Part shown: in pieces, positions 1 to 64,000 of the stretch | How the letters are laid out: the number at the start of each line of letters is the position of its first letter | Position numbering within the stretch: position 1 is the first letter of the stretch | Source of the DNA: a virus | Taxonomy: Duplodnaviria > Caudoviricetes | Reading direction: 5' to 3' (one strand) | Virus record (IMG/VR): IMGVR_UViG_3300037400_004242 | DNA length: 64,000 nt | The notes under the pieces: generated by a model | Database searches by the model: none | What the model saw: the letters and a program-made list of their open reading frames with translations, nothing else | What the model was told of the DNA's origin: nothing | Translations under genes and position numbers: made by a program

Positions 1-11
1 TTAAAAACAAC

Positions 12-695
12 ATGTTGTTGAATCAATACAATGCATGGCTAAAAAAATACAATAGTTCTGATAATCTTTCGATTGATGAAAATTGTTTGGATGAAGTTAC
101 AGATGATATGGTAGAAAATACCAATTTTGAAAATGAATTTAAAAGTGCAAAAAAAACATTTATTGTTGACCATGAGCAAGGATACCCAGGGTTTGGAGAA
201 AATGGGTATAAAGGTATCAATGAAGATAAAGACAATGAAGTAGAAAAATTTAAAGATGTTCCAACCTTAGATGATAAAGTTGGAGATGTAACATATGTTA
301 CAAAAGATTATGAACTTGATGTTGGAACACGAGATGGAGCATTTTTATATATTGATGGACAAATTTTGAAAGGTGGGAAAAATGAAACACACGCACAGCT
401 ACTACAGAAATATATGGAAGAGGAAGGGAAAAAAGACGAAATCCCTGAAGACTTGGTACAAAATAATCAAGAAAATAGCAGACCGAGCGAAATCCGAATG
501 AAACGTTTAACAGAAACTGAAGATGTTGCATTTGGAAGTCTTTTGAAGAATATTGCATTTATTGAAGTGTTTGAAAATGGTGCAGATGAAAATACTGTTG
601 CTCAGGCTTGCATGAAAGAATTAGGCGTAAAAAAAGTATACTTCTTAGATGATAAGAATGTGCTGAAACGTCTTGCAAAATGGAATTGCTATTAA
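12..695 (+). CDS. Acidic hypothetical phage protein, paralog of 766..1563 (may be 5'-truncated by the window edge)
   Basis: Shares a C-terminal domain with the next ORF (D.G.R...F.Y.DG.I.KG...ETH.QL...D.FAFG....AFI...V.KVY..D...RLAK). The frame is open to the window start. Confidence 0.7.
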   Translation: MLLNQYNAWLKKYNSSDNLSIDENCLDEVTDDMVENTNFENEFKSAKKTFIVDHEQGYPGFGENGYKGINEDKDNEVEKFKDVPTLDDKVGDVTYVTKDYELDVGTRDGAFLYIDGQILKGGKNETHAQLLQKYMEEEGKKDEIPEDLVQNNQENSRPSEIRMKRLTETEDVAFGSLLKNIAFIEVFENGADENTVAQACMKELGVKKVYFLDDKNVLKRLAKWNCY

Positions 696-703
696 TATAA
701 TAT

Positions 704-734
704 AAAGATAGGTTGTAGATAGCCTATCTTTTTC
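704..734 (+). terminator. Rho-independent terminator
   Basis: aaagataggtt/agcctatcttt stem followed by a T-run. Confidence 0.7.
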
Positions 735-749
735 TATTTTGTTTATAGA
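735..749 (+). promoter_or_regulatory. TATTTW-N5-TAGA motif (candidate late promoter)
   Basis: tattttgtttataga, between a terminator and the SD of 766. Confidence 0.6.
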
Positions 750-765
750 AATATTTTAGAAGGAC

Positions 766-1563
766 GTGAATAAAATGGAAGATATTTACATTATGGATAT
801 AGATGAATTAAAAGAATTGTTAAAAAATAATTATAACCAATGTTTAAAAAATATTGATAAAAATTCTAATATGAAAAAATATTTTAGTGAAGATTATTTG
901 AAAAATTATTTTTCAAAAGTGGATAAAGAAAATCCTGATGGAGATATAGATTTATATGTTTATAATTTAATGGATGAATTGGATTTTAGATATACATGTG
1001 AAGATAACATAGGTGCGTATATAGATGATGAATTTGAAATGGCAGATGATTTACCTGATGATATACTAGCAGAATTATCAGATGAATATGGATATTATCA
1101 AAATTATTTAAAATGTAAAGATAAATATTTCCCCGATACAATAGAATATATGGAGGATTTGAAGAATAAAAAAGATAATATTGGAGAAAGTACTTTTTTA
1201 ACATATAAAATTGATTATGGAAATCGAGAATATCCATTTGTTTATGTAGATGGAAAAATATACAAAGGTAAATCTATGGAGACTCATACACAATTAGTTG
1301 AACGTGTGTTTTTAAAGCAAAAACCAAATGATGATGACATAACACGTTTGGATAATAATGAAATGGAAAAAGATGTAGGTTCGGATGTATTTGCTTTTGG
1401 TCATATATGTCAAGAGATGGCATTTATAGATAATAATTTATCAAATTGTACAAAAGAAGAAGTAGCAGATGCATTAAAATCACAGACAAATGTAAATAAA
1501 GTGTATTATTATGATTATAGTGATAAACAAGTAACGCGACTTGCTAAATTAAAAACTGTATGA
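766..1563 (+). CDS. Acidic hypothetical phage protein, paralog of 12..695
   Basis: Shared C-terminal domain ending TRLAK; SD agaagga. Confidence 0.75.
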   Translation: MNKMEDIYIMDIDELKELLKNNYNQCLKNIDKNSNMKKYFSEDYLKNYFSKVDKENPDGDIDLYVYNLMDELDFRYTCEDNIGAYIDDEFEMADDLPDDILAELSDEYGYYQNYLKCKDKYFPDTIEYMEDLKNKKDNIGESTFLTYKIDYGNREYPFVYVDGKIYKGKSMETHTQLVERVFLKQKPNDDDITRLDNNEMEKDVGSDVFAFGHICQEMAFIDNNLSNCTKEEVADALKSQTNVNKVYYYDYSDKQVTRLAKLKTV

Positions 1564-1576
1564 AAGGAAAGATTTA

Positions 1577-2755
1577 ATGAAGCGTTTAGGAATGAATAAA
1601 ATGACAGTTGTGTATTCACAAGAGCCTTTTCCAAAAGATGAAATGAAATCTATATTTTTAGCTGGTCCAGTACCTAGAAAAGAATATGAATTATCATGGA
1701 AAAATGAAGCATTAGAAATTTTGGATTCAATGGGATATAATGGCGTTGTATATATTCCTGAAAATAGAAATCCTGAACAAAAAGAAGGGAACTTTGATTT
1801 GCAAGCGCAATTAGATTGGGAATATACTTGTATGTGTGCTTGTGATGCTATTGTATTTTGGATTCCTAGAGAAATGCGTTCGGATTTTGAAATGATTGGA
1901 TTAACAACAAATGTAGAATTTGGTCGTTTTCTTAATTCAAATAAACTGTTTTGTGGTTGTCCTGATGAAGCACCAAGAATGGAATATTTGAAATTAATTT
2001 CAAGAGATAAGTATGAGTGGCATAATACACTTGAAGATACTTTGAAATCTGTGGTACAATATTTAGGTAGAGGAATGTATCGAGAAGATGAAGAAATAAA
2101 AATTCCTTTGCATATATACAAATCAAAACAATTTCAGAATTGGTATAAACAACAATTAAATGTAGGAAATTATTTAACTGGTTTTAATATGGAATATGAA
2201 TTTGTTATGCCAAAAGCAAAACAAATGTTTTTAGAGATTTTTCATCCATCGGTTTATATAGCAAAAGAAGATAGAGTAAAAGATAATGAATTTGTAGTGG
2301 CAAGAACGGATATGAGTTATATTCTTGCTTATTATAAGAAAGAAGATATAATGGATTCAGAAATTGTTTTATGTGAAGAATTTCGTAGTCCGATAAACAA
2401 CAATGAAGAAATGGTTTTTGAATTACCAGGTGGTAGTTCTCTTAATCCAAACGATGATGTTCTTTCGACTGCTTCTAAAGAATTAGAAGAAGAAACAGGG
2501 TTAAAATTAGATAAAAATCGTTTTGAACAAGTAGCATTAAAACAAAGCGCTGCTACATTGTGTTCTCATAAGATAGCTTTATTTAGAGTGGAATTAACAG
2601 AAGAAGAAATCAATTCGCTTAAAAAAGATAATAGTATTCATGGCGTAATCGAAGATACAGAACGAATTCATTTACACGTAATGAAGGTATCTGAAGCATT
2701 GGATATGGTAGATTGGACAAATACAGGTATGATATTAAATGGAATAAAGGAATGA
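1577..2755 (+). CDS. Nucleoside 2-deoxyribosyltransferase-like domain fused to a NUDIX hydrolase
   Basis: N-terminal IFLAGP..SWK..WEY..CDAIVFWIPR..TTNVEFG; C-terminal Nudix box GGSSLNPNDDVLSTASKELEEETGL. Confidence 0.8.
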   Translation: MKRLGMNKMTVVYSQEPFPKDEMKSIFLAGPVPRKEYELSWKNEALEILDSMGYNGVVYIPENRNPEQKEGNFDLQAQLDWEYTCMCACDAIVFWIPREMRSDFEMIGLTTNVEFGRFLNSNKLFCGCPDEAPRMEYLKLISRDKYEWHNTLEDTLKSVVQYLGRGMYREDEEIKIPLHIYKSKQFQNWYKQQLNVGNYLTGFNMEYEFVMPKAKQMFLEIFHPSVYIAKEDRVKDNEFVVARTDMSYILAYYKKEDIMDSEIVLCEEFRSPINNNEEMVFELPGGSSLNPNDDVLSTASKELEEETGLKLDKNRFEQVALKQSAATLCSHKIALFRVELTEEEINSLKKDNSIHGVIEDTERIHLHVMKVSEALDMVDWTNTGMILNGIKE

Positions 2756-2759
2756 AATT

Positions 2760-3875
2760 ATGTTAAAACATTTAAATTTTCATATTAATCAGATTTATTT
2801 AATGATGGGGTATCAATGTAATTTAAAATGTAAATATTGTATTGAACATAATGTAGTAAATCATGCGATGCCAAAGGAAATTAATCCACAGATTGTTGAT
2901 TGGATGATAGATATTGCTCAAAATATAGGTGGTTTTAATGTATTATTTTGGGGTGGTGAACCACTTGTATATTTTGATACTATGAAAAAAGTTGTTGAAA
3001 TGATAAAAGAAAAAGATATAAATCATAATATTTCTTTTTCGATGGTAACAAATGGAAAATTGCTAAATGATAAGACGATTCCGTGGATAAAAGAAAATTT
3101 AAAAGGTTTTGGTTTGTCGTGGGATGGAAGGAATACAGAAAGAACTCGTGGATATGATGTTATCAAGGAGAATAAAGAAAATTTATTTAAATTAGATGAT
3201 TGGGGATTTACAGGAGTTCTTTCTTCTTTTAATTATCCAAAAGATTACTTAGATGACTGTTATGAAATTGAGAAAGAATATGGAAAAGAAATCCATGTAA
3301 ATATAGACAATCTTATGCAATATGAAGATTTACCTGATGCAGAATTAAAAAAGTTTGATGAAAGTAAGTTTTATGGTCAAATGCGAGATATTTGCGATGC
3401 GTATATTGATTACTATATGAATGGTACAGAAATAAATCCAAATTATATACGTTGGATAGAAGAAGAATTTCAACGTATTGCAGAAGGAAAAAAAATAACG
3501 CGCTTGTATTGTGGAAACGGTGGAGAAAATATTAATTTAGATTTACAGGGAAATCTTTATTGCTGTCATGGTGATATAGACCCTGTTGGAACGATTAATG
3601 ATAATTATTTTGATGTGTTAAAGAACATTAATGATAAAGATAATACAATTCAACATGGTATAGATGGATGTAATGAATGTCCTGTACAAGTAATGTGTAG
3701 AAATGGATGCCCAAAAGTTCCGCAACATTCTAGGGATGAATTTTACTGTACAATGAATAATTTAAGATTTTATCCAATTTTAGAAACATATTATGAAATT
3801 GAGCGACTAAAAGGAGAAGAATTTTTTCAGAAGTTACAAGAGAGCAAGAAATTTATGGAGAGAGAAATTAAATGA
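2760..3875 (+). CDS. Radical SAM/SPASM-domain protein
   Basis: CNLKCKYC, WGGEP, TNG, SWDG; C-terminal CGNG..GNLYCCH..CNECPVQVMCRNGCP..YC. Confidence 0.92.
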   Translation: MLKHLNFHINQIYLMMGYQCNLKCKYCIEHNVVNHAMPKEINPQIVDWMIDIAQNIGGFNVLFWGGEPLVYFDTMKKVVEMIKEKDINHNISFSMVTNGKLLNDKTIPWIKENLKGFGLSWDGRNTERTRGYDVIKENKENLFKLDDWGFTGVLSSFNYPKDYLDDCYEIEKEYGKEIHVNIDNLMQYEDLPDAELKKFDESKFYGQMRDICDAYIDYYMNGTEINPNYIRWIEEEFQRIAEGKKITRLYCGNGGENINLDLQGNLYCCHGDIDPVGTINDNYFDVLKNINDKDNTIQHGIDGCNECPVQVMCRNGCPKVPQHSRDEFYCTMNNLRFYPILETYYEIERLKGEEFFQKLQESKKFMEREIK

Positions 3876-4963
3876 GAAATTTTCTTAAATCAAATATATC
3901 TAATATCTTTATTATGCTTGGACATGAGTGCAATTTACAATGTAAATATTGCTTACAACATGACGTAGTAAATGTTGCTCTAGATAAAAAAATTAATCCT
4001 GATATTTATTATTTTATTAATGATGTTGCTCGTAGTCAAGAAAATAGAGTTGGTTTACAATTCTATGGTGGTGAACCGCTTGTATTTTTTGATAAAATAA
4101 AAGAATTTGTGAATGGTTTACAAGAACATAATGTTCCTAATAATGTTTACTGCACGATGATTACGAATGGTAAATTATTAGATGAGGAAAAAGTAAAATA
4201 TATTAATCAGAATTTTTCTCATGTTACTATTAGTTGGGATGGAAGAAATTCTATTAAAACTCGTGGATATGATGTTATTAAAGAAAACAAAGAAAACATT
4301 TTTAAATTAAAGAGTTTCAATTTTTCAGGTGTACTTTCTTCATATAATTACATTAAAGACTATTTAGAAGATTGTGAACAAGTAAATCGTGATTATGTAG
4401 AAAATTATTATGGAAGAACATTGTACTTTAATGTTGATGATTTACTTGATGTAAATATGCAAAATCAAGATTTAAAAAATATTGATTTAGACATGGCGGC
4501 AATACAGATGAATGAATTGTGTGAAGAATATTATAATTTTGTCACGCAACATCAACCGATTAGTGTGATTCGTAAGCGATATATTGAGGAAAAAATAAAT
4601 TTCTTGCGTTCAAGTGTAAAGTCAAAACAATATCAGCCAATTCGTGATAGATGCGGAAATGGTTGTGAAGTTTTGAATATGGATTTAAGTGGTAATCTTT
4701 ATAAGTGTCATAATACAGATGATAAATTGGGAACAATTTATGACAATTATTTTGATTATATGAAAAAAGTTTTTGAATTGGATAAGGTAAATGAAAACTC
4801 AAAACGTTGTAATGAATGTCCTGTACAATTGATGTGTAGAAATGGATGCCCTCTTGTTGGAAAAGAAGCAAGAGAAGGATATTATTGTAACATGATTGTT
4901 TTTATGAATTACCCAATCATAAAACTTGTAGAAAAATTGGGTGGTGAAATAGATGTCAATTGA
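3872..4963 (+). CDS. Radical SAM/SPASM-domain protein, tandem paralog of 2760..3875
   Basis: CNLQCKYC, YGGEP, shared SWDGRN..TRGYDVIKENKEN and CNECPVQ.MCRNGCP; ATGA overlap. Confidence 0.92.
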   Translation: MRNFLKSNISNIFIMLGHECNLQCKYCLQHDVVNVALDKKINPDIYYFINDVARSQENRVGLQFYGGEPLVFFDKIKEFVNGLQEHNVPNNVYCTMITNGKLLDEEKVKYINQNFSHVTISWDGRNSIKTRGYDVIKENKENIFKLKSFNFSGVLSSYNYIKDYLEDCEQVNRDYVENYYGRTLYFNVDDLLDVNMQNQDLKNIDLDMAAIQMNELCEEYYNFVTQHQPISVIRKRYIEEKINFLRSSVKSKQYQPIRDRCGNGCEVLNMDLSGNLYKCHNTDDKLGTIYDNYFDYMKKVFELDKVNENSKRCNECPVQLMCRNGCPLVGKEAREGYYCNMIVFMNYPIIKLVEKLGGEIDVN

Positions 4964-5687
4964 ATATACTGCGCCAATATCGAATAAAGAAAATCCTGCT
5001 TTAAAAGTAACAAAGTTTGAACCAATGATAGGTTGGGACCCAAGTACACGAATTGTTAATAAAGTAGATTTAAATGCGATTGACCAAGCAATTACAAGAT
5101 TGGAGAAAATTAAGTCTCATGTACAGAATTGTGATTGCTTTGATGTTGTTACTTGTCAAACAATTTCTTGTCAGGAATGGACAAAGGGAACAGGAAACTG
5201 TAATTGGCAAAAATGTCAATCTGCAAAAGAATGTATAGATTATATTGAATTTGGTACATATGCAGGAACAGATATGGATAAGCCTATTTCTGCACCAGGC
5301 AAGTGGACACCAACAACTGCAAAAGGTGGTACAAGTCCAAAACCTGAGTATGAAATTAGTAAAACTCCAACAGGTTCTTCTACTCCTTTTCGTAGAAAAG
5401 CATATACATGTCAGGAAATGTCTTGCCAATTTATAACTTGTCAAACAATTATTTGTCAAAGTGGTTTACTTTGTCAGACTTGCCAATCTTGTGAAAGATG
5501 TCAAGTTTGTGAAAGTTGTGAATCTGAATGTTTATGTCAAACTTGTCAGATATGTCAAGATAAAACAATTCCACATAATGACTGTCAAAAGAAATATTGT
5601 CAAGATTGTCAGACGTGTCAAAATTTGATTTGTGAAAATGTAAAGTGCCAAGCGTATTTTACGGATGGTAAAGATTTACCAAATTAA
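4953..5687 (+). CDS. Cys-rich CQ/CE-repeat protein, putative rSAM substrate
   Basis: 27 Cys, most followed by Q/E, in CX4C then CX2C spacing; overlaps the upstream rSAM gene. Confidence 0.75.
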   Translation: MSIEYTAPISNKENPALKVTKFEPMIGWDPSTRIVNKVDLNAIDQAITRLEKIKSHVQNCDCFDVVTCQTISCQEWTKGTGNCNWQKCQSAKECIDYIEFGTYAGTDMDKPISAPGKWTPTTAKGGTSPKPEYEISKTPTGSSTPFRRKAYTCQEMSCQFITCQTIICQSGLLCQTCQSCERCQVCESCESECLCQTCQICQDKTIPHNDCQKKYCQDCQTCQNLICENVKCQAYFTDGKDLPN

Positions 5688-5729
5688 AAAACTTATACTT
5701 CATATTTAAAAATTAGAGATAAATATGAG

Positions 5730-6086
5730 GTGATTTTAATGGAAGAACAGTCTACACAACCAGTACAACAACAACCTGTTCAAGCTCCGATGCAATCAAA
5801 GTTTTCAAATTTTTTTCATAGTATTATGTCTGTGGATGAAACACGAGTATCTGTATTGATGATAGGATTTATGTTATCATTATTTTTTGGTGGATATATG
5901 TATTTGTCAACGGGTGCATTAAGTCAAGTTTGGGCAGATATTGTTGAAACATTGATTTTTGCAGTTGCAGGTATCAATGCTGTTAATAGTGTCGTTGGTG
6001 GGAATAATAAAATTGGTCAGATATTGAGGGGAGCAACAAATAATCCACCTCCACCACCAATGCCACCAAGAGAGGAAAGAAAGTAA
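5730..6086 (+). CDS. Small two-TM membrane protein (holin-like)
   Basis: Two hydrophobic segments, Pro-rich and charged C-terminus; preceded by TATTTW-N5-TAGA at 5703..5717. Confidence 0.5.
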   Translation: MILMEEQSTQPVQQQPVQAPMQSKFSNFFHSIMSVDETRVSVLMIGFMLSLFFGGYMYLSTGALSQVWADIVETLIFAVAGINAVNSVVGGNNKIGQILRGATNNPPPPPMPPREERK

Positions 6087-6156
6087 GGTTATGTATTTTT
6101 TAGGGAATTTTTAATAAATTCCCTTTTTATTTATGTTTAAAAGAAGGTTCTAGAAT

Positions 6157-6954
6157 ATGAAGAATACAAAATGTCCATATCTTGAAATTCAATGTGAAAA
6201 TTTAGTTTGTGATTGTCCGAAATATAAAGCATATGTGGATGCGAAAGACCCAGTTATTTTTCAACAAGTAATGGACGAAAATCATTTTGATACATCGTTA
6301 TTAGATTTTGATTTAATTATGCAGATGCAAAAGTCTTTTGCTAGTCGTATGAGAAAAATGGATGGATTGACAAAGCGTGAAATTGATAAATGGGTAGATA
6401 AATATCTTGTATGTATTGAAGATGAAATTCGAGAAGTACGAGAACACTTGGATTTATATGGAGAAGAAAAAAAATATGATTCTGAAGTTGATAAAGTTTT
6501 AGAATTAAAAAAAGAAGTTATTGATATTCTTCATTTTATGATGGAACTTTTTATTATCGGAAATGCAGATAAGAATGTAATTAAAAAATATTATTGTAAT
6601 TTTTATCAAGCAGATGCTTCTAATGGAGATTTAATTGATGAAGCATATAAAAAACAAAAAAATACAATTAAAAAATATTTGAACACAAAGAATGATGCAT
6701 CGTTAGATATTACGGTATTAAAAGCTAGTTGTCGTTTATCAGATGCTTGTGCATTAGTACGTCAGCAAATCTCTTGGAAACATTGGAAAAAACCAAGTAA
6801 ATTTATTGATTACGATAAATTATATCATGCATATGCAGTTGTATTCCATGAATTTATTAATTTGTGTATTTTAACTATGAAAGAGAATGAAATTAAAGAT
6901 ATTTATGTAAAGAAAAATGTAGAGAATATTCTTCGTCAGAAATATGGATATTAA
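6157..6954 (+). CDS. All-alpha NTP pyrophosphatase (dimeric dUTPase/MazG-like), internally duplicated
   Basis: MQKSFA..EDEIREV..KEVIDILHF; second repeat with SWKHWKK and Y..KN.EN..RQ..GY C-terminus. Confidence 0.75.
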   Translation: MKNTKCPYLEIQCENLVCDCPKYKAYVDAKDPVIFQQVMDENHFDTSLLDFDLIMQMQKSFASRMRKMDGLTKREIDKWVDKYLVCIEDEIREVREHLDLYGEEKKYDSEVDKVLELKKEVIDILHFMMELFIIGNADKNVIKKYYCNFYQADASNGDLIDEAYKKQKNTIKKYLNTKNDASLDITVLKASCRLSDACALVRQQISWKHWKKPSKFIDYDKLYHAYAVVFHEFINLCILTMKENEIKDIYVKKNVENILRQKYGY

Positions 6955-6965
6955 TAAAAAGAAGA

Positions 6966-6995
6966 TTGACAAGCATTTTTGTATTGATGTATAAT
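6966..6995 (+). promoter_or_regulatory. sigma70/sigmaA-type promoter
   Basis: TTGACA-18 nt-TATAAT upstream of the helicase gene. Confidence 0.8.
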
Positions 6996-7035
6996 ATAGA
7001 TAAGAGAATCAACGGAGATAAAAGGAGATATAAAA

Positions 7036-8727
7036 ATGCAAAGCAACATCAAAATGGAAGATTGCTTTCCATATTCAAAGGCTAGACCAGCACAAGAAGA
7101 TATTTTAAAGTCATTAGACAAAATTTATTCATATGATGATAAATATCGTTATATTGTAATTGAAGCTGGTACAGGAATTGGAAAATCTGCAATTGCTAAG
7201 TCAATTTCAAAGAAAGAAAAGACTTGCTATCTTTTGACAGCAACAAAACAGTTGCAAGACCAATATATTCATGATTTTGGGAATATGGGGGCAAGTGCTG
7301 TCAAAGGTTCTGTAAATTACGAATGTGCAGTTGATGATACGCTTGATTGTTCCAATGGAGCGTGTAAACTTTCCTTGGATGGTATGCGTTCACGTTGCTA
7401 TGCAGATAAGGCTTGTCCATATCAAAACGCAAAGCAAAAAGCGGATGCATCAGAAATGTTTGTTACATCTTATGCATATTTTCTTCGTGTTAGTCGAGGA
7501 AATAATACATCATTCAAATCTAGGAATGTTATTATTGTTGACGAATGTCATATGCTAGAAGACCAGCTTATTAATTGCGCTGGTTTTACTTTGAATCCTG
7601 AAAAAATGAATCATAGGTATCAAATTCATCATGGAATGGATTTCAAAACAATGGTGCTATATAAGCATATGCCAAATCCTGATGATGAACAGCAAATGAT
7701 TCAATGGATTTTCTTAGTTAAAAAATTAATTGCAAAACGCATGGAAATTTTTCAAAAATCTATATTCGCAGCTCGTTATGGTGACAGAAGTCAAATGACT
7801 GCGGATGAACTAAGTGATGTAGAAGATTTGGACATCAAAGATACATCACAAAAACTTGAAGAATTAAAGCGTTTATATGAAAAAATTATTAAATTTTTAA
7901 ATGAAGAAGATAAAAGTAATTGGGTAATGTCTGTAAAAGATAAACAGATTTCTGTAAAACCAATTAATGTAGATGGTTTGTTTAAACAACTAATTGATAA
8001 ATTTGCAATCCATAAAGTTGTTTTTATGTCTGCAACGATTCTTGATAAAGTTGGATTTTGTAATGATATGGGAATTGAAGCAGATAAAACTTGTTTTGTT
8101 ACTAGAGACGGTGTTTTCTCTGCGAAACGTTCACCGATTGTATATGACCCTGTAGGTTCTATGAGTTACAAAAACATTAATTTCACAATGCCATATGTAA
8201 TTGATGAAATTAAACGTATTATGGAACTGTATCCGAACGAAAAAGGAATTATTCATACAGCTACATATAATATTGCGCAACAAATTACAGAAGCTATTAA
8301 AAGTGATAGATTTGTAGTAAGAGAGCATGATGAATCAAATGAAGATTTGTTTCAATATCATGCGCAATCTGATAAACCTACAATTTTAGTTAGTCCATCG
8401 CTGATGGCAGGTGTGGATTTACATGATGATTTAAGTAGATTTCAGATTGTAGTAAAACTTCCTTATATTTCTCTTGCAGATGAAAGAGTAAAACGTAAAA
8501 TGCAAAAGAATCAAAAATGGTATACATGCAAGATGTTGCGTAATTTAGTTCAGGAATGTGGTAGAAGTACAAGAAACGAAAAAGATTGGTCAGTTACTTA
8601 TATTTTAGATAATGCTTTTGAAAAAACAGTTTATTTTAATAAAAAAATGCTGTCACCACATTTTTTGAATCGTATTGTGAATGTTAATAATTTTAAGGTT
8701 CAAGAGTATCGTAATTTGGTGAAATAA
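7036..8727 (+). CDS. DinG/XPD-family SF2 helicase with Fe-S cluster
   Basis: Q motif RPAQ, Walker A AGTGIGKS, four Cys, DECH, SAT, GVD, QECGRSTR. Confidence 0.9.
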   Translation: MQSNIKMEDCFPYSKARPAQEDILKSLDKIYSYDDKYRYIVIEAGTGIGKSAIAKSISKKEKTCYLLTATKQLQDQYIHDFGNMGASAVKGSVNYECAVDDTLDCSNGACKLSLDGMRSRCYADKACPYQNAKQKADASEMFVTSYAYFLRVSRGNNTSFKSRNVIIVDECHMLEDQLINCAGFTLNPEKMNHRYQIHHGMDFKTMVLYKHMPNPDDEQQMIQWIFLVKKLIAKRMEIFQKSIFAARYGDRSQMTADELSDVEDLDIKDTSQKLEELKRLYEKIIKFLNEEDKSNWVMSVKDKQISVKPINVDGLFKQLIDKFAIHKVVFMSATILDKVGFCNDMGIEADKTCFVTRDGVFSAKRSPIVYDPVGSMSYKNINFTMPYVIDEIKRIMELYPNEKGIIHTATYNIAQQITEAIKSDRFVVREHDESNEDLFQYHAQSDKPTILVSPSLMAGVDLHDDLSRFQIVVKLPYISLADERVKRKMQKNQKWYTCKMLRNLVQECGRSTRNEKDWSVTYILDNAFEKTVYFNKKMLSPHFLNRIVNVNNFKVQEYRNLVK

Positions 8728-8748
8728 AGGAGGTACGCTGGATGTAAT

Positions 8749-9015
8749 ATGAATAAGATTTTTATATGTTCTATTACAAAGATATACGATAAACAATATA
8801 CATTAAATATGATAGCTTTTTATTGTGCTAAAAATGGATTTGATTATTCTCAAAGAATAATGTTTGATAAGATAGATTTAAATGAAGATTTATCTTGGGA
8901 GAAAAATCAATTAGAACATTATTTTGAATATGAAACAAAAACTCCACATATTTTATGTAATAATCATATTGTGTTAAAGAAACTTTTTAAGAGATATAAA
9001 AAAATATTTATTTAA
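8749..9015 (+). CDS. Hypothetical protein
   Basis: ORF with upstream ggagg. Confidence 0.55.
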   Translation: MNKIFICSITKIYDKQYTLNMIAFYCAKNGFDYSQRIMFDKIDLNEDLSWEKNQLEHYFEYETKTPHILCNNHIVLKKLFKRYKKIFI

Positions 9016-9021
9016 TAGAAA

Positions 9022-9048
9022 ACAGGCATACTTTCAAAGTATGCCTGT
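9022..9048 (+). terminator. Hairpin/terminator flanked by two TATTTW-N5-TAGA motifs (9005..9019, 9048..9062)
   Basis: acaggcatacttt-c-aaagtatgcctgt inverted repeat. Confidence 0.65.
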
Positions 9049-9108
9049 ATTTTTAATGTAGAGAATTTTGTAAATTTTAAATTTTATATAAAAAGGATTG
9101 ATGCTATA

Positions 9109-10431
9109 GTGAATATCGTATTAGCAAAACTTCGTCGCCTAATTCGTAAAGCACTAGAAACAGGGCAAAAAGTTAGTGTCCCTGGTGAGCCTGTACAAAA
9201 AGATGCTGTAAATTCAGTTAATAATATGGGTAATTTAGGTTTTACGCAAATTGAAGGTAGTAGAGAAGCAAAGTATGTTGCTAAACTTCCATTTGAACAA
9301 GGAAGAATGGATATTAAGGATTTACCAAGCTATGATGAAATTGAATCTTTTTCATCAGAAAATATTAAGAGTGTAAAATCTTTAACAAAACATATTTGTG
9401 ACCAAATTTTTCCATTTACGAACAAGAGCGGGCGTAATGAAGGTGTTGAATGGGTAGCAAAAGAATCTAGACCAAAACTGTATAAAGTAGATAAAAATAC
9501 AGGTGATAAAGATGGCGTTGCTATTTATGTAAAACCAAAGAACTCGCAAGATGCAAGTCGTTCTAATGGCTATGTTATTGTAACAGGTAGCGTTGCATAT
9601 GCTAAATTCCAAGTATATGAACAAAATGATGATGGAACATTTTCACCAACAAATGACGTATTAGTATATGTAAACAATTCTAGTTTCCAAAAAAGCCAAG
9701 TTAATTTAAGTATTGATAACGTGAATAATCATTCAGATATGAATGAAGAAGGAGACGTTTCAAGAGAATATTGTGAAGGTATATTTACAACACAAAACAT
9801 TGGCGTTTCTAGTAGTGCAAATTATTTTGCAGGAGCTTCAGGAAAGATTGAAAGAGCCTTTGCAGAGTATAAGTTCTTAAAAGGAAAAGCAAAAGATTTT
9901 GTTAAATTTTTGAATGATGACCAAGTAGATATTTCATTGACAAAAACAAGATTTAAGATTAAACAAAATCTTGAACTTGAATTGTCAAATTTCTTGGTTG
10001 AACAAGGAATGACATTACAAGAAGTTAATGCACAAAAAGATGCAGTACATGACGTAATTACATCATGCACTAATGCTTTGGCGGCAGAATGTGTTGCAGA
10101 AGCACATGGTATGACTGGTGAAGAAGTTACACATCAAGCCGCACAGAAAGTTGATAAACTTAGTCAATATGCAGATGCTATTGATGAAAAGATTGATAAC
10201 GGTAAAAACTTCGATGACATTATCAGTCAGTATGTTATTCCATTCTCTCGTGTTAATCGACAGAATGGTAAAAACAAGACGCAGACAAGAGGTACGTCTA
10301 AACCATCTTTCAATCAGTTGATTGCTTACTTCTCAGGTGTTATGAATCCAGAAGATATAAAAATTAGTGGAGTTAACTTTACAGTTGATGAGCTTGAATC
10401 TGCTTTACAGAAAGCTGCTTCAGAGAAATAA
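9109..10431 (+). CDS. Hypothetical protein, possible internal virion protein
   Basis: 440-aa ORF; N-terminal KLRRLIRKA tag; motif-type promoter upstream. Confidence 0.7.
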   Translation: MNIVLAKLRRLIRKALETGQKVSVPGEPVQKDAVNSVNNMGNLGFTQIEGSREAKYVAKLPFEQGRMDIKDLPSYDEIESFSSENIKSVKSLTKHICDQIFPFTNKSGRNEGVEWVAKESRPKLYKVDKNTGDKDGVAIYVKPKNSQDASRSNGYVIVTGSVAYAKFQVYEQNDDGTFSPTNDVLVYVNNSSFQKSQVNLSIDNVNNHSDMNEEGDVSREYCEGIFTTQNIGVSSSANYFAGASGKIERAFAEYKFLKGKAKDFVKFLNDDQVDISLTKTRFKIKQNLELELSNFLVEQGMTLQEVNAQKDAVHDVITSCTNALAAECVAEAHGMTGEEVTHQAAQKVDKLSQYADAIDEKIDNGKNFDDIISQYVIPFSRVNRQNGKNKTQTRGTSKPSFNQLIAYFSGVMNPEDIKISGVNFTVDELESALQKAASEK

Positions 10432-10432
10432 T

Positions 10433-10460
10433 AAAAGGAGAGGATTAATCCTCTCCTTTT
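10433..10460. terminator. Bidirectional terminator between convergent genes
   Basis: Perfect palindrome aaaaggagaggatt/aatcctctcctttt. Confidence 0.75.
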
Positions 10461-11179
10461 TTATCTAAAATTTTATCATAAATTTTTTGTGTATTTTCAG
10501 CTTTAAAATAAATAAGATGCCATAATAGCGTTTTTTTGTCTCTTACAGACATAATCTCATCAGTATCATAATTAAAATTATATTTTTTATCTTCTTGTAA
10601 TCTATCTACGATTTCATCTATTGCTTCACCATAATCTTGTTGCAAATATTGCATTTGTTGTGTAGCATATATGAATTTTTTATCTAATTTTTCTTTTCGA
10701 TTAATTAAACGATTTACAGTAATTTTTTGTTTTGGATTAATTTTTATTTCAAAAATAGGTTCTTTTAATTCTTTTTTCAAAAAAGCAACCATATTGTTGT
10801 ATTCATTATCATCAGATTTGGTAGTTGAAGAAAAATCTAAAATATCTTCTGTATCACTATTAAAATCTTCATCAAATGTATCTTTGTCTTCTTGCGTTGC
10901 ATCATATTTTGCTTGCGCAATTTTCATTTCTTTTGTATTATAAAAGAGTAAATCGTTTTTATCTATCATAAAAATATGTTTTTTGTATGAATAGTCTTCC
11001 CAAAATTCATTCCGAAAATATAAAGATATTTGATTTAATTTTATTTTTAGTTCCTTGCTTAATTCTTTGCTTTTTTGTTGCAATTTATTATGTTGTTTCG
11101 TAATCATGGCGATTTCTTTTGCCATATCATCATAGGAAGAATCTAATTGAATATACTCTTTATCATTTGCATTATCCAT
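10445..11179 (-). CDS. Hypothetical coiled-coil protein (only convincing minus-strand gene)
   Basis: 244-aa ORF with SD and its own sigmaA-like promoter; local strand skew flips. Confidence 0.75.
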   Translation of the reverse strand: MDNANDKEYIQLDSSYDDMAKEIAMITKQHNKLQQKSKELSKELKIKLNQISLYFRNEFWEDYSYKKHIFMIDKNDLLFYNTKEMKIAQAKYDATQEDKDTFDEDFNSDTEDILDFSSTTKSDDNEYNNMVAFLKKELKEPIFEIKINPKQKITVNRLINRKEKLDKKFIYATQQMQYLQQDYGEAIDEIVDRLQEDKKYNFNYDTDEIMSVRDKKTLLWHLIYFKAENTQKIYDKILDKKGED

Positions 11180-11229
11180 AGGCGTACCCTTTCCGTTACA
11201 AATTTCAAAAATATTATATGAAAAGTATT

Positions 11230-11258
11230 ATTATATATTACAAGTAATTATTTTGCAA
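11230..11258 (-). promoter_or_regulatory. sigmaA-type promoter for 10445..11179
   Basis: Minus strand TTGCAA-17 nt-TATAAT. Confidence 0.65.
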
Positions 11259-11329
11259 CTTTTTGTACAAATATATCATAAAGTGTTTAATTTGACATAT
11301 ATTTAATACAGGATGGAGGTGAAATAATA

Positions 11330-12637
11330 TTGAAACTTAGTTCAAATACAAAGAAGAAAACTATTTCATTTTACTCATATCATTTAAATCATGAGAAATA
11401 TGAACAGATTGAAAATTTAGCAAAACAAATTCAAGCATATCAAAATTTCATTTCTGAGATTTACTACAACACTTATTTTCAGAAACAAAAGATTTCTTGT
11501 GGTAAATTCATCACAGAAATGAAAATATATCGTGATAAGGAATTTTCCTCTTCATTTTTTCAACAGATATGTAAACAAGTATATGAAAAATATGAAAAGA
11601 AAAAACCTCCAAAACAGCAAGTGGTTTTCAAGAAATTATCCTTTGTTGGTATCAATCTAATGACAAAACCTTTTATTGAAGAAAGCAACAACAAATATAC
11701 AAACGGAATTATCAATTTTAATATACCTAAACAAGGAGTAATTTGTATTCCATTTAGATATTCAAAAAAGTATCATGGTGATTTGTCAGATATTACTTAT
11801 TCCATGACAGGTGCAAACAAATCTCAATTTCAAAAACTGTATACTTGTACATTGTTAGGTAAAGATAAACTAAAAATTACTATTGTCGAGGATGATAACA
11901 GAACATATACTACATCAATCAATCACATCGAAGGTATAGATGTAAATGTAAAACATAACCTTTTACAATGTTCTGATGGATTTTCTGTAGATTATGATAG
12001 AAAATTTGTTACTAAAATTATTAAACAAAGAAAAAAGTATGATAGAATTGTATCTACCAAAATGAAAAGAAACATTGACCATACAATGACTGAAAAACAA
12101 TATCATTTAAGTAAGAAAAATTCACGAAGAAGTATTTCTATGGTGGAACAATGTTTGGTAAAATTATTTAAGCATTGTAATAAAAATGGTATTGACCATT
12201 TAGTTTTTGAAGATTTAGGTAAGTTTACAGGTAGACTAAAAATTACCAACAAAGAATTTGATGTTAACTATAAACGACTAATGTACGCAGTTAAACTTGT
12301 AGATATTAAAAACATTGCAGAACGAATTGGAAAGAAATATGGAATCACAATATCTTTAACCAATCCTGAATATACAAGTCAAGAATGCAGTTGTTGTCAT
12401 CATATTTCTAAAAAGAATAGGCAAACGCAAGAATTGTTTAAATGTGAAAATTGTGGATTTGAATTAAATGCAGACTTAAATGCATCCATCAATATAAAAA
12501 ACAGGATTCTCTCAAACGTTTTGAGAGAATCCTGTCATCAGGAAATTGAACCAAATAAATTCATTCCAATTTACAAGAACTACGAAGAATTTAAAACAGC
12601 ATACATAGAATTAATTAAACAAAATACCGTATCTTGA
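11330..12637 (+). CDS. tnpB: TnpB RNA-guided nuclease (IS200/IS605/IS607 family)
   Basis: RuvC-I GIDVN, RuvC-II VFEDL, Zn ribbon TSQECSCC..FKCENCG, RuvC-III NADLNASINI; catalytic D/E/D intact. Confidence 0.92.
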   Translation: MKLSSNTKKKTISFYSYHLNHEKYEQIENLAKQIQAYQNFISEIYYNTYFQKQKISCGKFITEMKIYRDKEFSSSFFQQICKQVYEKYEKKKPPKQQVVFKKLSFVGINLMTKPFIEESNNKYTNGIINFNIPKQGVICIPFRYSKKYHGDLSDITYSMTGANKSQFQKLYTCTLLGKDKLKITIVEDDNRTYTTSINHIEGIDVNVKHNLLQCSDGFSVDYDRKFVTKIIKQRKKYDRIVSTKMKRNIDHTMTEKQYHLSKKNSRRSISMVEQCLVKLFKHCNKNGIDHLVFEDLGKFTGRLKITNKEFDVNYKRLMYAVKLVDIKNIAERIGKKYGITISLTNPEYTSQECSCCHHISKKNRQTQELFKCENCGFELNADLNASINIKNRILSNVLRESCHQEIEPNKFIPIYKNYEEFKTAYIELIKQNTVS

Positions 12638-12733
12638 AAAAAAAAGATTAAGGTGAGCATAGTAACAATGCTTTGAATTTGGAATTCTAAACAAAATTAT
12701 ACATATTTATTCTTATTTATATGTAATTTTGAC
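12638..12733 (+). ncRNA. Candidate TnpB omegaRNA/right-end scaffold
   Basis: Noncoding region 3' of tnpB with hairpins agcat/atgct and caaaatta..taattttg. Confidence 0.4.
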
Positions 12734-12775
12734 GTTATTTAAAATAGTAATTTTTGAAGAAAGGGTTGTTTTTCG

Positions 12776-13333
12776 TTGAAATATTTAGAAAACGTAAATC
12801 ATTTATTAGATTTATTGGAAGAAAAAAACCCAAATATATATAAGCATTCGGAACGTGTAGCTATGATGTGTTATGCGTTTGGAAAACGTTTTGATTTAGA
12901 TGGAAAAGAACGTGAGAAATTATATTTGGCAGGGTTTCTTCATGAAATTGGAAAAATTAATTTTGATGATGAAATTACAATTGAAAAAAAGAAAATGAAA
13001 TTAGATGATATTTATCCATTGTTTTCAAAAGCAGTTGTTTCTAGTTTGGGAGATTATGGGAAAATATCAGAAATTGTAAGTCAGCATTTAGAAAATATTG
13101 ATGGCTCAGGTCATCCATGCGGATTAAATGCAGAACAAATACATTTGTATGCTACTATGGTACATATGTGCGACTATTATGACACTTGTCGTATGGAAGG
13201 TAATACACATAGTGCGGCAACGGCAAAACTTCGTAAATTAGTAGATGTTGCTTTTCCAAAGAAAATGATTACTCCATTTATTAAAATGTTAATTAGTGGA
13301 GAAGTTGAACTTTGGGACGGGAAAAATATATGA
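12776..13333 (+). CDS. Stand-alone HD-GYP-like protein with degenerate motifs
   Basis: HSERVA, LHEIGK (HD to HE), QHLENIDGSGHPCGL (canonical HHExxDGSGYP), CDYYD. Confidence 0.8.
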   Translation: MKYLENVNHLLDLLEEKNPNIYKHSERVAMMCYAFGKRFDLDGKEREKLYLAGFLHEIGKINFDDEITIEKKKMKLDDIYPLFSKAVVSSLGDYGKISEIVSQHLENIDGSGHPCGLNAEQIHLYATMVHMCDYYDTCRMEGNTHSAATAKLRKLVDVAFPKKMITPFIKMLISGEVELWDGKNI

Positions 13334-13563
13334 CAAATGAAATTATTAAGCATTTTATAAAATTAGGATATAAATATCATAAAGACCCATTAGGACATTA
13401 TTTTGATAAAGGCGATACTAGGTTATCAGTTATGATGTCTGGACCAGTATGGAATTGCTATTGTAATAAATGGATAAATGGTCAATTTCAATTAAAAGAC
13501 AAACAAATAAATTTATTAAACGATGATTTTGTTTTTCGTTGGTTATTACTTCATGTAAATTAA
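13330..13563 (+). CDS. Hypothetical protein
   Basis: ATG at 13330 overlaps the stop of the HD-GYP gene (ATGA). Confidence 0.6.
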   Translation: MTNEIIKHFIKLGYKYHKDPLGHYFDKGDTRLSVMMSGPVWNCYCNKWINGQFQLKDKQINLLNDDFVFRWLLLHVN

Positions 13564-13627
13564 TTTATATGAGAGGTGCATAGTTTTATTGTACCTCTCA
13601 TATTTTGTATATAGGATGTGATTCTCA

Positions 13628-13921
13628 ATGCTTATTGATTTTAAAATACAAGAGGATGATTATGGTTACTATGTTCTTGCTTATCGAATTGTAGGCGGTG
13701 TAGAAATACAATTTGATACATTAAGAACCTTGGCAACGACGTTAAATTTATCTCATGAAAATATGAAATATTATATTAGTCATGAGTTTAATTCAGATGA
13801 ACAGCCCAAAAATGATAGATTACATTTTGTTAATTATGATGATGCAATCGAATGTAGAGAAGGATTGCGTGCTTTAATACCTAAAGCAATTGAAACGGGA
13901 AATTTATATTTAGCAGAATGA
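13628..13921 (+). CDS. Hypothetical protein
   Basis: ORF after the hairpin at 13570..13600 and a variant motif TATTTT-N5-TAGG at 13601..13615. Confidence 0.65.
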   Translation: MLIDFKIQEDDYGYYVLAYRIVGGVEIQFDTLRTLATTLNLSHENMKYYISHEFNSDEQPKNDRLHFVNYDDAIECREGLRALIPKAIETGNLYLAE

Positions 13922-13934
13922 GAAAGGAGAAAAT

Positions 13935-16643
13935 ATGTTAAATAAAGATATAACATTTTCATTAGATAGTTACGATAAGAAAAAATTCAAGCATGAAGTA
14001 TATGACCACAAGGATGTTTTCTATAGTAGAGAATATATTTATAATTTTAAATTTACAGTAAATATAGATAAAAATGAAATGCCAATTAATCATTTAATTA
14101 TTTATCGTAATGGTGAACCATATAACAATTGTAAGATTATACAAGTTGGGAATAAATCTTATGAGGTTAAAGATGATGTATGGATTCGTTATGGAAACAC
14201 ATGTTATGGTGTAGATGTCGTTCTTGAAGGTGGAAAAACATATCATAATTATTTCTATTTGAAAATTTTACAATCATATCAGCCAAATGATATTCGTTTT
14301 ATAAGTTTTGCAACGTATGGATTACATGAAAATTATTCTATGTTGGATGTAATTGCAAACATTCAGACAAAATATCAAATTGATAGAGTTTTATTATATG
14401 AACATATTTGTCCATTGACAGAGATAGATGAAAAAAGTCGTATATCTAAAATAAGTGAAATGAATGAAAGATATGATTCCAAAGAAATTAAATGGAATTA
14501 TTTGGGAAAAATGGATTTAATAAATCATCAATATCGTTTTCGTTATATGTTGTTTGATACGTCATTAACTGAGAATCGTACAGTATTATATAAGGCTGTA
14601 GTCGTAACAACAAATGAAGTTCGTAGAAGTGCAATTATGTCTACCATTATTAAACCTAATACAATGTCTGTTAATATATTTACATATATGAATACAGAAA
14701 CAAAAGAAAGATACGATATATATGGTGGATGTGTAGGACGTATTGATGCAAAAATTGATGAATACGACAATCCTGAATATAATGGCAAGATTTTTCAACT
14801 TTTAATAGATAAAAGAGACGATGAACAAAATTATTTAAAGTTGCTTGTCGGCGATGATTATAAATTTGAAGCAGATAATTATCATGTTGAATATAAAAGA
14901 AAGAAATTTAATCGTGTACAAACAAATCGTGACCCTAATATTTTTGAAATTTATGGTGATGGATTGGCTACAAAAGTTATTAATGAGGAAAGAGATTTAT
15001 ATCGTAGAGATAATTGTAGATTTTTAGTAACTTTATATTGCGGTGAAGATACTTTTGTTTCATTTAAAATTACTCCATTAAATGATAATAATTTGGCTGT
15101 TAACACGAATAAGACAGAAAATAATATTGTAAAATATTCTTATAATGGTGAATCCAAGATTATGGATAAACAATATTTGGATAAGACTGTAGATGTAAAT
15201 GCAATTCAAGGATATTATACATATAATAGAAAAACAGAAAATCTAATTTTTACAAATATTGATACAAAGGAACAACATATTACAATTATTCCTGATAAGC
15301 CAAAAGAATTATTGTTTCAGGAATTTGATTACATTACATATAACGATAAATATTTTTTCTTTGTCAACTTAGATAATAAAGGAATCCATATTACACGTTA
15401 TGATGGCGTTAATATTGATAAAATTGAATATTTTACAGAGATTATTAAGAGTTCATTAGATTGGATAAAGTCTCAGCAAATATTAAGTTTTGATAAAAAT
15501 AATAATTTAAATTTGAAATTTATATCTTCTAATGGCAGTAATTTTTTAAAGAAAATTGTTGTAGAAAATAATGATTTATCAGTTATTGATTATAGTGATA
15601 TGTTAGTAAATGTATTTAATGATATTCGTAAGCAGATGTTAAATTATGTTGATAATTTAAATTCTGTGACCGTTGGAAAAGTCGAATATATTATTAAAGC
15701 ATCAAATGTTTATGATACATTAGAGCATAAATTTGAGGATATGGGATATACGGATTTTAATTTGAAATTTACGACGCAATATTTTACATATCAAATCAAA
15801 TTCCCAATAGATGTTAAATTTTTAAACAAGACAACAAATGTTTATGTTCGTTTTCAAACGTCTATGACTGTTACTTGTAGAGAAGATGTTATTTTTTATG
15901 AGACGAATTATAGCTTAGGAAATCCAAGATTCGATATTGATATTGATAGTATTAATTTAACATATCATTATACAGATAATGGGAAAAATTTAATTCCTCA
16001 AGTTGGGTATGAAAAATTAAATCAAAAATATTTCTTGAAATTTAGTCAACCTGTAAACACATATACAAAAGAAGATTATGCAATTTTTAAACGTTGCGAT
16101 ATATATAATGGTGGAGCTAGTCTTTATAAGATAAATCCCGAAGATGTATATGGAAATGGGACAAAAGAAAAAACATTTAGGTATTCAGATTTATGTAGAC
16201 TACGTATTTTTATGCTAAATTATAAAGAGTACATGATTATGCGTTTTATGGGTGATAAATGCATGATGACAGTTGTTAATGTAGAATTGAAAGAGCAAAT
16301 ATCACAAGAAACTATTACAACAGATATGTATTTCGATAGTTTGTTCTATTTTACGAAAGAACAGCTTGTATCATTAGATGATTTGTTAAGTAGTGCATAT
16401 TTATATGATTCTGTAAAACGAAAAATGTATATTTGTGCATTGAGTGATTGTTATGTATTAGCTGTTGGTGGAACATATGATACATCATTTCATAATATGG
16501 AGAAATCGACTAGTTTAAGTGGTATTCCGTTAGATAATATGAAAACATATTTGTCTGAATATGAATTTAGTTATCCATTAAACATTAAAAATCGTAATCA
16601 TTATTTAAATGATATAGTCTTTAGTGAAGGGGTATATTCATGA
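13935..16643 (+). CDS. Large beta-rich hypothetical protein (possible structural/accessory tail protein)
   Basis: 902-aa ORF, SD gaaagga; no motif recognised. Confidence 0.6.
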   Translation: MLNKDITFSLDSYDKKKFKHEVYDHKDVFYSREYIYNFKFTVNIDKNEMPINHLIIYRNGEPYNNCKIIQVGNKSYEVKDDVWIRYGNTCYGVDVVLEGGKTYHNYFYLKILQSYQPNDIRFISFATYGLHENYSMLDVIANIQTKYQIDRVLLYEHICPLTEIDEKSRISKISEMNERYDSKEIKWNYLGKMDLINHQYRFRYMLFDTSLTENRTVLYKAVVVTTNEVRRSAIMSTIIKPNTMSVNIFTYMNTETKERYDIYGGCVGRIDAKIDEYDNPEYNGKIFQLLIDKRDDEQNYLKLLVGDDYKFEADNYHVEYKRKKFNRVQTNRDPNIFEIYGDGLATKVINEERDLYRRDNCRFLVTLYCGEDTFVSFKITPLNDNNLAVNTNKTENNIVKYSYNGESKIMDKQYLDKTVDVNAIQGYYTYNRKTENLIFTNIDTKEQHITIIPDKPKELLFQEFDYITYNDKYFFFVNLDNKGIHITRYDGVNIDKIEYFTEIIKSSLDWIKSQQILSFDKNNNLNLKFISSNGSNFLKKIVVENNDLSVIDYSDMLVNVFNDIRKQMLNYVDNLNSVTVGKVEYIIKASNVYDTLEHKFEDMGYTDFNLKFTTQYFTYQIKFPIDVKFLNKTTNVYVRFQTSMTVTCREDVIFYETNYSLGNPRFDIDIDSINLTYHYTDNGKNLIPQVGYEKLNQKYFLKFSQPVNTYTKEDYAIFKRCDIYNGGASLYKINPEDVYGNGTKEKTFRYSDLCRLRIFMLNYKEYMIMRFMGDKCMMTVVNVELKEQISQETITTDMYFDSLFYFTKEQLVSLDDLLSSAYLYDSVKRKMYICALSDCYVLAVGGTYDTSFHNMEKSTSLSGIPLDNMKTYLSEYEFSYPLNIKNRNHYLNDIVFSEGVYS

Positions 16644-17692
16644 GCCATGTTTTACAAATTCAAATGACAAATCAATGTAATTTAAAATGTGAATATTGTT
16701 ATATTCATCAAAATAATGATAAAATGTCGTTTGAAATGTTAAAACAACAAATTAAATATGTAAAACAATTATCAAACAGAATAGACGATGATTTTGATGG
16801 AAAATATGATGTTACATATTTTGGTGGGGAGCCGTTAATTGAATATCAAAATATATTAAAATTTGATGAATATTTAAAACAATCATTAAATGTGCAACAT
16901 TCTTTCATTCAAACAAATGGTATTTTGTTAGATAAAGAAAAAATTAAACAATTAAGAAAAAAGAATATTTATATTGGAATTAGTTGTGATGGTTGTAATG
17001 ATAAGAATCATATATATATTGAAAAAATTTTTCAAAATAAATGGTTGCCTGTAGAAGCAAAAATGATGATAAATAAGTATAACGTTTTTGACTTAATGAA
17101 AAATGTTATATATTTTTATCGTCAAGCGATGAAAGTTAATTGTGGAAATTTATATATAGATGTTTCTTTTGTAAAGGACAATACATGGGATAAACATTCT
17201 ATTATAGAATTAAGACAACAATTAAAAAATTTGTATGATTTTATGATGATGAATTATAGAGATTATCATCGTTGGATTGATATTGGATTTGTTAATAGAA
17301 TTTGCGCAAATATTTTGAACAAAAAACGAAATTATATTTGTTTTGCAGGAGTGAATGGATATAATTTAACTCCGGATGGAATTATTTATCCATGTGCTAG
17401 ATTTTATACAAATCATAAATATCCATTGTTTGATTCAAATAGTTATAAATTTTATGATAAAAATATAGATATAATAAAGCATTGGAATCGGACAAAAAAT
17501 GATAAATGTATGAATTGTGTATTGAATCAATTTTGTAATCAAGGATGCTTATATTCTCAAATTAATAACAATGGAATTATTGATATGTATTGTGATGTAT
17601 TAAAGTCATGCTATCATATGGTAACAACTTTGTATAAAACGATGAAAAATGAATATAATGTGAATATATTAAAGAAAGTTGGTAAGATTTAA
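16640..17692 (+). CDS. Radical SAM/SPASM-domain protein
   Basis: CNLKCEYC, FGGEP, QTNG; CFAG..GIIYPC..CMNC..FCNQGC..YC. Confidence 0.9.
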   Translation: MSHVLQIQMTNQCNLKCEYCYIHQNNDKMSFEMLKQQIKYVKQLSNRIDDDFDGKYDVTYFGGEPLIEYQNILKFDEYLKQSLNVQHSFIQTNGILLDKEKIKQLRKKNIYIGISCDGCNDKNHIYIEKIFQNKWLPVEAKMMINKYNVFDLMKNVIYFYRQAMKVNCGNLYIDVSFVKDNTWDKHSIIELRQQLKNLYDFMMMNYRDYHRWIDIGFVNRICANILNKKRNYICFAGVNGYNLTPDGIIYPCARFYTNHKYPLFDSNSYKFYDKNIDIIKHWNRTKNDKCMNCVLNQFCNQGCLYSQINNNGIIDMYCDVLKSCYHMVTTLYKTMKNEYNVNILKKVGKI

Positions 17693-18757
17693 ATGGAAAA
17701 ACCACCTATTAGTGTTTCAATAAATATGGGAAGTGCTTGTAACTTTCGCTGTAAATATTGTTTTGAGGTAAAGAATGGTGCAGTTAATGATTCTAAAAGA
17801 CTTCAACAAAAAGTGAAAGAACGAGTTATTGATGTTATTAAATTATTGACTGAAACAAATAAAGTTCGTATTGAATTTTGGGGTGGTGAGCCGACAGTAT
17901 ATTTTGATGACATTTATGAAATTATTGAAGCAACGAAAGCATATGAAGAAGTAACCTATTTTATGTATACAAATGGTTCTTTGGTTGAAAAATATAGTAA
18001 AGAATTGCTTCAAATAAAAAATGATGTTGGGCATCGTTTTCAAGTACAAGTTTCTTATGACTATCATGATTTAAAAAATAATCAACGCATTCAATTGAAT
18101 AAGACAGTTGAAGAAACTGAAAAAATGGTATTAGATGCGATTCATTTTTTTGATGATAATGATTTTTTCTTCGGAACAAAAACAACTTGTACAATGCATG
18201 ATTTAGAAGAGAATTTATTTCATCAATATATGAATTTTGAAAATTTAAATAAAACATTAAAACATAAAGTAAATTTTAATCCAACACCTGATACATTAGG
18301 TGTTGGAAATGTTAATTATAATAAAATAGAAAAACAATTTATTCAATTGTTAAAATATTTTGTTAAAAATAAAAAGTTTGGGAAAACAGGATTCATGTGG
18401 TTTGATATGCCATCTAATGCAGATTGTACAGGTGGAATACATTCGTTTCAAATAGATGTTGACGGCAGAGTTACATATTGCCATGGATGTTTATATAGTA
18501 AGAAAGATTTGTTTTACACTTCTGTATTTGATGATAATTTTCTTCATAAAGTAGATTATAATTATCTTGCAGTATATAGAAAATACAAGAAAAATAGTCA
18601 ATGTTCAGATTGCAATTCACAATTCTGTTTCAGATGTAACGCAATTAATAGTGATGGAAACATAGAAGATTGGGATAAATCAAATATTCCTGATGTTTGT
18701 AAATTATATAATAAAATTTCAGATTATATCCGCGCCTATTACAAAATAACTCATTAA
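17693..18757 (+). CDS. Radical SAM/SPASM-domain protein
   Basis: CNFRCKYC, WGGEP, YTNG; CTGG..YCHGC..CSDC..FCFRC..VC. Confidence 0.9.
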   Translation: MEKPPISVSINMGSACNFRCKYCFEVKNGAVNDSKRLQQKVKERVIDVIKLLTETNKVRIEFWGGEPTVYFDDIYEIIEATKAYEEVTYFMYTNGSLVEKYSKELLQIKNDVGHRFQVQVSYDYHDLKNNQRIQLNKTVEETEKMVLDAIHFFDDNDFFFGTKTTCTMHDLEENLFHQYMNFENLNKTLKHKVNFNPTPDTLGVGNVNYNKIEKQFIQLLKYFVKNKKFGKTGFMWFDMPSNADCTGGIHSFQIDVDGRVTYCHGCLYSKKDLFYTSVFDDNFLHKVDYNYLAVYRKYKKNSQCSDCNSQFCFRCNAINSDGNIEDWDKSNIPDVCKLYNKISDYIRAYYKITH

Positions 18758-18819
18758 TTTTACGATGTATTTTATTTTTCTAATAGAATAGGTATTGAAA
18801 AATTTGGAGTTGATAATAT

Positions 18820-20397
18820 ATGGCGATATGTACGGACACAAAATATGTAGAGGGATTTTATCAAATTGTAGAACCTCCACAATTTTTAAAAGACATGTTT
18901 CCAATTTGTAGACCTTTTGGTGACCCCGGTGATGACAAAAGTTATGAATTCGGGAGTAGTTATTGGAGCGGGTTCGATTCTACTTCTCGTGATGAAGCAT
19001 CAAGTCGTGGATTAAGTAATCGTAAAGGTCGTTTAAAAGATTCTTTTAGTGTTACAGATAAAGTTACGAATAAAGATTGGAACTGTGCAATTGTAAAATT
19101 GAAACAAGAATTTGCTATTCGTTGCGGTTTTAAGCATAATTGGATTCCATTTGTAGAACAAACGGGAGATTTTGGATTATCCAATCATTTAGGATATTTC
19201 CGTGATGGTATTAAAGGCGGAAGTGATGGTGATAGTGACCCAACGCAAGGCGAAAAAACGGATATTGTATATCGTAGAGATATGCAAAAAATATACTTAG
19301 ATATTATTCGTTTGCTAGACTATGAAGTTCCAATGTATTCCGTAGAAGATGGAAGCAAAAATCCTCGTTTCCCAGAGTTTAGAGGTATTTTTTCTAATGA
19401 TTATGGTAAAGTTGGGGACTACAATTCTATTTTAAAAGAAATTGTTGATATTGATGATGCTGATAAATTTTTAAAACAAGGGAATAATGTGTTTTTACCT
19501 CCTGATAATAAAGCATCTGAGAAAAAATGGAAATATTTTCATTTAAATGATAATGTTATTGGCTATCCTGGTGAACCAGCTTCTTCTTGTGCAAAATATG
19601 AAGGAAAATTAGAGAGTTTTGGTGATAACTATCCACCTGGTGGTTCAATTAACATTGACCAGCTAAACGATTGGGAAAGTCGTTATACATTAGGTACTGA
19701 TGCATATGATTTTAAAAAAATGACCAAGAAACGTATTTTGCAATTCATTGGTGCGTCTCAACCTTGGTATCGTAAGTCCGATTCATTATTGGATTGGGAC
19801 GATGGTATTTTTATTGATTATTGGCAACCAAAAAGAGATACTGATGATTTCGCATACGCTCAAGAAATAGTTCCTAATACATATTATCCATATGGAAATA
19901 AGGATTATACAGAAGATGGTGGAGCAGGTGGAAAAGAACCAAAGCCATCAGCATTATATAAAGCTGTACAAGAATTTAGAAAGAAATTTATAAATCCTGC
20001 AAAAGAAACTACAGATAATGATTTATTAGTTTCTGCCAAAATTTCAAAAACAGCTACAGTTGATAGAGATTTATATGGTAATCCAATTACACAAACTGTA
20101 GAAGAAGATGCATCATTTTCAGTAGCATATGTTATGAGACATGCTTATACAGAGTTTCAAACGGTAGATAAATATGGCGATGATGGAAAACTAATTAGTA
20201 GAATGACAATCGGCGGTGATAAAATTATCGTTGATGCTAACTCTGTCGCAAATGTGTTTATGAAAACAATAAATAAAATTTCAGATATTTGCGTTTGTAA
20301 CTGCAATTATTGTTCTTGCTTTGGTAATGAAGTTACATGCTTATGCTATGTTGTTAAGGTAACAGGTTGGTGCTATTCATACATGTATGTATATTAA
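18820..20397 (+). CDS. 525-aa protein with C-terminal Cys cluster, putative rSAM substrate/virion protein
   Basis: Ends in CVCNCNYCSC..TCLC..WC; preceded by TATTTW-N5-TAGA at 18773..18787. Confidence 0.7.
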   Translation: MAICTDTKYVEGFYQIVEPPQFLKDMFPICRPFGDPGDDKSYEFGSSYWSGFDSTSRDEASSRGLSNRKGRLKDSFSVTDKVTNKDWNCAIVKLKQEFAIRCGFKHNWIPFVEQTGDFGLSNHLGYFRDGIKGGSDGDSDPTQGEKTDIVYRRDMQKIYLDIIRLLDYEVPMYSVEDGSKNPRFPEFRGIFSNDYGKVGDYNSILKEIVDIDDADKFLKQGNNVFLPPDNKASEKKWKYFHLNDNVIGYPGEPASSCAKYEGKLESFGDNYPPGGSINIDQLNDWESRYTLGTDAYDFKKMTKKRILQFIGASQPWYRKSDSLLDWDDGIFIDYWQPKRDTDDFAYAQEIVPNTYYPYGNKDYTEDGGAGGKEPKPSALYKAVQEFRKKFINPAKETTDNDLLVSAKISKTATVDRDLYGNPITQTVEEDASFSVAYVMRHAYTEFQTVDKYGDDGKLISRMTIGGDKIIVDANSVANVFMKTINKISDICVCNCNYCSCFGNEVTCLCYVVKVTGWCYSYMYVY

Positions 20398-20410
20398 TAC
20401 AGAAAGGAAT

Positions 20411-20674
20411 TTCAGTAACCCACGAATAAATTCGTGGGATTGTGGTAGAAATATCACAATCCTTTGCTGAATAGCCTAAGTCTTAACTGACTACGTTGTT
20501 ATCGTTATCACACCCTAGTGCGTATGCTTTAACGCTAGGCTCTGTAAAAGTTCTAAGAGGTAGGAACAGTCAACCAGACGTAGACCGATTACGGCAAGCG
20601 ATTATAACATTGGCTAAGAGTAACCAACTCAAGAATAAAGTTATTTATAACTTTAGGAAGGAGGTAGACTTGTT
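20411..20674 (+). ncRNA. IscB omegaRNA (HEARO-like) scaffold; the guide would be the upstream flank
   Basis: TCAGTAACCCACG start, tagcctaagtcttaactgactacgtt, ctag..ctaggctctg, aacattggctaag, immediately 5' of a PLMP ORF. Confidence 0.85.
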
Positions 20675-21013
20675 ATGTTAGTCTACGTATTAAATAAAAA
20701 TGAAAAACCTTTAATGCCTTGCAGTCCCAGAAAAGCTAGGATACTTCTTAAAGAAGGTAAGGCAAAAGTAATTAGACGAGAACCTTTTACTATACAATTA
20801 CTCTATGGTTCTAGTGGATACAAACAGAAAGTAAATCTCGGCGTAGATGCTGGCAGTAAACATATAGGTTTATCTGCGACTACCGAGAAGAAAGAACTTT
20901 TCGCCAGCGAAGTTAAATTAAGAACTGACATCGTAGATTTATTGTCTACGAGACTTCAGTATAGAAGAAGTAGAAGAAATAGAACTACTATAAGAAGGGG
21001 AGACTTAATATGA
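20675..21013 (+). pseudogene. iscB: Truncated IscB (PLMP + RuvC-I + bridge helix/RRXRR only)
   Basis: MLVYVLNKNEKPLMPC..ARILLKEGKA..PFTIQL..LGVDAGSKHIG..RRSRRNR; HNH and RuvC-II/III absent; open frame with SD ggaggt. Confidence 0.9.
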
Positions 21014-21324
21014 CAATGTATGCAATTATTATAACTTTAGACGCTGATACATTATCTAAAGTATACACAGGAAATAGTATAGCAAGTGCTTATACAGATA
21101 TTGAGGAAATACTAAGAAGTTATGGATTTTCTCATAAACAAGGAAGTGTATATTTTGGAGATGAGGGAATAGACGCTGTTCATACAGTTATTGCAGTACA
21201 GAAACTATCAAAAAAATATGATTGGTTTGTACCAAGCGTACAAGATGTGCGAATGATTAGAATAGAGGAAGATAGTGATTTGATGGTGGCGATTAGATTT
21301 GCATATTTGGAATCCAATAAGTGA
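21010..21324 (+). CDS. vapD: VapD family (Cas2-like) endoribonuclease
   Basis: MYAI..LD..L..Y..AY.DI..L..GF..QGSVYF..WF..SV.DVRMIRIEE.SDL; ATGA overlap with the iscB fragment. Confidence 0.88.
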   Translation: MTMYAIIITLDADTLSKVYTGNSIASAYTDIEEILRSYGFSHKQGSVYFGDEGIDAVHTVIAVQKLSKKYDWFVPSVQDVRMIRIEEDSDLMVAIRFAYLESNK

Positions 21325-21393
21325 ACAATATATGTATTCTAAGCCTGTAAAAGTATTAGTAAAAAAATATAAAATGGTTAATAGAAAGGAGGA

Positions 21394-21437
21394 GCGTTGT
21401 TTCCTCCCATGGTTAAAACCATGGGAGGAAACAACGC
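21394..21437. repeat. Perfect 21-bp inverted repeat at the IscB element end
   Basis: gcgttgtttcctcccatggtt-aa-aaccatgggaggaaacaacgc. Confidence 0.95.
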
Positions 21438-21448
21438 AAAATATATGA

Positions 21449-21715
21449 ATGGAGAATAAAACTTTAACAGAAGAAGAAAAAAAAGATTTTATGGAAAAAA
21501 TGGCGAATATAATTAATTATATGGAAGCCACAAGAAATATTATTTATCCTATGGATAAGATATTGTATCAAACAATTAATAATATTTTATCAATGTATAT
21601 GATTAGTTTAGGAAGAAAAGTTGGTATGGAATATGAAGAACTAGAAAAAAAGTATTCCAAAGATGAATCTGAAGTTGATGATATTATTGATAAAATTAGT
21701 AAGGAGACAGAATAA
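21449..21715 (+). CDS. Small helical hypothetical protein of the rSAM module
   Basis: 88-aa ORF coupled to the next gene. Confidence 0.65.
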   Translation: MENKTLTEEEKKDFMEKMANIINYMEATRNIIYPMDKILYQTINNILSMYMISLGRKVGMEYEELEKKYSKDESEVDDIIDKISKETE

Positions 21716-22353
21716 TGGGAAAACAAATGTTATTTTTTTGCGGAATAATAACAATTAATAATGTTAATTTTTTGGTAAATCCTTTTACAAAAATTGAGGG
21801 TGAACCTGTTCTTCTGAGCAGAGATGCATATGTTCAGCTAACTGCTGAAGCATATGATTTCGTCACAAATGTTTTAGATTTATCACATAGAGAACCACAA
21901 TGCAAAGTTTATATTGAATGTTCTCCAACAGAAAAAGAAATTTTTGACAGAGACGATTTGAAAATTAATGAAGAGTTAAATAATGAGTCTCCTGAAGATA
22001 AACTTGATGCATATAAAGAAAAATGTATTCGTTTGATGAATGAAATGATTTCAAATCAACTTATGATTTCTAATTTTGAATTATATCATTTCTTTAAATT
22101 GAATCATTATCTTGAATCTAAAGGTTTCTTTATTACAGATGAAAATCGTGAAGAAAAGTATTTGGAAGTTATTAATAGTGGTGATGCAGAAGCACTTGAG
22201 AAACTTTCTGAATATTTGGATTCATTAGATGAATTTAATGCGATTGATGATATTTATATGCGTTATAAGGAATTTAAAGACAAGGTTAAGGTTGCTAAGA
22301 ATGAACAAGAAATTAAAGATGCATACATCGCCATGTCAAAAGCAACATTTTAA
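21715..22353 (+). CDS. Hypothetical protein with ITDENREEKYLE motif (recalled from phage rSAM loci)
   Basis: GFFITDENREEKYLEVINSGD motif; the family association is from memory and not searched. Confidence 0.6.
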   Translation: MGKQMLFFCGIITINNVNFLVNPFTKIEGEPVLLSRDAYVQLTAEAYDFVTNVLDLSHREPQCKVYIECSPTEKEIFDRDDLKINEELNNESPEDKLDAYKEKCIRLMNEMISNQLMISNFELYHFFKLNHYLESKGFFITDENREEKYLEVINSGDAEALEKLSEYLDSLDEFNAIDDIYMRYKEFKDKVKVAKNEQEIKDAYIAMSKATF

Positions 22354-23149
22354 TATTGTTTATATGACTAATGAATCATATTTGTTTCAAACATATGTTT
22401 CTATTAGTTCATTGAAGATGAATAAACATCATAACATCAGTTATGATGTTTATTTGTTATGTATTGAAATGCAAGATATTGGAGATATAAAAAAATTAAA
22501 TGATGAGGATTTTTGTATTCATTCAATTTATATTGAACGTAATATTTATAGATATGATGCTAATGCAGGTGTTGTATATTATAAAATGATTTTACACGAA
22601 TTATTGGATGTGGATACAGTATTTCATATTGATTCAGATACAGTTGTTATTGATGATGTTTCAAGTATTTTTGATTATAATTTAACCGATTATTTTTGTG
22701 GTGGTGTAAAAGATAAAATTAAAGGATTGAAATACTTTAATGCAGGAAATGTGTTGTTAAATTTAAAAAAAATACGAGAAACATTATATGATAATGAATA
22801 TACAATGTATGATTATTTTTGGCAATTAGATAAAGAATTAAGAGATAAAAAAGGATTCCTTTGGGAACAAGATGTTTTTAATAAGGCTTTTGAAAATAAG
22901 ATTTTATATATTAATTATGGCTATAATTTTTTGGTGAATACTTATAGCCAATATAAGTTTAATGATTTAAGTAGAATTTATGGAGAAAAAGTAGATTATA
23001 AAAAAATTAAAATATTACATTTTGCAAGTCATCCAAAACCGTGGATAAAAACAAATTTATTTGGTGAAATTTGGAAAATGTATGCAGAAAATAAAGTAAA
23101 TAAAGAATTAGAACAGAAAATATTGAGGGTGGCGTGTCGTGAGTATTGA
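22229..23149 (+). CDS. Glycosyltransferase family 8 (true start probably 22319 or later)
   Basis: HIDSDTVV (DxD), YFNAG, WEQDVFN, ILHFASHPKPW. Confidence 0.9.
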   Translation: MNLMRLMIFICVIRNLKTRLRLLRMNKKLKMHTSPCQKQHFNIVYMTNESYLFQTYVSISSLKMNKHHNISYDVYLLCIEMQDIGDIKKLNDEDFCIHSIYIERNIYRYDANAGVVYYKMILHELLDVDTVFHIDSDTVVIDDVSSIFDYNLTDYFCGGVKDKIKGLKYFNAGNVLLNLKKIRETLYDNEYTMYDYFWQLDKELRDKKGFLWEQDVFNKAFENKILYINYGYNFLVNTYSQYKFNDLSRIYGEKVDYKKIKILHFASHPKPWIKTNLFGEIWKMYAENKVNKELEQKILRVACREY

Positions 23150-24293
23150 TAGAAAACAAGCATTATTAATGCAATTTATGTTAGGTTCAAATTTAAAAGT
23201 AAAAAAAAGAGATAAAGATAAAATATTAGTTACTTGTAATATAGCTACCCGTCAAGGACACCAATATTTATGGGGAGCAGAAAAATATTGTATGAAAATT
23301 TGTCATCAGTTGGCAAAAAAATATGAAGTACATTTGTTTCAACAAGCAGAAAATTTTTTAAATTGTAATGATATTATTGTGCATCCACATATTTATAATT
23401 TTTTTTCTCGTTCAAAATTATTAGAAGTTGCTTTTAAGGCTTCTATGGTACAACCAAGATGCATTTTATGTAATGCAGGAACAGGTTCACAAGCGTTATT
23501 TTGGACAATTGTAGCAAAAATTATTGATGTTCCAATTATTATGTTTTTACATAATGAACCAACTTTTATAAAAGATACAATTTCTCCTGAATGGGGTATG
23601 TATTATGTTCGTGGTCAAACAATTATGAAAGATAAAGATATGCTGTATGATTTCGTCTTAGATTATTGTGATGAATTAGCATTTTTATTACCGCAATATA
23701 TAGATAGTAAATATAAAGATAAAACTTATGTGTATCTTAATTGTATTGATATTCCTAACAATGTAGATGTTGAATCAGATAGAAAAAATTTGTTGTATGT
23801 TGGTAGAATTAATACCGATGTTAAACGTACACAAATATTGTTAGATTGGGTTAAAAATACAGAATATGCTTGTAAAGTATGTGGCTATAATTATCAAGAA
23901 GATGGGTATCTTGATATGAATCAATATCAAAAATATAAAAATATAAATTTTTTAGGATACCATAAAAATATGGATAACATTTATCGTGAATCTAACGTAT
24001 TAGTTATTCCATCTTTATATGAAGGACTTCCAACAGTTGCATTAGAAGCATTATCTTATGGTATACCAATTGTTGGATTTAAAGAATGTAAATCTATGAA
24101 TGATATTATTCAGGATGGATATAATGGATGGCTAGTAGATAATAACTTTTCAGATGTTATGGAAAAAGTAATGTCTATAAAAGATATGAGACAAATTCGT
24201 AAGAATTGCTTAAATGAATCGAAAAAATATGATATAAATAATATTATGAAAACAATTTTTAAATCAATAGAGGATGTTAAATGTGAAGATTAA
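23139..24293 (+). CDS. Glycosyltransferase family 4 (GT-B)
   Basis: WGAEK, LYVGRI..K, PSLYEGLPTVALEALSYGIPIV, GYNGWL. Confidence 0.9.
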   Translation: MSIDRKQALLMQFMLGSNLKVKKRDKDKILVTCNIATRQGHQYLWGAEKYCMKICHQLAKKYEVHLFQQAENFLNCNDIIVHPHIYNFFSRSKLLEVAFKASMVQPRCILCNAGTGSQALFWTIVAKIIDVPIIMFLHNEPTFIKDTISPEWGMYYVRGQTIMKDKDMLYDFVLDYCDELAFLLPQYIDSKYKDKTYVYLNCIDIPNNVDVESDRKNLLYVGRINTDVKRTQILLDWVKNTEYACKVCGYNYQEDGYLDMNQYQKYKNINFLGYHKNMDNIYRESNVLVIPSLYEGLPTVALEALSYGIPIVGFKECKSMNDIIQDGYNGWLVDNNFSDVMEKVMSIKDMRQIRKNCLNESKKYDINNIMKTIFKSIEDVKCED

Positions 24294-25206
24294 TTTAATT
24301 TACTATTTATATGAAGTGAATGGTGCATTTACTTCATTTGAAGATACATTTTATAATTTAAGCAAGTTTACAAATCATAATGTTAATTTCTTTATTTTAT
24401 ATGAAGATAAATATATGTTAGCACAATTTAAAAAATATCTTCCAAAAGGCTCAGGAATTTGCTTATTAGAATTACCAAAAACTCCAGATAAAGGAACGAA
24501 TTTATATAAACGTGTTGCAGTTAGGGAAGTATATCATACAATGGTATATAATATAAAAGGTGACATTAATATTATTAGTTCTGAAGTTATTCGATTACAA
24601 AAAGCAAATAGAATTAAACAGAGTGCAAGTCAAGAAATGTTGTTATATCCTGCATTTATATATAAAGAACAAGGATTAGATAAAACTTTTTACAATGATG
24701 AACAAGAATATATTAAAAATAATGATGTACTTGTAATATGTAATAAATTTAATACAAAGTATGTTAATAATTCATTTGTTTGGTATATGCAATTTTCAAA
24801 AGAAAGAATTGAACAATTAAAAAAACTTGTTTCTAATGAAAATGATGTTTTATGTGCTGAAGAATATTATAAAAATAAAATGAATTGTAAAAATATTGAA
24901 CCGTTTTCATATAAGAAATATGAATATTATAGATATGATAAAAAAAATGAAACAAATTGTTATACAGATGATGGAGCAAGATATTATGAAAATATTGGAA
25001 AATTAATGTTTGAATTTGTTTTACTGGGAAAAGAATCATCATATTCTCCAAGAAATAAACAATTTGATGATGGATTGACAGAATTCATGAATTATTTGGG
25101 ATACGATGATAATCAATTATATTGGTGGAATCATAAGGATATTTCTTATTTAGAAAAAAGATTGTTTATGAACAAAGAAAATAAATTGTTATCTTTATTT
25201 AAATAA
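24274..25206 (+). CDS. Hypothetical protein in the glycosylation operon
   Basis: Overlapping operon ORF; no clear motif. Confidence 0.65.
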   Translation: MLNVKINLIYYLYEVNGAFTSFEDTFYNLSKFTNHNVNFFILYEDKYMLAQFKKYLPKGSGICLLELPKTPDKGTNLYKRVAVREVYHTMVYNIKGDINIISSEVIRLQKANRIKQSASQEMLLYPAFIYKEQGLDKTFYNDEQEYIKNNDVLVICNKFNTKYVNNSFVWYMQFSKERIEQLKKLVSNENDVLCAEEYYKNKMNCKNIEPFSYKKYEYYRYDKKNETNCYTDDGARYYENIGKLMFEFVLLGKESSYSPRNKQFDDGLTEFMNYLGYDDNQLYWWNHKDISYLEKRLFMNKENKLLSLFK

Positions 25207-25226
25207 AATTGGGAGAAGGTTCATCA

Positions 25227-26816
25227 ATGAAAATTCTTGGAATACAATGTTATCAAGATTATAATGTAACATATTTTGATACAGTTACAAAAGATTTGAA
25301 ATATACAGAACTTGAAAAATTATTGAAGAAAAAACATTTTTCTTTTCATTCTGATAAAATAGATTATATGCCTGAAATTGATAGAATTTACGATGATAAT
25401 TTAAGAAATAATTTATATAAATGTCAGCGTATTATTCATGAAGAATTAGGTGTAAATAGATTTGATGTTGTTTGTTGGAATTACAAAACTTTTAAAGATG
25501 GATATTTAAAACAAGAATCTTATGATTTTGTAAAAATGTTAGAGCGTTGTGATGTTTTGAAATTTCATCATCAAGAGAATCATGTATTACCTACGATTTT
25601 TGAATATGATTTAAAAGATGCATTATGTTTTTCAATTGATGGAAAAGGTGACGGGAACCATGCTTTTTATCATTGGAAAGATAATAAATTAAATTTGTTG
25701 TTTCAGGAAAAAGCATTTTCTTATGGAATGTTTTATGAAGTCTTAGCATGTTATTTCTTAGATAAGAAGAATCAGTATGAACAAGGGTTAGAAGGAAAAT
25801 ATATGGCTTATGCAGGTTTGTCTAATAAATTCCTTGAACTTGAAAATATTGATGCTTTTATGAATGAAGTAAAAAAGACAAATTGGAATATATGGGAAGA
25901 TAAGATTGAAGTAGAAAAATTTATTTATAATTATTTAGATAAAATGTCAGAAAAATATGATAAATATGATTTGGCATATACTATGCAAAAATTATGGATA
26001 AATAATGTTATGGCTGATATAGCAAAGTATCGTCATGAAAGTGAAAATTTTGTAATTTCAGGTGGATGTGCATTAAATTGTATGTTAAATTATGAGATTA
26101 TAAAAACTGGATGGTTTAAAAATGTGTATTATACACCTATTGTTTCAGATGTTGGACAATCATATGGAGCAGTATTAAATTATTTATTGCATTATTCTCC
26201 TGAAAATTTAAAATTTGTAGATTCTGATGATTTTTCTATTACAGAAGGTATTCGAGATAAAAAATATTTTGATTCTATTTCTTCTAATTTTCATACATAT
26301 CAAATAGAAGAAATTTCATCAATATTAGAAAACGATGGAATTGTTGGAATATGTCGTGGAAATATAGAAATGGGACCTCGTGCATTAGGGAATCGTAGTA
26401 TATTGGCTTCACCTTTTCATAAAGAAATGCATGATAAATTAAATAAAATAAAAGGAAGAGAATGGTATCGTCCGTATGGAGTTATTGTTCCAAGAGAATA
26501 TTTATCACGTTATTTCGATATTGATGTTGATGTAAAATATATGAATATGTTAGCATATCCAAAAGACAAAGATGTACTTTTGGGAGCGCAACATACAGAT
26601 GGAACAATTCGTATTCAAACTGTTTCAGATGAAGATAATCGTTGGTTACATGATTTATTATTAACTTTTGGACAAAAAACAGGAGTTCCAATTTTAATTA
26701 ATACATCATTTAATGATGGTGGTATGCCAATTTTTAATTATATGAAAGACATGTATCGTATGTATAATGAAAAATTAAATGCTCTCGTTTATGAGAATAA
26801 GATGGTGTCAAAATGA
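25227..26816 (+). CDS. Carbamoyltransferase (NodU/CmcH/TobZ family)
   Basis: HHQENH, SIDGKGD, EGKYMAYA, SGGCALNC, EMGPRALGNRSIL, KGREWYRPY, LINTSFN. Confidence 0.92.
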   Translation: MKILGIQCYQDYNVTYFDTVTKDLKYTELEKLLKKKHFSFHSDKIDYMPEIDRIYDDNLRNNLYKCQRIIHEELGVNRFDVVCWNYKTFKDGYLKQESYDFVKMLERCDVLKFHHQENHVLPTIFEYDLKDALCFSIDGKGDGNHAFYHWKDNKLNLLFQEKAFSYGMFYEVLACYFLDKKNQYEQGLEGKYMAYAGLSNKFLELENIDAFMNEVKKTNWNIWEDKIEVEKFIYNYLDKMSEKYDKYDLAYTMQKLWINNVMADIAKYRHESENFVISGGCALNCMLNYEIIKTGWFKNVYYTPIVSDVGQSYGAVLNYLLHYSPENLKFVDSDDFSITEGIRDKKYFDSISSNFHTYQIEEISSILENDGIVGICRGNIEMGPRALGNRSILASPFHKEMHDKLNKIKGREWYRPYGVIVPREYLSRYFDIDVDVKYMNMLAYPKDKDVLLGAQHTDGTIRIQTVSDEDNRWLHDLLLTFGQKTGVPILINTSFNDGGMPIFNYMKDMYRMYNEKLNALVYENKMVSK

Positions 26817-27568
26817 AACATATACCGTTGATTGAATATCATTTGGTGAATCATTGCAATTTAAATTGTAAAGGCTGTGCTCATTTTGCACCATTAGCAA
26901 AGCCTTGGTTTGCAAATATAAATAAATTTGAAAAAGATTTAAAACAGTTGTCTTCTTTAGTGATTATTGATAAATTAACTTTATTCGGTGGAGAACCATT
27001 ATTGCATGATAACATTAATGATTTTTTAATAATTGCTAGAAAAATTCTTCCGAATACAGATATTAGTATTTTAACAAATGGGATTTTATTGTTGAAAAAA
27101 TTAGGTTCGCTTGCAAAAGTAATGAAAGAAAATAATATATATATGGATATTACTTGTTATCCTATTCCTGTTAAATATGAATTAGGGCTAAAAATGTTGA
27201 AAACGCTTAAAGTTCCATATCGTATATATAATGATATGGAACGTGTAAAAACATTAAGACATCATTTTCTTTCTCATAAAAAGGAAAAAAATAAATGGGA
27301 ATGTTTGATGATAAATTCAAATTCAGTTCAATTAAGAAATGGGAAATTATATATATGTCCTTTACAAGCATATATTGATATTTTTAATGAGTATTTTCAT
27401 GAGAATTTTAAAGTAGACAATAATGATATTTTAGATATTTATCATTGTACGGATGATGATATATTAAATATGTATCATAGGAAAAATGATTTTTGTGAAT
27501 ATTGTAGAGAACCAATAGAAGGGAATAAATATTCTACATCTAAAAAGGAGAAATCAGAATGGATGTAA
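26813..27568 (+). CDS. Short radical SAM protein
   Basis: HCNLNCKGCAHFAP, FGGEPLLH, LTNG, C-terminal FCEYC. Confidence 0.88.
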   Translation: MKHIPLIEYHLVNHCNLNCKGCAHFAPLAKPWFANINKFEKDLKQLSSLVIIDKLTLFGGEPLLHDNINDFLIIARKILPNTDISILTNGILLLKKLGSLAKVMKENNIYMDITCYPIPVKYELGLKMLKTLKVPYRIYNDMERVKTLRHHFLSHKKEKNKWECLMINSNSVQLRNGKLYICPLQAYIDIFNEYFHENFKVDNNDILDIYHCTDDDILNMYHRKNDFCEYCREPIEGNKYSTSKKEKSEWM

Positions 27569-28380
27569 AATATTGTTTAAAAACACAAATTGTAGATGAA
27601 TGTAATTTAAATTGTAAAGGTTGTGACCATTTTGCTCCATTAGCAAAACCTTGGCATCAATCTTTACCTGATTTTGTTGATATGATAAAAACGATTCGTA
27701 ATACAGTTGGAGATAACATAAAAGAAATTGAATTATATGGTGGGGAGCCATTATTACATCAACAATTATATGAAATGATTTTAGTTCTAAAAGTTTTATT
27801 TGGAAATAAAATTGTAATTTCAATTGAAACAAATGGAATTTTATTGGACAAATTTTTACAACATCATAAAGATTTAATAGATGATAACAAAATAGAATTT
27901 AAAATTACAGAATATAAAGCAACAAAAGGAATTATTGATAAATTAAAGAAAAAATATCTAAATAATGATATATATCAAGCGGCTATGTTAAAAAATGAAA
28001 TTAAACTAGCAGATGATATAACTTATAAAGAAAATATGTTTAATGTGAACATAAATAAAACAAAAGAAACAGACACAAATAAAATTTTAAATATATATAA
28101 AAATTGTTATTGCAAGAGTGAAGAAGAAGATTCTTTATGTTTGAGAAATTGGGTATTGTCTCCTTGTCCTATGACAATGTGTTTGAATATTTTTGATAAT
28201 TTTTTCAATGAACAATATGATTCTGAAAAAAATCATATAATAGTTACAAATAATTTATCTAAAAAAGATTTGGATAAAATGGCACATTATCCATGTGATT
28301 TTTGCAAAAGGTGTGGAAATGTTGTTTATGGAATACCATATGGCATTTCTAAAAAGGAAAGGGTAGAATGGCAGATATAA
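27559..28380 (+). CDS. Short radical SAM protein, paralog of 26813..27568
   Basis: ECNLNCKGCDHFAPLAKPW, YGGEPLLH, ETNG, FCKRC, SKKE..EW. Confidence 0.88.
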   Translation: MDVKYCLKTQIVDECNLNCKGCDHFAPLAKPWHQSLPDFVDMIKTIRNTVGDNIKEIELYGGEPLLHQQLYEMILVLKVLFGNKIVISIETNGILLDKFLQHHKDLIDDNKIEFKITEYKATKGIIDKLKKKYLNNDIYQAAMLKNEIKLADDITYKENMFNVNINKTKETDTNKILNIYKNCYCKSEEEDSLCLRNWVLSPCPMTMCLNIFDNFFNEQYDSEKNHIIVTNNLSKKDLDKMAHYPCDFCKRCGNVVYGIPYGISKKERVEWQI

Positions 28381-29300
28381 AATTTTATATTATTATTCCA
28401 ACATATAATCGTTTCGAGAAAATAAAAAATGCAATACAAAGTGTATTGCGACAAACATATGATAATTATCATATCATTATAGTGGATGACCATTCAAATG
28501 AAGATAATTATATGAATTTAAAAAAGTATATTGATAATAATGATAAAATATCATATTATTATTTAACTAAAAATATGGGACATTGTTATGCTAGAAATTT
28601 TGCCTTGAAACAAATTATAAAATTAGATAGTTGGATAAAATATTTAGATGATGATGATGTAATATTACCAAATTGTTTACAAGATATATATGAATATATT
28701 AAAGAAAATAAAAATTTAAATGTTATCACGACAGATTATAATATTTTAGATGAGCATAATAATATTATTAAATGTATGCACCCAAATTATAATGTAGAAA
28801 GCGTATTTAACGGAAATCTAGATACATGTTGTATTTGTCATAAATATTCATTATATCAACAACTGGGTGGATGGGATACGAAATTGTTTCGTATGGCAGA
28901 TGATGATTTTTTCTTTAATTATATTTCTAATGGAAAATATGGATATTTAAACAAAATAACATCTGTATTTTATAGAACTAATGATAAGTCAAGAGTAACT
29001 AAGCAAGTATCTAATTTAAAATTTGTAAAATATATAGCTGATAAATATGCATATTTTAATAAAAAATGTTTGATTAAAACAGAAGAAAAATACATAGATA
29101 GTATTAATAATGCTGAATATAATATTGAATCGTTTATGAAATTTGATATTAATAAAAAATTAACAAATGATTATGATTTTATTATTATGATTAATGATAA
29201 TGATGTTATTAATGAAATTTTTCAACATTATTGGAAAACAAAGGAAAAACATTTTAAAATTAAAAATTCATTATTTATAGAAAATAAACTAAAAAAATGA
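28368..29300 (+). CDS. Glycosyltransferase family 2
   Basis: IIPTYNR, IVDDHS, N.G...ARN, YLDDDD, LGGWD. Confidence 0.9.
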   Translation: MADIKFYIIIPTYNRFEKIKNAIQSVLRQTYDNYHIIIVDDHSNEDNYMNLKKYIDNNDKISYYYLTKNMGHCYARNFALKQIIKLDSWIKYLDDDDVILPNCLQDIYEYIKENKNLNVITTDYNILDEHNNIIKCMHPNYNVESVFNGNLDTCCICHKYSLYQQLGGWDTKLFRMADDDFFFNYISNGKYGYLNKITSVFYRTNDKSRVTKQVSNLKFVKYIADKYAYFNKKCLIKTEEKYIDSINNAEYNIESFMKFDINKKLTNDYDFIIMINDNDVINEIFQHYWKTKEKHFKIKNSLFIENKLKK

Positions 29301-29328
29301 TATAATACCTATATCTTGAATTTAGAAA

Positions 29329-29568
29329 GTGAGGAAGAATATTATGTCAGAAGAACTTAAAACAAATGAACAAGCAGTAGATTCTACAACAGCAGTTATG
29401 GATAATCGTCAATGGGAAAAATTTGCTAAAGGAGATTTAGTTAATTTTCTTGTTAGTCATGGATTGACTAAAATTACTGCTGATGATGGTGCTGGTAAGA
29501 AAGCTGTTGTAAAGTTTACGACAAAAGGAGAATATAACGTAAGCTATACAACAACAGAACTTCTATAA
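29329..29568 (+). CDS. Small hypothetical protein (start likely 29344)
   Basis: SD gaggaag; variant motif TATCTT-N5-TAGA at 29312..29326. Confidence 0.65.
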   Translation: MRKNIMSEELKTNEQAVDSTTAVMDNRQWEKFAKGDLVNFLVSHGLTKITADDGAGKKAVVKFTTKGEYNVSYTTTELL

Positions 29569-29571
29569 GAA

Positions 29572-29910
29572 GTGATTTTTATGGAAACATCTTTTGATAA
29601 ATATAATAACAATGATACGGATAAAAATACGCAACGATTACAATCTATTTTAGAAGGAATCGTTACTATTATGAAACAGAATGAATCTTTAAAACAACAA
29701 ATATCTGAACTATCTAATCGTGTATCTGTTATAGAACATAATGCACAAGTCCAATTGCGTTCAATTGGAGATACATTAGTTTTAACAAACAACATTACAA
29801 ATGATATTGATGATATAAAAGAAAAAATATCTTCTGTTTCTGATAAAGTTGATAATGTAGATTATGATATTAAAAATATTCGTATCTTTAAGTATTACAA
29901 TGGTGAATAA
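29572..29910 (+). CDS. Coiled-coil hypothetical protein
   Basis: Heptad pattern. Confidence 0.6.
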   Translation: MIFMETSFDKYNNNDTDKNTQRLQSILEGIVTIMKQNESLKQQISELSNRVSVIEHNAQVQLRSIGDTLVLTNNITNDIDDIKEKISSVSDKVDNVDYDIKNIRIFKYYNGE

Positions 29911-29966
29911 TTTATATAATAGCAGAGAAAGCCAATTTTCTCTGCTATTTTTTATGAGGTGAGAAC

Positions 29967-30407
29967 ATGGATGAAATAAATATCGGTTTTGTTGGATATA
30001 GTAATATGAATTTTGATATTGAAAAAGCAAAATCAATTATTTATGATATTTTTGATGTCATTGAAAACAAATATTGTAACGAAGAAAATTTAGAGACAAA
30101 AATAAATATCATTTCAGGCGCAACAGATATAGGAATACCGTCATTAGTATATAATGTTGCTGATAATGAGAATTTGAAATATGGAAAATGGTTTACATTG
30201 GTTGGAATTATGGCAAAAGAAGGATATAAATATCCATTATATCCTTGCGACAAAATATATGCTGTTGGAGAACATTTTGGAGAAGAAAGTGAATTTTTCT
30301 TAAATAAATTAAATGCTTTATATAAAATAGGTGGAGGAAAACAATCAGATAAAGAATCTGAACTTGCAAAAAGAAAAGGCATAGTAGTATATGAGTATTC
30401 TTTATAA
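29967..30407 (+). CDS. SLOG/LOG-like Rossmann-fold protein
   Basis: IGFVGYS..IISGAT..GIP..IGGGKQS..E. Confidence 0.5.
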   Translation: MDEINIGFVGYSNMNFDIEKAKSIIYDIFDVIENKYCNEENLETKINIISGATDIGIPSLVYNVADNENLKYGKWFTLVGIMAKEGYKYPLYPCDKIYAVGEHFGEESEFFLNKLNALYKIGGGKQSDKESELAKRKGIVVYEYSL

Positions 30408-30491
30408 AATTTTAAAAAATAACTGATAATTAAACTCTATTTATATATTTTCTCTTTAGATGAATAAAATTTTTTGAAAGGATGATATTCT

Positions 30492-31055
30492 TTGTATAAG
30501 GTTAAATTGACTGGCAATTATAATGTCTACGTACAAGACCTTAACTTTGAATTTACTCCGATTAGGCCAGAGAAGAATTTTTCTGATGAAGAATTTGAAA
30601 ACTCTGAAGATATAAAATCATTTTTAGGTAAGTATCTTGAAGCAACTAAAGGAGCAAAATCAAATGCAACAACTGTTGTTGTAACTAAAAAGGTTCATTC
30701 CGATGTACAAGAAGTTCCATCGAAGAAAGATAAATCAGAAGAAAAACCTGTAATAAATGCAACAAATGCTTCTAAAACTACTTCTGCTGATGTCAAAAAG
30801 AAAGAAAAGACTTTAGAGGAAGAGAAAAAAGGAAGCAAGGATGATACAATTGTTGATGCTACAAATGCTTCTTCTACAAATTCTTCTACAACAAAATCAG
30901 CCAATAAGAAAGATGAAAATCTAAAAGATGATAGCGTTGTAGTAGCTGATGGTGCTTCAAAGACAAGTGCTACTACTAAAAATACGTCTGCTACAAAGGC
31001 TAAAAAGCCAGCTAGTAAGACAACAAAAAAGACAACTACAAAATCTACGAAATAA
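30492..31055 (+). CDS. Lys/Thr-rich low-complexity protein, probably head-associated
   Basis: Repeated (V/I)xATNAS, K/T-rich tail; motif promoter at 30446..30460. Confidence 0.6.
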   Translation: MYKVKLTGNYNVYVQDLNFEFTPIRPEKNFSDEEFENSEDIKSFLGKYLEATKGAKSNATTVVVTKKVHSDVQEVPSKKDKSEEKPVINATNASKTTSADVKKKEKTLEEEKKGSKDDTIVDATNASSTNSSTTKSANKKDENLKDDSVVVADGASKTSATTKNTSATKAKKPASKTTKKTTTKSTK

Positions 31056-31074
31056 TTAAGGATGTGTGACATAA

Positions 31075-31902
31075 ATGAAGAAAATTTCTTGGTTGGAAAA
31101 TTTTGCTGAATCTCGTAAGAAAGCAGTCGAAAAGAAAAAGGCAGTAAAGGCTTCAAAGAAGAGTATCGCAAATGCTGATATGATTATTCTTTCTAAGTCC
31201 ATGCTTCCAAAGGCTGTAGAAGGTAATACAGTTAAATATAAGAATATTAAGTGGAAGGTTGTTAACGCTTCCTATAAGGATGCTAAAGGTTCTGGCGTTG
31301 TTCTAAAGAAGATTGCTGGTATTGATACAAAGCCACTTACGTCTCCTGAAACACGCGCTAGAAAAGACCCGGGCGATGTTTATGACTATAATGTTCGTGA
31401 AACATCAGAAATTCCTGATTTTGAGGAAGCCGCTCGTAATACAGAAGAGCAGATTGCGAAGGAAGATGCTGTTGACCATGATACAACACCAGCCGCTCGT
31501 TATCAGAATGATGTTCTAAAAGATGCTCCTGCTGTAGAAGCTCCGATTTCTGATGAAGAAGCTCCTGTTGTTGAGGATGAAGCTCCTGCTGAAGAAGATG
31601 TTCCTGTTGTTGAAGATGAAGCAACAGAAGAAACTCCTGTTGAAGATGCACCTGCTAATGAATCTCCTGCTGAGGAACCAGCCGCAGAAGATGCTCCTGC
31701 TGAAGAAGCAACAGAAGAAGTCGCTGAGGAAGCTCCTGCTGAGGAAGAAAAAGATGACTTTACATTTGATGATGTAGACGAAGAACCTCTTGACGAAGAA
31801 GCTCCTGCTGAAGATGACGAAGATGCTGATAAGAAGGAAGATAAAAAGGCTTCTGTAAAGCATCAGAACCGTATTCTTGCCGCTATGTTAAAACAGCTTT
31901 AA
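31075..31902 (+). CDS. Acidic EEAPA-repeat protein, candidate scaffold/internal head protein
   Basis: Basic N-terminus, long E/D/A/P tract, high-expression codon usage. Confidence 0.6.
   Translation: MKKISWLENFAESRKKAVEKKKAVKASKKSIANADMIILSKSMLPKAVEGNTVKYKNIKWKVVNASYKDAKGSGVVLKKIAGIDTKPLTSPETRARKDPGDVYDYNVRETSEIPDFEEAARNTEEQIAKEDAVDHDTTPAARYQNDVLKDAPAVEAPISDEEAPVVEDEAPAEEDVPVVEDEATEETPVEDAPANESPAEEPAAEDAPAEEATEEVAEEAPAEEEKDDFTFDDVDEEPLDEEAPAEDDEDADKKEDKKASVKHQNRILAAMLKQL
31520..31830 (+). repeat. Degenerate coding repeat ga(a/t)gctcctg(c/t)tga(a/g)
   Basis: About ten (E/D)AP(A/V)(E/V) units. Confidence 0.75.
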
Positions 31903-31928
31903 TTTTTGATAAACGAGGGGTTTTAAAT

Positions 31929-32495
31929 ATGTTAGATAAGAAGAAATTTCATGAAATTGTAAAGAAACATATGCAGGAAAAGACAGCTAAGGCTTCTGCT
32001 AAAAAGAAGGTAGAGCCAAAGAAGGTTGCAAGCAAGGATGTTGTTGCAGAACGTAAGTTAATTGCAAAGCAGACAAATGTTCTTGCTACACGCCTTGCTA
32101 AGAAACTTGATGACCGCATGGAAAAGATTCTTTTTGATGCGGAAGAAACAGTCAAGACGTATTTCCCTGCAAAATATGTAAGTGCTTCTCTTACAAAGTT
32201 GCAGAAGCTCTTGATTGCAGAAGGTATTTCTTGTAAGTTTGATAAGCGTGTAACGAAGGAAGCTATCAAGAAAACTGCAAATACAGATATTACAACAGAT
32301 GAATGCAATGAAGCTATTAAGAAGGTTGCACAGGCTGTTGTTTCTCTTACAGAGGAAACGCTTGATGCTTGCGATTCTTCTATTAAGAAACTCGCTAAGA
32401 AGCATTTTGCTTCACATCGTATTTCTACAACTCATGCTATGCGTAAGTCTGTTGAAGAAAAGATGAAAACTACAGGACTCAATTTTAAGTTTTAA
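31929..32495 (+). CDS. Basic helical protein with repeated KKxA motifs, candidate head/core protein
   Basis: EKTA, KKVAS, KKTAN, KKVAQ, KKLAK; strong codon bias. Confidence 0.6.
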   Translation: MLDKKKFHEIVKKHMQEKTAKASAKKKVEPKKVASKDVVAERKLIAKQTNVLATRLAKKLDDRMEKILFDAEETVKTYFPAKYVSASLTKLQKLLIAEGISCKFDKRVTKEAIKKTANTDITTDECNEAIKKVAQAVVSLTEETLDACDSSIKKLAKKHFASHRISTTHAMRKSVEEKMKTTGLNFKF

Positions 32496-32572
32496 TAGAT
32501 ATTGAAAATAAAGCACAAACAGTAATGTAAAACTGTTTATGCTTTATTTTTTTTGTAGAAAACCATAAGAAA

Positions 32573-33700
32573 GTGTGGTGTAATAATACTTTGGATTTTT
32601 ATAAAGGAGATATATCAACATTATATTGTGAATTTAAAAAAGATGATAAAATTGTTCAAGTGACAAATCCGAAAGTTCGTGTATTGCATGAATATAATGA
32701 TAATGTATATGAAGATTTGCCTTGGAAGCCAATGGAATCTTTTGATAATGGATATGCATATAAATTTGATACAAATGTCTGTGAAAACTATGGGAAATAT
32801 GTAATTGTATTTTCAGGAGAATATAATGGAGAGCAATTAAATATTTTAGATAGTTTTAATATTATAGCAAGAAACACAGAAGATAATAATACCATATATT
32901 TGTATGGTTTCGTTAACGATATTAATAGTAATCGAATTATAAAAGATGTAAAAATTAAAATTGTAGATTTAGAAAACAATAATATTGTTTATCAAACAAC
33001 TACTGATGAAGATGGAAAATGGGAATCTAAAATTTTTCCAAGTGACTATGAATTTATCTTCTCTTTGGATGGATATGAAGAAAGAACTGTACGTGCTCAA
33101 ATTGGTGATGAAAATGAAGAAATTCAATTCAATAATATTGGATTAGAAAAAAAATCAGATGCATCATTAGGAACAGGAATTTTTAAAATTGAAGATGAAT
33201 TTACATCAAAGAATCATATGGGAATTTCTAATATTTCTATTTCTATTTTTACAATGAATGACTTAAAAAATCCTTTTATTCAAACAAGTACTGATGATAA
33301 AGGAAAATGGAAAGTTTTTTTAGATAATGGAAATTATATTATGAAAATTTCTCTTCCTAGTGGAGTAGAAAAGAAATTCCAATTAAATGTTTACAATGAT
33401 GGTAGTAAAACAATAGAAGAAATAAAAACAAAATCTACTCAAATTGTAAGCAAAGTATTAGATAATGGACATGGGACAGAAGAATTAACAGATTATATTT
33501 TGGATGCACATGGAAATGGGATTCAAAATGCGTTAGTTCAAGCATATAAATATAATCCAACATTAGATGATTATGAATTAGAATGTCAAGACAATACAAC
33601 ATTGGAAGGACAGTTTAATTTAAATTTAAATAAAGGAAAATATAAATTAGTAATTACTTGTGATGGATTTCAAAAAAATACGCAAGTAATAGATGTATAA
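32573..33700 (+). CDS. Structural protein with repeated prealbumin/carboxypeptidase-regulatory-like (Ig-like) domains
   Basis: Repeats TTDEDGKW, STDDKGKW, TTLEGQF..L..G.Y. Confidence 0.65.
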   Translation: MWCNNTLDFYKGDISTLYCEFKKDDKIVQVTNPKVRVLHEYNDNVYEDLPWKPMESFDNGYAYKFDTNVCENYGKYVIVFSGEYNGEQLNILDSFNIIARNTEDNNTIYLYGFVNDINSNRIIKDVKIKIVDLENNNIVYQTTTDEDGKWESKIFPSDYEFIFSLDGYEERTVRAQIGDENEEIQFNNIGLEKKSDASLGTGIFKIEDEFTSKNHMGISNISISIFTMNDLKNPFIQTSTDDKGKWKVFLDNGNYIMKISLPSGVEKKFQLNVYNDGSKTIEEIKTKSTQIVSKVLDNGHGTEELTDYILDAHGNGIQNALVQAYKYNPTLDDYELECQDNTTLEGQFNLNLNKGKYKLVITCDGFQKNTQVIDV

Positions 33701-33714
33701 AGAGGGAGTTTATA

Positions 33715-34116
33715 ATGAAAAAACGTTTAATTGTAGCAGATAAGGCAACAAATATTAAGTCAGCTTTAAAGGATTTGTCTCCTGAGGAAATTATTTCTGT
33801 TGCATCTACTGTTGATTCCGAAGCAACAGTAGATATTTATCCAATGGAAGAATTAGAATCATATGTTGAAACATATTGTAATGGAGATATGATGCGTGCT
33901 TTTAATTTAGGAGCATTTTCTAAAATTAATAGTAGTGACGATTGGTTTGAAGTTGATGGATATAAAAATTTAGAGAGCTTTTCTGATGGTACATTTAATA
34001 ATCGTATTGATTTCGATATGCTAACGGATGATGTTCTAAGTCATGGTGAGGATTCAAATCTTCCATCAGAAATTAATGATTTGCTTGAAAGCGAAATAGA
34101 TGAAGAAGATGCTTAA
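33715..34116 (+). CDS. Acidic small protein with MKKRLIVA N-terminal tag
   Basis: SD gaggga; acidic body. Confidence 0.7.
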   Translation: MKKRLIVADKATNIKSALKDLSPEEIISVASTVDSEATVDIYPMEELESYVETYCNGDMMRAFNLGAFSKINSSDDWFEVDGYKNLESFSDGTFNNRIDFDMLTDDVLSHGEDSNLPSEINDLLESEIDEEDA

Positions 34117-34130
34117 TGAGAGGTGTTCTC

Positions 34131-34367
34131 ATGAAACGTTTAGTCGCTATTACAAATGGAGATTTAGAATATGTGAACGTAGAAGTTAATCCAAATGATG
34201 GAGAAGATTTATTACCATTAAAAAAATTGGATTCTGCGGATGTTAAAAATAATCGTTGTCCTGAATGTAAATATTCTCCGCTTGAAGAACAAGAAGGATA
34301 TTTAATTTGTAAGAATTGTGGGAACGCTTATAAAGTATTCGATAATCAAGTTTTTTTAGTAAAATGA
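34131..34367 (+). CDS. Zn-ribbon protein with MKRLVA N-terminal tag
   Basis: CPEC..CKNCG; SD gaggtg favours a start at 34131. Confidence 0.7.
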   Translation: MKRLVAITNGDLEYVNVEVNPNDGEDLLPLKKLDSADVKNNRCPECKYSPLEEQEGYLICKNCGNAYKVFDNQVFLVK

Positions 34368-34378
34368 GGTTTTAAAAT

Positions 34379-34774
34379 ATGAAAAAACGTTTAATTCAAG
34401 CAGATGTTGATGAAGCACAAGTTAAATCAGATGTAGAACAAGCTATTAGCAATATACAATTTGATGATAAAATTGTAAAAGACTTTGAACAAAGATTTAA
34501 TTCAAAACTACGTTTAGATGATGCATTTATTAAGGCTATGGACGAAGCTGATGTCAATAGTATTCTTACAGAAGACGTATTAGATAGTTTATCTTCAAAA
34601 TATAATGAAGATGATATTGATGTTGATATTTTAAATGATGAAAAGCTTCGTCCATTATTAAAAAAATATCAACATGCATATTATGAAGTCGCTAAAAAAG
34701 TTATGATGGAACAATTAAATTCTATAAATGATAGAATTGAAGGTAGTATTGAGAATGGAAATGTGAACTGGTGA
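34379..34774 (+). CDS. Acidic small protein with MKKRLIQA N-terminal tag
   Basis: SD gaggt; acidic body. Confidence 0.7.
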   Translation: MKKRLIQADVDEAQVKSDVEQAISNIQFDDKIVKDFEQRFNSKLRLDDAFIKAMDEADVNSILTEDVLDSLSSKYNEDDIDVDILNDEKLRPLLKKYQHAYYEVAKKVMMEQLNSINDRIEGSIENGNVNW

Positions 34775-34780
34775 TGTTAT

Positions 34781-35296
34781 ATGAAACCAAACACAATTTT
34801 TCCTAGAATGACATATTATAGTCGTGTTTTGGATAATGTTGATGGTCATGTGTTGTTAAGTTGGGCAAGTACATCACAAAACAAAAGAATCTATTACGGA
34901 AGATGTAATGGAATGGTTGGTGGAGAATCCGAATTCATGGTTGAATTTGATATTTGGAATAATGAACCAGCATGGGATGGTGGAACTCCACAGATGATTG
35001 CTCAAAATGCGGCAAATTGCAGATTACGTATTACAATTCCTCCTGAAAGTCGTGATTTAAATCCTTTCTTTTATGCACGTTGCATTACATATGATTTAAA
35101 TTCTGAATTTCAAGCGGTTGATATGGCACACAGAGAATTGAAAGATATTCAAGGAAACGCAAGTGATGAATATGGTTCAATTTTAGGTGTATCTGACCAT
35201 GCGACGATTCAAACAAAAATAAAACTAAAGAAAGATTCTTTAGTGAAACAGCCAACTTATCAATTTACATTGGACTTTTTGTATAATTATGAATAA
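34781..35296 (+). CDS. Hypothetical structural protein
   Basis: Operon position; FDIWNNE motif. Confidence 0.6.
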   Translation: MKPNTIFPRMTYYSRVLDNVDGHVLLSWASTSQNKRIYYGRCNGMVGGESEFMVEFDIWNNEPAWDGGTPQMIAQNAANCRLRITIPPESRDLNPFFYARCITYDLNSEFQAVDMAHRELKDIQGNASDEYGSILGVSDHATIQTKIKLKKDSLVKQPTYQFTLDFLYNYE

Positions 35297-35687
35297 AATG
35301 CATTGGGAAATAGAAACAAAAAGTGGATTGCATTTGCAAGAAGGTACATCCACTTTTTTAAATGAGACAAAAGATATAAAGAAATGTTTTTTTACAGATG
35401 GTTCTATATGTTGTGGTTTTGATAATGAAGGACATGTATTTTTAAATCAAGTTGTAATAGATTTAAAAATACATCAAGAAATATTAAAATTTTATCAATA
35501 TAAAGAATGTCAGCATAGTCTTTTTAATGATTCGGAAACCATTATTTACTATTTGTGTATGGATGCTACAGATGGAGAGTATCAATATAAATATGTATTA
35601 GAAATGGTTCCATATCGAATTAATTTAAAAGCAAAGAAGTATGATGGAAAAAATCTAATCAATAGTAGAGTTTTACCATTGTTGTAA
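35289..35687 (+). CDS. Hypothetical protein
   Basis: Overlapping operon ORF. Confidence 0.6.
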   Translation: MNKMHWEIETKSGLHLQEGTSTFLNETKDIKKCFFTDGSICCGFDNEGHVFLNQVVIDLKIHQEILKFYQYKECQHSLFNDSETIIYYLCMDATDGEYQYKYVLEMVPYRINLKAKKYDGKNLINSRVLPLL

Positions 35688-35703
35688 TGGAGGTGAAAGC
35701 GCA

Positions 35704-36483
35704 TTGTCAACACCACAAAAAAGCGTTACTTTTACGTGTTTCTTTGATGTTATTGGTAGACAAAGTAATCATAGTTGGAAGTGTGCTTTCGATGTTGTTT
35801 CTGATGATAATGTAAAGTATACTTTACATACAAATAATCAGATAATTCAAAATCCGACAGATATAGATATGTTAAGGTATTGTCCACGTCCTTTAACTGG
35901 CGTTTTACAGAATAAGGAAAAAACTTATGTAAATACTAAAATAGAATTCTTAAGTATGAATCAAATCAATAGTTCTTTTGGTAATGTAGTATCAGAAGTA
36001 TGTTATACAGATAAAGGTGGTAGATATACTTCGTATATTACGCCAGGGTTATATAATATAGACATTTTTGTGAATAATCAAAAAATTACAAAAAGGAATA
36101 TAACTATTAAAAATGGTTTGAAATTTGAATATTTTTTAGAGGTTAAAGGTTTAATTTATAAAAAATATAAAGATACTGTAAGTTTTTGTGGTTCAGATTA
36201 TAAAATGATTTATGGGCAATTAATAGATAACAAAAAGACACCAGTTGATAAATCTGAAATGATTATTTTAGATAAAAATAAAAAATTGGTAACGTATGTA
36301 AAAACAGATGATGACGGAAGATATAAATTTGCATTGAAAAATGGAGAATATATTGTAAAAATTCGTGCGAAAGATTCCCCTATAAAATCTACGAATGTTA
36401 TTTTGGATGATTTGCATGGTTTTCAAGAACAGTTAGGAATGAGTTCTATCTTATTTGGAAAACAAAGTATGATATATTTGTAA
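35704..36483 (+). CDS. Structural protein with prealbumin-like repeats
   Basis: YTDKGGRY..PGLY, KTDDDGRY..NGEY; SD ggaggtga. Confidence 0.65.
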   Translation: MSTPQKSVTFTCFFDVIGRQSNHSWKCAFDVVSDDNVKYTLHTNNQIIQNPTDIDMLRYCPRPLTGVLQNKEKTYVNTKIEFLSMNQINSSFGNVVSEVCYTDKGGRYTSYITPGLYNIDIFVNNQKITKRNITIKNGLKFEYFLEVKGLIYKKYKDTVSFCGSDYKMIYGQLIDNKKTPVDKSEMIILDKNKKLVTYVKTDDDGRYKFALKNGEYIVKIRAKDSPIKSTNVILDDLHGFQEQLGMSSILFGKQSMIYL

Positions 36484-36736
36484 TGTTTCAATACTTGATA
36501 TATTCCCTGTCAGATTCCATTATAAGCATGATATTTTTAGATTCTATCATCACACCACATTATCTATACATACATCACATTATCAATATCACACCATTAA
36601 TATTCATATACTTGATATACTCCCCGTTAAATATAAGTTATTAAATATAACTAAGCCTGTTAAATCTAATTAAGCAGATATATCTAACTAAACTTACATA
36701 TCACATCTAAAATACTTATTTATCCGTGGTGATGAA
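36484..36736. repeat. G-depleted noncoding region with direct repeats
   Basis: atacttgatatattccctgt (36491) and atacttgatatactccccgt (36608); several atcacac/atcacatt units. Confidence 0.7.
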
Positions 36737-37576
36737 ATGATGAACATACAAGTTTTTCAAAAGAACTTACCTGCGCCTACGCATATAGATATTTCATACC
36801 CTAGGGATAACAGACATATTGTAATAACATGGAATGAAGTCAAGAATCCTGATAAAAATTTATTAAATAAAGAAATTAAAAAAGTATATTATAACATTTA
36901 TAAAGGATTCACACAAAACGGAATATTTTATAAATTAAACAATCAGCCATTGACGACGAATCGTTATGAAGATTATAGTGTATCAAAAAATCCACAAATA
37001 CAGAATTGGTATAAAGTTTCCACCGTATATAAGACTGAAGAAGAATATATAGAAGGGAAGTTATCTTTACCGACCTGTTTTCAAGTACATAATACAGACC
37101 GATGGTTTTTAAAGATGAACGAAAGAAGTTTATGGATATTAAAGAATACAGGGATGTTATTTGACTTATATACAAGGAAATTAGATGGAGAAAGATGCCC
37201 ACGATGTTTTGATGATATAAGAGGGAGAGCAGGGACATCAGATTGTCCGATATGTTATGGGACTGGGTATGTAGGAGGATATGACCCTGCATATCAGCTA
37301 TATATTAGATTAAAACCTGCGCAAGCATCTTTAGATGTTACACCGAATCAAATGTTGACATATAATCAACCATGTGGAGCATGGACAATATCAGATACAC
37401 AGATAAAGAATCGTGATGTATTAATATCTCCGACAGGGACAATATATCAAGTTATTAATTCCATGACGAATCAAGCAGGAGGGTATTTATTTCATCAAGA
37501 GTTAAATTTAAAGCCGTATGATGTAAATGACCCGATTTATGATATGAAGAGAACGACATTATATCCTAGGTTATAA
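36737..37576 (+). CDS. Putative head-tail connector/neck protein (FN3-like N-terminus + Zn finger)
   Basis: ITW..V..YNIYK..YED..WYKVSTV; RCPRC..CPICYGTGYVGGY; position upstream of the sheath gene. Confidence 0.6.
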   Translation: MMNIQVFQKNLPAPTHIDISYPRDNRHIVITWNEVKNPDKNLLNKEIKKVYYNIYKGFTQNGIFYKLNNQPLTTNRYEDYSVSKNPQIQNWYKVSTVYKTEEEYIEGKLSLPTCFQVHNTDRWFLKMNERSLWILKNTGMLFDLYTRKLDGERCPRCFDDIRGRAGTSDCPICYGTGYVGGYDPAYQLYIRLKPAQASLDVTPNQMLTYNQPCGAWTISDTQIKNRDVLISPTGTIYQVINSMTNQAGGYLFHQELNLKPYDVNDPIYDMKRTTLYPRL

Positions 37577-37739
37577 AAGTAAGGAATATCTAACTGTCAT
37601 CAGCAGAAAGATATTCCTTTTTATTTAATATTGTTGTATTGTAATGAAAATGAATTAAAAAATAAAGAATATTATAATCATTATTTATTTTTTAGATGAA
37701 TCCAATGGAAACAAAGGGGATAGAGGTGAAGAAACTAAT

Positions 37740-38408
37740 ATGTTGATGGAGAATGCGATAAAGCATACAAAGGATGTATTTATAACATTCTTGCGGCTAT
37801 ATTTTAATAATCCAAAAAATTATAAAAACAAATTACCGAGACAGATTAGTGATAATCACTTCACCGAGGCTGTTTTTTATGATTCAGAACCTGAAGAATT
37901 AAGGAAATTTCCAACGGTGATATTAAGTGCAACGTCAGGGAATATGATAACGAGTGGGTTAGGAGATATGTGTTCAGAAGTAACTGACCCGCGAACAGGT
38001 TCGATAATAGCATATCGTTATCAAGGTTTTTATGAATTTACTGTAACGATAGATATAGGTTGTAAGAATCCATTAGACCGAGAAGTATTTACCGATTTGA
38101 TTACAAAAGCATTAAGGTTTTCATTAAGGAGGTATATACAAAATCAGGGAATCATCATAAAGGATGCAAGTTATGCAGGAGAGACAACGATAGATTATAA
38201 CTCTGATAAAATATATATATCACAGGTAAGATTTAATACATGGTCAACATGGATAGAAGATGTAGATTTGCTCGACCCGAACGAGTTCAATATGAAATTA
38301 CAATTTGGGTTAGAAGATATAGGCAAAAAGACATTTGAATCTACAACAGTAGAGAAAAATTCAAATCGTAATGGTGAGAACAAAATCACATATAGCGATA
38401 AAAAATAA
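37740..38408 (+). CDS. Putative tail terminator/completion protein
   Basis: Directly precedes the sheath gene; FPTVIL motif; motif promoter at 37682..37696. Confidence 0.55.
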   Translation: MLMENAIKHTKDVFITFLRLYFNNPKNYKNKLPRQISDNHFTEAVFYDSEPEELRKFPTVILSATSGNMITSGLGDMCSEVTDPRTGSIIAYRYQGFYEFTVTIDIGCKNPLDREVFTDLITKALRFSLRRYIQNQGIIIKDASYAGETTIDYNSDKIYISQVRFNTWSTWIEDVDLLDPNEFNMKLQFGLEDIGKKTFESTTVEKNSNRNGENKITYSDKK

Positions 38409-38430
38409 TTAAAATTGGAGGTATATCAGT

Positions 38431-40599
38431 ATGCCATATAGAGTTCCTGGTGCGTATGCTCGATTCATAAAATCAGCAAGCGCAGTAAATAATGTTGGTG
38501 CTACACGTTGCTTAGGTTTAATTGGAACGGGCGCAAACTATTTTGAAGTTTATAATGAAGCAATTAAGAAAAGTGATTCACAAGCATATGATAAATTAAA
38601 GTATAACAATGTTTTTGAAATCATTTCTGTTACAGATAAAGCATTGAGTAATGGTGCAATTGTAAAAGGTTCTAAAGTCTTTACAGAAGGTAAGAATGAA
38701 GCCTATATGTTAAAAGACGGAAATAAAATTGCATGGAATACGATTCAAGCACCTGAATATAAAATTATTGCACAGCCAAATGAACGTAGTCTTCAACTAA
38801 AAGGAGAAATTACGTTAATTCCTGATGATGATAATGAATATCAGATTGTAGATGGTAGCTATACGCTTGAAATCACATATCTAGAAGATGCATTTGACCA
38901 TGCAGATTCTGCTCATGTAAACTGTGGATGTTATCGTGTAACGGATAATGCTACAAAGAAAATTATGGGTGAATGGGGTGTTAGTGAAGAATATAACCGC
39001 GAAGCAATCCCTGGTATGAAAATTTTAATTAAAGATGTTTTCGTGCCTGATAAGGATGGTAATTCCATTACGCATGTTGGTGATAGTGTAACGATTAAAA
39101 CGCAAGCACCAAAGACGGAAATTGAGCCACAAGTTGTATTCGATGAAACGATTACACAGTATAGTCAGAAACTTCGTGAATCTTTCCTTGCTTTAAATAA
39201 AGATAAGGTAGATGATGAATCAAAATACGAATATTTCATTATTACTGATTCAGATGAAGTTGTAGATGGTAGCTATGTATTTCAGGTTACAGACCCACTT
39301 ACAAAAGAAGTAAAAATTTATCAGGAAGATGAAACTGGTGCAGAAATTACACCTGCTTTGTTTGAAGGTGCAGTTAATTCTGTCACAGAGTATTTAAATA
39401 TCATCCCTGGTATTACATTTATGGTTCCAGATTTTGATAATACAGCAATCACAACAGGAGATTGCGTTCGTATTCTGACGAAGAAAGCTGTCTTTGGTAA
39501 AGCTATTGCCGAAAACAACGTTTATTATGTATCTTATAAATATCGTAAGGCGGAAGAAGATTACGAACCAAAAGTTTTCTATTCTTATGATGATGTAGTT
39601 CAAGAATATGGTAACTATGATGTCACAGCTTCTTCTATTGTTACAAATTCATTAACACTCGGTGCAGAATTGGCGTTCCGTGCAGGTGTCACACCATTAG
39701 TTTGTGTACAGGCGAAGAATGATTCCGATTATGAAATGAATAAGGCAATTGACAAATTGCAAAAAGATGTTGCAGGTGTTGATAACGTTAATGCTATTGT
39801 TCCATTAACAACATCAGCAGTTGTTGGTGCTCATGCACAGACACATATTGATAATATGTCCTCAGAGAAAGGACGCCATGAACGTATGGTATATCTTTCC
39901 GCACATGCAGGACAGCCAATTAATAAAGCCGCAACAGCCGCAGATAAATCTTTGGGCATGAAACAGCAAGCAGAAGCATATAATGACGAACGTGTTGTAT
40001 ATGTAACTCCAGGTCGTGTGCAGTATGATGTCAAGAACATTCAGACAGGTCGTATTAATACTCGTGTATTGCCTGGTTGCTATCTTGCATTAGGTGTAGC
40101 GACAGTTGCGTTTACGCATGATGTAGCAGAACCATTAACACGTAAAAAGATTGCTTGTGGGTTTAAGGGCTTGATGGATAGCTACACAGAAACTGAAAAG
40201 AACGCACTTGCAGAAAGTGGATGTTGTGTTGTTCATGAAAAAGGAAATGGTATTGTTGTTCGTCATGGTATTACAACTTGCGATGATGAAGTTAATACAA
40301 CAGAAATTACATTAATTCAGATTAAAGACTATGTAATTGCACAGGTTCGTAAGACTTGTGACGAATTATATGTAGGTATTAAAAACCTTCCTTCTGCAAA
40401 AGCAAACATTCAGTTCTCAGTTAATAGTATTTTGAGCCAGTTTGTCAGTCAGGAAATCATTTTAGGCTATAGCGGTCCAACGGTTAAGGATTCGCCTGAT
40501 GACCCACGCGAAGTTCTTGTCAATTTTGAAATCGAAGCAGTATATCCATTAAATTATATCACAATCAGCTTTGGATTCTCTTCTTCAGGTTCAAAATAA
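38431..40599 (+). CDS. Contractile tail sheath protein
   Basis: MPYRVPGAY start; C-terminal AEPLTRK..VRHGITT..DDPREVLVNFEIEAVYPLNYITISF. Confidence 0.9.
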   Translation: MPYRVPGAYARFIKSASAVNNVGATRCLGLIGTGANYFEVYNEAIKKSDSQAYDKLKYNNVFEIISVTDKALSNGAIVKGSKVFTEGKNEAYMLKDGNKIAWNTIQAPEYKIIAQPNERSLQLKGEITLIPDDDNEYQIVDGSYTLEITYLEDAFDHADSAHVNCGCYRVTDNATKKIMGEWGVSEEYNREAIPGMKILIKDVFVPDKDGNSITHVGDSVTIKTQAPKTEIEPQVVFDETITQYSQKLRESFLALNKDKVDDESKYEYFIITDSDEVVDGSYVFQVTDPLTKEVKIYQEDETGAEITPALFEGAVNSVTEYLNIIPGITFMVPDFDNTAITTGDCVRILTKKAVFGKAIAENNVYYVSYKYRKAEEDYEPKVFYSYDDVVQEYGNYDVTASSIVTNSLTLGAELAFRAGVTPLVCVQAKNDSDYEMNKAIDKLQKDVAGVDNVNAIVPLTTSAVVGAHAQTHIDNMSSEKGRHERMVYLSAHAGQPINKAATAADKSLGMKQQAEAYNDERVVYVTPGRVQYDVKNIQTGRINTRVLPGCYLALGVATVAFTHDVAEPLTRKKIACGFKGLMDSYTETEKNALAESGCCVVHEKGNGIVVRHGITTCDDEVNTTEITLIQIKDYVIAQVRKTCDELYVGIKNLPSAKANIQFSVNSILSQFVSQEIILGYSGPTVKDSPDDPREVLVNFEIEAVYPLNYITISFGFSSSGSK

Positions 40600-40632
40600 T
40601 AAGGGATAATAAAGGATGGTAGGTGATTATAT

Positions 40633-41256
40633 ATGGCAAAAGTAACTGGTACATCTTCTGCGTTCACGTCAGATACTAACAAATGGCTAAATACGCAACG
40701 TGCCACAGGTATGCCAGAAATTCTTGATAATAGTGCGTCACTACCAATTACTAGTACAAATATCGAGGTATATTCCAATAATATGAGAATCGGTTTTGTA
40801 CAGTCATTTACTCCTTCAGAACAACGTCAGATTACGAAAGTTCAGGAGTTAGGTACAGAAGGTGTTGTACAATCTGTACCAGGTAATACAAATGGTGGTC
40901 AGATTGCAATATCAAGATTTGCAATATTTAATGGAAGTTTGTATAATGCTTTAGGATTGACACCAACAGGTCAATTTTCTCAATATGCTTCACAGATTCC
41001 TGGTGATGCAAAAGTTTATAGTGCTTCTACGAATACATTAGGTAATCCTTTCAAGACATTGAAGGAACAACGTGTACCACTAGAATTACAGATAAAAACG
41101 AAAATGCCTGATGTAGGAAAAGCATATTACATCGAAACATATGTTGACTGCTGGTTAAGTAGTTATTCAAAAGCAATTGCAAGCGGTACGATTACAGTTA
41201 CTGAATCTGCTACAATTCAGTATTCGGATGTTTATTCTAGTATGGCAAAGGAGTGA
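40633..41256 (+). CDS. Tail tube protein (paralog 1)
   Basis: Follows the sheath gene; IGFVQSF..SEQR..ELG..VPGN..Y.DCWL.SYS..TVTESATIQY. Confidence 0.8.
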   Translation: MAKVTGTSSAFTSDTNKWLNTQRATGMPEILDNSASLPITSTNIEVYSNNMRIGFVQSFTPSEQRQITKVQELGTEGVVQSVPGNTNGGQIAISRFAIFNGSLYNALGLTPTGQFSQYASQIPGDAKVYSASTNTLGNPFKTLKEQRVPLELQIKTKMPDVGKAYYIETYVDCWLSSYSKAIASGTITVTESATIQYSDVYSSMAKE

Positions 41257-41264
41257 CGTAGAGT

Positions 41265-41945
41265 ATGGCATATGATGCAACAAGACACTTCAACAACTTT
41301 GGTCAGAATACTTCTACAAACACTCACCGTGCAACGCGAAATGATATAAGAACTGCTAACAATACAATGAAGCCTGTGTCTTCATTTGATAACTCGTTAG
41401 CAACAACATCTACAAATATTTTCGTTTATTCAAACGGTTGTATCGTAGGTATGATTCAAAGTTTTAATATAAGTGAGCAAAGACAGGTTAATAAATTACA
41501 GGCAATCGGTTGGGAAGGTGTTGTGCAAGCCGTCCCAGGAAACACGAATGGTGGAACCCTAAATGTTTCTCGTATTGCTCTTTATGAATCTTCTATTTGG
41601 AACGCTCTTGGTTTAACAACAAATGGTGTTCCATTCAATGAAGTTGGTTCAAAGGTTTATGATTCTACAGCAAGAGATAGTGCTACAGATTGGGATAGTT
41701 CCACAATGGTTCAGGAAGATAGCGCATCGTCAAGAAAGGTTAATACACGTTTAGTATTTAAAACGTTGAAAGACCAAAAAGTTCCACTTGAAATTCAGGT
41801 TAAGACACGTCGTAATGGTAGTGCTGATGAATATTATGTGGAAACTTATATTGACTGTTGGCTAGCATCTTATTCTAAATCATATACAGTTCAGAACATA
41901 ACTGTTGCAGAGACAGCCCAGATTTCGTATGCAGATGTTTATTAA
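41265..41945 (+). CDS. Tail tube protein (paralog 2)
   Basis: Aligns by eye with 40633..41256 over most of its length. Confidence 0.8.
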   Translation: MAYDATRHFNNFGQNTSTNTHRATRNDIRTANNTMKPVSSFDNSLATTSTNIFVYSNGCIVGMIQSFNISEQRQVNKLQAIGWEGVVQAVPGNTNGGTLNVSRIALYESSIWNALGLTTNGVPFNEVGSKVYDSTARDSATDWDSSTMVQEDSASSRKVNTRLVFKTLKDQKVPLEIQVKTRRNGSADEYYVETYIDCWLASYSKSYTVQNITVAETAQISYADVY

Positions 41946-41952
41946 TATATAG

Positions 41953-41983
41953 GAAAAGAAATACCACTATGGTATTTCTTTTC
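41953..41983 (+). terminator. Terminator after the tube genes
   Basis: gaaaagaaatacca/tggtatttcttttc. Confidence 0.75.
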
Positions 41984-42029
41984 TTATGTTTTATTTTATA
42001 AATAGAAAAATAAAAAAGGATGGATAAAT

Positions 42030-42266
42030 ATGAAAACAATTAAATGTGTACTTGATGTAGATTTTGATGATATAGAATATTGTGCAAATGATAGAGCAAG
42101 AAAATTTTTACGGAAAGTTGAAGATTTAGGATTAGAAGACCAATTTATGGATATTTTTGATGAAGAGACATTTGATGAAATTCTTCATTGTTTAAATAGT
42201 GATTTAGGATTAAAAATGATATGTCATTGGATGGATATTCCTGAGAAAGATGTATTAGATGTATGA
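42030..42266 (+). CDS. Small acidic hypothetical protein
   Basis: Own motif promoter (41992..42006) and terminator (42271..42300). Confidence 0.65.
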   Translation: MKTIKCVLDVDFDDIEYCANDRARKFLRKVEDLGLEDQFMDIFDEETFDEILHCLNSDLGLKMICHWMDIPEKDVLDV

Positions 42267-42323
42267 TGATAAAGAGGAACAATGAAATGTTCCTCTTTTT
42301 TATATAATATTTTGGTGATAAGT

Positions 42324-43604
42324 ATGTCTAAATTTGTAGATTTAACAAATCAAGTTTTTGGAGATTTGACGGTTATAAAACGTGCAGAAGATAGATGTGG
42401 TAGAACAAGATGGTTATGTAAATGCTCTTGTGGGAAAATTGTGGAACGTTATGCTTATGATTTAAAACATGGAAATACGACTTCTTGTGGATGTAAGAAA
42501 AAGAAAAAAATATCAAAATCGGAAACAATACATGGGATGTCAAAAACAAAATTTTATAAAACATTTCATGGTATGAAACAAAGATGTTATAATCTAAAAA
42601 ACAAAAGATACAAAAATTATGGTGGAAGAGGAATTATTGTTGAATGGAAAAATTTTTCTGAATTTTATCATGATATGTATGATTCATATTTAGAACATGT
42701 TAAAATATATGGAGAAAAAAATACGACAATAGATAGAATTGATGTAAATAAAAACTATAGTAAAGAGAATTGTCGTTGGGCTACATGGGAAGAACAAGCA
42801 TTAAATACAACAAGAAATATTAAAATAACTTATCACAATAAGGAATATACAGTAGAAGAAATTAGCAAGATGACGAATCTTTCTAGTAAATGTATTTATG
42901 AGAGATTATCTTTAGGATGGGATATAGAAAGAATTTTTAAGAAAGAGAAAAAGAAAGCATCAACTTCCAAAGAAATTTTGATAACATATCAAGGAGAAAC
43001 ACATAATCTTACAGAGTGGAGTAAAATTATGAATATGTCTGTAGGAAAAATAAGTTATCGGTATCATTTAGGATGGGATGCAGAAAAAATATTTTATTAT
43101 CAAAAAGAGACAAAAATAAAAGAAAAAACATTTCAAACGTATAATGATTATAAAGATGAAATTATTCTTGTCACAGATAAAATTCATAATTTAATTCATA
43201 AAAAATTTGGGGCACTTACAGTAATTGCAAGATTGACGAATAAAAATGGAAAAATACGATGGCTTTGTAAATGCGATTGTGGAAATTATTGTGATAAATT
43301 AGGAAACAGTTTAACAACACATCATACAACTTCATGCGGATGTAAAATTAATCGAAGAGGAATTACTAAAATATATCATCAAGAATATATTGTATGGAAT
43401 AATATAAAACAATGGTGTTATAATTTAAAAAATCCGAAATATCAATATTATGGTAAAAAAGGGATAAAAATGAGTGACGTATGGAAAAATAGTTTTCAAA
43501 GGTTTTTAAATGATGTAGGTAAGAAACCTGAGCATACAATTTTATCTAGGAAAGACGAATTTCAAGATTTTACAAAAGAGAATTGTTATTGGAAGGGAAT
43601 ATAA
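42324..43604 (+). CDS. Multi-module HNH-like homing endonuclease
   Basis: Two FG.LTV..WLCKC.CG..TSCGC modules; YGGRGI..TIDRIDVN..Y..ENCRWAT plus a degenerate second copy. Confidence 0.8.
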   Translation: MSKFVDLTNQVFGDLTVIKRAEDRCGRTRWLCKCSCGKIVERYAYDLKHGNTTSCGCKKKKKISKSETIHGMSKTKFYKTFHGMKQRCYNLKNKRYKNYGGRGIIVEWKNFSEFYHDMYDSYLEHVKIYGEKNTTIDRIDVNKNYSKENCRWATWEEQALNTTRNIKITYHNKEYTVEEISKMTNLSSKCIYERLSLGWDIERIFKKEKKKASTSKEILITYQGETHNLTEWSKIMNMSVGKISYRYHLGWDAEKIFYYQKETKIKEKTFQTYNDYKDEIILVTDKIHNLIHKKFGALTVIARLTNKNGKIRWLCKCDCGNYCDKLGNSLTTHHTTSCGCKINRRGITKIYHQEYIVWNNIKQWCYNLKNPKYQYYGKKGIKMSDVWKNSFQRFLNDVGKKPEHTILSRKDEFQDFTKENCYWKGI

Positions 43605-45065
43605 ATGCCAAATATTATTGATTTGACAAATCAAGTTTTTGGAGATTTGACAGTTATTTGTCGTGCAAAAGGAAAGAATCATCGTGCATATTGGTTATGC
43701 AAATGTAAATGTGGAAATGAGAAAATAATCAATGGTACGAATTTAATTCATGGAAAAACAAAAACTTGTGGGCATTGTAAAATAAAAGATATTCCTTCAA
43801 AAGGAATGTATGGTATTCATTCTGTTTTTCATACATTGGAAGAGTGGAGTAATATTACAGGATTATCTGTTAATGATGTAAAAGAATGTTTTGAACAGCA
43901 TATTTCATTTTTTGATTTTATGAAACGAAATCAAACGATAGATGAAACAGGAAATAGATATGGAAAATTAACAGTTATAAAACAAGTAGAAAATGATAAA
44001 TTCAATCGTGCATGTTGGTTATGTAAATGTGATTGTGGAAATGAAATTGTTGTAGAAGGAGCACAATTAAGAAGTAAAGAATATGCGTCTTGTGGATGTG
44101 AGAAAAAGAATCGTTTGAAAGAATTAACACAAACACATGGAAAATCAAAAACATCTACTTATCAATCTTGGCTAAGTATGAAAAGTAGATGTTATAATCG
44201 TAATAATAATCGGTATGAAAATTATGGAGGTCGTGGAATTAAAGTTTGTGAACAATGGAAAAATAATTTTGAACAATTTTTAAAAGATATGGGAGAAAAG
44301 CCTAATATTCATTATTCTATTGATAGGATAGATGTCAATGGAGACTATGAGCCGTATAATTGTAGATGGGCAACGAATGCACAACAAGCGAATAACAAAC
44401 AAAATTCAAATCACAATTATAAAAAAGAATTAGAAGTAATTTATTGGAATATTCATAAACGATGTAACGTAAAAACATCGAAGAATTATAAAAATTATGG
44501 TGGAAGAAATATTAAATTAGAATGGAAATCATTTATTGATTTTTATCGTGATATGTTAAAATCTTATGTAGAACATCGTGAAGTTTATGGTAGAAAAAAT
44601 ACATCCATAGATAGAATTGATGTGAATGGAAATTATTGTAAAGAAAATTGTAAATGGAGCACTTTAAAAGAACAAGCAAATAATAAAAGAAATACGATTG
44701 TTTTAGTGTATAAAAATATTTCTCATACTTTGTTTGAATGGAGTAAAATAGTAGGTATCAAGCAAAATGTTTTGTATCGCAGGTATCAATTACATTGGAA
44801 TGTTGAAGATATTTTATATAAGCCTGTAAAAAATAGTGTTTCAAAAGAAACTCTGTTGGAAAAACATACTTATAATTCATGGAAAGACATGTTAAGATAT
44901 GCTAAAAGAAGAAATATAGATGTTCAAGTATCGTGGAATATTTATAATAATTTTTTTTATGATATGGGATTAAAATTTGAACATTCAAAATTGACAAGAA
45001 TAGATAAAACAAAAGGATATTCAAAAGAAAATTGTATTTGGAAAAGAAGTGATAAGAATGGATAG
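43605..45065 (+). CDS. Multi-module HNH-like homing endonuclease, paralog of the previous gene
   Basis: Near-identical 5' DNA (DLTNQVFGDLTVI); two Cys modules and three IDRID..NC.W modules. Confidence 0.8.
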   Translation: MPNIIDLTNQVFGDLTVICRAKGKNHRAYWLCKCKCGNEKIINGTNLIHGKTKTCGHCKIKDIPSKGMYGIHSVFHTLEEWSNITGLSVNDVKECFEQHISFFDFMKRNQTIDETGNRYGKLTVIKQVENDKFNRACWLCKCDCGNEIVVEGAQLRSKEYASCGCEKKNRLKELTQTHGKSKTSTYQSWLSMKSRCYNRNNNRYENYGGRGIKVCEQWKNNFEQFLKDMGEKPNIHYSIDRIDVNGDYEPYNCRWATNAQQANNKQNSNHNYKKELEVIYWNIHKRCNVKTSKNYKNYGGRNIKLEWKSFIDFYRDMLKSYVEHREVYGRKNTSIDRIDVNGNYCKENCKWSTLKEQANNKRNTIVLVYKNISHTLFEWSKIVGIKQNVLYRRYQLHWNVEDILYKPVKNSVSKETLLEKHTYNSWKDMLRYAKRRNIDVQVSWNIYNNFFYDMGLKFEHSKLTRIDKTKGYSKENCIWKRSDKNG

Positions 45066-45238
45066 AAATATAATTATTTATTTAGAAGGGATTGCGGAAT
45101 CAGTATAAAACTAAGCCTATGGAGATTGTGTAAGACGTAAAAAGGTATGGCTACGCCATACCTCATGCGATTTCACCGCATACGCTACGGTCAAAGAAAT
45201 AGGAATCCCCCACATGTACATGTGGGGGAGGATGTCAA
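45058..45238 (+). mobile_element. IS605-type right-end remnant/TnpB omegaRNA without tnpB
   Basis: aagcctatggagattgtgtaagac, hairpins aggtatggc/gccatacct and atgcg/cgcat, gaaataggaa, palindrome tcccccacatgtacatgtggggga, ggatgTCAA. Confidence 0.78.
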
Positions 45239-45283
45239 CAAGTATGGTAGTAGCAAGAGCAAAATTAATAGAAGGAAATAATT

Positions 45284-45580
45284 ATGGAATTAACGTATGA
45301 TAAAATGAAAGAAGATTATGGTTCAATAAAATATAACAATGAAGAATATATCATCGTAAATGAGATACCATATTATGATTATCAGTATAAAGGACATAAT
45401 CAGCAAGAATATTACAAAGGAATTGCAGTAAAATTAGGTGATGAAATAGATGAAGATGGATTTGTACCTGCGTATGAAATGAAATGGGATATAAAAAACA
45501 AAGATGAAATTCCTCCTTGTGATTGGAACAGTCCAAAAGAAATTACAGAGAATGGGTATTATCAAATTGAAGAAATATAA
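45284..45580 (+). CDS. Small acidic hypothetical protein
   Basis: SD gaagga; terminator at 45585..45620. Confidence 0.65.
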   Translation: MELTYDKMKEDYGSIKYNNEEYIIVNEIPYYDYQYKGHNQQEYYKGIAVKLGDEIDEDGFVPAYEMKWDIKNKDEIPPCDWNSPKEITENGYYQIEEI

Positions 45581-45675
45581 AAGAAAAAGCTGTGTGTAAT
45601 GCAAAAACACACAGCTTTTATTTATTTTTTAGAGCAAAAAGTCAAGAAAAATTAGAAAGGGTGTCTTGAACAGAA

Positions 45676-46632
45676 ATGGCAGATGAAAAAGATAAGAAAG
45701 AAAAACGAAGAATTATTATGGATATAATTTTTCGCGGATATGCAACAAAAGAAATAAAAAAGTTTCATAAGCGTTGGAAGTTTAAGACATTAAATTCTGA
45801 AGAACATCGTAAGATATGGTCAATATCTACGATAAGTGATGATGAATCTGTTAATTGGGTAACATATAAAGCACAGATATTAAAGAGTGCTTTTTTATCT
45901 TTAAATGATATAGAAGCAACAGAAGAAGGAAAAGATGAAATCTTTGAACAACTTCCACAGTCAGTTATTGATGCATTATATGAAGAATACCGAAAACTAG
46001 ATGACATTCAATTGCAAGCAAGTAATGAAATGGAACTGATTAAAGAAATCACAGAAAGTCCTTATTCTAGAGTAAAATTTAGAGTAATGAAAGAATTTAA
46101 TATTTTGCCAACGGATAAAAGATATAAAGAATTGAATGAGCATCAAATGTTATGGTTATATGAAAATATCATGAAAGATATGCAAGAAGAAGAAGAACGA
46201 AAAAAACAAAGAATGGATTATCTTGCATTTTATATTAATCCTGAATTAGCGCAAGAAGTAAGGAATAAAGAAAAAGAACGCGAAGGTGCTAAAGATGGAT
46301 TCGGGACAAGTAAACCTGTTGAAAAAATGAAAGCACATGATGAAGCAACGAATGACCCAAATATTATTACGCATTATGGTGATACAACTGTAGATGAAGA
46401 TTTTGATGCGAAGTTAAAACTTTTTGCTACAGATGAAGAATTGACAGAATTAGATGATGATACACACAAAGGAAATTCTGCTGAGACAAAAGATTCCTTC
46501 TTATCTCGTGTTGTAGGAGCACAAAAAGAAATCCAAGATGCGAATGAAAAGGTGTTAGAAAAACAAGTAGAAGAAGATGCGAAAAAAGCAGGGATAAATC
46601 CTGATGACTTGGATATTATCGAAGTAAAATAA
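45676..46632 (+). CDS. Tail assembly chaperone-like protein (long form)
   Basis: Directly before the tape measure gene; N-terminal ~110 aa paralogous to 58573..59016. Confidence 0.6.
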   Translation: MADEKDKKEKRRIIMDIIFRGYATKEIKKFHKRWKFKTLNSEEHRKIWSISTISDDESVNWVTYKAQILKSAFLSLNDIEATEEGKDEIFEQLPQSVIDALYEEYRKLDDIQLQASNEMELIKEITESPYSRVKFRVMKEFNILPTDKRYKELNEHQMLWLYENIMKDMQEEEERKKQRMDYLAFYINPELAQEVRNKEKEREGAKDGFGTSKPVEKMKAHDEATNDPNIITHYGDTTVDEDFDAKLKLFATDEELTELDDDTHKGNSAETKDSFLSRVVGAQKEIQDANEKVLEKQVEEDAKKAGINPDDLDIIEVK

Positions 46633-46653
46633 AGAGAAAGGAGGATAAAGGAT

Positions 46654-49600
46654 TTGGCAGATGAAGTAAAAAGTAATAATTTAGATGTGACACAAACTGG
46701 TTTTAAGTTAATAGCTAAAACTGGTGCAAAATTAGAGAATGATACAGGAACTAATACATTACAAAATTCTCTAGAAGATAGTAGTGCAAAAAAGGCAGTC
46801 GAAGAGTTTAATAAATTAACAAGTTCTGCAAAGCCGATAAAAGAAGAAATAGATAAATTAATTGAAGCAATTAGCAATCAAAATATTGAAGGAATTCAAC
46901 AATTTTTAACAGAATTGCAACAAAATGCAACAACGTTGCAAAGTGCAATTGAATCAGGTAGTGTGGGTGATAATTCTACTATTTCGAGTTTAACATCACA
47001 ACTTTCTGAAATTCAAAAGGCTTCCACGCAGATTCAATCAGAGATTAATGGGATACAAGAAAAATATCAAACAGCATTTAATAATGTAGGCGAAGCATTT
47101 GCAAAACAAATTGGGGATGCGATGACAGGAGTATCGCAAACGATTGAACAAACATCTTCAAAAGTAAAAGAGTTTGCAGGTGCTTTAAATGAAATTAGTG
47201 TAAAAACAGGAGATATGCAACAAGAAGCGCAAAAAACAATTGATGCTTCTAAGCAAGTTCAACAAGCAATTTCAGAAGCCTATAAAGCACAAGAAGAAGC
47301 TATTAAAAAAGGAAATGTGTTAGCTTCTAAAACAGAAGAAACACAAGAAGTTATTGATGCTGAAATCGAACAAATCATTCAAGATATTAACAATCAAACA
47401 GGCGCATTTAAACAAATTGGTGATGAAATAAAACAAATGAGCGAAACACTTGCAGGAGAAGTAAGTGCGGAGCTAGAGAAAAATCTAGAACAATTACAAT
47501 TAGGGGTAACAGATGCACAAAAGAACGGCGAAGATGTAAGTGCAGATATAATTGTAAATCAGTTGCTAGAAAATTTTACATCAAAATTACAAATGGTAAA
47601 TGACATTAAAGCAAAGGATGACGGGAGCAACGTAGAAGTCATTCGTTCTTTAAGAGATTTTACAAATCAAATTCAAGAAAGTTTTTCTAATTCAATTCGT
47701 CAGAAGATTGATGTTATTCAGGAATATGCAAAAAGTGCTAATGTAGATAATAAAGAATTAGAAAGTGGAATTTTAAGTTTAAATGGATTATTAACAGAGA
47801 TAGAAGAACGTACACAAAGTACGCTTACAACGAATGAAAACGCTTTTAAGACGGCTTTGATAAATGCTGTGAATAATTATAGTCAACAGCAAAAAGAAGC
47901 CGCTACACCGGGAACCAAGAGCTATAATCGGGCTAGTGAATTATTGGCAAATAAGAGTTTAAGTGCGATTAACTATGATGATATTGCCAATGGTGCAAAT
48001 GATGCTTTAATTAATCTAGAATATTCTCGTGGAAAGAATAATCCTTGGTATCAATATGTTACAACAGGAAATTTACTTGGTAATAAAACAGATTTAGCAA
48101 ACAATTTAAGGAATGTACAACGTCATGGTGTTATTGCACAATCTGTAATTCCAAATGCAATTGAAACTCTTAGTAAGAGTGGATTAAGTAATAAAGAAAA
48201 AGCAGAAAATATTGGAAAACTTGCAGGAGCAAATTTATCAGTAAGTGATTCTATTAAACAAACTGCAAAAGGTATGAATTTATCAAGCGGTGGTGGTAAG
48301 AATCTTACAGAAGAAGATAAAAAAGTTTTTGAAGCGTTCCAAAAACAATTAAATAGTGCATTAGATAATTTAACTCGTACTATTAATGCGATTGAAGATT
48401 TAGACCCTGAAAATAAAACATTAGGAAAATTAAAAGAAGAACAGAAAGCGTTATTAGATTTAAAAAATCAAGCAGATAAAGCGAAAGATAGTTCATCAGC
48501 ATTGTCTAATGCCTTTTCAACAATTTGGAAAGGATTAGGAAAACTGAAAAACCTGTTAGCAGGTGGATTAGGTATGATGGGCTTAGGCGCACTTCTTTCT
48601 CCAATGCAAATGATTAATAAAGCTATTGGCTTTGAGGTAGAAGAAGGAAAAAGAAGATATGGCACAGCGATTACAGATTATTCAATGGGAGCAAGTTTAA
48701 ACCGTGGAAGAATCTATGATATTGCTCGTGTAAAGCCTTATGAGTATTTTAGATTATCGCAAGGTATGATAAAGGATGAAGAATATCTTAATTCTTATCG
48801 TACTATGGCTCAGGGCGTAGGAGGACATTACGGCTCAAATCCTGAAGCGGCGGCAAATGATATGCAAAGGATTACAGAAAATACTTTTGCATTTGGTCGT
48901 GTGAATGGATTAAGTGATTCTTCTATTGCAGGATTCATGAAAGCGACGTATAAAGATACTCGAATGTCTGCGGATGAAGCAAGTGCGGCATTAGTAGAAG
49001 TAGCACAAGCCGCTCAGTCAGCAGGTGTCCCTGTTGAAAAATATGTTAATACTATTACAAGTCTGTCACAACAGTTAATAAACCAAGGTGTAGGATTTGA
49101 ACAAGTAAAATCTTCTATGAATGGTTTAGTAACAAGGCGTGGATTGCGTGTTGAAGATGCTTCAAGTTTGTTGCAAAGTCAAGCGAGAGCAAATGAAAAT
49201 ATGGCAAGAGACTTGAATGGTAGTGCATTTTGGGGAATGATGTCAGGTCAAGGTCGTGACCCAATGAGTTTGATTGCAAGTGGTTATGACGCTTACGATG
49301 CAAAAACGGGTCAGCCGAAAGATGGCTATTTCCAAATGATGGCACAAAGAGTTATGTCAGAAGCTGGAACGATGGGCATGATTGGCGGTAATGCTATGGG
49401 CGGCGTCATGTTCATGGAATCTTTAATGCAACGTGGCTATACTCGTAAAGATGCTTCTATGATTGAAGATGCTCGTGAAAAGGGTGATGTTGGACTTGTT
49501 GCTGAACTTCTGAAAAAAGCAGAAGAACATAAAGATGGTGGTATTAATTCTTTAGCAAGTGCTATTGATGATGCAAAAGCAAAATTACAAGAAGCAGGTA

Positions 49601-52578
49601 ATCAAGTTTCTATTTTTCAAAAATTACAAGTAGATTTAGAAAGTGCTCAAAAGAAAATTGGTCAAGCAATTAGTGATTATTTGTCAGGCCCTCTCGCTTT
49701 ATTTAGACAAGGATTTGAAAAAGTTCTTGATACAATTGTAAAATATAGTGGAAAATTAATTGATGCAATTTCTGAATTTATTGGAGGAATGACAGGAAAA
49801 GGAGATTCGTCTCTTGCAAAAGCAGGAGCTTTTGTAGCGAATAATGCTGAATATGTATGGAAGAATCCTGGTCATGCTTTAGCATATACTGCCGCAGGAG
49901 TAGCTGGTTTAGGTGGCTTATATTTAGCTGGTCGTAAAGGATTAGGTGCGGCATCTGCTAAATTGTTTAAAAATTCAGGACCAAAAGGAACTAGTAATAT
50001 AGGCAAAACTATTACAAGCCTTGGAAGTAAAGGTAGAACAGGTGCTGTTTTGGCTGGTGCTGGATTAGCCGCATTAGCAGGAGGTTTTGCTCTTTCAACT
50101 TTAGTTAGTATGTTTACCAATGGTAGTGCTACAATTCGTGCGAATAATTCTGAAGCAGAAGAAGATAAAACAGCAGGAATGGCAGAAGCTAATATGTTAG
50201 CACAACCTCCTTCAAATCCAGGTTTAAGTGAAAGTAATTCTCCTGCAAGTAGTGGAGAAAGTGCTGTAGAACAATCTACAAGTACAGAAAGTAATACAGA
50301 AGAAGTTCCGAATGAAAACGGAGCTACTTATGGAGAAGGATATACAGAAGAATATAGTCAAATAGATTCTAATTTAGAAGATAAAAAAGGAGAATACAAT
50401 GAAAGTTTAAGTAATGCTGAATTTTTAAATGAATCTGTTAAAGAAATGTATGGCGATGCTATTGAAAATCAGCCATTATATGATGATAGTAAATATCAAG
50501 AACAACAGAAAAATGAAGAATCTAATAATGTTAGTAATGATATATTAGCGGCTTCTGTTGTTGGAACTTCTGCATTAGGATATGCAGGATATAAATATAA
50601 AAATAGAAATGCACAGCCTGGAGTGAAATCATCTTTTAAAAATGCATCAAAATTTGGAAAAGTTGGGAGAATTTTAGGCGGTGTTGGTAGTTTAGCTTAT
50701 TTTGGAGTTCAAGGCTATCAAGAATTTTTCGGAGAAAATGCAAATAAATATACAGGTGCACAACATATTGGTAGATTTGGTATTGATTTAGCAACAGGAT
50801 TAGCTGGAGCGTCATTAGGTGCTAAAGCTGGTGGTGCTATTGGAGCGGCATTTGGTGGAATTGGTGCTGTGCCTGGTGCTCTTTTAGGTGGTGTTGTAGG
50901 TGGACTTGCTGGTGGTGTAGCAAGTGATGTAATTAAAAATTCTTCATTAGGTAAAAAGTTTGGATTAGCAGATGTAGATGATGTTCGTGAAGCGCATGAT
51001 AAATATCAAAGTCGCGTAAAGCAATCAGAAAGTATTTATGGTGATGCAACAAAAAGTATTGTAAGTTCTAATGATGCAAGGACAAAAGCCGCAGAGCAAG
51101 CATTAAATTTGCATGGAATGAAATTGGAAGATTTAACAAATGACCAAGAACAATATATGAACGATGTTTATGCAGATTTAAAAGCGCATGGACTAGAAGA
51201 AAGCGTAGCGGCATTTATAGCGGCATTGTCCACAGCAGGTGTTGCTACACAGCAAAATAATGATGGTAAATTTGCATTAGAAAATGATAAAGATGTTACT
51301 GCAAAAGCTATGGATAAATTATTTCGTATTGAATCTAATAGTGCTTTAGGTTCTGAATATCCTGATACAAATGATTTTTTTCATGGAAACGATACAGATA
51401 ATCATAAAGGTGACCATAATAATTTATTTGCTTTAGATGTTGGTCGTAAATGGTTGCCATCAGAATCAATGTCATATGATGATAAAATGGCATTAGGTAA
51501 TGAGATTGCTACTGCCGCAAATTATGCGGCATCAAATCCAGATTCTGATATGTCTGGATTATTTAAAAGAATTTTCCCAGATGCTGGTACAGGAACAGCT
51601 TCAAGTATTGGAAAAGCTATAGAAAAATCATGGAATGATATAGATAAAGATGAAGCATCTGTAACAAATTGGTTGCAAGATAAGGCGGGTAAAATTTCAT
51701 ATTTTGCAAAAGAGGATAATAAAGACGATTTAACTAAAATTGCTGGAAAGATTGCAGAAGAAAAAGTTAATGGAGAAACTGCAACTTCGCATCCTGAGCA
51801 GGTTGCAAGTCAGTATCAATTAGGTCCTACTGTATCACAACAACAAGAAAATGCTAAGTCGCAACAACAAAGTACTCCAGCGCAAGAAAAAATGACACCT
51901 GAAAGTGTTGCAAAGAAAAATATGGAAAATTATAAAAATATGGAAGAACAAATTTCAGGTTTAGCTGGAATAAAAGATAGAGCATTATGGGCAGATAATA
52001 TAGCAACAGGTCAATTTATTTTTGATGGTACAACAACATTAGGAATGAATGGAAAACATCTTTCTTTAAAAGGAGCTAGAGACTTGTTCCGTATGAATAG
52101 TGGTAGAAGAACAAAAGATATGTATTCTTCTACATTACAAGGTTATGCTGATGGTGAAGGTAATCATCTTGAAGGTGCAGGTGTTAAAGATATTCGTGAA
52201 AATATGGAAAAGAAATATCTAAAACCTGCAAGAACAGTTTTTGCGGATGGAGAGCATTTTAAAGGAACTGCTGATGTCACAAATGCATTAGAGACAATGC
52301 ATCAGCAACAAAAGAAATATCAAGAGCAACAAGAATCAACATATGCACAAAATAAAGAAAATCAAGAAAAAGCAAAACATGAACAAGATGAAAAGAATAA
52401 CAATAATGCAGAAAGTGCATCAATACAAATTGTTGTTATGGGTTCTGGTGGAGATAAACAAACAGCAAAAACTGCTCAGGAAATTGCGCAAAGTGCTCAA
52501 AGAGCAAACCAAGAAGCAGATAGATTAAGAGAAGAGTATAAAGCTAAATTTGAATCAGAAAATATGACAAATACTTAA
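46654..52578 (+). CDS. Tape measure-like protein 1 (1974 aa)
   Basis: Long coiled coil, G/A-rich hydrophobic segments (glycine zipper), position after the tube and chaperone genes. Confidence 0.8.
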   Translation: MADEVKSNNLDVTQTGFKLIAKTGAKLENDTGTNTLQNSLEDSSAKKAVEEFNKLTSSAKPIKEEIDKLIEAISNQNIEGIQQFLTELQQNATTLQSAIESGSVGDNSTISSLTSQLSEIQKASTQIQSEINGIQEKYQTAFNNVGEAFAKQIGDAMTGVSQTIEQTSSKVKEFAGALNEISVKTGDMQQEAQKTIDASKQVQQAISEAYKAQEEAIKKGNVLASKTEETQEVIDAEIEQIIQDINNQTGAFKQIGDEIKQMSETLAGEVSAELEKNLEQLQLGVTDAQKNGEDVSADIIVNQLLENFTSKLQMVNDIKAKDDGSNVEVIRSLRDFTNQIQESFSNSIRQKIDVIQEYAKSANVDNKELESGILSLNGLLTEIEERTQSTLTTNENAFKTALINAVNNYSQQQKEAATPGTKSYNRASELLANKSLSAINYDDIANGANDALINLEYSRGKNNPWYQYVTTGNLLGNKTDLANNLRNVQRHGVIAQSVIPNAIETLSKSGLSNKEKAENIGKLAGANLSVSDSIKQTAKGMNLSSGGGKNLTEEDKKVFEAFQKQLNSALDNLTRTINAIEDLDPENKTLGKLKEEQKALLDLKNQADKAKDSSSALSNAFSTIWKGLGKLKNLLAGGLGMMGLGALLSPMQMINKAIGFEVEEGKRRYGTAITDYSMGASLNRGRIYDIARVKPYEYFRLSQGMIKDEEYLNSYRTMAQGVGGHYGSNPEAAANDMQRITENTFAFGRVNGLSDSSIAGFMKATYKDTRMSADEASAALVEVAQAAQSAGVPVEKYVNTITSLSQQLINQGVGFEQVKSSMNGLVTRRGLRVEDASSLLQSQARANENMARDLNGSAFWGMMSGQGRDPMSLIASGYDAYDAKTGQPKDGYFQMMAQRVMSEAGTMGMIGGNAMGGVMFMESLMQRGYTRKDASMIEDAREKGDVGLVAELLKKAEEHKDGGINSLASAIDDAKAKLQEAGNQVSIFQKLQVDLESAQKKIGQAISDYLSGPLALFRQGFEKVLDTIVKYSGKLIDAISEFIGGMTGKGDSSLAKAGAFVANNAEYVWKNPGHALAYTAAGVAGLGGLYLAGRKGLGAASAKLFKNSGPKGTSNIGKTITSLGSKGRTGAVLAGAGLAALAGGFALSTLVSMFTNGSATIRANNSEAEEDKTAGMAEANMLAQPPSNPGLSESNSPASSGESAVEQSTSTESNTEEVPNENGATYGEGYTEEYSQIDSNLEDKKGEYNESLSNAEFLNESVKEMYGDAIENQPLYDDSKYQEQQKNEESNNVSNDILAASVVGTSALGYAGYKYKNRNAQPGVKSSFKNASKFGKVGRILGGVGSLAYFGVQGYQEFFGENANKYTGAQHIGRFGIDLATGLAGASLGAKAGGAIGAAFGGIGAVPGALLGGVVGGLAGGVASDVIKNSSLGKKFGLADVDDVREAHDKYQSRVKQSESIYGDATKSIVSSNDARTKAAEQALNLHGMKLEDLTNDQEQYMNDVYADLKAHGLEESVAAFIAALSTAGVATQQNNDGKFALENDKDVTAKAMDKLFRIESNSALGSEYPDTNDFFHGNDTDNHKGDHNNLFALDVGRKWLPSESMSYDDKMALGNEIATAANYAASNPDSDMSGLFKRIFPDAGTGTASSIGKAIEKSWNDIDKDEASVTNWLQDKAGKISYFAKEDNKDDLTKIAGKIAEEKVNGETATSHPEQVASQYQLGPTVSQQQENAKSQQQSTPAQEKMTPESVAKKNMENYKNMEEQISGLAGIKDRALWADNIATGQFIFDGTTTLGMNGKHLSLKGARDLFRMNSGRRTKDMYSSTLQGYADGEGNHLEGAGVKDIRENMEKKYLKPARTVFADGEHFKGTADVTNALETMHQQQKKYQEQQESTYAQNKENQEKAKHEQDEKNNNNAESASIQIVVMGSGGDKQTAKTAQEIAQSAQRANQEADRLREEYKAKFESENMTNT

Positions 52579-52581
52579 TGA

Positions 52582-55500
52582 TTGAGGAGATTCGTTATGG
52601 AGAAAGAGAAAAATATTAGTTTGACAGGAAATTTTGATAAATCAATAAAAGAACTAGATTCTAATATAACGAATCTTATTAATCAATTTTTTGGTGTATG
52701 GAATAAGATTGATAATAGTATTTCGGATTCATCTAGTGTCGTTGCAAATTATTTAAATACATTATCTGAAATAAAAAGTCATTTAGATGATATTCAAAGT
52801 CAACAAGTAAAAAACACTTTGGCTAAAAATGTTCAAACACAAAAAGAATTATTAGATGCTTTTTTAAAAACAAAAGCAGAACTTGATAATTTCGTGCATG
52901 GATTTCAAAAGTCTGCGGATGAAACTATAAAGAAAGAAATTACAATTAAATTAAATTTTAATCAATTTAATATTTTAAATAATTTATTAAAAATATTAAA
53001 TAACAATCAATTAAATGCAAAAGAAATAAAAATATCAAATCAATTTCAACTTGTAAATGAAAATAACTTGGCTACAGTTTTATCTTCTGCACAATCGCAA
53101 GTTCCTAATATTCCTGATAAAACAGAATTGGCTGTACAATCTATTCAAAATGTACTAAACATTATGTTGCAAAATCATTATAGTTTAGCTATGATTGCAA
53201 GCGGTTTGAGAGAAGATGTACAAAAAGCATCCAATATAAGGGATATAAAACAAACACAAATTTTAGCTGAAGTTTTAACAGATTTAAAAGAAACGACATT
53301 TAATCCTGACGAAGAAGTACGAAATAATAAAAAAATAGAAGATTTAAAAGAACAAATAGATAAGAGCTTAAAAGAAATTATTGATATTCGTAAAAATTCA
53401 ATAGATTATTCAGCTACAGATTCTATTAATAAAGATTGTGATGAAATTCTTCGTATGCTTGCAACTATGAAAGCGAATATAGATGTTGCAGAGCAAGAAC
53501 TTTATAAAAAAGATGAAGACAGAACTTTAAGTACGGTTGACGTATATCAGTTACTTCATTTAAATTTGATAAATACTTATAGTCAACAAGCAGATACGAT
53601 TCAAAAAAAGATAGAAAATTTATCCAAAAGTATTCATGAATCTGTTGCAGAATCATTAAAAGAAAAACATAAACAGTTAGATGACCCAGAATCTTTTACT
53701 TATAAACAAACAGAAAATGAATTACAATATCGAAGAATATCTGATATAAAAAATGTTTTGCCAAAAAATGATTCTTTAAATAAAGTAATTACATCATTAC
53801 GTATGAATCCTGATAAAATGAATAAATTAACGTTTATGTCAAATCAAGATTTTGGTAAACAAGTAAACGATGTTCGTAGAAATAATGCAGTTTTTGCAGA
53901 CAAAACGAAAAAGTTTTTAGATGAAAACGTTTCAACTAATTTAAACCATAATCAAATTTCTTTGGCTGAAATTACAGGAACGGCACAGGTTGTTGGTGAT
54001 TCTAATTTAAAATTAGCAAGGACAATTAATACAAATACAAATCCATTAATGTATAATCTTTTTGCTTCAAAATCCGAAAAAGAACAATTAGACTTAATAA
54101 AAAATAATATTGAAGATACAGTAAAAATGATGAATCGTATATTGTTATCTTATAGTGAATTAGAAGAAAAACCTGATTCTTATTATTCTTTAAGAAAACA
54201 AAAAGATGCATTACAAGATGAATTAACAAAAATTAATAATTTACAAAATTCTTTTAGTGAATTGGCAAGTGTATTACGATTAGCAAATTTAGCTCGTAAA
54301 AAAATCATGGGAATGTTAGCAGGTGGGTTAACATTTTTAGGAATTGGAGCTATTTTACATCCAATGCAATTATTGTCTCAATTTATAGAATCATCAAAAC
54401 AATTAGGACAATCAAGTTATCAAGTTGCGATGACAGATTTTTCTACAGGAGCGTCTATTGATAGAGGAAACATACATGATTTAGCTTTTCAAACTCCTGA
54501 TTATTATTTTGGTTTAACGTATGGACAAATTGGGATGCAAGAAGTTCCTAATTTACATCGTTCTCTTACAAGAATAATTGGTGGACAATTTGGTAATTCT
54601 CCTTCTCAAAATCGTAGTGATATGGCATATTTTGCAAAAAATATGACAGCAGATAAAAATTTGTTAGGTATAAGTGATGGAACGATAGGAGAAAATTTAA
54701 AGATTTTTTATCGTGATTTGGGAATGTCTGCGCAAGAAGCCGCTACGTATTTAAGAAGATTAGAATCATATGCGATGATGTCTCAAATTCCTATGGAAAA
54801 TTTCTTAGGCACAATTTCAGGAATGTCTGAGAGTTTACGAAATTTAGGTGTTCATACTAAGGTATTTGTTAATGCGTTAACATCTATGGTTAATTTCCAT
54901 AATATGCGTATTGAAGATGCTCGTAATATGATTCAAGAAACTGCTCAAAATGCAAATAGTTTTTCAAGTGATTGGGCAAGAAATATCTTTTGGGGAATTC
55001 AACGTGCTAAAAAAGGTGAAGACCCATTTAAAGTTTTGTTAAGAGGATATAAATCTCATGATAGAAATGGGAATGTAATACCTGAGTATTATGATTCATT
55101 AGTTGATAGAATGTTTGATGAAGCGAAATATTTTGGTACTCGTTGGGGTGGAAATCCAAACAATTCTTTAAATACAGTAGATATGTATAGTCGTTTATTA
55201 GAAGATGGGTATACATTAAAGCAAGCAAATACAATTGTACATTTACATCAGGAAGGAAAATTAGACGAATTAAAAGAAAAATTAAAAGGATATGATGAAT
55301 TAAATCAGAATCCTATGGCTCCTGCAAATACAACGAAAGAATATGCGGCAGAATTGAAAAAAGCTGGAAGTCAATTAAGTGAATTTACAAAGATTCAATC
55401 AGACTTAACTCGTGCAATTAATCAAATTGCAGATAAATTCAATAATGAATTAGGACCACAATTGTCAAAAGGATTGCCATTGATTGAAGCTATTTTAGCT

Positions 55501-58500
55501 AAATATGTGGCAGGAATGGAAGCAATTATAAAACGTATTGGTGGATTCTTAAGTTCTCCAATTGGGAAATGGTATTTAAATAATTTTGCAAATAATCCAA
55601 TTGAAACAATTGCAGGAACAGTAGCCGCAGGAACTTTAGCAAGATATGGTATGAAAAATTTGACTAAAGCAGGATTTAATTCATTAAAAGGGATGATTAC
55701 AGGAAAACCAACAAAATCACCTATTAATATTGGAGGAAAATATGGGAAAATAATTGCAGGTGGTGCAATATTAGGTACTGCTTTGTTGGGTGCTTTTGTA
55801 GGTACAGCAAATGCAAATGCGATGTACGATGATAGTGAAAATGATATTAAAGATAAAAATGATGAGCAAAAGGCACTATTGGTATCCATGTTTCAAACTG
55901 GGCAAGCAAGTGCTACTATTATTGGTAATTTAGCAACGAATATTCGTGATAATCATTTAGGAAAAATCGCAGGAATTTTAGTGGCAGGAGGTTTTGTATC
56001 TATTGCTTCTGCTTTTATTGCTAGATTTATTTCTAAACGAAATCAAGGAAAATTTTTAAGTAAATTAAGTAAATATAAACATCGTGATTTATTAGAAGAA
56101 TTAGCAAAACCAAAAGAATTGAGTAAAAAAGCAAAGAAAAATTTAGCTAGGTATGATTTAAAAAAGAAAAAATCCAAAAAGATTCGTACTTATTTAAAGA
56201 AAAGAGCACAATGGTTGGCTGATGTTAAGGCTTATAATGAACGAATTAAAGTAAATCGTAGAATTTCAAAGCACAATAAAAAAATGCATGAAATAAAAAT
56301 TCAAAAAATAAAACAAATGAGGATGAAAGCTCAAAATCATTTAAGCTGGATTCGTAAATTAAAAATTGGTGGTGGAGTATTAGCCGTCGCAGGTGCGATT
56401 ATATTTGGATTAGATGCATACTTTAATCGTGAGAAGAATCAAGAAGAACAAGAAGATAAGCAAAGTGAATCACAAGGGGATTTAATAAATCCACAACCAT
56501 TTGTTCAAAAATCAAATCAAAGTATTGCAGATTATAACAAAAGAGTAGATGAACAAAATCAAGAAATACAAAAAGAAAATTTAGCAAATCAAGTTAAAGA
56601 ACAAAATCAAAACTCAAATCAAGATAGTTTAGCAAAAAATCCTCCAACAAAACAACAAACAGATAAACAACAAAAAGAAGCAAGTAGAAATGGTGCTGAT
56701 TCACAAGCCCAATCTGCACAATATGCTGAAGTTGTTAAAAATACAAAACAACAAATAGAAGCATATCAAAAAGAGAAAGAAATGGAACAGCAGTATTTGA
56801 CTTATGACAAAACTGCGCAAGATATTTCTTTGTCGAATAATAATTTTGTTAATAAAAATGCTTCTAATTTATCGAATCATATTGAAGGATGGAAGAAAAC
56901 AGGTGAACATGAAAAGAGAATTTGGGGAGATAGCTATCGACAATTTTTAGAAATCTATGGAAATGAAGCTAAAGCATTGCAAATGGCGGCACAAGCATTA
57001 GCATCTGCTCGTGTAGCAGGTGGTGGTGGAATAAATGGTGCTCCACAATCATTTGTTGAATATGGTACTAAAATGTTACAAAGTGCTCCACCAGAAATAC
57101 GTCAAATGATAAAAAATGCGCATGATAAATATCCAAATGTTCCTGAATATGTTATTGCGGCAATTGCCGCACATGAAAGCGGATTTCAAAATGTAATGAA
57201 TGGTCAAGGCTCAGGTGCAACAGGTATGATGCAAATAATGCCTGGTACAGCCGCAGGAGTTGGATACGGAGACGAAGATAGATTGCTTCATGACCCACAA
57301 TATAATTTAATGGCAGGTACAGCATATGTAAGCACTTTAGCATCTAATTATGATTCATGGGCAAAAACTATATCTGCATATAGTTTAGGCGGTGGAGCGA
57401 TTAATGGTTTAATTAAAAAATATGGAAACGATTGGTATAGACATTTGGAAGAAGCGGATGAAGCGTCAGGTGTACCTGGTCAAACAACAAATTATTTAAA
57501 AAGTTTGGGATTAATGGATGGAAATGGAAATTTAAAACCTGAAAATGCAAGTTCCGTATCTATATCTCCTAGTGTGTCTAGTCCTCCAGGCGCAGAATAT
57601 AGTGGGAATTTAGGTGTTGATTTTTCTCATTTAAGATGGAGTGGATTCGTAGCAGATAAAGGATGGGACCATAGTTATGATGCACATGCAAATTCTGCAC
57701 AATATATTGCCATGGATATTGGTAGATTAACTCCAAAAGCGAAACAAAGACTAAATTTGTTTACTCAATTATATGCAAAATATAGTGGTGGTGGCACATT
57801 AGAATGGAACGTAGCTACATTAGGGCATGACCCTGGTACGGCACATACTACAGGAAGAAAAATAGATATGGAATTGGGCGGAGTAGATGTAGATGCTATA
57901 ATAAGAGCTGGTAATGAAGCCCATGTTGGTGTAGTTAATGAAGCTGGAACTCATTTTGATATATTGTTAGAAGGAACAGGAGGTTACGAAGGAAAACTTT
58001 TAACACAACAGTTTTCTTGGGATGATGCAAATTCTAATGGTAGTCAAGGTGGCGGTGGTGTAATTCCAACTCTTAATATAAATTTAGATGCTATGAAACC
58101 AAAAACATTAAAAGAACAATGGGACGCAAGTTTAAAAGCGTATAAAATTTCTGTTGGTGAAGGAAAAACTATTAAGGGAAGATATACGCATAATGGATTG
58201 TATTTGGAAGCTGGAAAAAATGCAGAATCGTATAAAGAAGAAGATGAAAAATTAAGAAATATATATAGTAAAGCATATGATATGACAGACGGGCAAATTA
58301 CAACATCAGATAAAGTAAAAGAAAATGTCGCATTTCTTGAATCAATGTATAGAAATGGGCACGAAGAAATGATGTCTATGTTACAAGCGAAAGAAAAGAA
58401 AGCAAAACAGTTAAATAAATTAACAGAAGATTTGAAAGAATATATTTACTATAATGATTTGTTTGAAAATGTAAAGATTGCAGATTCTAGAGCAACATCA

Positions 58501-58503
58501 TGA
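52582..58503 (+). CDS. Tape measure-like protein 2 with lytic transglycosylase (SLT) domain
   Basis: Core shared with protein 1; AIAAHESG..GATGMMQIMPGTA..N..AGTAY..AY..G; downstream H..G..HTTGRKID..THFDI resembles an LAS/M15 peptidase. Confidence 0.85.
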   Translation: MRRFVMEKEKNISLTGNFDKSIKELDSNITNLINQFFGVWNKIDNSISDSSSVVANYLNTLSEIKSHLDDIQSQQVKNTLAKNVQTQKELLDAFLKTKAELDNFVHGFQKSADETIKKEITIKLNFNQFNILNNLLKILNNNQLNAKEIKISNQFQLVNENNLATVLSSAQSQVPNIPDKTELAVQSIQNVLNIMLQNHYSLAMIASGLREDVQKASNIRDIKQTQILAEVLTDLKETTFNPDEEVRNNKKIEDLKEQIDKSLKEIIDIRKNSIDYSATDSINKDCDEILRMLATMKANIDVAEQELYKKDEDRTLSTVDVYQLLHLNLINTYSQQADTIQKKIENLSKSIHESVAESLKEKHKQLDDPESFTYKQTENELQYRRISDIKNVLPKNDSLNKVITSLRMNPDKMNKLTFMSNQDFGKQVNDVRRNNAVFADKTKKFLDENVSTNLNHNQISLAEITGTAQVVGDSNLKLARTINTNTNPLMYNLFASKSEKEQLDLIKNNIEDTVKMMNRILLSYSELEEKPDSYYSLRKQKDALQDELTKINNLQNSFSELASVLRLANLARKKIMGMLAGGLTFLGIGAILHPMQLLSQFIESSKQLGQSSYQVAMTDFSTGASIDRGNIHDLAFQTPDYYFGLTYGQIGMQEVPNLHRSLTRIIGGQFGNSPSQNRSDMAYFAKNMTADKNLLGISDGTIGENLKIFYRDLGMSAQEAATYLRRLESYAMMSQIPMENFLGTISGMSESLRNLGVHTKVFVNALTSMVNFHNMRIEDARNMIQETAQNANSFSSDWARNIFWGIQRAKKGEDPFKVLLRGYKSHDRNGNVIPEYYDSLVDRMFDEAKYFGTRWGGNPNNSLNTVDMYSRLLEDGYTLKQANTIVHLHQEGKLDELKEKLKGYDELNQNPMAPANTTKEYAAELKKAGSQLSEFTKIQSDLTRAINQIADKFNNELGPQLSKGLPLIEAILAKYVAGMEAIIKRIGGFLSSPIGKWYLNNFANNPIETIAGTVAAGTLARYGMKNLTKAGFNSLKGMITGKPTKSPINIGGKYGKIIAGGAILGTALLGAFVGTANANAMYDDSENDIKDKNDEQKALLVSMFQTGQASATIIGNLATNIRDNHLGKIAGILVAGGFVSIASAFIARFISKRNQGKFLSKLSKYKHRDLLEELAKPKELSKKAKKNLARYDLKKKKSKKIRTYLKKRAQWLADVKAYNERIKVNRRISKHNKKMHEIKIQKIKQMRMKAQNHLSWIRKLKIGGGVLAVAGAIIFGLDAYFNREKNQEEQEDKQSESQGDLINPQPFVQKSNQSIADYNKRVDEQNQEIQKENLANQVKEQNQNSNQDSLAKNPPTKQQTDKQQKEASRNGADSQAQSAQYAEVVKNTKQQIEAYQKEKEMEQQYLTYDKTAQDISLSNNNFVNKNASNLSNHIEGWKKTGEHEKRIWGDSYRQFLEIYGNEAKALQMAAQALASARVAGGGGINGAPQSFVEYGTKMLQSAPPEIRQMIKNAHDKYPNVPEYVIAAIAAHESGFQNVMNGQGSGATGMMQIMPGTAAGVGYGDEDRLLHDPQYNLMAGTAYVSTLASNYDSWAKTISAYSLGGGAINGLIKKYGNDWYRHLEEADEASGVPGQTTNYLKSLGLMDGNGNLKPENASSVSISPSVSSPPGAEYSGNLGVDFSHLRWSGFVADKGWDHSYDAHANSAQYIAMDIGRLTPKAKQRLNLFTQLYAKYSGGGTLEWNVATLGHDPGTAHTTGRKIDMELGGVDVDAIIRAGNEAHVGVVNEAGTHFDILLEGTGGYEGKLLTQQFSWDDANSNGSQGGGGVIPTLNINLDAMKPKTLKEQWDASLKAYKISVGEGKTIKGRYTHNGLYLEAGKNAESYKEEDEKLRNIYSKAYDMTDGQITTSDKVKENVAFLESMYRNGHEEMMSMLQAKEKKAKQLNKLTEDLKEYIYYNDLFENVKIADSRATS

Positions 58504-58572
58504 TATTTCTAATTGATAATTTTATTTTGTAAGTAGAAAATTGTATAATTCTTTTAGAAAGGACTAAATAGA

Positions 58573-59016
58573 ATGGCGAATAAAAATAAAAATGATAAAT
58601 TAATTGCTGAAATGCTTGGAGATTTAATTGACCAAAGCGAAGATACAACTGTTGTAAAGAAATATGGGAAAGAATGGGCGATGCGTCCAATTTCTTCAAG
58701 TGAATATTTAAATGCTTTAAAGGATAGTCAAAATTTAAAGCAAGATGAAATCACTCGTGTATTTGGTATGCAGATTGCAATTTTAAAACGCGGTTTAGTT
58801 TCAGTTAATGGTATTGTGTTAACTGATGAACAAAAAGATAGAATTTTAAATGCAATCAGTCCTGTTGTTCTAAACACTCTTTATAATGAGTTTGAAGAGA
58901 TTCGTCGTAAGAATGATGAAAAGTTAGATAAGATTGAAAATTCGGATTCTGAAGATGAAGAAGAAACAGATGAAGAACAAGTAGAAAAACCAAAGATGAA
59001 CACAATTGATGCGTAA
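58573..59016 (+). CDS. Tail assembly chaperone-like protein (short form)
   Basis: KKYGKEW..AILK.GLVSVNGI..KDRIL..V..TLY.EF matches the N-terminus of 45676..46632. Confidence 0.6.
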   Translation: MANKNKNDKLIAEMLGDLIDQSEDTTVVKKYGKEWAMRPISSSEYLNALKDSQNLKQDEITRVFGMQIAILKRGLVSVNGIVLTDEQKDRILNAISPVVLNTLYNEFEEIRRKNDEKLDKIENSDSEDEEETDEEQVEKPKMNTIDA

Positions 59017-59018
59017 AT

Positions 59019-59057
59019 AAAAAAGGATGTGTAAAACAATAGACACATCCTTTTTTT
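59019..59057 (+). terminator. Terminator
   Basis: aaaaaaggatgtgt/acacatccttttttt. Confidence 0.75.
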
Positions 59058-59099
59058 GTATTTTTTTAATGAGATTAATTTTTTAGGTGGGATTTAATA

Positions 59100-62000
59100 A
59101 TGAGTACAGCAACAGCTAGTATTGATGAACAAAATAAATTAAGCATAATAAAACAACATTTTGATGATATGGCAAAGCTGATTGCTGAAGTTAACAAAAT
59201 CTATAGCTCTGCTGTACAATCAATATCAAAAGATAATGAAAGTTTAAAAAAATTACAAGATGTTATGCATCAATTGGAAAACTTTCAAAAGCAGAAAGAT
59301 GCGATGTTTCAATATTTGGATAATGTAAGGGAAACATTATCGCATCAAGATTTATATCAAATTATTTCAAAACAGCAAACAAGTATTAATATAATTATAT
59401 CTAAAATACAAGCATTACAATATGATGACAATTTAGAAGAAGTCGCATCTAAAATTGAAACATATTCAAATCAGATTACTGAATTAGGTAAAGCAAATGA
59501 ATCTGATGTAAAAAATTTCGATACTCTTGTAGCAGAAGATATAAGAAATATACAAAAGCAATTTCGTGATTTCCGTGAAGCATGTATTAGAATTACAGCA
59601 AAGAAATTAACAGTACAGCAAAAAACACAGGAACAGACAAATGAATTAGAACAAAGAATACAGATGATGCAGGATATTCTTTTGAATCAAAAAAATTCTA
59701 GTCAATCTGCTCGTACTGTAAGTTCTAATTTAACTAGAATGATTAATAAGATTGCAGAAGAAGCGTCTTATTTTAATAAGAAAAAAAGTACTGTTAATTC
59801 AAGGTCTTTATTAACTTTAATTCAAAGATTAAAAAAATATCATGATTCAACAAAGAGAAAACCTCATACGATTGCTAATTTTAGTCAAGAAATTAGTGCC
59901 TTAACAGATATAACAAGTTCCTTGCTTGAAGAAGAATATCATTCTTTAATGGCAGATATGAAAAATGGAACGGAAGTTACAGCAGAACAAATTCAACATT
60001 TTAATGATATTTTTACAAAAACATTAGATAAACAGGGGAAGTTTTTAACTGGGAAATCTTTTGATATATTTGTTAAATATATGCCAAAATTAAAAGGCGA
60101 ACATGAAAGGATTTTAACGTCTTTTGAAACATTATATTCTTATCCAAAACTTGTAACGAACGCATATATTGATACTTTAGTTAATGAATTAAAACAATAT
60201 CATGAAAATCCACCTGAAGAACAGTATAACGATTATCAATTAAAACATGCAAAAAAAGAGTTAACAGCAAGTAAAAATTTTGATTATACGAATTATTCAT
60301 TAAACATTTTAGCAAATCCAAAATCTTTATATGCAAGTGATGATGTAAAAAATGCATATAAAGATTTTGGAAGAGATTCAGCTATTTATAATGAACAAAT
60401 TCAAACAATTTTAAAAAATGAAGAAATAGGAGCACAAAGAACAGGTCGTAATGTAGATGACTTATTTAAAGAAGATTTTGTGAATGGTAGATTTACTCAA
60501 CCTTTGTTAAATAATAATGATAGATTGCTTAGTTTTGCACAAAAAATTAATAAAAATGATTTAAAAAAGAACGATGTTGGCATATCAAGCGATGTAGCAA
60601 AACAATTGACAGAAGCAATCCATCAAACATATCGACAGATTCAAATCTTATCTCGTTTTGACCCTGATTCTAAATTATTAGAAGCATTAAAACAACAAGC
60701 AAAAGATTTAGAAGAACAACGTGATGATTTAGTAAAAGCAGGAAAAGATGATAAGTTAAAAGGATATGAATCTTTATTTAAATCTTTTAAAGGTGTAAAA
60801 GGATTTTTTGAAAAAGCGTTAGTTATGATGGGATTGGGTGGATTATTTTCTTTCAATAAATGGAAAGATATGATAAAAACCCGTGCAAATGAAAATGGCA
60901 AGATGATGTATAATAATTTTCTTGCAAATACTGCTATGGGGGCTTCCAATCCATATACTAATTCTTATGATTTGGTTTATAATTATGGTCAAAATGTTTT
61001 TAAGGCTTCTTATGGACAAATCGGTTTTGATGCTTATAGTAATATGTATCAAAATTTGTCTAAGAATTTAATGGGCAGAGCAGATAGGAGTGGTTCTGCA
61101 AAAGCACAAGATGCCATGTACTTTACTTATGGTATGACATTACCAGTTAATATGTATGGGATTAGTGCAGGTACTGCTACAAATTTTGCTTCGGAATTTT
61201 ATATGAATAATCGTATGAGTGCGAAAGAGACTATGGATATGTTTTATGATGTTATAGGTCGTGCTCAAAAATCAAATATTCCGATTGAAAAATATATGAG
61301 AACAATTACTACGTTAAGTCATAAATATCGTGAAATTGGATATGGTGGTAAACAAGTTGCGGCAAATATTCAGTTTATGATAGATAATGGTTTGCGTATT
61401 GAAGATGCTCAAAGTTTGCATGGTGAAATTTTAGGTGCTCAAACAAATTTCTCATTAAATAAATCAAATGCTGTATATTCGATATTAGCAGGACAAACGC
61501 ATAATATGTTTACAGCTATGTTTATGAATTTAAAAACGCATGACAGATTTGGAAACCCAATTCAAGGTAGGCAGAAATTAATTGGCGAACAAATGATGGA
61601 AAAACTTCGTATGACAGATGGAATGTTTTCTAATCCTGTCATGAGAAGATTTAATTACATGCAACAATTTATGGGCATGGGCGTTGGATTAAAAAATGCA
61701 AATTTAATGACAGATGCGGCAGTTAAAGGGGACACAAAAAAATTAGGTGCATATTTAGATGGTGCAGAAGAAGAAAAATTAAAGAAAAATATGAATTTAA
61801 AAAAGAGTGTACAAGGATTTGCTAATGAATTAGCAAATGCAAGCGCACTCTTATCAGAAAAACAAAAAAATCAAGCAAATATGATGTCTGCCGCGAATCA
61901 GATTGCGGAACATTTAGGTTCTCACAGAGAAGGTATGCAAGCGTTCTCTAATATGATTGATACAGCAACGCAAAATTTAATTAATGGTTTTGAGAGATTA

Positions 62001-64000
62001 GTACAATTTATTAATAATTTAGATTTAAAAAATATACCTGGTGCATCAAAAGCATTTGCATTTGCTATAGAACATCCATTGTTAGCATTGGGTGGAGCAT
62101 ATGCAGGTTGGAAAGGATTAAAATATGGAGCAAAAAAATTAACACAGCCATTAAGACATTGGAATGATGTTAAAGATAATGCGGCGGCAAATCAGGCAAA
62201 ACAAGCAAAAGCTCCAAAATCTTCAAATAGTTCTGCTTGGAAAACATTAAAAAATGGAATAAGAAGGTTTAAACCGAGAAGTATGGCAAGATTTATTGTA
62301 GTAGGAACAACTGCCGCAATTGGTTTAGCTACAGCTACAACAGAAGCAAGTCCATCGGAACAATATGAAAAAATACAAGAACAAAAACCAAAATCTGAAG
62401 AAGATGAAAAAAAAGCTCCAAATCAATTAGTGAGTATGTTTAAAAGTGGAAAATCAAATGCTACAATATTAACAAAAGATGGAAAACATGTATTAGTTGG
62501 TAATGAACAATACGCTGATGCAAAATCTTGGTTAACTAGAACACAAGTTCAGGTTGCTACAACAATAGCGGGAATTGCCGCAGTTACTGCGATTTCTATT
62601 CTTGCGTATAAAAAATTTTTTAAGGATATAGGACTTAATTTACCTAAGATTCCAAAATCTCCTAAAAAACCTCCTAAATTAAAAATTAAAAAAATGGATT
62701 TTTCTGACTTGAATATTATTAATCAAAAAATTATGAAAAATGATGCAATTGCAAAATCCATTTTAAGACATCAAAGAAAATTAGAAAAACAAAAAAATGC
62801 AAAAAAATTTAAAGAAAAACAACGTCGTTTAAGACAATTAAGAAAAAAACAGTTAAAATCAGGAGAATTGCGTTCTCTTTGGGAATATTTTGGGAATGGA
62901 TTAAAAGAGCTTCCAAAAACAGATTTACTTTTAATGATTGGGCTTCCTATTCTTGAAGAATTTATGAGTAGTGATGAAGAAGATGAAGAATATGGTCAAG
63001 ATGATAGAACTGCGTTGCAAAAAGTTTCCGCAGGTGTTATTGAAGGAACCCCATATTTTTTATTAAGTCAGGCATTGAGCAAAATTCCAAGAGTTGGAGG
63101 ATTTTTATCTATTGCTGTTCCTTTGGCGTTAGATGTAGCAGAACAAAATGGGTATAAAACTCCAATTTCTGATTTAACATATTATGTTAAACAAAGTTTA
63201 GGCGTTCAAAGAAAGATAAATGCATCAAACTTAGATTACTTAAATAATATGGTAAAAGAAAATACCTTAACAGGAGAAGATTTTGATAAATTAATTAAAA
63301 GTGATACTGAACAAGGAAAATATTTTAGAAAATATTTATCAAAAAATGGAATTGAATATTCAAGTTTAAATGAAACAGAAAAAGCTATTTTTAAAGAAGA
63401 AATGGATGCTTTGCTGAATTTAAGATTAGCAACAGTTCAAGTTCTTGCTATGGCAGTACAAGCATTTAAACAAGCTATGGCGGCAAGAGCAAATGCTCAT
63501 AATCTAGGTGGAGGAGGAGATAGTAATAAGCAATTAACAGCAAAAGGAAAAGAATATATTAAAAATCAGCTTGAAGCATTTTTTCCTGGCGATGATAATG
63601 AAATTACAAATCTTGACATGGCGATTCATACATATGTTTATGCACAAGATTTTATTAATGAACATGAAAGTGAGTTTGATTATGATAAAAAAAGTGCCGC
63701 TTATGCAACATTACGTTATTTAAAACATCGTATTGTTGAATTGAATGGCGGTGAGCCATATGAACTCACAGATGAAGATAATGTTGGATTGTTAGGCGAA
63801 AAATCATATATAGTTAGGGACCCATATGATAATCTTACAGGTCGTTCTGGAAGTAGTGAAGAATTGGCTAATAAAATATCTAATCCAACAGGTTATACTG
63901 GATATATTTCTGCAAAAGAAGCTAAGGAAGGTATTGGAAATACTGCTGAAGAAGATGAAGAAATAGCTAAAAGTGCAGGTTTTTATGGCGCGGCTATGGG
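59100..64000 (+). CDS. Tape measure-like protein 3 (partial, >1633 aa, absent from the ORF track because no stop is reached)
   Basis: ATG at 59100 (MSTATASIDEQ..); contains MMGLGGL, MSAKET, QKSNIPIEKY, GLRIEDA and LVSMFKSG..ATI, shared with proteins 1 and 2; still in frame at the window end. Confidence 0.85.
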   Translation, partial: MSTATASIDEQNKLSIIKQHFDDMAKLIAEVNKIYSSAVQSISKDNESLKKLQDVMHQLENFQKQKDAMFQYLDNVRETLSHQDLYQIISKQQTSINIIISKIQALQYDDNLEEVASKIETYSNQITELGKANESDVKNFDTLVAEDIRNIQKQFRDFREACIRITAKKLTVQQKTQEQTNELEQRIQMMQDILLNQKNSSQSARTVSSNLTRMINKIAEEASYFNKKKSTVNSRSLLTLIQRLKKYHDSTKRKPHTIANFSQEISALTDITSSLLEEEYHSLMADMKNGTEVTAEQIQHFNDIFTKTLDKQGKFLTGKSFDIFVKYMPKLKGEHERILTSFETLYSYPKLVTNAYIDTLVNELKQYHENPPEEQYNDYQLKHAKKELTASKNFDYTNYSLNILANPKSLYASDDVKNAYKDFGRDSAIYNEQIQTILKNEEIGAQRTGRNVDDLFKEDFVNGRFTQPLLNNNDRLLSFAQKINKNDLKKNDVGISSDVAKQLTEAIHQTYRQIQILSRFDPDSKLLEALKQQAKDLEEQRDDLVKAGKDDKLKGYESLFKSFKGVKGFFEKALVMMGLGGLFSFNKWKDMIKTRANENGKMMYNNFLANTAMGASNPYTNSYDLVYNYGQNVFKASYGQIGFDAYSNMYQNLSKNLMGRADRSGSAKAQDAMYFTYGMTLPVNMYGISAGTATNFASEFYMNNRMSAKETMDMFYDVIGRAQKSNIPIEKYMRTITTLSHKYREIGYGGKQVAANIQFMIDNGLRIEDAQSLHGEILGAQTNFSLNKSNAVYSILAGQTHNMFTAMFMNLKTHDRFGNPIQGRQKLIGEQMMEKLRMTDGMFSNPVMRRFNYMQQFMGMGVGLKNANLMTDAAVKGDTKKLGAYLDGAEEEKLKKNMNLKKSVQGFANELANASALLSEKQKNQANMMSAANQIAEHLGSHREGMQAFSNMIDTATQNLINGFERLVQFINNLDLKNIPGASKAFAFAIEHPLLALGGAYAGWKGLKYGAKKLTQPLRHWNDVKDNAAANQAKQAKAPKSSNSSAWKTLKNGIRRFKPRSMARFIVVGTTAAIGLATATTEASPSEQYEKIQEQKPKSEEDEKKAPNQLVSMFKSGKSNATILTKDGKHVLVGNEQYADAKSWLTRTQVQVATTIAGIAAVTAISILAYKKFFKDIGLNLPKIPKSPKKPPKLKIKKMDFSDLNIINQKIMKNDAIAKSILRHQRKLEKQKNAKKFKEKQRRLRQLRKKQLKSGELRSLWEYFGNGLKELPKTDLLLMIGLPILEEFMSSDEEDEEYGQDDRTALQKVSAGVIEGTPYFLLSQALSKIPRVGGFLSIAVPLALDVAEQNGYKTPISDLTYYVKQSLGVQRKINASNLDYLNNMVKENTLTGEDFDKLIKSDTEQGKYFRKYLSKNGIEYSSLNETEKAIFKEEMDALLNLRLATVQVLAMAVQAFKQAMAARANAHNLGGGGDSNKQLTAKGKEYIKNQLEAFFPGDDNEITNLDMAIHTYVYAQDFINEHESEFDYDKKSAAYATLRYLKHRIVELNGGEPYELTDEDNVGLLGEKSYIVRDPYDNLTGRSGSSEELANKISNPTGYTGYISAKEAKEGIGNTAEEDEEIAKSAGFYGAAM

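Follow-up and report, generated by a model that had tools for sequence, protein, structure and literature searches.

Radical SAM thioether chemistry has so far been described for small bacterial peptides and for a few proteins (the QhpD and CrpC systems). PapB/freyrasin and QhpD form thioethers from Cys to Asp or Glu at multiple sites, with QhpD acting on a subunit of a larger complex (PMC8326336). CrpC from Methanococcus voltae is a seven-Cys SPASM enzyme that introduces ranthionine links on CrpA, a Cys-repeat protein of 28.8 kDa (PMC13692751), and the known ranthionine acceptors are Asp, Glu, Asn and Thr (PMC8326336). In CteB and CrpC, AuxI has an open site because the SPASM domain supplies seven Cys (PMC8326336, PMC13692751), and the CteB positions that face the active site are F112, F152, T186, S210, H363 and Q364 (PMC10288494). 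In the open-access literature, we found no phage-encoded SPASM stapling system of the kind considered here and no virion substrate.

We analyzed a stretch of 64,000 nucleotides from a virus of the Caudoviricetes (IMG/VR record IMGVR_UViG_3300037400_004242; hereafter the window), which is part of a large myophage with a tail sheath gene at 38431. A close relative genome is 281 kb at 98% completeness, and the source phage is giant and of the gut type. Two radical SAM/SPASM genes, rSAM-1 and rSAM-2, are followed on the same strand by a gene for a protein rich in Cys-Gln pairs (the CQ gene). The first two genes overlap by 4 nt (ATGA), while rSAM-2 and the CQ gene overlap by 11 nt, with a GGTGG SD sequence upstream of the CQ gene. 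An earlier reading made from the letters alone (the sequence-only reading) had described a paralogous rSAM-SPASM pair and an overlapping 244-aa ORF with 27 Cys, 22 of them followed by Gln or Glu, and the ORFs, motifs and shuffles all agree with this description. The features discussed below are as follows.

735..749, + strand: TATTTW-N5-TAGA motif, candidate late promoter, heading the gene run 766-5687
2760..3875, + strand: rSAM-1, radical SAM/SPASM enzyme, 371 aa (PF04055; NCBIfam PapB, 108 bits)
3872..4963, + strand: rSAM-2, radical SAM/SPASM enzyme, 363 aa (PF04055), the conserved enzyme adjacent to the CQ gene
4953..5687, + strand: type-A CQ protein, 244 aa, 27 Cys, predicted substrate (ORF, Cys count and shuffles)
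4986..5141, + strand: N-terminal cap unit, residues 12-63, with a helix at 37-54 and ending in VxNC (profile search, hhalign and AF2)
5130..5234, + strand: Cys block 1, residues 60-94, 7 Cys (from the sequence)
5235..5408, + strand: Cys-free stretch rich in P/T/G/S, residues 95-152, mostly a lineage-specific insertion
5409..5648, + strand: Cys block 2, residues 153-232, 20 Cys, CX4C and CX2C mixed (from the sequence)

By analogy, the phage system would work like CteB/SCIFF, PapB and QhpD, and most of all like CrpC/CrpA. Judged by score, RRE or substrate motif, it falls in none of the CteB/SCIFF, PapB, QhpD and Crp systems. The system is real and conserved, and it would use a known type of chemistry in a new setting.

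The radical SAM enzymes and their described relatives

rSAM-1 and rSAM-2 are 42% identical over 364 aa, and both show the hallmarks of the radical SAM/SPASM superfamily, namely a CxxxCxxC triad (residues 20/24/27 in each), a GGE motif and a 7-Cys SPASM domain (Cys 251, 269, 304, 307, 313, 317 and 330 in rSAM-1; Cys 261, 279, 313, 316, 322, 326 and 339 in rSAM-2). The seven SPASM Cys are invariant across 63 aligned relatives, among which no eighth SPASM Cys is conserved; a seven-Cys SPASM with an open AuxI site is compatible with, but no proof of, thioether formation. Because the CxxxCxxC motif starts at residue 20, the enzymes have no room for an RRE, which is absent from both; the triad is preceded by 18-27 residues in 60 of the 63 relatives.

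Among solved structures, the family profile matched CteB (5WGG) most closely (E 3.6e-31), followed by 8VPO and anSME (E 8e-19 for the latter). The best NCBIfam model for both paralogs is PapB (NF047865), at 96-108 bits with a cut-off of 340, and the CteB/SCIFF model (TIGR03974) scores 78-82 bits against a cut-off of 425. No NCBIfam maturase family cut-off is reached by either enzyme, all scores lying far below. With CteB as the closest solved structure and PapB as the top NCBIfam model, a CteB/PapB-like SPASM type is supported for the enzymes.

The phage enzymes share with the CteB/SCIFF system (5WGG, 5WHY; TIGR03974) the radical SAM domain and 7-Cys SPASM, the Ser and His at the fourth and fifth active-site positions, and an adjoining Cys-rich substrate gene. 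They differ in lacking an RRE, in their length of about 360 aa versus 450 and in the low TIGR03974 score, and the substrate differs in being phage-encoded, 244 aa long, equipped with 27 Cys and with a repeat that folds at the N-terminus, and apparently made of two chains. At the six active-site-facing positions, which read F-F-T-S-H-Q in CteB, rSAM-2 and its jumbo orthologs have L-Y-I-S-H-N and the three copies of rSAM-1 have I-W-V-S-H-G, each paralog thus being identical to CteB at two of the six (the Ser and the His). The His at the H363 position and the Ser at the S210 position are invariant in the 63 relatives. Since only two of these six residues match CteB, the reaction may differ.

The CrpC/CrpA/CrpB system (TIGR04463) resembles the phage module in its protein-sized Cys-repeat substrate and its two substrate-like genes with related N-termini. 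CrpC, however, has an RRE and is encoded on an archaeal chromosome, and the CrpA repeat is 17 residues long with a C-X-X-Q/D pattern, whereas the phage CQ proteins have C-Q/E at +1 and periods of 3 and 5 (PMC13692751). TIGR04463 is not among the top 25 NCBIfam models for the phage enzymes. Though PapB (NF047865) is the top model, the enzymes fall far under the PapB and QhpD (TIGR03906) cut-offs of 340 and 453, respectively, and the phage ladders have no regular CX3D motif, CX3C accounting for 84 of about 1,030 spacings in the family. In the CXXX-repeat system (TIGR04114/04115/04117) a radical SAM gene likewise lies beside proteins that end in a Cys ladder, but the phage enzyme scores 41.5 bits against a cut-off of 350, the target models are unmatched, and the phage spacing is mainly CX2C/CX4C. 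Among INPHARED cultured phages, no close relative of the enzymes was found (identity <35%).

The type-A CQ protein and its linkage to the enzymes

Cys is followed by Gln in 18 cases and by Glu in four in the type-A protein (22/27); 100,000 shuffles of the Cys blocks gave a mean of 6.3 and a maximum of 15 Cys-Q/E pairs versus the 22 observed. In the ladders of the family (63 non-redundant), 76% of 1,092 Cys precede Q/E/N/D, 643 of 770 Gln come directly after Cys, and Ser or Thr follows C-Q/E in about 55% of cases. The type-A protein has no match in Pfam, NCBIfam, PHROG or the ESM Atlas. Its 90% cluster has 24 members, one of which, near-identical to the window protein, is found on 150 contigs of up to 348 kb.

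Two Cys blocks had been proposed, a CX4C register followed by a CX2C register. The blocks themselves stand (Cys spacings of 1, 5, 4, 9, 4 and 5 in block 1, and of 4, 4, 4, 5, 2, 2, 2, 2, 2, 3, 1, 2, 2, 9, 4, 2, 2, 4 and 4 in block 2), but the assignment of one register to each does not, as the change from CX4C to CX2C falls inside block 2 and then reverts. The P/T/G linker reported between the blocks is present in the window protein (58 aa, 48% P/T/G/S) but is not a general feature, being missing from orthologs L002, L006 and L169 (longest Cys gap 9-14 aa); L001 and L012 have a different insert of about 90 aa at another position. The P/T/G insertion was also considered as a hypervariable region within the species cluster, and this was rejected, with 3 of its 58 sites variable. 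In the AF2 model of the protein, residues 37-54 form the sole confident helix (pLDDT 83-84), which matches the helical segment placed before the Cys blocks by the sequence-only reading. Confidence is low outside the helix, and the Cys ladder has pLDDT <50.

About 240 loci around rSAM-2 relatives were collected; the counts below follow dereplication at 85% and a required flank of 1.5 kb. CQ genes (type A or B) are present at 33 of the 48 dereplicated close enzyme loci, which is not a count of independent events because the A/B profiles come from the same loci and many of the prophages are related; among the 80 radical SAM loci that are more distant, none has a CQ gene of this family. Eight further close loci have a gene that looks structural and has CNC/CDC repeats at its end, and at five close loci the surrounding DNA examined shows no evident target. 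In L007 and L008 the gene order around the rSAM-2 ortholog is kept, but no CQ gene adjoins it. The linkage is seen in jumbo phages as well as in prophages of Acidaminococcus, Megasphaera and Selenomonadaceae. In the reverse direction, both divergent type-A profile matches on long enough contigs have a radical SAM gene no more than two genes away, while in two further cases the contig was too short for a verdict. The co-occurrence that had been anticipated in other genomes is thus found, and by this gene linkage the type-A CQ protein is likely the substrate of the neighboring enzymes, as had been supposed. That the enzymes modify CQ proteins is in our view very probable.

The partner chain, the probable cap and the virion context

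At the prophage loci two CQ genes occur in tandem, types A and B, the helix ending in VxNC in type A and in FSxNCC in type B. The window CQ protein is of type A. The type-B partner CQ protein, encoded elsewhere, was missing from the sequence-only reading. A profile search with the N-terminal 52 residues of type A matched 750 proteins; in 63 of the best 150 of these, a domain with hardly any Cys, mostly C-terminal, holds at least three tandem copies of the helix motif, and the cap unit is one copy of this IKAVHITELRxAI-type repeat. By hhalign, type A aligned with repeat 1 (97.1%) and type B with repeats 2-3 (96.6%) of the three-repeat domain, which is predicted to form three helices (pLDDT 86.7). 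Carriers of the three-repeat domain include Ig- and FN3-bearing phage and bacterial proteins, and the cap unit also occurs as a fusion that follows LamG or another large domain. No Pfam family covers the three-repeat domain, and no PDB entry matches it clearly; the best Foldseek hit has an E of 0.92, the best VIA hit is a designed filament at a Z of 8.6, ordinary for helical bundles, and BFVD gave weak matches only. As one repeat from type A and two from type B make three, the helix previously taken for a RiPP leader is better read as one third of an assembly domain; the leader assignment is not sustained, given homology to a structural repeat of Cys-free proteins and enzymes that have no RRE.

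Where a jumbo phage carries type A alone at the enzyme locus, it would still be expected to need type B, and this expectation was borne out in G001, a close jumbo relative, where a 224-aa type-B gene lies 210 kb from the enzyme locus, behind a 240-aa gene with a weak tail-fiber match (E 1.1e-4). The same arrangement, at a separate but conserved site behind a fiber-like gene, is observed in L257 and L258. No type-B gene was found in the window, in the 86%-complete G002 or in the incomplete G003, and INPHARED cultured phages gave no type-B match. We infer that a type-B gene is present in the genome of the window phage. A complex prediction with the A and B N-termini of L097 scored 0.39 versus 0.00 for the best control, with runs agreeing in at least 81% of contacts and a partner pLDDT of at least 59. 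This mark was reached by 58 of 80 solved pairs and 2 of 110 mismatched pairs, but with a score of 0.60 or less just 7 of the 80 solved pairs reached it, as did both of the mismatches; the prediction lends weak support to A:B pairing. A and B probably rebuild the three-helix cap, with the two Cys ladders extending from it, and we favor an A:B heterodimer.

The virion setting is provided by the neighbors of the module in relatives, where 5 of 10 upstream genes tested match tail-fiber PHROGs. In prophages the module comes after baseplate and fiber genes, and in L010 the baseplate genes J-gp48-gp10C are positioned upstream. A count of baseplate genes (3 of 28) is uninformative, given short flanks and narrow queries. 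The tail-fiber genes beside the module in relatives make the previously suggested virion-fiber role likely; the CQ protein is, on gene context, a probable part of the virion with a role in a fiber, and the appendage is probably the tail-fiber tip. In the window phage, the module has moved among nucleotide-metabolism genes (NUDIX fusion, dUTPase and helicase) and lies outside the tail operon. Annotation of the neighboring genes found no peptidase or transporter beside the rSAM and CQ genes.

The TATTTW-N5-TAGA motif at 735-749 is directly preceded by a terminator-like hairpin at 704-731. It occurs in 13 copies in the window versus 1.8 expected, copies also precede the sheath-region and tail genes, and in L001 the motif likewise precedes the orthologous gene run, with its position kept. 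The motif may therefore be a late promoter, with the module expressed late. A sigma-70 scan of the window gave matches at chance level only. A 118-aa two-helix membrane gene at 5730 was considered as a member of the module and set aside because it has its own copy of the motif and is retained in L007, which has no CQ gene.

Proposed modification and competing explanations

The explanation that best covers the whole, and in which belief and doubt are for us evenly balanced, is a phage module that chemically matures a virion appendage by means of an A+B cap and rSAM-2 thioether staples. A and B would be made late and would pair through the three-helix cap, to which type A gives one helix repeat and type B, encoded elsewhere in the genome, gives two; the cap would have the same fold as the domain made of three tandem repeats in single-chain phage and surface proteins, and the two Cys-Gln ladders would project from it. 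rSAM-2 would bind the folded cap or the ladder directly and abstract H from a side chain close to each Cys, whether Gln, Glu, Asn, Asp or the Ser/Thr that comes next, and the Cys thiol, held at AuxI, would be coupled to the acceptor side chain, the cycle being repeated along the ladder. The thioether staples would stiffen the ladder, with disulfides unnecessary in an anaerobic host, and rSAM-1 would be dispensable for either Cys register. Modification by thioether is a reasonably probable outcome by analogy, because the enzymes have CteB/CrpC-like features. The acceptor would more likely lie a constant, short distance from the Cys, or else on the partner chain, than one repeat further on, because the +1 residue is fixed while the Cys spacing varies from 2 to 4.

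A tail-fiber tip built on a split 1+2 cap, in which RRE-less enzymes would staple the ladders by dozens of thioethers, possibly inter-chain, into an O2-independent covalent scaffold displaying variable host-binding loops such as the P/T/G insertion, is conceivable, though we are rather doubtful of it. The split-cap reading accounts for the paired A/B genes. If stapling is correct, phages of the anaerobic gut would harden structural proteins without disulfides, and the enzyme would be useful, being RRE-less, acting on up to 30 Cys per chain and tolerating insertions of 50-90 residues.

Several other explanations were weighed against rSAM-2 stapling. The enzymes could modify fiber CQ proteins in another way, such as anSME-like oxidation of Cys to an aldehyde or thioaldehyde, epimerization, C-C linking or Fe-S cluster loading; CteB differs at four of the six active-site-facing positions, anSME is also a structural relative, and every NCBIfam maturase score is far under its cut-off. 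The invariant His equivalent to CteB H363 in the 63 relatives argues for thioether formation instead, as do the seven SPASM Cys with no conserved eighth, which would leave AuxI open to the thiol of a substrate, the situation in CteB and CrpC (PMC13692751). The fixed pattern of Cys plus amide or acid also matches known thioether substrates, and we consider a different chemistry unlikely. A classical RiPP, with the helix as a cleaved leader and the stapled core as a diffusible anti-host, anti-defense or metal-chelating product in place of a virion part, would fit the many small relatives (80-130 aa), in which the N-terminus is conserved while the Cys core varies, as well as the Hint domain of some members, which makes self-cleavage possible; the CQ core is also, we presume, reminiscent of the CQT/CQS runs of SCIFF. 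It is quite unlikely, however, that the window protein, at 244 aa with a folded-repeat N-terminus and no protease or exporter among its neighbors, is a leader-core precursor: the supposed leader belongs to a folded domain free of Cys as one of its repeats, the unit also occurs as a fusion to preceding LamG and other large domains, neither enzyme has an RRE, peptidase and transporter genes are absent beside them, and the module comes after tail-fiber genes.

CX2C runs are typical metal ligands, and the CQ protein could be a structural protein that binds metal or forms disulfides and that the neighboring enzymes leave covalently unaltered, acting on another target. A few close enzyme loci with no adjacent Cys-rich gene and the nucleotide-metabolism neighbors in the window phage are in line with this, but the tight two-way linkage with overlapping genes across jumbo phages and prophages, and the CNC/CDC repeats that often end the upstream structural gene where A/B genes are missing, make it very unlikely.

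The sequence-only reading had also suggested a division of labor, in which the two enzymes heterodimerize or take one Cys register each. Among the jumbo relatives examined, rSAM-1 was seen only in the window, L001 and L012. It forms its own clade with 100/100 support and a long stem, and its dN/dS of about 0.22-0.32 indicates purifying selection. In the free tree rSAM-1 branches outside all rSAM-2, and a recent duplication topology is not rejected (p-AU 0.116); it is best described as a duplicate that has diverged, with an altered active site, and has been retained in a single sub-lineage. Purifying selection and its own constant active-site set point to a distinct job for rSAM-1, and tandem enzyme paralogs recur in L044 and L211. 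However, five jumbo-phage loci with a single enzyme (L002, L006, L013, L169 and L173) carry both the CX2C and CX4C registers, and no second close paralog is found in the 152 kb of G002, so that register splitting or an obligate heterodimer is highly improbable. The restriction of the second paralog to the window, L001 and L012 likewise speaks against an obligatory enzyme pair. Long type-A insertions coincide with the two-enzyme phages, a hint that comes from one lineage.

Hint domains and the prophage cassette

In several type A and type B proteins, the two kinds of Cys-Gln ladder (CQ) protein, a Hint domain is fused straight onto the end of the Cys ladder.

Hint fusions to a type A or type B ladder: locus L010, 9469-10395; L259, 1018-1707; and P0131, P0184, P0212 and P0219 from the profile search with the type A cap

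These fusions suggest self-processing at the C-terminus. The full prophage cassette is ordered A, B, a small Hint-like gene, a gene of ~280 aa, another radical SAM gene, only distantly related to the first, and lastly a gene of ~230 aa (L097, 6100-9000; L265, 12624-15487; L103; L104), and the same cassette is found with fibres whose ends read CNCDCDCGDD.

Enzyme homologs in other phages

An rSAM-2 ortholog on a 500-kb phage contig (L007, 7001-8203) has unchanged active-site residues, and the site expected to hold the CQ gene contains only 117 bp. Distant SPASM genes adjoin tail, fibre or virion genes in the cultured Ralstonia phages RSP15 and RP12 and Achromobacter phage JWF (L003, L004 and L005), which are possible tractable models for related modules.

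Other genes of the window

Besides the enzyme pair, the window contains the following features:

12-695 and 766-1563, tandem acidic paralogs
1577-2755, fusion of a nucleoside-deoxyribosyltransferase-like and a NUDIX domain
11330-12637, ORF of 435 aa whose C-terminus shows a zinc-ribbon pattern
16640 and 17693, distant rSAM/SPASM genes
22229-29300, one gene run

The acidic paralogs, of which jumbo-phage locus L001 has three (115-2981), end in ...RLAK(W/L/F).. and matched no family in either place. The deoxyribosyltransferase-like/NUDIX fusion lies immediately 5' of the enzymes, as it always does in jumbo relatives. The 435-aa ORF looks like a TnpB-type transposon nuclease and has no counterpart at the corresponding place in G001, a close jumbo-phage relative. 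A second module (13935-20397), also kept in G001, is composed of a 902-aa gene, the two distant rSAM/SPASM genes and a 525-aa protein that ends in a helix and CVCNCNYCSC. Judged by sequence appearance only, the gene run comprises glycosyltransferase-like, carbamoyltransferase-like and two short radical SAM genes.

A helical domain and a candidate late promoter

The cap-profile search also matched a three-repeat helical domain (WTD..IKAVHITELRxAI; P0166, 535-643, and about 60 other matches), for which there is no Pfam family and PDB comparison gave no clear match. It is widespread at the end of phage and bacterial Ig/FN3 surface proteins.

The motif TATTTW-N5-TAGA, a candidate late promoter, occurs 13 times in the window versus 1.8 expected.

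Copies a short distance 5' of gene starts: 735, 5703, 9005, 9048, 18773, 30446, 32545, 37682, 41992, 45619 and 58523

Follow-up and report, generated by a model that had tools for sequence, protein, structure and literature searches.

The window analysed here is a 64,000-nucleotide stretch of a giant gut phage in which two radical SAM enzymes adjoin a rare protein whose Cys-rich tail is almost invariant. The locus, module II, spans positions 13935-22353 and contains the following genes and elements.

13935..16643, + strand: 902-aa protein of no known family (translated ORF; profile searches)
16640..17692, + strand: rSAM1, radical SAM/SPASM enzyme, PapB/CteB-like, no RRE, 350 aa (PF04055, 7.9e-15)
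17693..18757, + strand: rSAM2, radical SAM/SPASM enzyme distant from rSAM1, 354 aa (PF04055, 4.9e-13)
18773..18787, + strand: promoter-like motif TATTTT-N5-TAGA, 33 nt 5' of the ATG of the Cys-tail gene
18820..20397, + strand: Cys-tailed protein, putative substrate, 525 aa (ORF; alignments of relatives)
20230..20286, + strand: amphipathic helix, approximately residues 471-489, directly before the Cys cluster (AF2 and alignment)
20290..20394, + strand: Cys-rich tail, residues 491-525 (alignment of 11 homologs)
20411-21444: inserted HEARO/IscB-fragment and VapD element (profile searches)
21449..21715, + strand: p88, conserved 88-aa follower (kept in relatives)
21715..22353, + strand: p212, conserved 212-aa partner with the motif KGFFITDENREEKYLEVINSGD (kept in relatives)

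An earlier note had claimed a radical SAM/SPASM pair and a 525-aa Cys-tailed protein at this locus. The reading frames are present at the coordinates listed above, and both enzymes match PF04055. Both the tail that the note described (ICVCNCNYCSCFGNEVTCLC..WC) and the helix before it (IVDANSVANVFMKTINKI) were found in the 525-aa sequence. The 902-aa protein has no Pfam or PHROG match and no sequence match in the PDB. Since its stop codon overlaps the start codon of rSAM1 (ATGA), the two genes are probably translationally coupled, and in relatives an ortholog of the 902-aa protein always lies directly 5' of rSAM1 (L012: 25% identity, 6e-80; L015-L018: 42-50% identity).

The proposal that two small accessory ORFs follow the Cys gene stood in part. 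The ORFs directly behind it (20411-21444) were rejected as accessories because they belong to the HEARO/IscB-VapD insertion, which is missing in all related loci and whose empty site is seen in L014. Beyond this element follow p88 and p212. The former lies directly behind the Cys gene in L001-L007 and L015-L019 (33% identity in L005) and has a weak MazG-like match under the cut-off. The latter (48% identity in L005) lies 3' of the Cys gene in L012, L013 and L015-L019, and is predicted to comprise a small N-terminal beta/alpha domain and a long helical bundle (AF2 pLDDT 89.3), a model for which we found no informative fold match. Its homolog in Campylobacter phage CP220, gp015, adjoins baseplate-hub and tail-assembly genes. 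Searches of related loci also bore out the expected co-occurrence of the ITDENREEKYLE protein with rSAMs and Cys-tail proteins.

The CX3CX2C motif occupies residues 13-20 of rSAM1 and residues 16-23 of rSAM2. The PapB model (NF047865) aligns with residues 5-312 of rSAM1 (profile 5-325 of 330, 1.5e-31) and with residues 7-319 of rSAM2 (profile 4-320 of 330, 1.2e-18). Because the corresponding bit scores (109.8 and 67.5) lie far under the curated cut-off of 340, the chemistry of these enzymes could differ. The best PDB match of rSAM1 is CteB (5WGG, residues 99-424, 4.1e-12), which is also the best among solved structures for the rSAM2 family profile (residues 98-426, 1.1e-16). CteB is the SCIFF thioether synthase and PapB a ranthipeptide maturase. 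An RRE domain is absent from rSAM1 and rSAM2; residues 1-97 of CteB, which hold its RRE, are without counterpart. rSAM1 also matches the QhpD model TIGR03906 over its full length (1.4e-18; 66.8 against a cut-off of 453) and the cyclophane-forming maturases DynA (6.5e-20, full length), YhhB, AmcB and FxsB. A SPASM-type Cys pattern can be read from the rSAM1 sequence. In the rSAM2 family eleven Cys (16, 20, 23, 245, 263, 266, 304, 307, 312, 315 and 336) are invariant or nearly so among 19 homologs, a number that would be enough for three clusters. The two enzymes share 27-28% identity with each other, and only over some 110-157 N-terminal residues. Those of module I (2760-5687) are paralogs with 42% identity. 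The earlier description of the module II pair as unrelated-looking agrees with its low identity to the module I pair (25-34% over partial lengths), but PapB is the common best model for all four SPASM enzymes.

The 525-aa protein has no match in Pfam or NCBIfam, and its family comprises 10 matches among 1.84 billion representative proteins. These homologs share only about 30% identity overall (28-34%), whereas the tail is nearly invariant. Its layout is C-V-C-N-C-N-Y-C-S-C ... C-x-C-Y-V-V-K ... G-W-C-Y-S-Y-x-Y, with eight Cys (C491, C493, C495, C498, C500, C507, C509 and C518) that are invariant in 11 homologs, as are N494, N496, Y497, S499, G502, E504, V512, G516, W517, Y519 and Y521. The N-terminal body contains conserved FPIC[RK]P[FY]G and RPxGNxDY motifs (alignments A1 and A2). 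In the AF2 model (pLDDT 46.8) the Cys-rich tail is predicted to be disordered and residues 473-489 to form a helix (pLDDT ~70-77). This amphipathic helix before the Cys cluster is a candidate recognition ("leader-like") element. The helix and Cys unit together align with gp140 of CP220 (35% over 81 aa, 3e-6) and also with the L012 and L013 proteins. Asn or Asp stands at position +3 from Cys in 27/35 cases in CP220, 27/40 in L012, 4/7 in L013 and 3/8 in the 525-aa protein. Within the window, non-HNH stretches dense in Cys occur in the 525-aa protein and the module I protein only.

We counted 13 copies of TATTTW-N5-TAGA in the window where 1.8 would be expected, and none of 100 shuffles reached this number. 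Ten sites lie 13-90 nt 5' of + strand start codons, several of them right behind terminator-like hairpins; the genes so preceded include the first ones of the tail-sheath operon (37682) and of the tail-chaperone/tape-measure operon (45619). The site at 18773-18787 confirms that the Cys-tail gene has a copy of its own, as the tail genes do. Since the putative substrate gene carries a promoter-like motif of the tail-operon type, its product is probably a late and abundant one. A script scan detected no exact copy upstream of Cys-gene orthologs; in the printed upstream sequences a one-mismatch version can be seen by eye at the corresponding place in L001, L003 and L005.

The order rSAM1-rSAM2-(insert)-Cys-tail-p88-p212 is kept at all related loci with enough flanking sequence, despite inserted methyltransferase genes. 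Most of these loci come from a single phage lineage whose members are syntenic over long ranges, and adjacency there is therefore partly inherited. Further loci (L012, L013, CP220 and IBB_35) were reached by searching with rSAM2 alone, the tail not being used as a query. These searches led to a 500-kb phage contig, a 20-kb contig and Campylobacter group II phages, and gene order differs among the loci found in this way. L012 contains an rSAM1-like gene, a gene for a 42-Cys protein, an rSAM2-like gene, a 118-aa weakly p88-like ORF and a p212-like gene. In L013 an rSAM2-like gene is followed by those for a 157-aa Cys-tail protein and a p212-like protein, with a further, unrelated rSAM-like ORF about 5 kb downstream of the module. 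Orthologs of rSAM2 occur in L005 (58%), L012, L013 and CP220 (gp136). The latter phage also encodes orthologs of rSAM1 (gp023, reciprocal best match, 6.8e-30) and p212 (gp015), and all three of these proteins match their counterparts well above the other rSAMs of the window. Its four components are scattered: gp136 lies four genes (2.2 kb) from gp140, and gp015 and gp023 are found some 25 kb away. Like our phage, CP220 and IBB_35 are low-GC myoviruses, and their Cys proteins, CPT_0180/gp140 and gene 3-9 (PHROG 26958), share with those of L012 and L013 the helix and the C-x-C-[ND]-C-N-Y-C unit; the N-terminal bodies differ. Unlike in module II, the motif in gp140 is expanded to seven CDCNYCT heptads plus scattered CxC[ND] sites within an internal Cys region 250 aa long.

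The Cys-motif protein is always accompanied by an rSAM2-type enzyme. These sequence comparisons, which cover only about three independent lineages, support the view that the Cys-tailed protein and its neighbouring enzymes have been conserved together as a unit. The suggested general "two rSAM + Cys-tailed protein" system holds in that this unit recurs, but the number of rSAMs varies from one in the L013 module to three at the P0033 locus, and CP220 keeps its components apart. All relatives carry a large GT8/GT4/carbamoyltransferase/rSAM/GT2 cluster immediately downstream, and some of the neighbouring genes may therefore belong to a different pathway.

Gene 3-9 of IBB_35 (60,318 Da) is among 38 virion proteins identified by MS, at 2.6% coverage (PMC3322345, Table S2); the mass computed for AEF56812 is 60,317 Da. 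Its resemblance to the 525-aa protein is confined to the ~80-aa helix and Cys unit, and the earlier suggestion of a virion role is supported indirectly, through a motif-sharing counterpart and not the 525-aa protein itself (PMC3322345). We consider the 525-aa protein to be probably virion-associated. Since the trio recurs in distant phages and the Campylobacter counterpart is found in particles, the enzymes probably cross-link a virion protein. Published papers on Campylobacter phages mention no more than a 21-bp repeat and "many radical SAM genes", for which host-metabolic roles were proposed (PMC2853527), and we found no description in the published literature of a Cys-tailed virion protein cross-linked by phage radical SAM enzymes.

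From the observed gene architecture, family affinities, motif conservation and co-occurrence we infer, with slightly more confidence than doubt, that rSAM1 and rSAM2 form thioether cross-links within the tail of a protein that is probably expressed late and probably associated with the virion. As enzymes of the thioether-forming PapB/CteB type they would dock on the amphipathic helix and act on the C-terminal Cys-rich tail. Each would cleave SAM reductively, abstract a hydrogen from an acceptor residue and join a Cys sulfur to that carbon, at a cost of 2 Da per thioether link. Likely acceptors would be the invariant Asn494 and Asn496 (C-x-x-N spacing) and Glu504, and the end product would be a compact, covalently stapled C-terminal knot. 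p212, and perhaps p88, may serve as a conserved accessory, be it adaptor, chaperone or binding partner.

C-x-C-rich motifs are also typical of metal ligands in metallothionein-like clusters. The Cys tail might bind Zn, Cu or Fe-S, with the rSAMs acting on the 902-aa protein or on a sugar or nucleotide intermediate of the glycosyltransferase/carbamoyltransferase cluster. Such a division would fit the coupling of rSAM1 to the 902-aa gene and not to the Cys gene, the conservation of the downstream cluster, and the scores of both enzymes far under any equivalog cut-off. We consider it unlikely, since an rSAM2-type enzyme accompanies the Cys motif even in L013 and CP220, both of which lack the 902-aa protein, and since the Cys gene of L012 sits between its two rSAM genes. 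Moreover, regular C-x-x-[ND] spacing is expected of thioether acceptors, not of metal ligands, and SPASM enzymes that resemble PapB/CteB/QhpD/anSME over their full length work on peptides or proteins (PMC13692751). Modification of the tail by another radical chemistry, with at least one enzyme forming C-C or ether cross-links on Tyr/Trp or oxidizing Cys, appears quite unlikely. The cyclophane-type matches of rSAM1, the conserved aromatic-rich tail end (GWCYSYxY; YYYYYY in L013) and the two non-paralogous enzymes, which suggest two chemistries, point in this direction; however, the best model and the best solved structure both represent thioether-forming enzymes, and the part of the motif common to all lineages consists of Cys and Asn, not aromatic residues.

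A leader-like helix, a C-terminal Cys core and adjacent rSAM/SPASM enzymes conform to classical RiPP logic (PMC9413430), and the body has diverged much further than the tail. On this reading the last ~35 residues, once stapled, could be released as a small bacteriocin-like or signalling bioactive peptide from a 490-aa leader or carrier. We regard this as very improbable: family scans of the module and its relatives revealed no protease or ABC exporter, the Cys region of CP220 is internal, the IBB_35 protein is listed at about full size in the virion preparation, and N-terminal motifs of the 525-aa family are conserved too.

The closest known counterparts of the thioether reading appear to be CrpC/CrpA, PapB and QhpD/QhpC. 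CrpC of Methanococcus voltae (TIGR04463, SPASM) was shown to introduce ranthionine thioether links into the large Cys-rich product of a neighbouring gene, CrpA (Dieter et al. 2026, PMC13692751), and Crp substrates carry C-terminal Cys in C-X-X-Q/D motifs (CrpA/B) after a conserved non-Cys part (PMC13692751). In the phage module, too, the Cys residues gather in a C-terminal region with C-x-x-N/D motifs, and SPASM enzymes are encoded alongside. In contrast, an RRE is present at the N-terminus of CrpC, a single enzyme serves the Crp cluster where the phage has two distant ones, the repeat unit comprises 17 residues instead of CxCNCNYC, and the setting is archaeal and cellular, whereas here it is that of a phage and probably of a virion; TIGR04463 is not among the best 25 NCBIfam matches listed for the phage enzymes. 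PapB/PapA (freyrasin) and CteB/CteA (SCIFF) provide the best profile and structure matches, full length and including the SPASM part. PapB bonds the sulfur of Cys to carbons of Asp or Glu and accepts spacings of 0 to 6 between Cys and acceptor (PMC9413430). Unlike these systems, which modify a ~50-aa peptide, the phage module offers a 525-aa candidate substrate whose likely acceptors include Asn, and it is without RRE, protease or exporter. Precedent for a two-enzyme module comes from thuricin CD, where TrnC and TrnD, distinct rSAM enzymes from adjoining genes, install thioether links as a complex (PMC12093266). The links made by TrnC/TrnD are sactionine links on two small bacteriocin peptides. 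The rSAM/SPASM enzyme QhpD forms intramolecular Cys-to-Asp/Glu thioethers in QhpC during maturation of the gamma-subunit of quinohemoprotein amine dehydrogenase. rSAM1 matches TIGR03906, and QhpC stays within a larger assembly, as the proposed phage target would. Unlike the 525-aa protein of the phage, however, QhpC is an enzyme subunit of only ~80 aa, and it belongs to an unrelated biological context.

The window is low in GC (~29%) and comes from a myovirus-like phage, with a tail sheath gene and very large tape-measure-like genes bearing SLT. The earlier note had placed two rSAM genes ahead of a gene for a 525-aa protein with a Cys-rich tail. We could confirm this arrangement from the open reading frames, the PF04055 matches and the CX3CX2C motifs, and found both the quoted Cys tail and its preceding helix in the 525-aa sequence.

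13935-16643, + strand: 902-aa open reading frame; its stop overlaps the start of rSAM1
16640-17692, + strand: rSAM1, 350 aa
17693-18757, + strand: rSAM2, 354 aa; its first base directly follows the last base of rSAM1
62-nt spacer between rSAM2 and the Cys-tail gene: contains TATTTTTCTAATAGA (18773-18787) and GGAG
18820-20397, + strand: Cys-tail gene, 525 aa
38431-40599: tail sheath gene

Both enzymes belong to the radical SAM superfamily (PF04055; rSAM1 55.8 bits, rSAM2 50.0 bits, cut-off 29.5). In this superfamily, a CX3CX2C motif in a partial TIM barrel binds the [4Fe-4S] cluster that cleaves SAM. The motif lies near the N-terminus of both proteins, as CNLKCEYC at residues 13-20 of rSAM1 and as CNFRCKYC at residues 16-23 of rSAM2. 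The cysteine pattern read from the sequence also places both in the SPASM subfamily (TIGR04085 / PF13186), which is defined by 7-8 C-terminal Cys (C-x9-17-G-x4-C ... C-x2-C-x5-C-x3-C ... C) and two auxiliary clusters. In rSAM1, these residues appear as C..GIIYPC, CMNCVLNQFCNQGC and a further C; in rSAM2 they appear as C..GRVTYC, CSDCNSQFCFRC (a C-x2-C-x4-C-x2-C variant) and a further C. Across 19 rSAM2 homologs, 11 Cys are invariant or nearly so, 8 of them C-terminal. A stand-alone SPASM HMM was absent among the matches listed for either enzyme; their alignments reach the ends of the PapB model and of CteB.

The best full-length NCBIfam model for both is the PapB ranthipeptide maturase (rSAM1 1.5e-31, rSAM2 1.2e-18), which is also the best model over the whole length of both enzymes (2760-4963) of module I, the sister rSAM module. 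SCIFF, QhpD, DynA, YhhB and anSME follow, all of them peptide- or protein-modifying SPASM families. All NCBIfam scores lie far under the curated cut-offs. With 109.8 and 67.5 bits against a cut-off of 340 for the PapB equivalog NF047865, rSAM1 and rSAM2 fall outside that family. Similarly, SCIFF maturases (TIGR03974 / CteB) are recognized by at least 425 bits, an N-terminal RRE and a six-Cys SCIFF precursor; rSAM1 reaches 66.9 bits and therefore does not belong to them, and a SCIFF-like peptide is absent. Among solved structures, the SCIFF thioether synthase CteB (5WGG) comes closest to both enzymes. Since the CteB alignments begin only at residue 98/99, and since rSAM1 and rSAM2 start just 12-15 residues ahead of CX3CX2C, we conclude that both lack an RRE. 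The two enzymes can be aligned with each other over only ~110-157 N-terminal residues at 27-28% identity, and the module I pair is 42% identical end to end. rSAM1 and rSAM2 are not recent paralogs.

The 525-aa protein matches no Pfam or NCBIfam family, and among 1.84 billion representative proteins a profile search returned 10 relatives in all. These homologs share 28-34% overall identity, yet their C-terminus is almost invariant (C[VI]CNCNYCSC[FY]G.E..C.CYVVK..GWCY.Y.Y). They also have two short motifs in common in their N-terminal part, FPIC[RK]P[FY]G and RP.GN.DY, and the 256-aa short form P0011 retains both ends. AlphaFold2 with an 11-sequence alignment gave a mean pLDDT of 46.8, with a confident helix at residues 473-489 immediately N-terminal to the unmodelled Cys tail. 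Fold searches with this low-confidence model, which have no bearing on fold novelty, gave a best Z of 5.8 in the PDB (VIA wide) and no match at E < 0.001 in BFVD. PDB sequence searches with the Cys-tail profile and with the 902-aa protein returned no match, and the sequence and fold searches together revealed no homology of the 525-aa protein to any structural family. Among GenBank phages, blastn with the whole locus and tblastn with the full 525-aa protein found no matches; tblastn with the tail only gave marginal matches (E ~2-5).

In contrast to the reading of the earlier note, the small open reading frames directly behind the Cys-tail gene are not accessory genes. Instead, 20411-21444 is an insertion of an IscB-type mobile element, 13 nt past the stop of the Cys-tail gene and missing in all relatives. 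It consists of the following parts.

20411-20628: full-length HEARO (IscB omega) RNA (102 bits, E 7e-21)
20675-21013: N-terminal IscB fragment (RRXRR), 112 aa (5.8e-37)
21010-21324: VapD-family gene (1e-14); its start is overlapped by the stop of the IscB fragment
around 21388-21435: terminal hairpin of the element

The empty site is preserved in L014, a short scaffold (545 bp) on which the 88-aa gene starts directly after the stop of the Cys gene. The conserved followers of the Cys gene are thus p88 and p212, the 88- and 212-aa products of the next two genes. The p212 model (pLDDT 89.3) combines a small beta/alpha domain with long helices; structure searches gave only generic helical-hairpin or coiled-coil matches (Z <= 8.7) and no Foldseek match. 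The p88 of the window contains 0 Cys. The p88-like protein of the related locus L012 (8165-8521) carries its own N-terminal CDCGGSCGDNCKC motif, and gp020 of the Campylobacter phage CP220 (L011:8907-9284) ends in CDHESCGCK. In some lineages, such small proteins with Cys may serve as additional Cys substrates. L014 also holds an open reading frame (162-422) that joins the N-terminus of an IS200-like transposase (GIYHIMLRGINRQ...) in frame to the last 26 Cys-tail codons. Either a second mobile element has inserted into the sequence that codes for the tail in a variant phage, or the assembly is chimeric.

All related loci with sufficient flank (L001-L003, L005, L007 and L015-L018) present the same order of genes: 97-aa, ~900-aa, rSAM1, rSAM2, Cys-tail, ~88-aa and ~211-aa, followed by GT8, GT4, carbamoyltransferase, two small rSAMs and GT2. 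Because these loci were found by way of the tail itself and represent one lineage, the shared order speaks for conservation, not for independence. In the short-form loci, linkage is kept despite ~1.3-2.2 kb inserted between rSAM2 and the Cys gene (L005:1186-3407; L017 ~5083-6353; L018 ~6086-7365). The L005 insert encodes two DNA methyltransferase-like genes (N6_N4_Mtase and a second).

A less biased test of co-occurrence is a search with rSAM2 alone. On a 500-kb contig (L012), this search found a 38% identical rSAM2 ortholog with a 230-aa protein containing 42 Cys encoded between the rSAM1-like and rSAM2-like genes, and a p212-like gene two open reading frames downstream, past a 118-aa weakly p88-like gene. 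L013 encodes a 30% identical rSAM2 ortholog, then a 157-aa protein ending in ...AVCICDSHCSCNPADCGCNGEC...YYYYYYP, then a p212-like protein, with a C-terminal tail-fibre-like fragment upstream. Among cultured phages, Campylobacter group II is the only group with full-length rSAM2 relatives (25% identity, 97% of the length). Matches in Ralstonia and Achromobacter phages are confined to the N-terminal rSAM core, and we dismissed them as generic.

In CP220, the gene CPT_0180 encodes gp140, a protein of 534 aa with seven tandem C[DN]CNYCT heptads and additional CxC[ND] sites, four genes upstream of the rSAM2 relative. The helix and Cys cluster of the window align with the helix and first heptads of gp140 at 35% identity over 81 residues (pairwise BLASTP, E 3e-6); the Campylobacter link surfaced only via rSAM2 and this pairwise comparison. 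CP220 also encodes a specific rSAM1 counterpart (gp023, 6.8e-30) and a p212 counterpart (gp015, motif GYFITDDNREEMYIKIL), both elsewhere in its genome, beside baseplate-hub and tail-assembly genes and a sugar/rSAM cluster. The N-terminal bodies of the Cys proteins are unrelated across lineages, and the unit common to all forms in the alignment is a hydrophobic helix followed by C-[VIL]-C-[ND]-C-N-[YH]-C-[STA]-C. From the co-occurrence in L012, L013 and CP220, the recurring set is therefore an rSAM2-type enzyme, a helix-Cys/Asn unit and a p212-type protein. The co-occurrence of p212 with rSAMs and Cys proteins, for which the earlier note had proposed a search, holds in the window lineage, L012, L013 and CP220; the association is real and extends to distant phages. 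The general system of two rSAMs and a Cys-tailed protein held only in part: the enzyme/Cys association recurs, but the number of rSAMs varies from one (L013) to two (window) and three (P0033 locus). In L013, a single rSAM2-type enzyme stands beside the Cys gene; a further, unrelated rSAM-like open reading frame lies ~5 kb downstream.

As the earlier note had observed, TATTTW-N5-TAGA precedes the Cys-tail gene as it does tail genes. The window contains 13 such sites (1.8 expected), 10 of which lie 13-90 nt ahead of + strand starts, often right after a hairpin; operons holding the tail sheath and the tail chaperone/tape-measure genes are among those downstream. This distribution fits a promoter class that takes in structural genes. 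Upstream of orthologous Cys genes, the exact motif was not found; reading by eye, we saw one-mismatch versions only. Independent, published mass spectrometry of Campylobacter phage IBB_35 also bears on the virion question. ESI-MS/MS of its virions identified 38 proteins, and the product of gene 3-9 (1605 bp, 60,318 Da, "no homologs") is one of them, with 2.6% coverage (PMC3322345, Tables S1/S2). By position and computed mass (60,317 Da), we matched this gene to AEF56812, a CDCNYCT-repeat protein. At this low coverage, and with an overlap that comprises the ~80-residue unit alone, the detection raises the likelihood that the 525-aa protein is a virion component but does not establish it.

A thioether cross-link joins a Cys sulfur to an acceptor carbon, removes 2 Da per link and leaves the thiol no longer alkylatable. 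Asn/Asp occurs most consistently at +3 from Cys (27/35 in CP220 gp140, 27/40 in L012, 4/7 in L013 and 3/8 in the window). The Methanococcus voltae proteins CrpA and CrpB carry C-X-X-Q/D motifs, and the SPASM rSAM CrpC has been demonstrated to install ranthionine links on CrpA (PMC13692751). For PapB, which joins Cys with Asp/Glu, spacings can range from 0 to 6 (PMC9413430), and the adjacent rSAMs TrnC and TrnD are able to act as one complex (PMC12093266). By analogy, these parallels and the Asn/Asp spacing hint at thioether chemistry. The CrpC type itself is recognized by a TIGR04463 score above cut-off, an RRE and an adjacent large Cys-rich protein with C-X-X-Q/D repeats. TIGR04463 is absent among the 25 best of 54 and 41 matches for the two enzymes, the enzymes have no RRE, and the Cys-rich protein encoded beside them carries C-x-x-N/D. 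To our knowledge, QhpC and, since 2026, archaeal CrpA are the full-size proteins on which rSAM-installed thioethers have been demonstrated.

We consider it slightly more probable than not that the rSAM enzymes staple, by thioethers, the tail of a protein that is made late and is probably virion-associated. Complex prediction for rSAM2 with SAM, three 4Fe-4S clusters and residues 440-525 of the tail gave no answer (score 0.01, mark 0.32), which speaks neither for nor against binding. That the Cys tail binds metal while the enzymes act elsewhere seems unlikely to us. To modification of the tail by some other radical cross-link chemistry we give a rather small chance next to the ranthipeptide-maturase matches. 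Since the tail contains no C/S-x-P/A-x-R sulfatase motif, we can eliminate an anSME/formylglycine reading. A released RiPP would require a short leader-core precursor together with a leader protease and/or exporter. The candidate substrate has 525 aa (short form 256 aa), and neither the module nor 12 related loci encode a protease or transporter family; we regard this explanation as very improbable.

Returning to thioether staples, a broader proposal is possible, if tentative: in at least two phage groups, dedicated RRE-less rSAM/SPASM enzymes would act on the Cys/Asn-rich part of a virion protein and weld it, by thioether staples, into a knot. The groups concerned, rumen/gut jumbo phages and T4-like Campylobacter phages, are very different. 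The helix and CxC[ND]CNYC unit would then act as a portable "staple-me" cassette and p212 as a conserved adaptor. If true, this would add a new class to the ways in which enzymes reinforce virus particles covalently, unlike HK97-type isopeptide chainmail or disulfides; stapling of a particle protein by a phage would also extend the post-translational chemistry of virions by a new kind. Campylobacter group II phages, of which CP220 and IBB_35 are cultured members, have many "mysterious" radical SAM genes, and some of these would then gain a concrete function. Host-metabolic roles have been proposed for these genes since 2010, and a 21-bp repeat and the large number of rSAM genes are all that papers on these phages remarked on (PMC2853527). 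A full-text search of a limited literature collection found no paper on rSAM-modified phage virion proteins. A compact RRE-less enzyme pair with a short portable recognition/target cassette could also serve protein stapling.

Several other genes of the window deserve mention. After p212, 22229-29300 encodes a cluster conserved in all relatives (GT8, GT4, a 310-aa protein, carbamoyltransferase, two small rSAMs of 251 and 273 aa that are 32% identical, and GT2), which may be a glycan pathway acting on the Cys-tail or another virion protein. In CP220, a QueE-like rSAM and a sugar dehydrogenase are encoded just past the p212 homolog. A 435-aa TnpB/IS605 OrfB-like open reading frame with a C-terminal zinc-finger-like CxxC..CxxC (11330-12637) lies in otherwise phage surroundings. 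Two tandem HNH endonuclease genes (42282-45065; 440 and 486 aa; PHROG 374) separate the tail-sheath and tape-measure operons, and both products contain Cys-dense, zinc-finger-like CKCDCGN motifs. Finally, a 392-aa protein with a NUDIX-box-like motif at its C-terminus (1577-2755) and a 265-aa protein with a MazG/dimeric-dUTPase-like helical motif (6157-6954), both read from sequence, flank module I (2760-5687) and hint at nucleotide-modifying functions nearby.

Follow-up and report, generated by a model that had tools for sequence, protein, structure and literature searches.

A phage that carries a vapD gene between the two ends of an IscB/omegaRNA transposon raises the question of how the gene came to be there, and whether it works together with the IscB and omegaRNA sequences around it. 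The locus lies in a stretch of 64,000 nucleotides of viral DNA (IMG/VR record IMGVR_UViG_3300037400_004242), hereafter the window. A preliminary description had offered two readings of it: a non-autonomous element with captured cargo and, as the headline, a ribonucleoprotein in which the IscB fragment and the omegaRNA guide or neutralise VapD. The first is upheld here by junctions with donor DNA and by an empty insertion site, with the qualification that the cargo is probably no active toxin. The element is likely to be a non-autonomous, probably immobilised passenger cassette derived from an IscB/omegaRNA (ISC) element, in which vapD is the part under selection and the rest are relics.

The element resides in a gut jumbo phage. 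With 29.5% G+C the window is AT-rich; its genes include a tail sheath gene and two that are very long, and the best-matching run is from bovine gut. A 223,622-bp contig also records both proteins, the IscB-fragment ORF and the VapD ORF. Relatives of 175–281 kb in IMG/VR (L100, L101) share the gene order, with the insertion absent at the place of the element. That place is inside a block (16640–29300) of genes for radical SAM enzymes, a 525-aa protein with a Cys-rich tail, glycosyltransferases and a carbamoyltransferase, which is kept in related jumbo phages. The window also holds a TnpB/Cas12f1-like gene at 11330–12637 (435 aa in the call for L014).

The whole element is an ISC/IS200-IS605 derivative of 1,034 bp (20411–21444, plus strand, as are the genes, RNA, segments and flanking motifs given below). 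This extent, as first proposed, proved exact: in contigs from three further studies, position 20408 is joined directly to 21443, the 1,034 bp being absent, with a 2-base ambiguity and no target duplication. The empty allele was seen in runs X2, X4 and X5, that is, in three of four runs, so that the filled allele of the window is the minority form. In a pig-gut strain (X7), a copy fills this site and retains iscB sequence upstream of 21374. Just outside the element is the target-adjacent motif ATGA (21445–21448), four nucleotides before the start of an 88-aa gene; ATGA stands 3' of nearly all related element ends, and the insertion is of the ISC type, next to a 4-bp motif and without target duplication. 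The 5' flank (20395–20410), which from known IscB biology we take to be the would-be omegaRNA guide, agrees with the empty site; it also contains the ribosome-binding site that belongs to the 88-aa gene downstream, and the insertion has cut that gene off from it. Neither a promoter above chance nor a plus-strand terminator was found within the element, which also lacks a transposase gene and an antitoxin gene, in agreement with the earlier remark that no VapX-like antitoxin is visible. Searches of IMG/VR and JGI contigs for the vapD gene or the left junction, and of GTDB genomes, INPHARED and plasmids for the end patterns, returned no matches. An assembly artefact was judged unlikely, as the exact proteins occur in JGI and Logan assemblies (possibly of one sample) and a contig of X2 spans the left junction.

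The omegaRNA and the end hairpin on its side occupy 20411–20628. A HEARO scan, suggested beforehand as a check, matched the model over its full length, scoring 102.3 bits where the gathering score is 83 (E 6e-21), and this end of the element is intact in the window. The RNA had been called full-length-looking, which is true of the model match but not of the sequence itself, since 11 nt are missing after 20537. These are present, between two direct repeats, in copies from four other runs, and in intact elements they form a helix strand, the 5' strand of the last large helix.

An N-terminal IscB remnant follows (20675–20988), comprising codons 1–105 with the PLMP motif, RuvC-I and the bridge helix. 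The ORF that contains it continues in foreign DNA to 21013 (20675–21013, 112 aa), is preceded by a strong ribosome-binding site, and matches RRXRR (E 6e-37, model positions 1–108 of 174) and the IscB model NF040563, the latter at positions 1–107 of 314 only. Thus, of the open 112-aa IscB N-terminus initially reported, residues 1–105 are IscB and the last seven are read-through of foreign DNA. Of the C-terminus, the last 13 codons survive as a tail (21374–21416, in frame at 21375–21416), as had been noticed; the parental sequence upstream of this tail is found in X7 and L109. HNH, RuvC-II/III, WED and TI are gone and the fragment stops inside the split RuvC fold, so that in place of a full IscB with RuvC I–III and HNH there is a derivative with no working OMEGA nuclease. 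The IscB part of the window differs from the L019 element at 2 of 312 nt, both amino-acid changing, and from X2 by two synonymous differences; dN/dS is uninformative on such numbers, and with two differences from L019 the remnant has had too little time for decay to show. Run X5, an RNA run, has a full-length copy of IscB as well as the empty site; vapD is not covered, and the contigs are uninformative on expression.

The L019 element (L019:5326-7712) is itself unusual, its near-identical IscB being in parts of 201 and 243 aa that flank a LAGLIDADG gene of 370 aa, which may be a homing endonuclease gene borne by an intron inside iscB; the omegaRNA of this element looks mosaic. Partial IscB matches of the same end family were also seen in L157, L181, L184, L195 and L241; these were rejected as cargo carriers because their ORFs (336–352 aa) are of IsrB-like size.

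Between remnant and tail lies a foreign 385-bp piece (20989–21373) of another phage family's vapD locus. It has 87–95% nucleotide identity to donor loci (L001-L009, L015-L018, L104-L107), with sharp ends at both junctions, and consists of the end of an upstream gene, a ribosome-binding site, vapD and the opening 14 codons of the gene that follows. The donor family carries PhoH and RNA ligase genes on contigs of at most 126 kb. The IscB match stops at 20988 and foreign DNA starts at 20989; the left junction is without microhomology, and the right junction may have 2 nt. As first described, the stop codon of the iscB fragment overlaps the start of vapD through ATGA, but because some donor alleles begin ATG-ACA, this overlap is accidental. 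In X2, where the window site is empty, one 436-bp contig spans the left junction; a second contig, which overlaps it and has a vapD near-identical to that of the window, runs on into donor sequence, the link between the two being a 30-base overlap only. As X2 thus has the junction and donor sequence together with an empty site, the left junction formed before the right junction of the window; X2 may hold either a longer cargo or a deletion resident in the donor. In more than 20 loci with the same vapD family, none has an IscB fragment or omegaRNA beside vapD; a full IscB element lies 2.5 kb upstream of vapD in three donor loci. Conversely, vapD was found within 3 kb of none of 80 phage IscB loci. 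Capture targeted by the omegaRNA was considered and rejected, since the cargo has no match to the omegaRNA guide.

Both IS200/605-type end hairpins are present, as had been stated, and one of them is altered. At the foot of the target-side hairpin, 34 of 41 distinct ends have GANA on the minus strand, the predicted DNA guide of the transposase TnpA; its position was placed from the conservation of the ends and from the IS608 pairing rule, by which GANA is predicted for the target TCAT. The window has neither the imperfect hairpin nor the guide at this end: the hairpin (21394–21437) is a perfect 21-bp palindrome and the predicted guide reads TCCT. Among the 41 ends, this combination occurs only in two vapD carriers, the window and locus L108 (Fisher p 0.0012 for the association of palindrome and vapD, the ends being related to one another); within the closest end subfamily the palindrome is found in 2/2 vapD carriers against 0/2 others (p 0.33). 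The inner stems of the two palindromic ends differ, and the canonical end in X5 follows the window sequence up to 21425, which suggests that the palindromes arose as separate events. In an element of G. stearothermophilus, TnpA excision needs the guide and is abolished by its mutation (PMC10055086); by analogy, guide loss may have left the window element immobile.

The cargo gene (21010–21324) encodes a 104-aa VapD-family protein. This assignment, already made in the preliminary description, is borne out by a match to VapD model NF041506 (E 1e-14, below the cut-off) and by a monomer model with the expected VapD/Cas2 ferredoxin-like fold (pLDDT 87; best structure matches 6ZN8 and 3UI3). Its activity is another matter. 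Thr9 aligns with the catalytic Asp7 of 6ZI0 and with the Asn of the D7N mutant 6ZI1, while the catalytic Ser (Ser46) is kept. Of 163 homologues, 131 have Asp in this column. In one supported clade, made up of the window protein, its donors and a sister family of 101 aa, the residue there is Thr, Ala or Val, and the loss of Asp predates capture. VapD is no longer toxic once it bears the D7N mutation, and it is the loss of a catalytic residue that defines VapW antitoxins, the VapW described being without the Asp (PMC11980593). Judged by its residues, the window protein is probably inactive as an RNase toxin, and the label of RNase or toxin given to it at first probably does not hold; its relatives from donor phages are likewise without the Asp. 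Like VapW it is a VapD homologue with a mutated catalytic residue (Asp to Thr), but window and donor loci each hold a lone VapD-like ORF, with no active cognate vapD beside it. Asp-less VapD proteins form a widespread phage clade, always encoded alone (L001-L018, L104-L107, L111-L118, with the P0015 family in L010-L013).

An exact search with the omegaRNA-side end led to three viral loci: L110, with a full IscB; L109, a 260-bp empty miniature; and L108. The last is an element of 515 bp (L108:3373-3887, minus strand) in the 281-kb genome of a related jumbo phage, with the same ends as the window element enclosing a 92-aa VapD; a copy of this type lies at L122:2386-2900. It has lost iscB; what remains of the omegaRNA end is 74 nt, the opposite end is retained, and the 98%-complete genome of its phage is without IscB but does have a TnpA. 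The L108 VapD is 34% identical to that of the window, is close to the H. pylori enzyme, has Asp7 and Ser intact, and falls in a different well-supported clade. Its donor is a third phage family (L120, L121), at 86–88% identity over about 385 bp including non-coding flanks. The window and L108 are two independent vapD captures, and among 98 element starts surveyed they are the only ones with vapD. One other IscB-family shell surveyed (L254) carries unrelated cargo, so capture is not limited to vapD; at L254:500-2384 (minus strand) and in L176, this shell retains a canonical end around an interior of foreign DNA and a 204-aa ORF of no known family.

The interior of the window element has been replaced, its omegaRNA bears a lesion, one end has been converted, and the arrangement recurs with a different VapD. 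An ISC-family element inserted by ATGA, without duplication, in a jumbo phage, and its nuclease core was exchanged for a 385-bp piece from the vapD locus of another phage family. The exchange presumably came about by illegitimate recombination between phages with a common host, and the dispensable interior may have offered a landing pad within a transcribed operon. vapD could be expressed from the phage operon or from the element. Loss of the DNA guide would block excision by TnpA and fix the cargo, and vapD would be the selected part, with the IscB fragment and omegaRNA as relics. From the two cases, we infer selection for vapD.

It is possible, if unlikely, that no selection is involved and the locus is neutral debris: element interiors would take up random DNA, and two captures and two palindromes would be coincidental. 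The junctions are indeed ragged and a neighbouring gene is cut, other shells hold other cargo or none, the window allele is in the minority, and correction of quasi-palindromes is a known mutational route. Set against this is the fact that both cargo carriers of the end subfamily hold an intact vapD from different donors, at a chance below 0.001 each (0.0004–0.0008 per event for a random 385-bp donor-genome fragment to hold the whole gene). Moreover, the L108 cassette is identical in ten loci and unchanged on 20 contigs from several samples, and lone vapD genes are known here from three phage families or more.

Much less probable is a still-mobile addiction or competition cassette, its active nuclease spreading by TnpA supplied in trans or homing by IscB supplied in trans. 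A TnpA gene is present in the genome of a related phage (G001) and the omegaRNA-side end is intact, but the target-side guide is lost. The same left junction beside an empty site in X2 implies that the unit existed elsewhere, and the omegaRNA guide would match that empty site; yet each vapD cassette was met at one site only, which for L108 is true of all places shown. The protein, furthermore, is without the catalytic Asp, and no antitoxin gene accompanies it.

A complex in which IscB residues 1–105 and omegaRNA bind, guide or neutralise VapD is scarcely credible: the open fragment with its ribosome-binding site, the ATGA overlap, the left junction shared with the independent run X2 and the contacts of PLMP and bridge helix with omegaRNA in full IscB (PMC9640706) are outweighed by the raw cut from the donor that explains the overlap, the 11-nt lesion, a fragment that ends within RuvC without WED and TI, a VapD with little to neutralise, the lack of IscB–vapD linkage in 80 phage IscB loci, and a twin in L108 that kept vapD while losing IscB and most of the omegaRNA. 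Modelling the IscB fragment in complex with two copies of VapD gave a score of 0.00, which counts neither for nor against such a complex.

The passenger cassette has parallels among known systems. Like ISC/IscB-omegaRNA (OMEGA) elements, it has HEARO at one end and hairpin ends (PMC4810608; PMC10055086), ATGA-side insertion without duplication, the IscB N-terminus and tail, and no internal tnpA. Unlike them, it is without HNH, RuvC-II/III, WED and TI, contains a foreign gene and a damaged omegaRNA, and has a perfect rather than imperfect target-side hairpin. As in PATEs and mobile insertion cassettes (MICs) of the MIC231 type (PMC6199540), non-autonomous ends have outlasted the internal gene, and as in MICs an unrelated passenger gene stands between IS ends with no transposase. 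PATEs encode no protein, however, and the MICs described derive from IS231 of the IS4 family, whereas this element is IscB-derived with IS200/IS605 ends; it differs from both in cargo taken from other phages and in mobility that is apparently lost. The protein resembles the VapD/VapW family (PMC11980593; PDB 6ZI0, 3UI3, 9KAN) in its predicted fold (TM 0.7–0.75) and VapW in its missing Asp. In contrast to VapW it keeps the catalytic Ser and stands alone on a phage, with no active vapD adjoining; both its sequence and its fold are nearer to those of VapD chains than to those of the VapW chains in 9KAN. In the portions of the literature available, vapD is not described as cargo of IscB elements and the texts naming both are general reviews, consistent with the initial statement that no IscB-fragment/VapD arrangement was known. 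New here is a second jumbo phage in which the same ends enclose another VapD and the target-side hairpin has likewise become a perfect palindrome.

What VapD does in the cell, and what it acts on, is still unsettled (PMC11980593). By analogy with VapW, the likeliest single role for the Asp-less VapD of the window, though one held tentatively, would be that of a non-toxic decoy binding host VapD-family toxins; otherwise it may interfere with Cas2, retain some nuclease activity or have no role. Since the L108 VapD keeps Asp7 and Ser, one decoy function cannot cover both proteins, and the intact protein must act in some other way, which weakens any single-function account. A wider reading, though a rather doubtful one, would make IscB-type shells in gut jumbo phages repeated capture-and-lock sites for VapD-fold genes of other phages, with correction of one end to a palindrome fixing the cargo and the Asp-less clade serving as decoys against host VapD or Cas2.

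These findings remove a tempting reading of the window element, that of an RNA-guided toxin, and suggest that OMEGA shells can ferry genes between unrelated phages, after which a one-step end mutation fixes them, a simple route to domestication. Several gut phage families have lone VapD homologues, one whole clade of which is Asp-less, and with dead copies borne by phages one can ask directly whether VapD toxins are a defence against phage; if true, the decoy reading would mark VapD out as an anti-phage system.

Two observations concern related sequences. The same end family surrounds TnpB or deletion derivatives, on the opposite strand, in L171, L199, L222, L223 and L226. At 42282–45065 of the window and in L132, long ORFs with repeated CxC-type motifs and no Pfam match resemble, at up to about 80% in translation, DNA adjoining the TnpA locus of a related phage; these are likely to be homing endonuclease-like genes.
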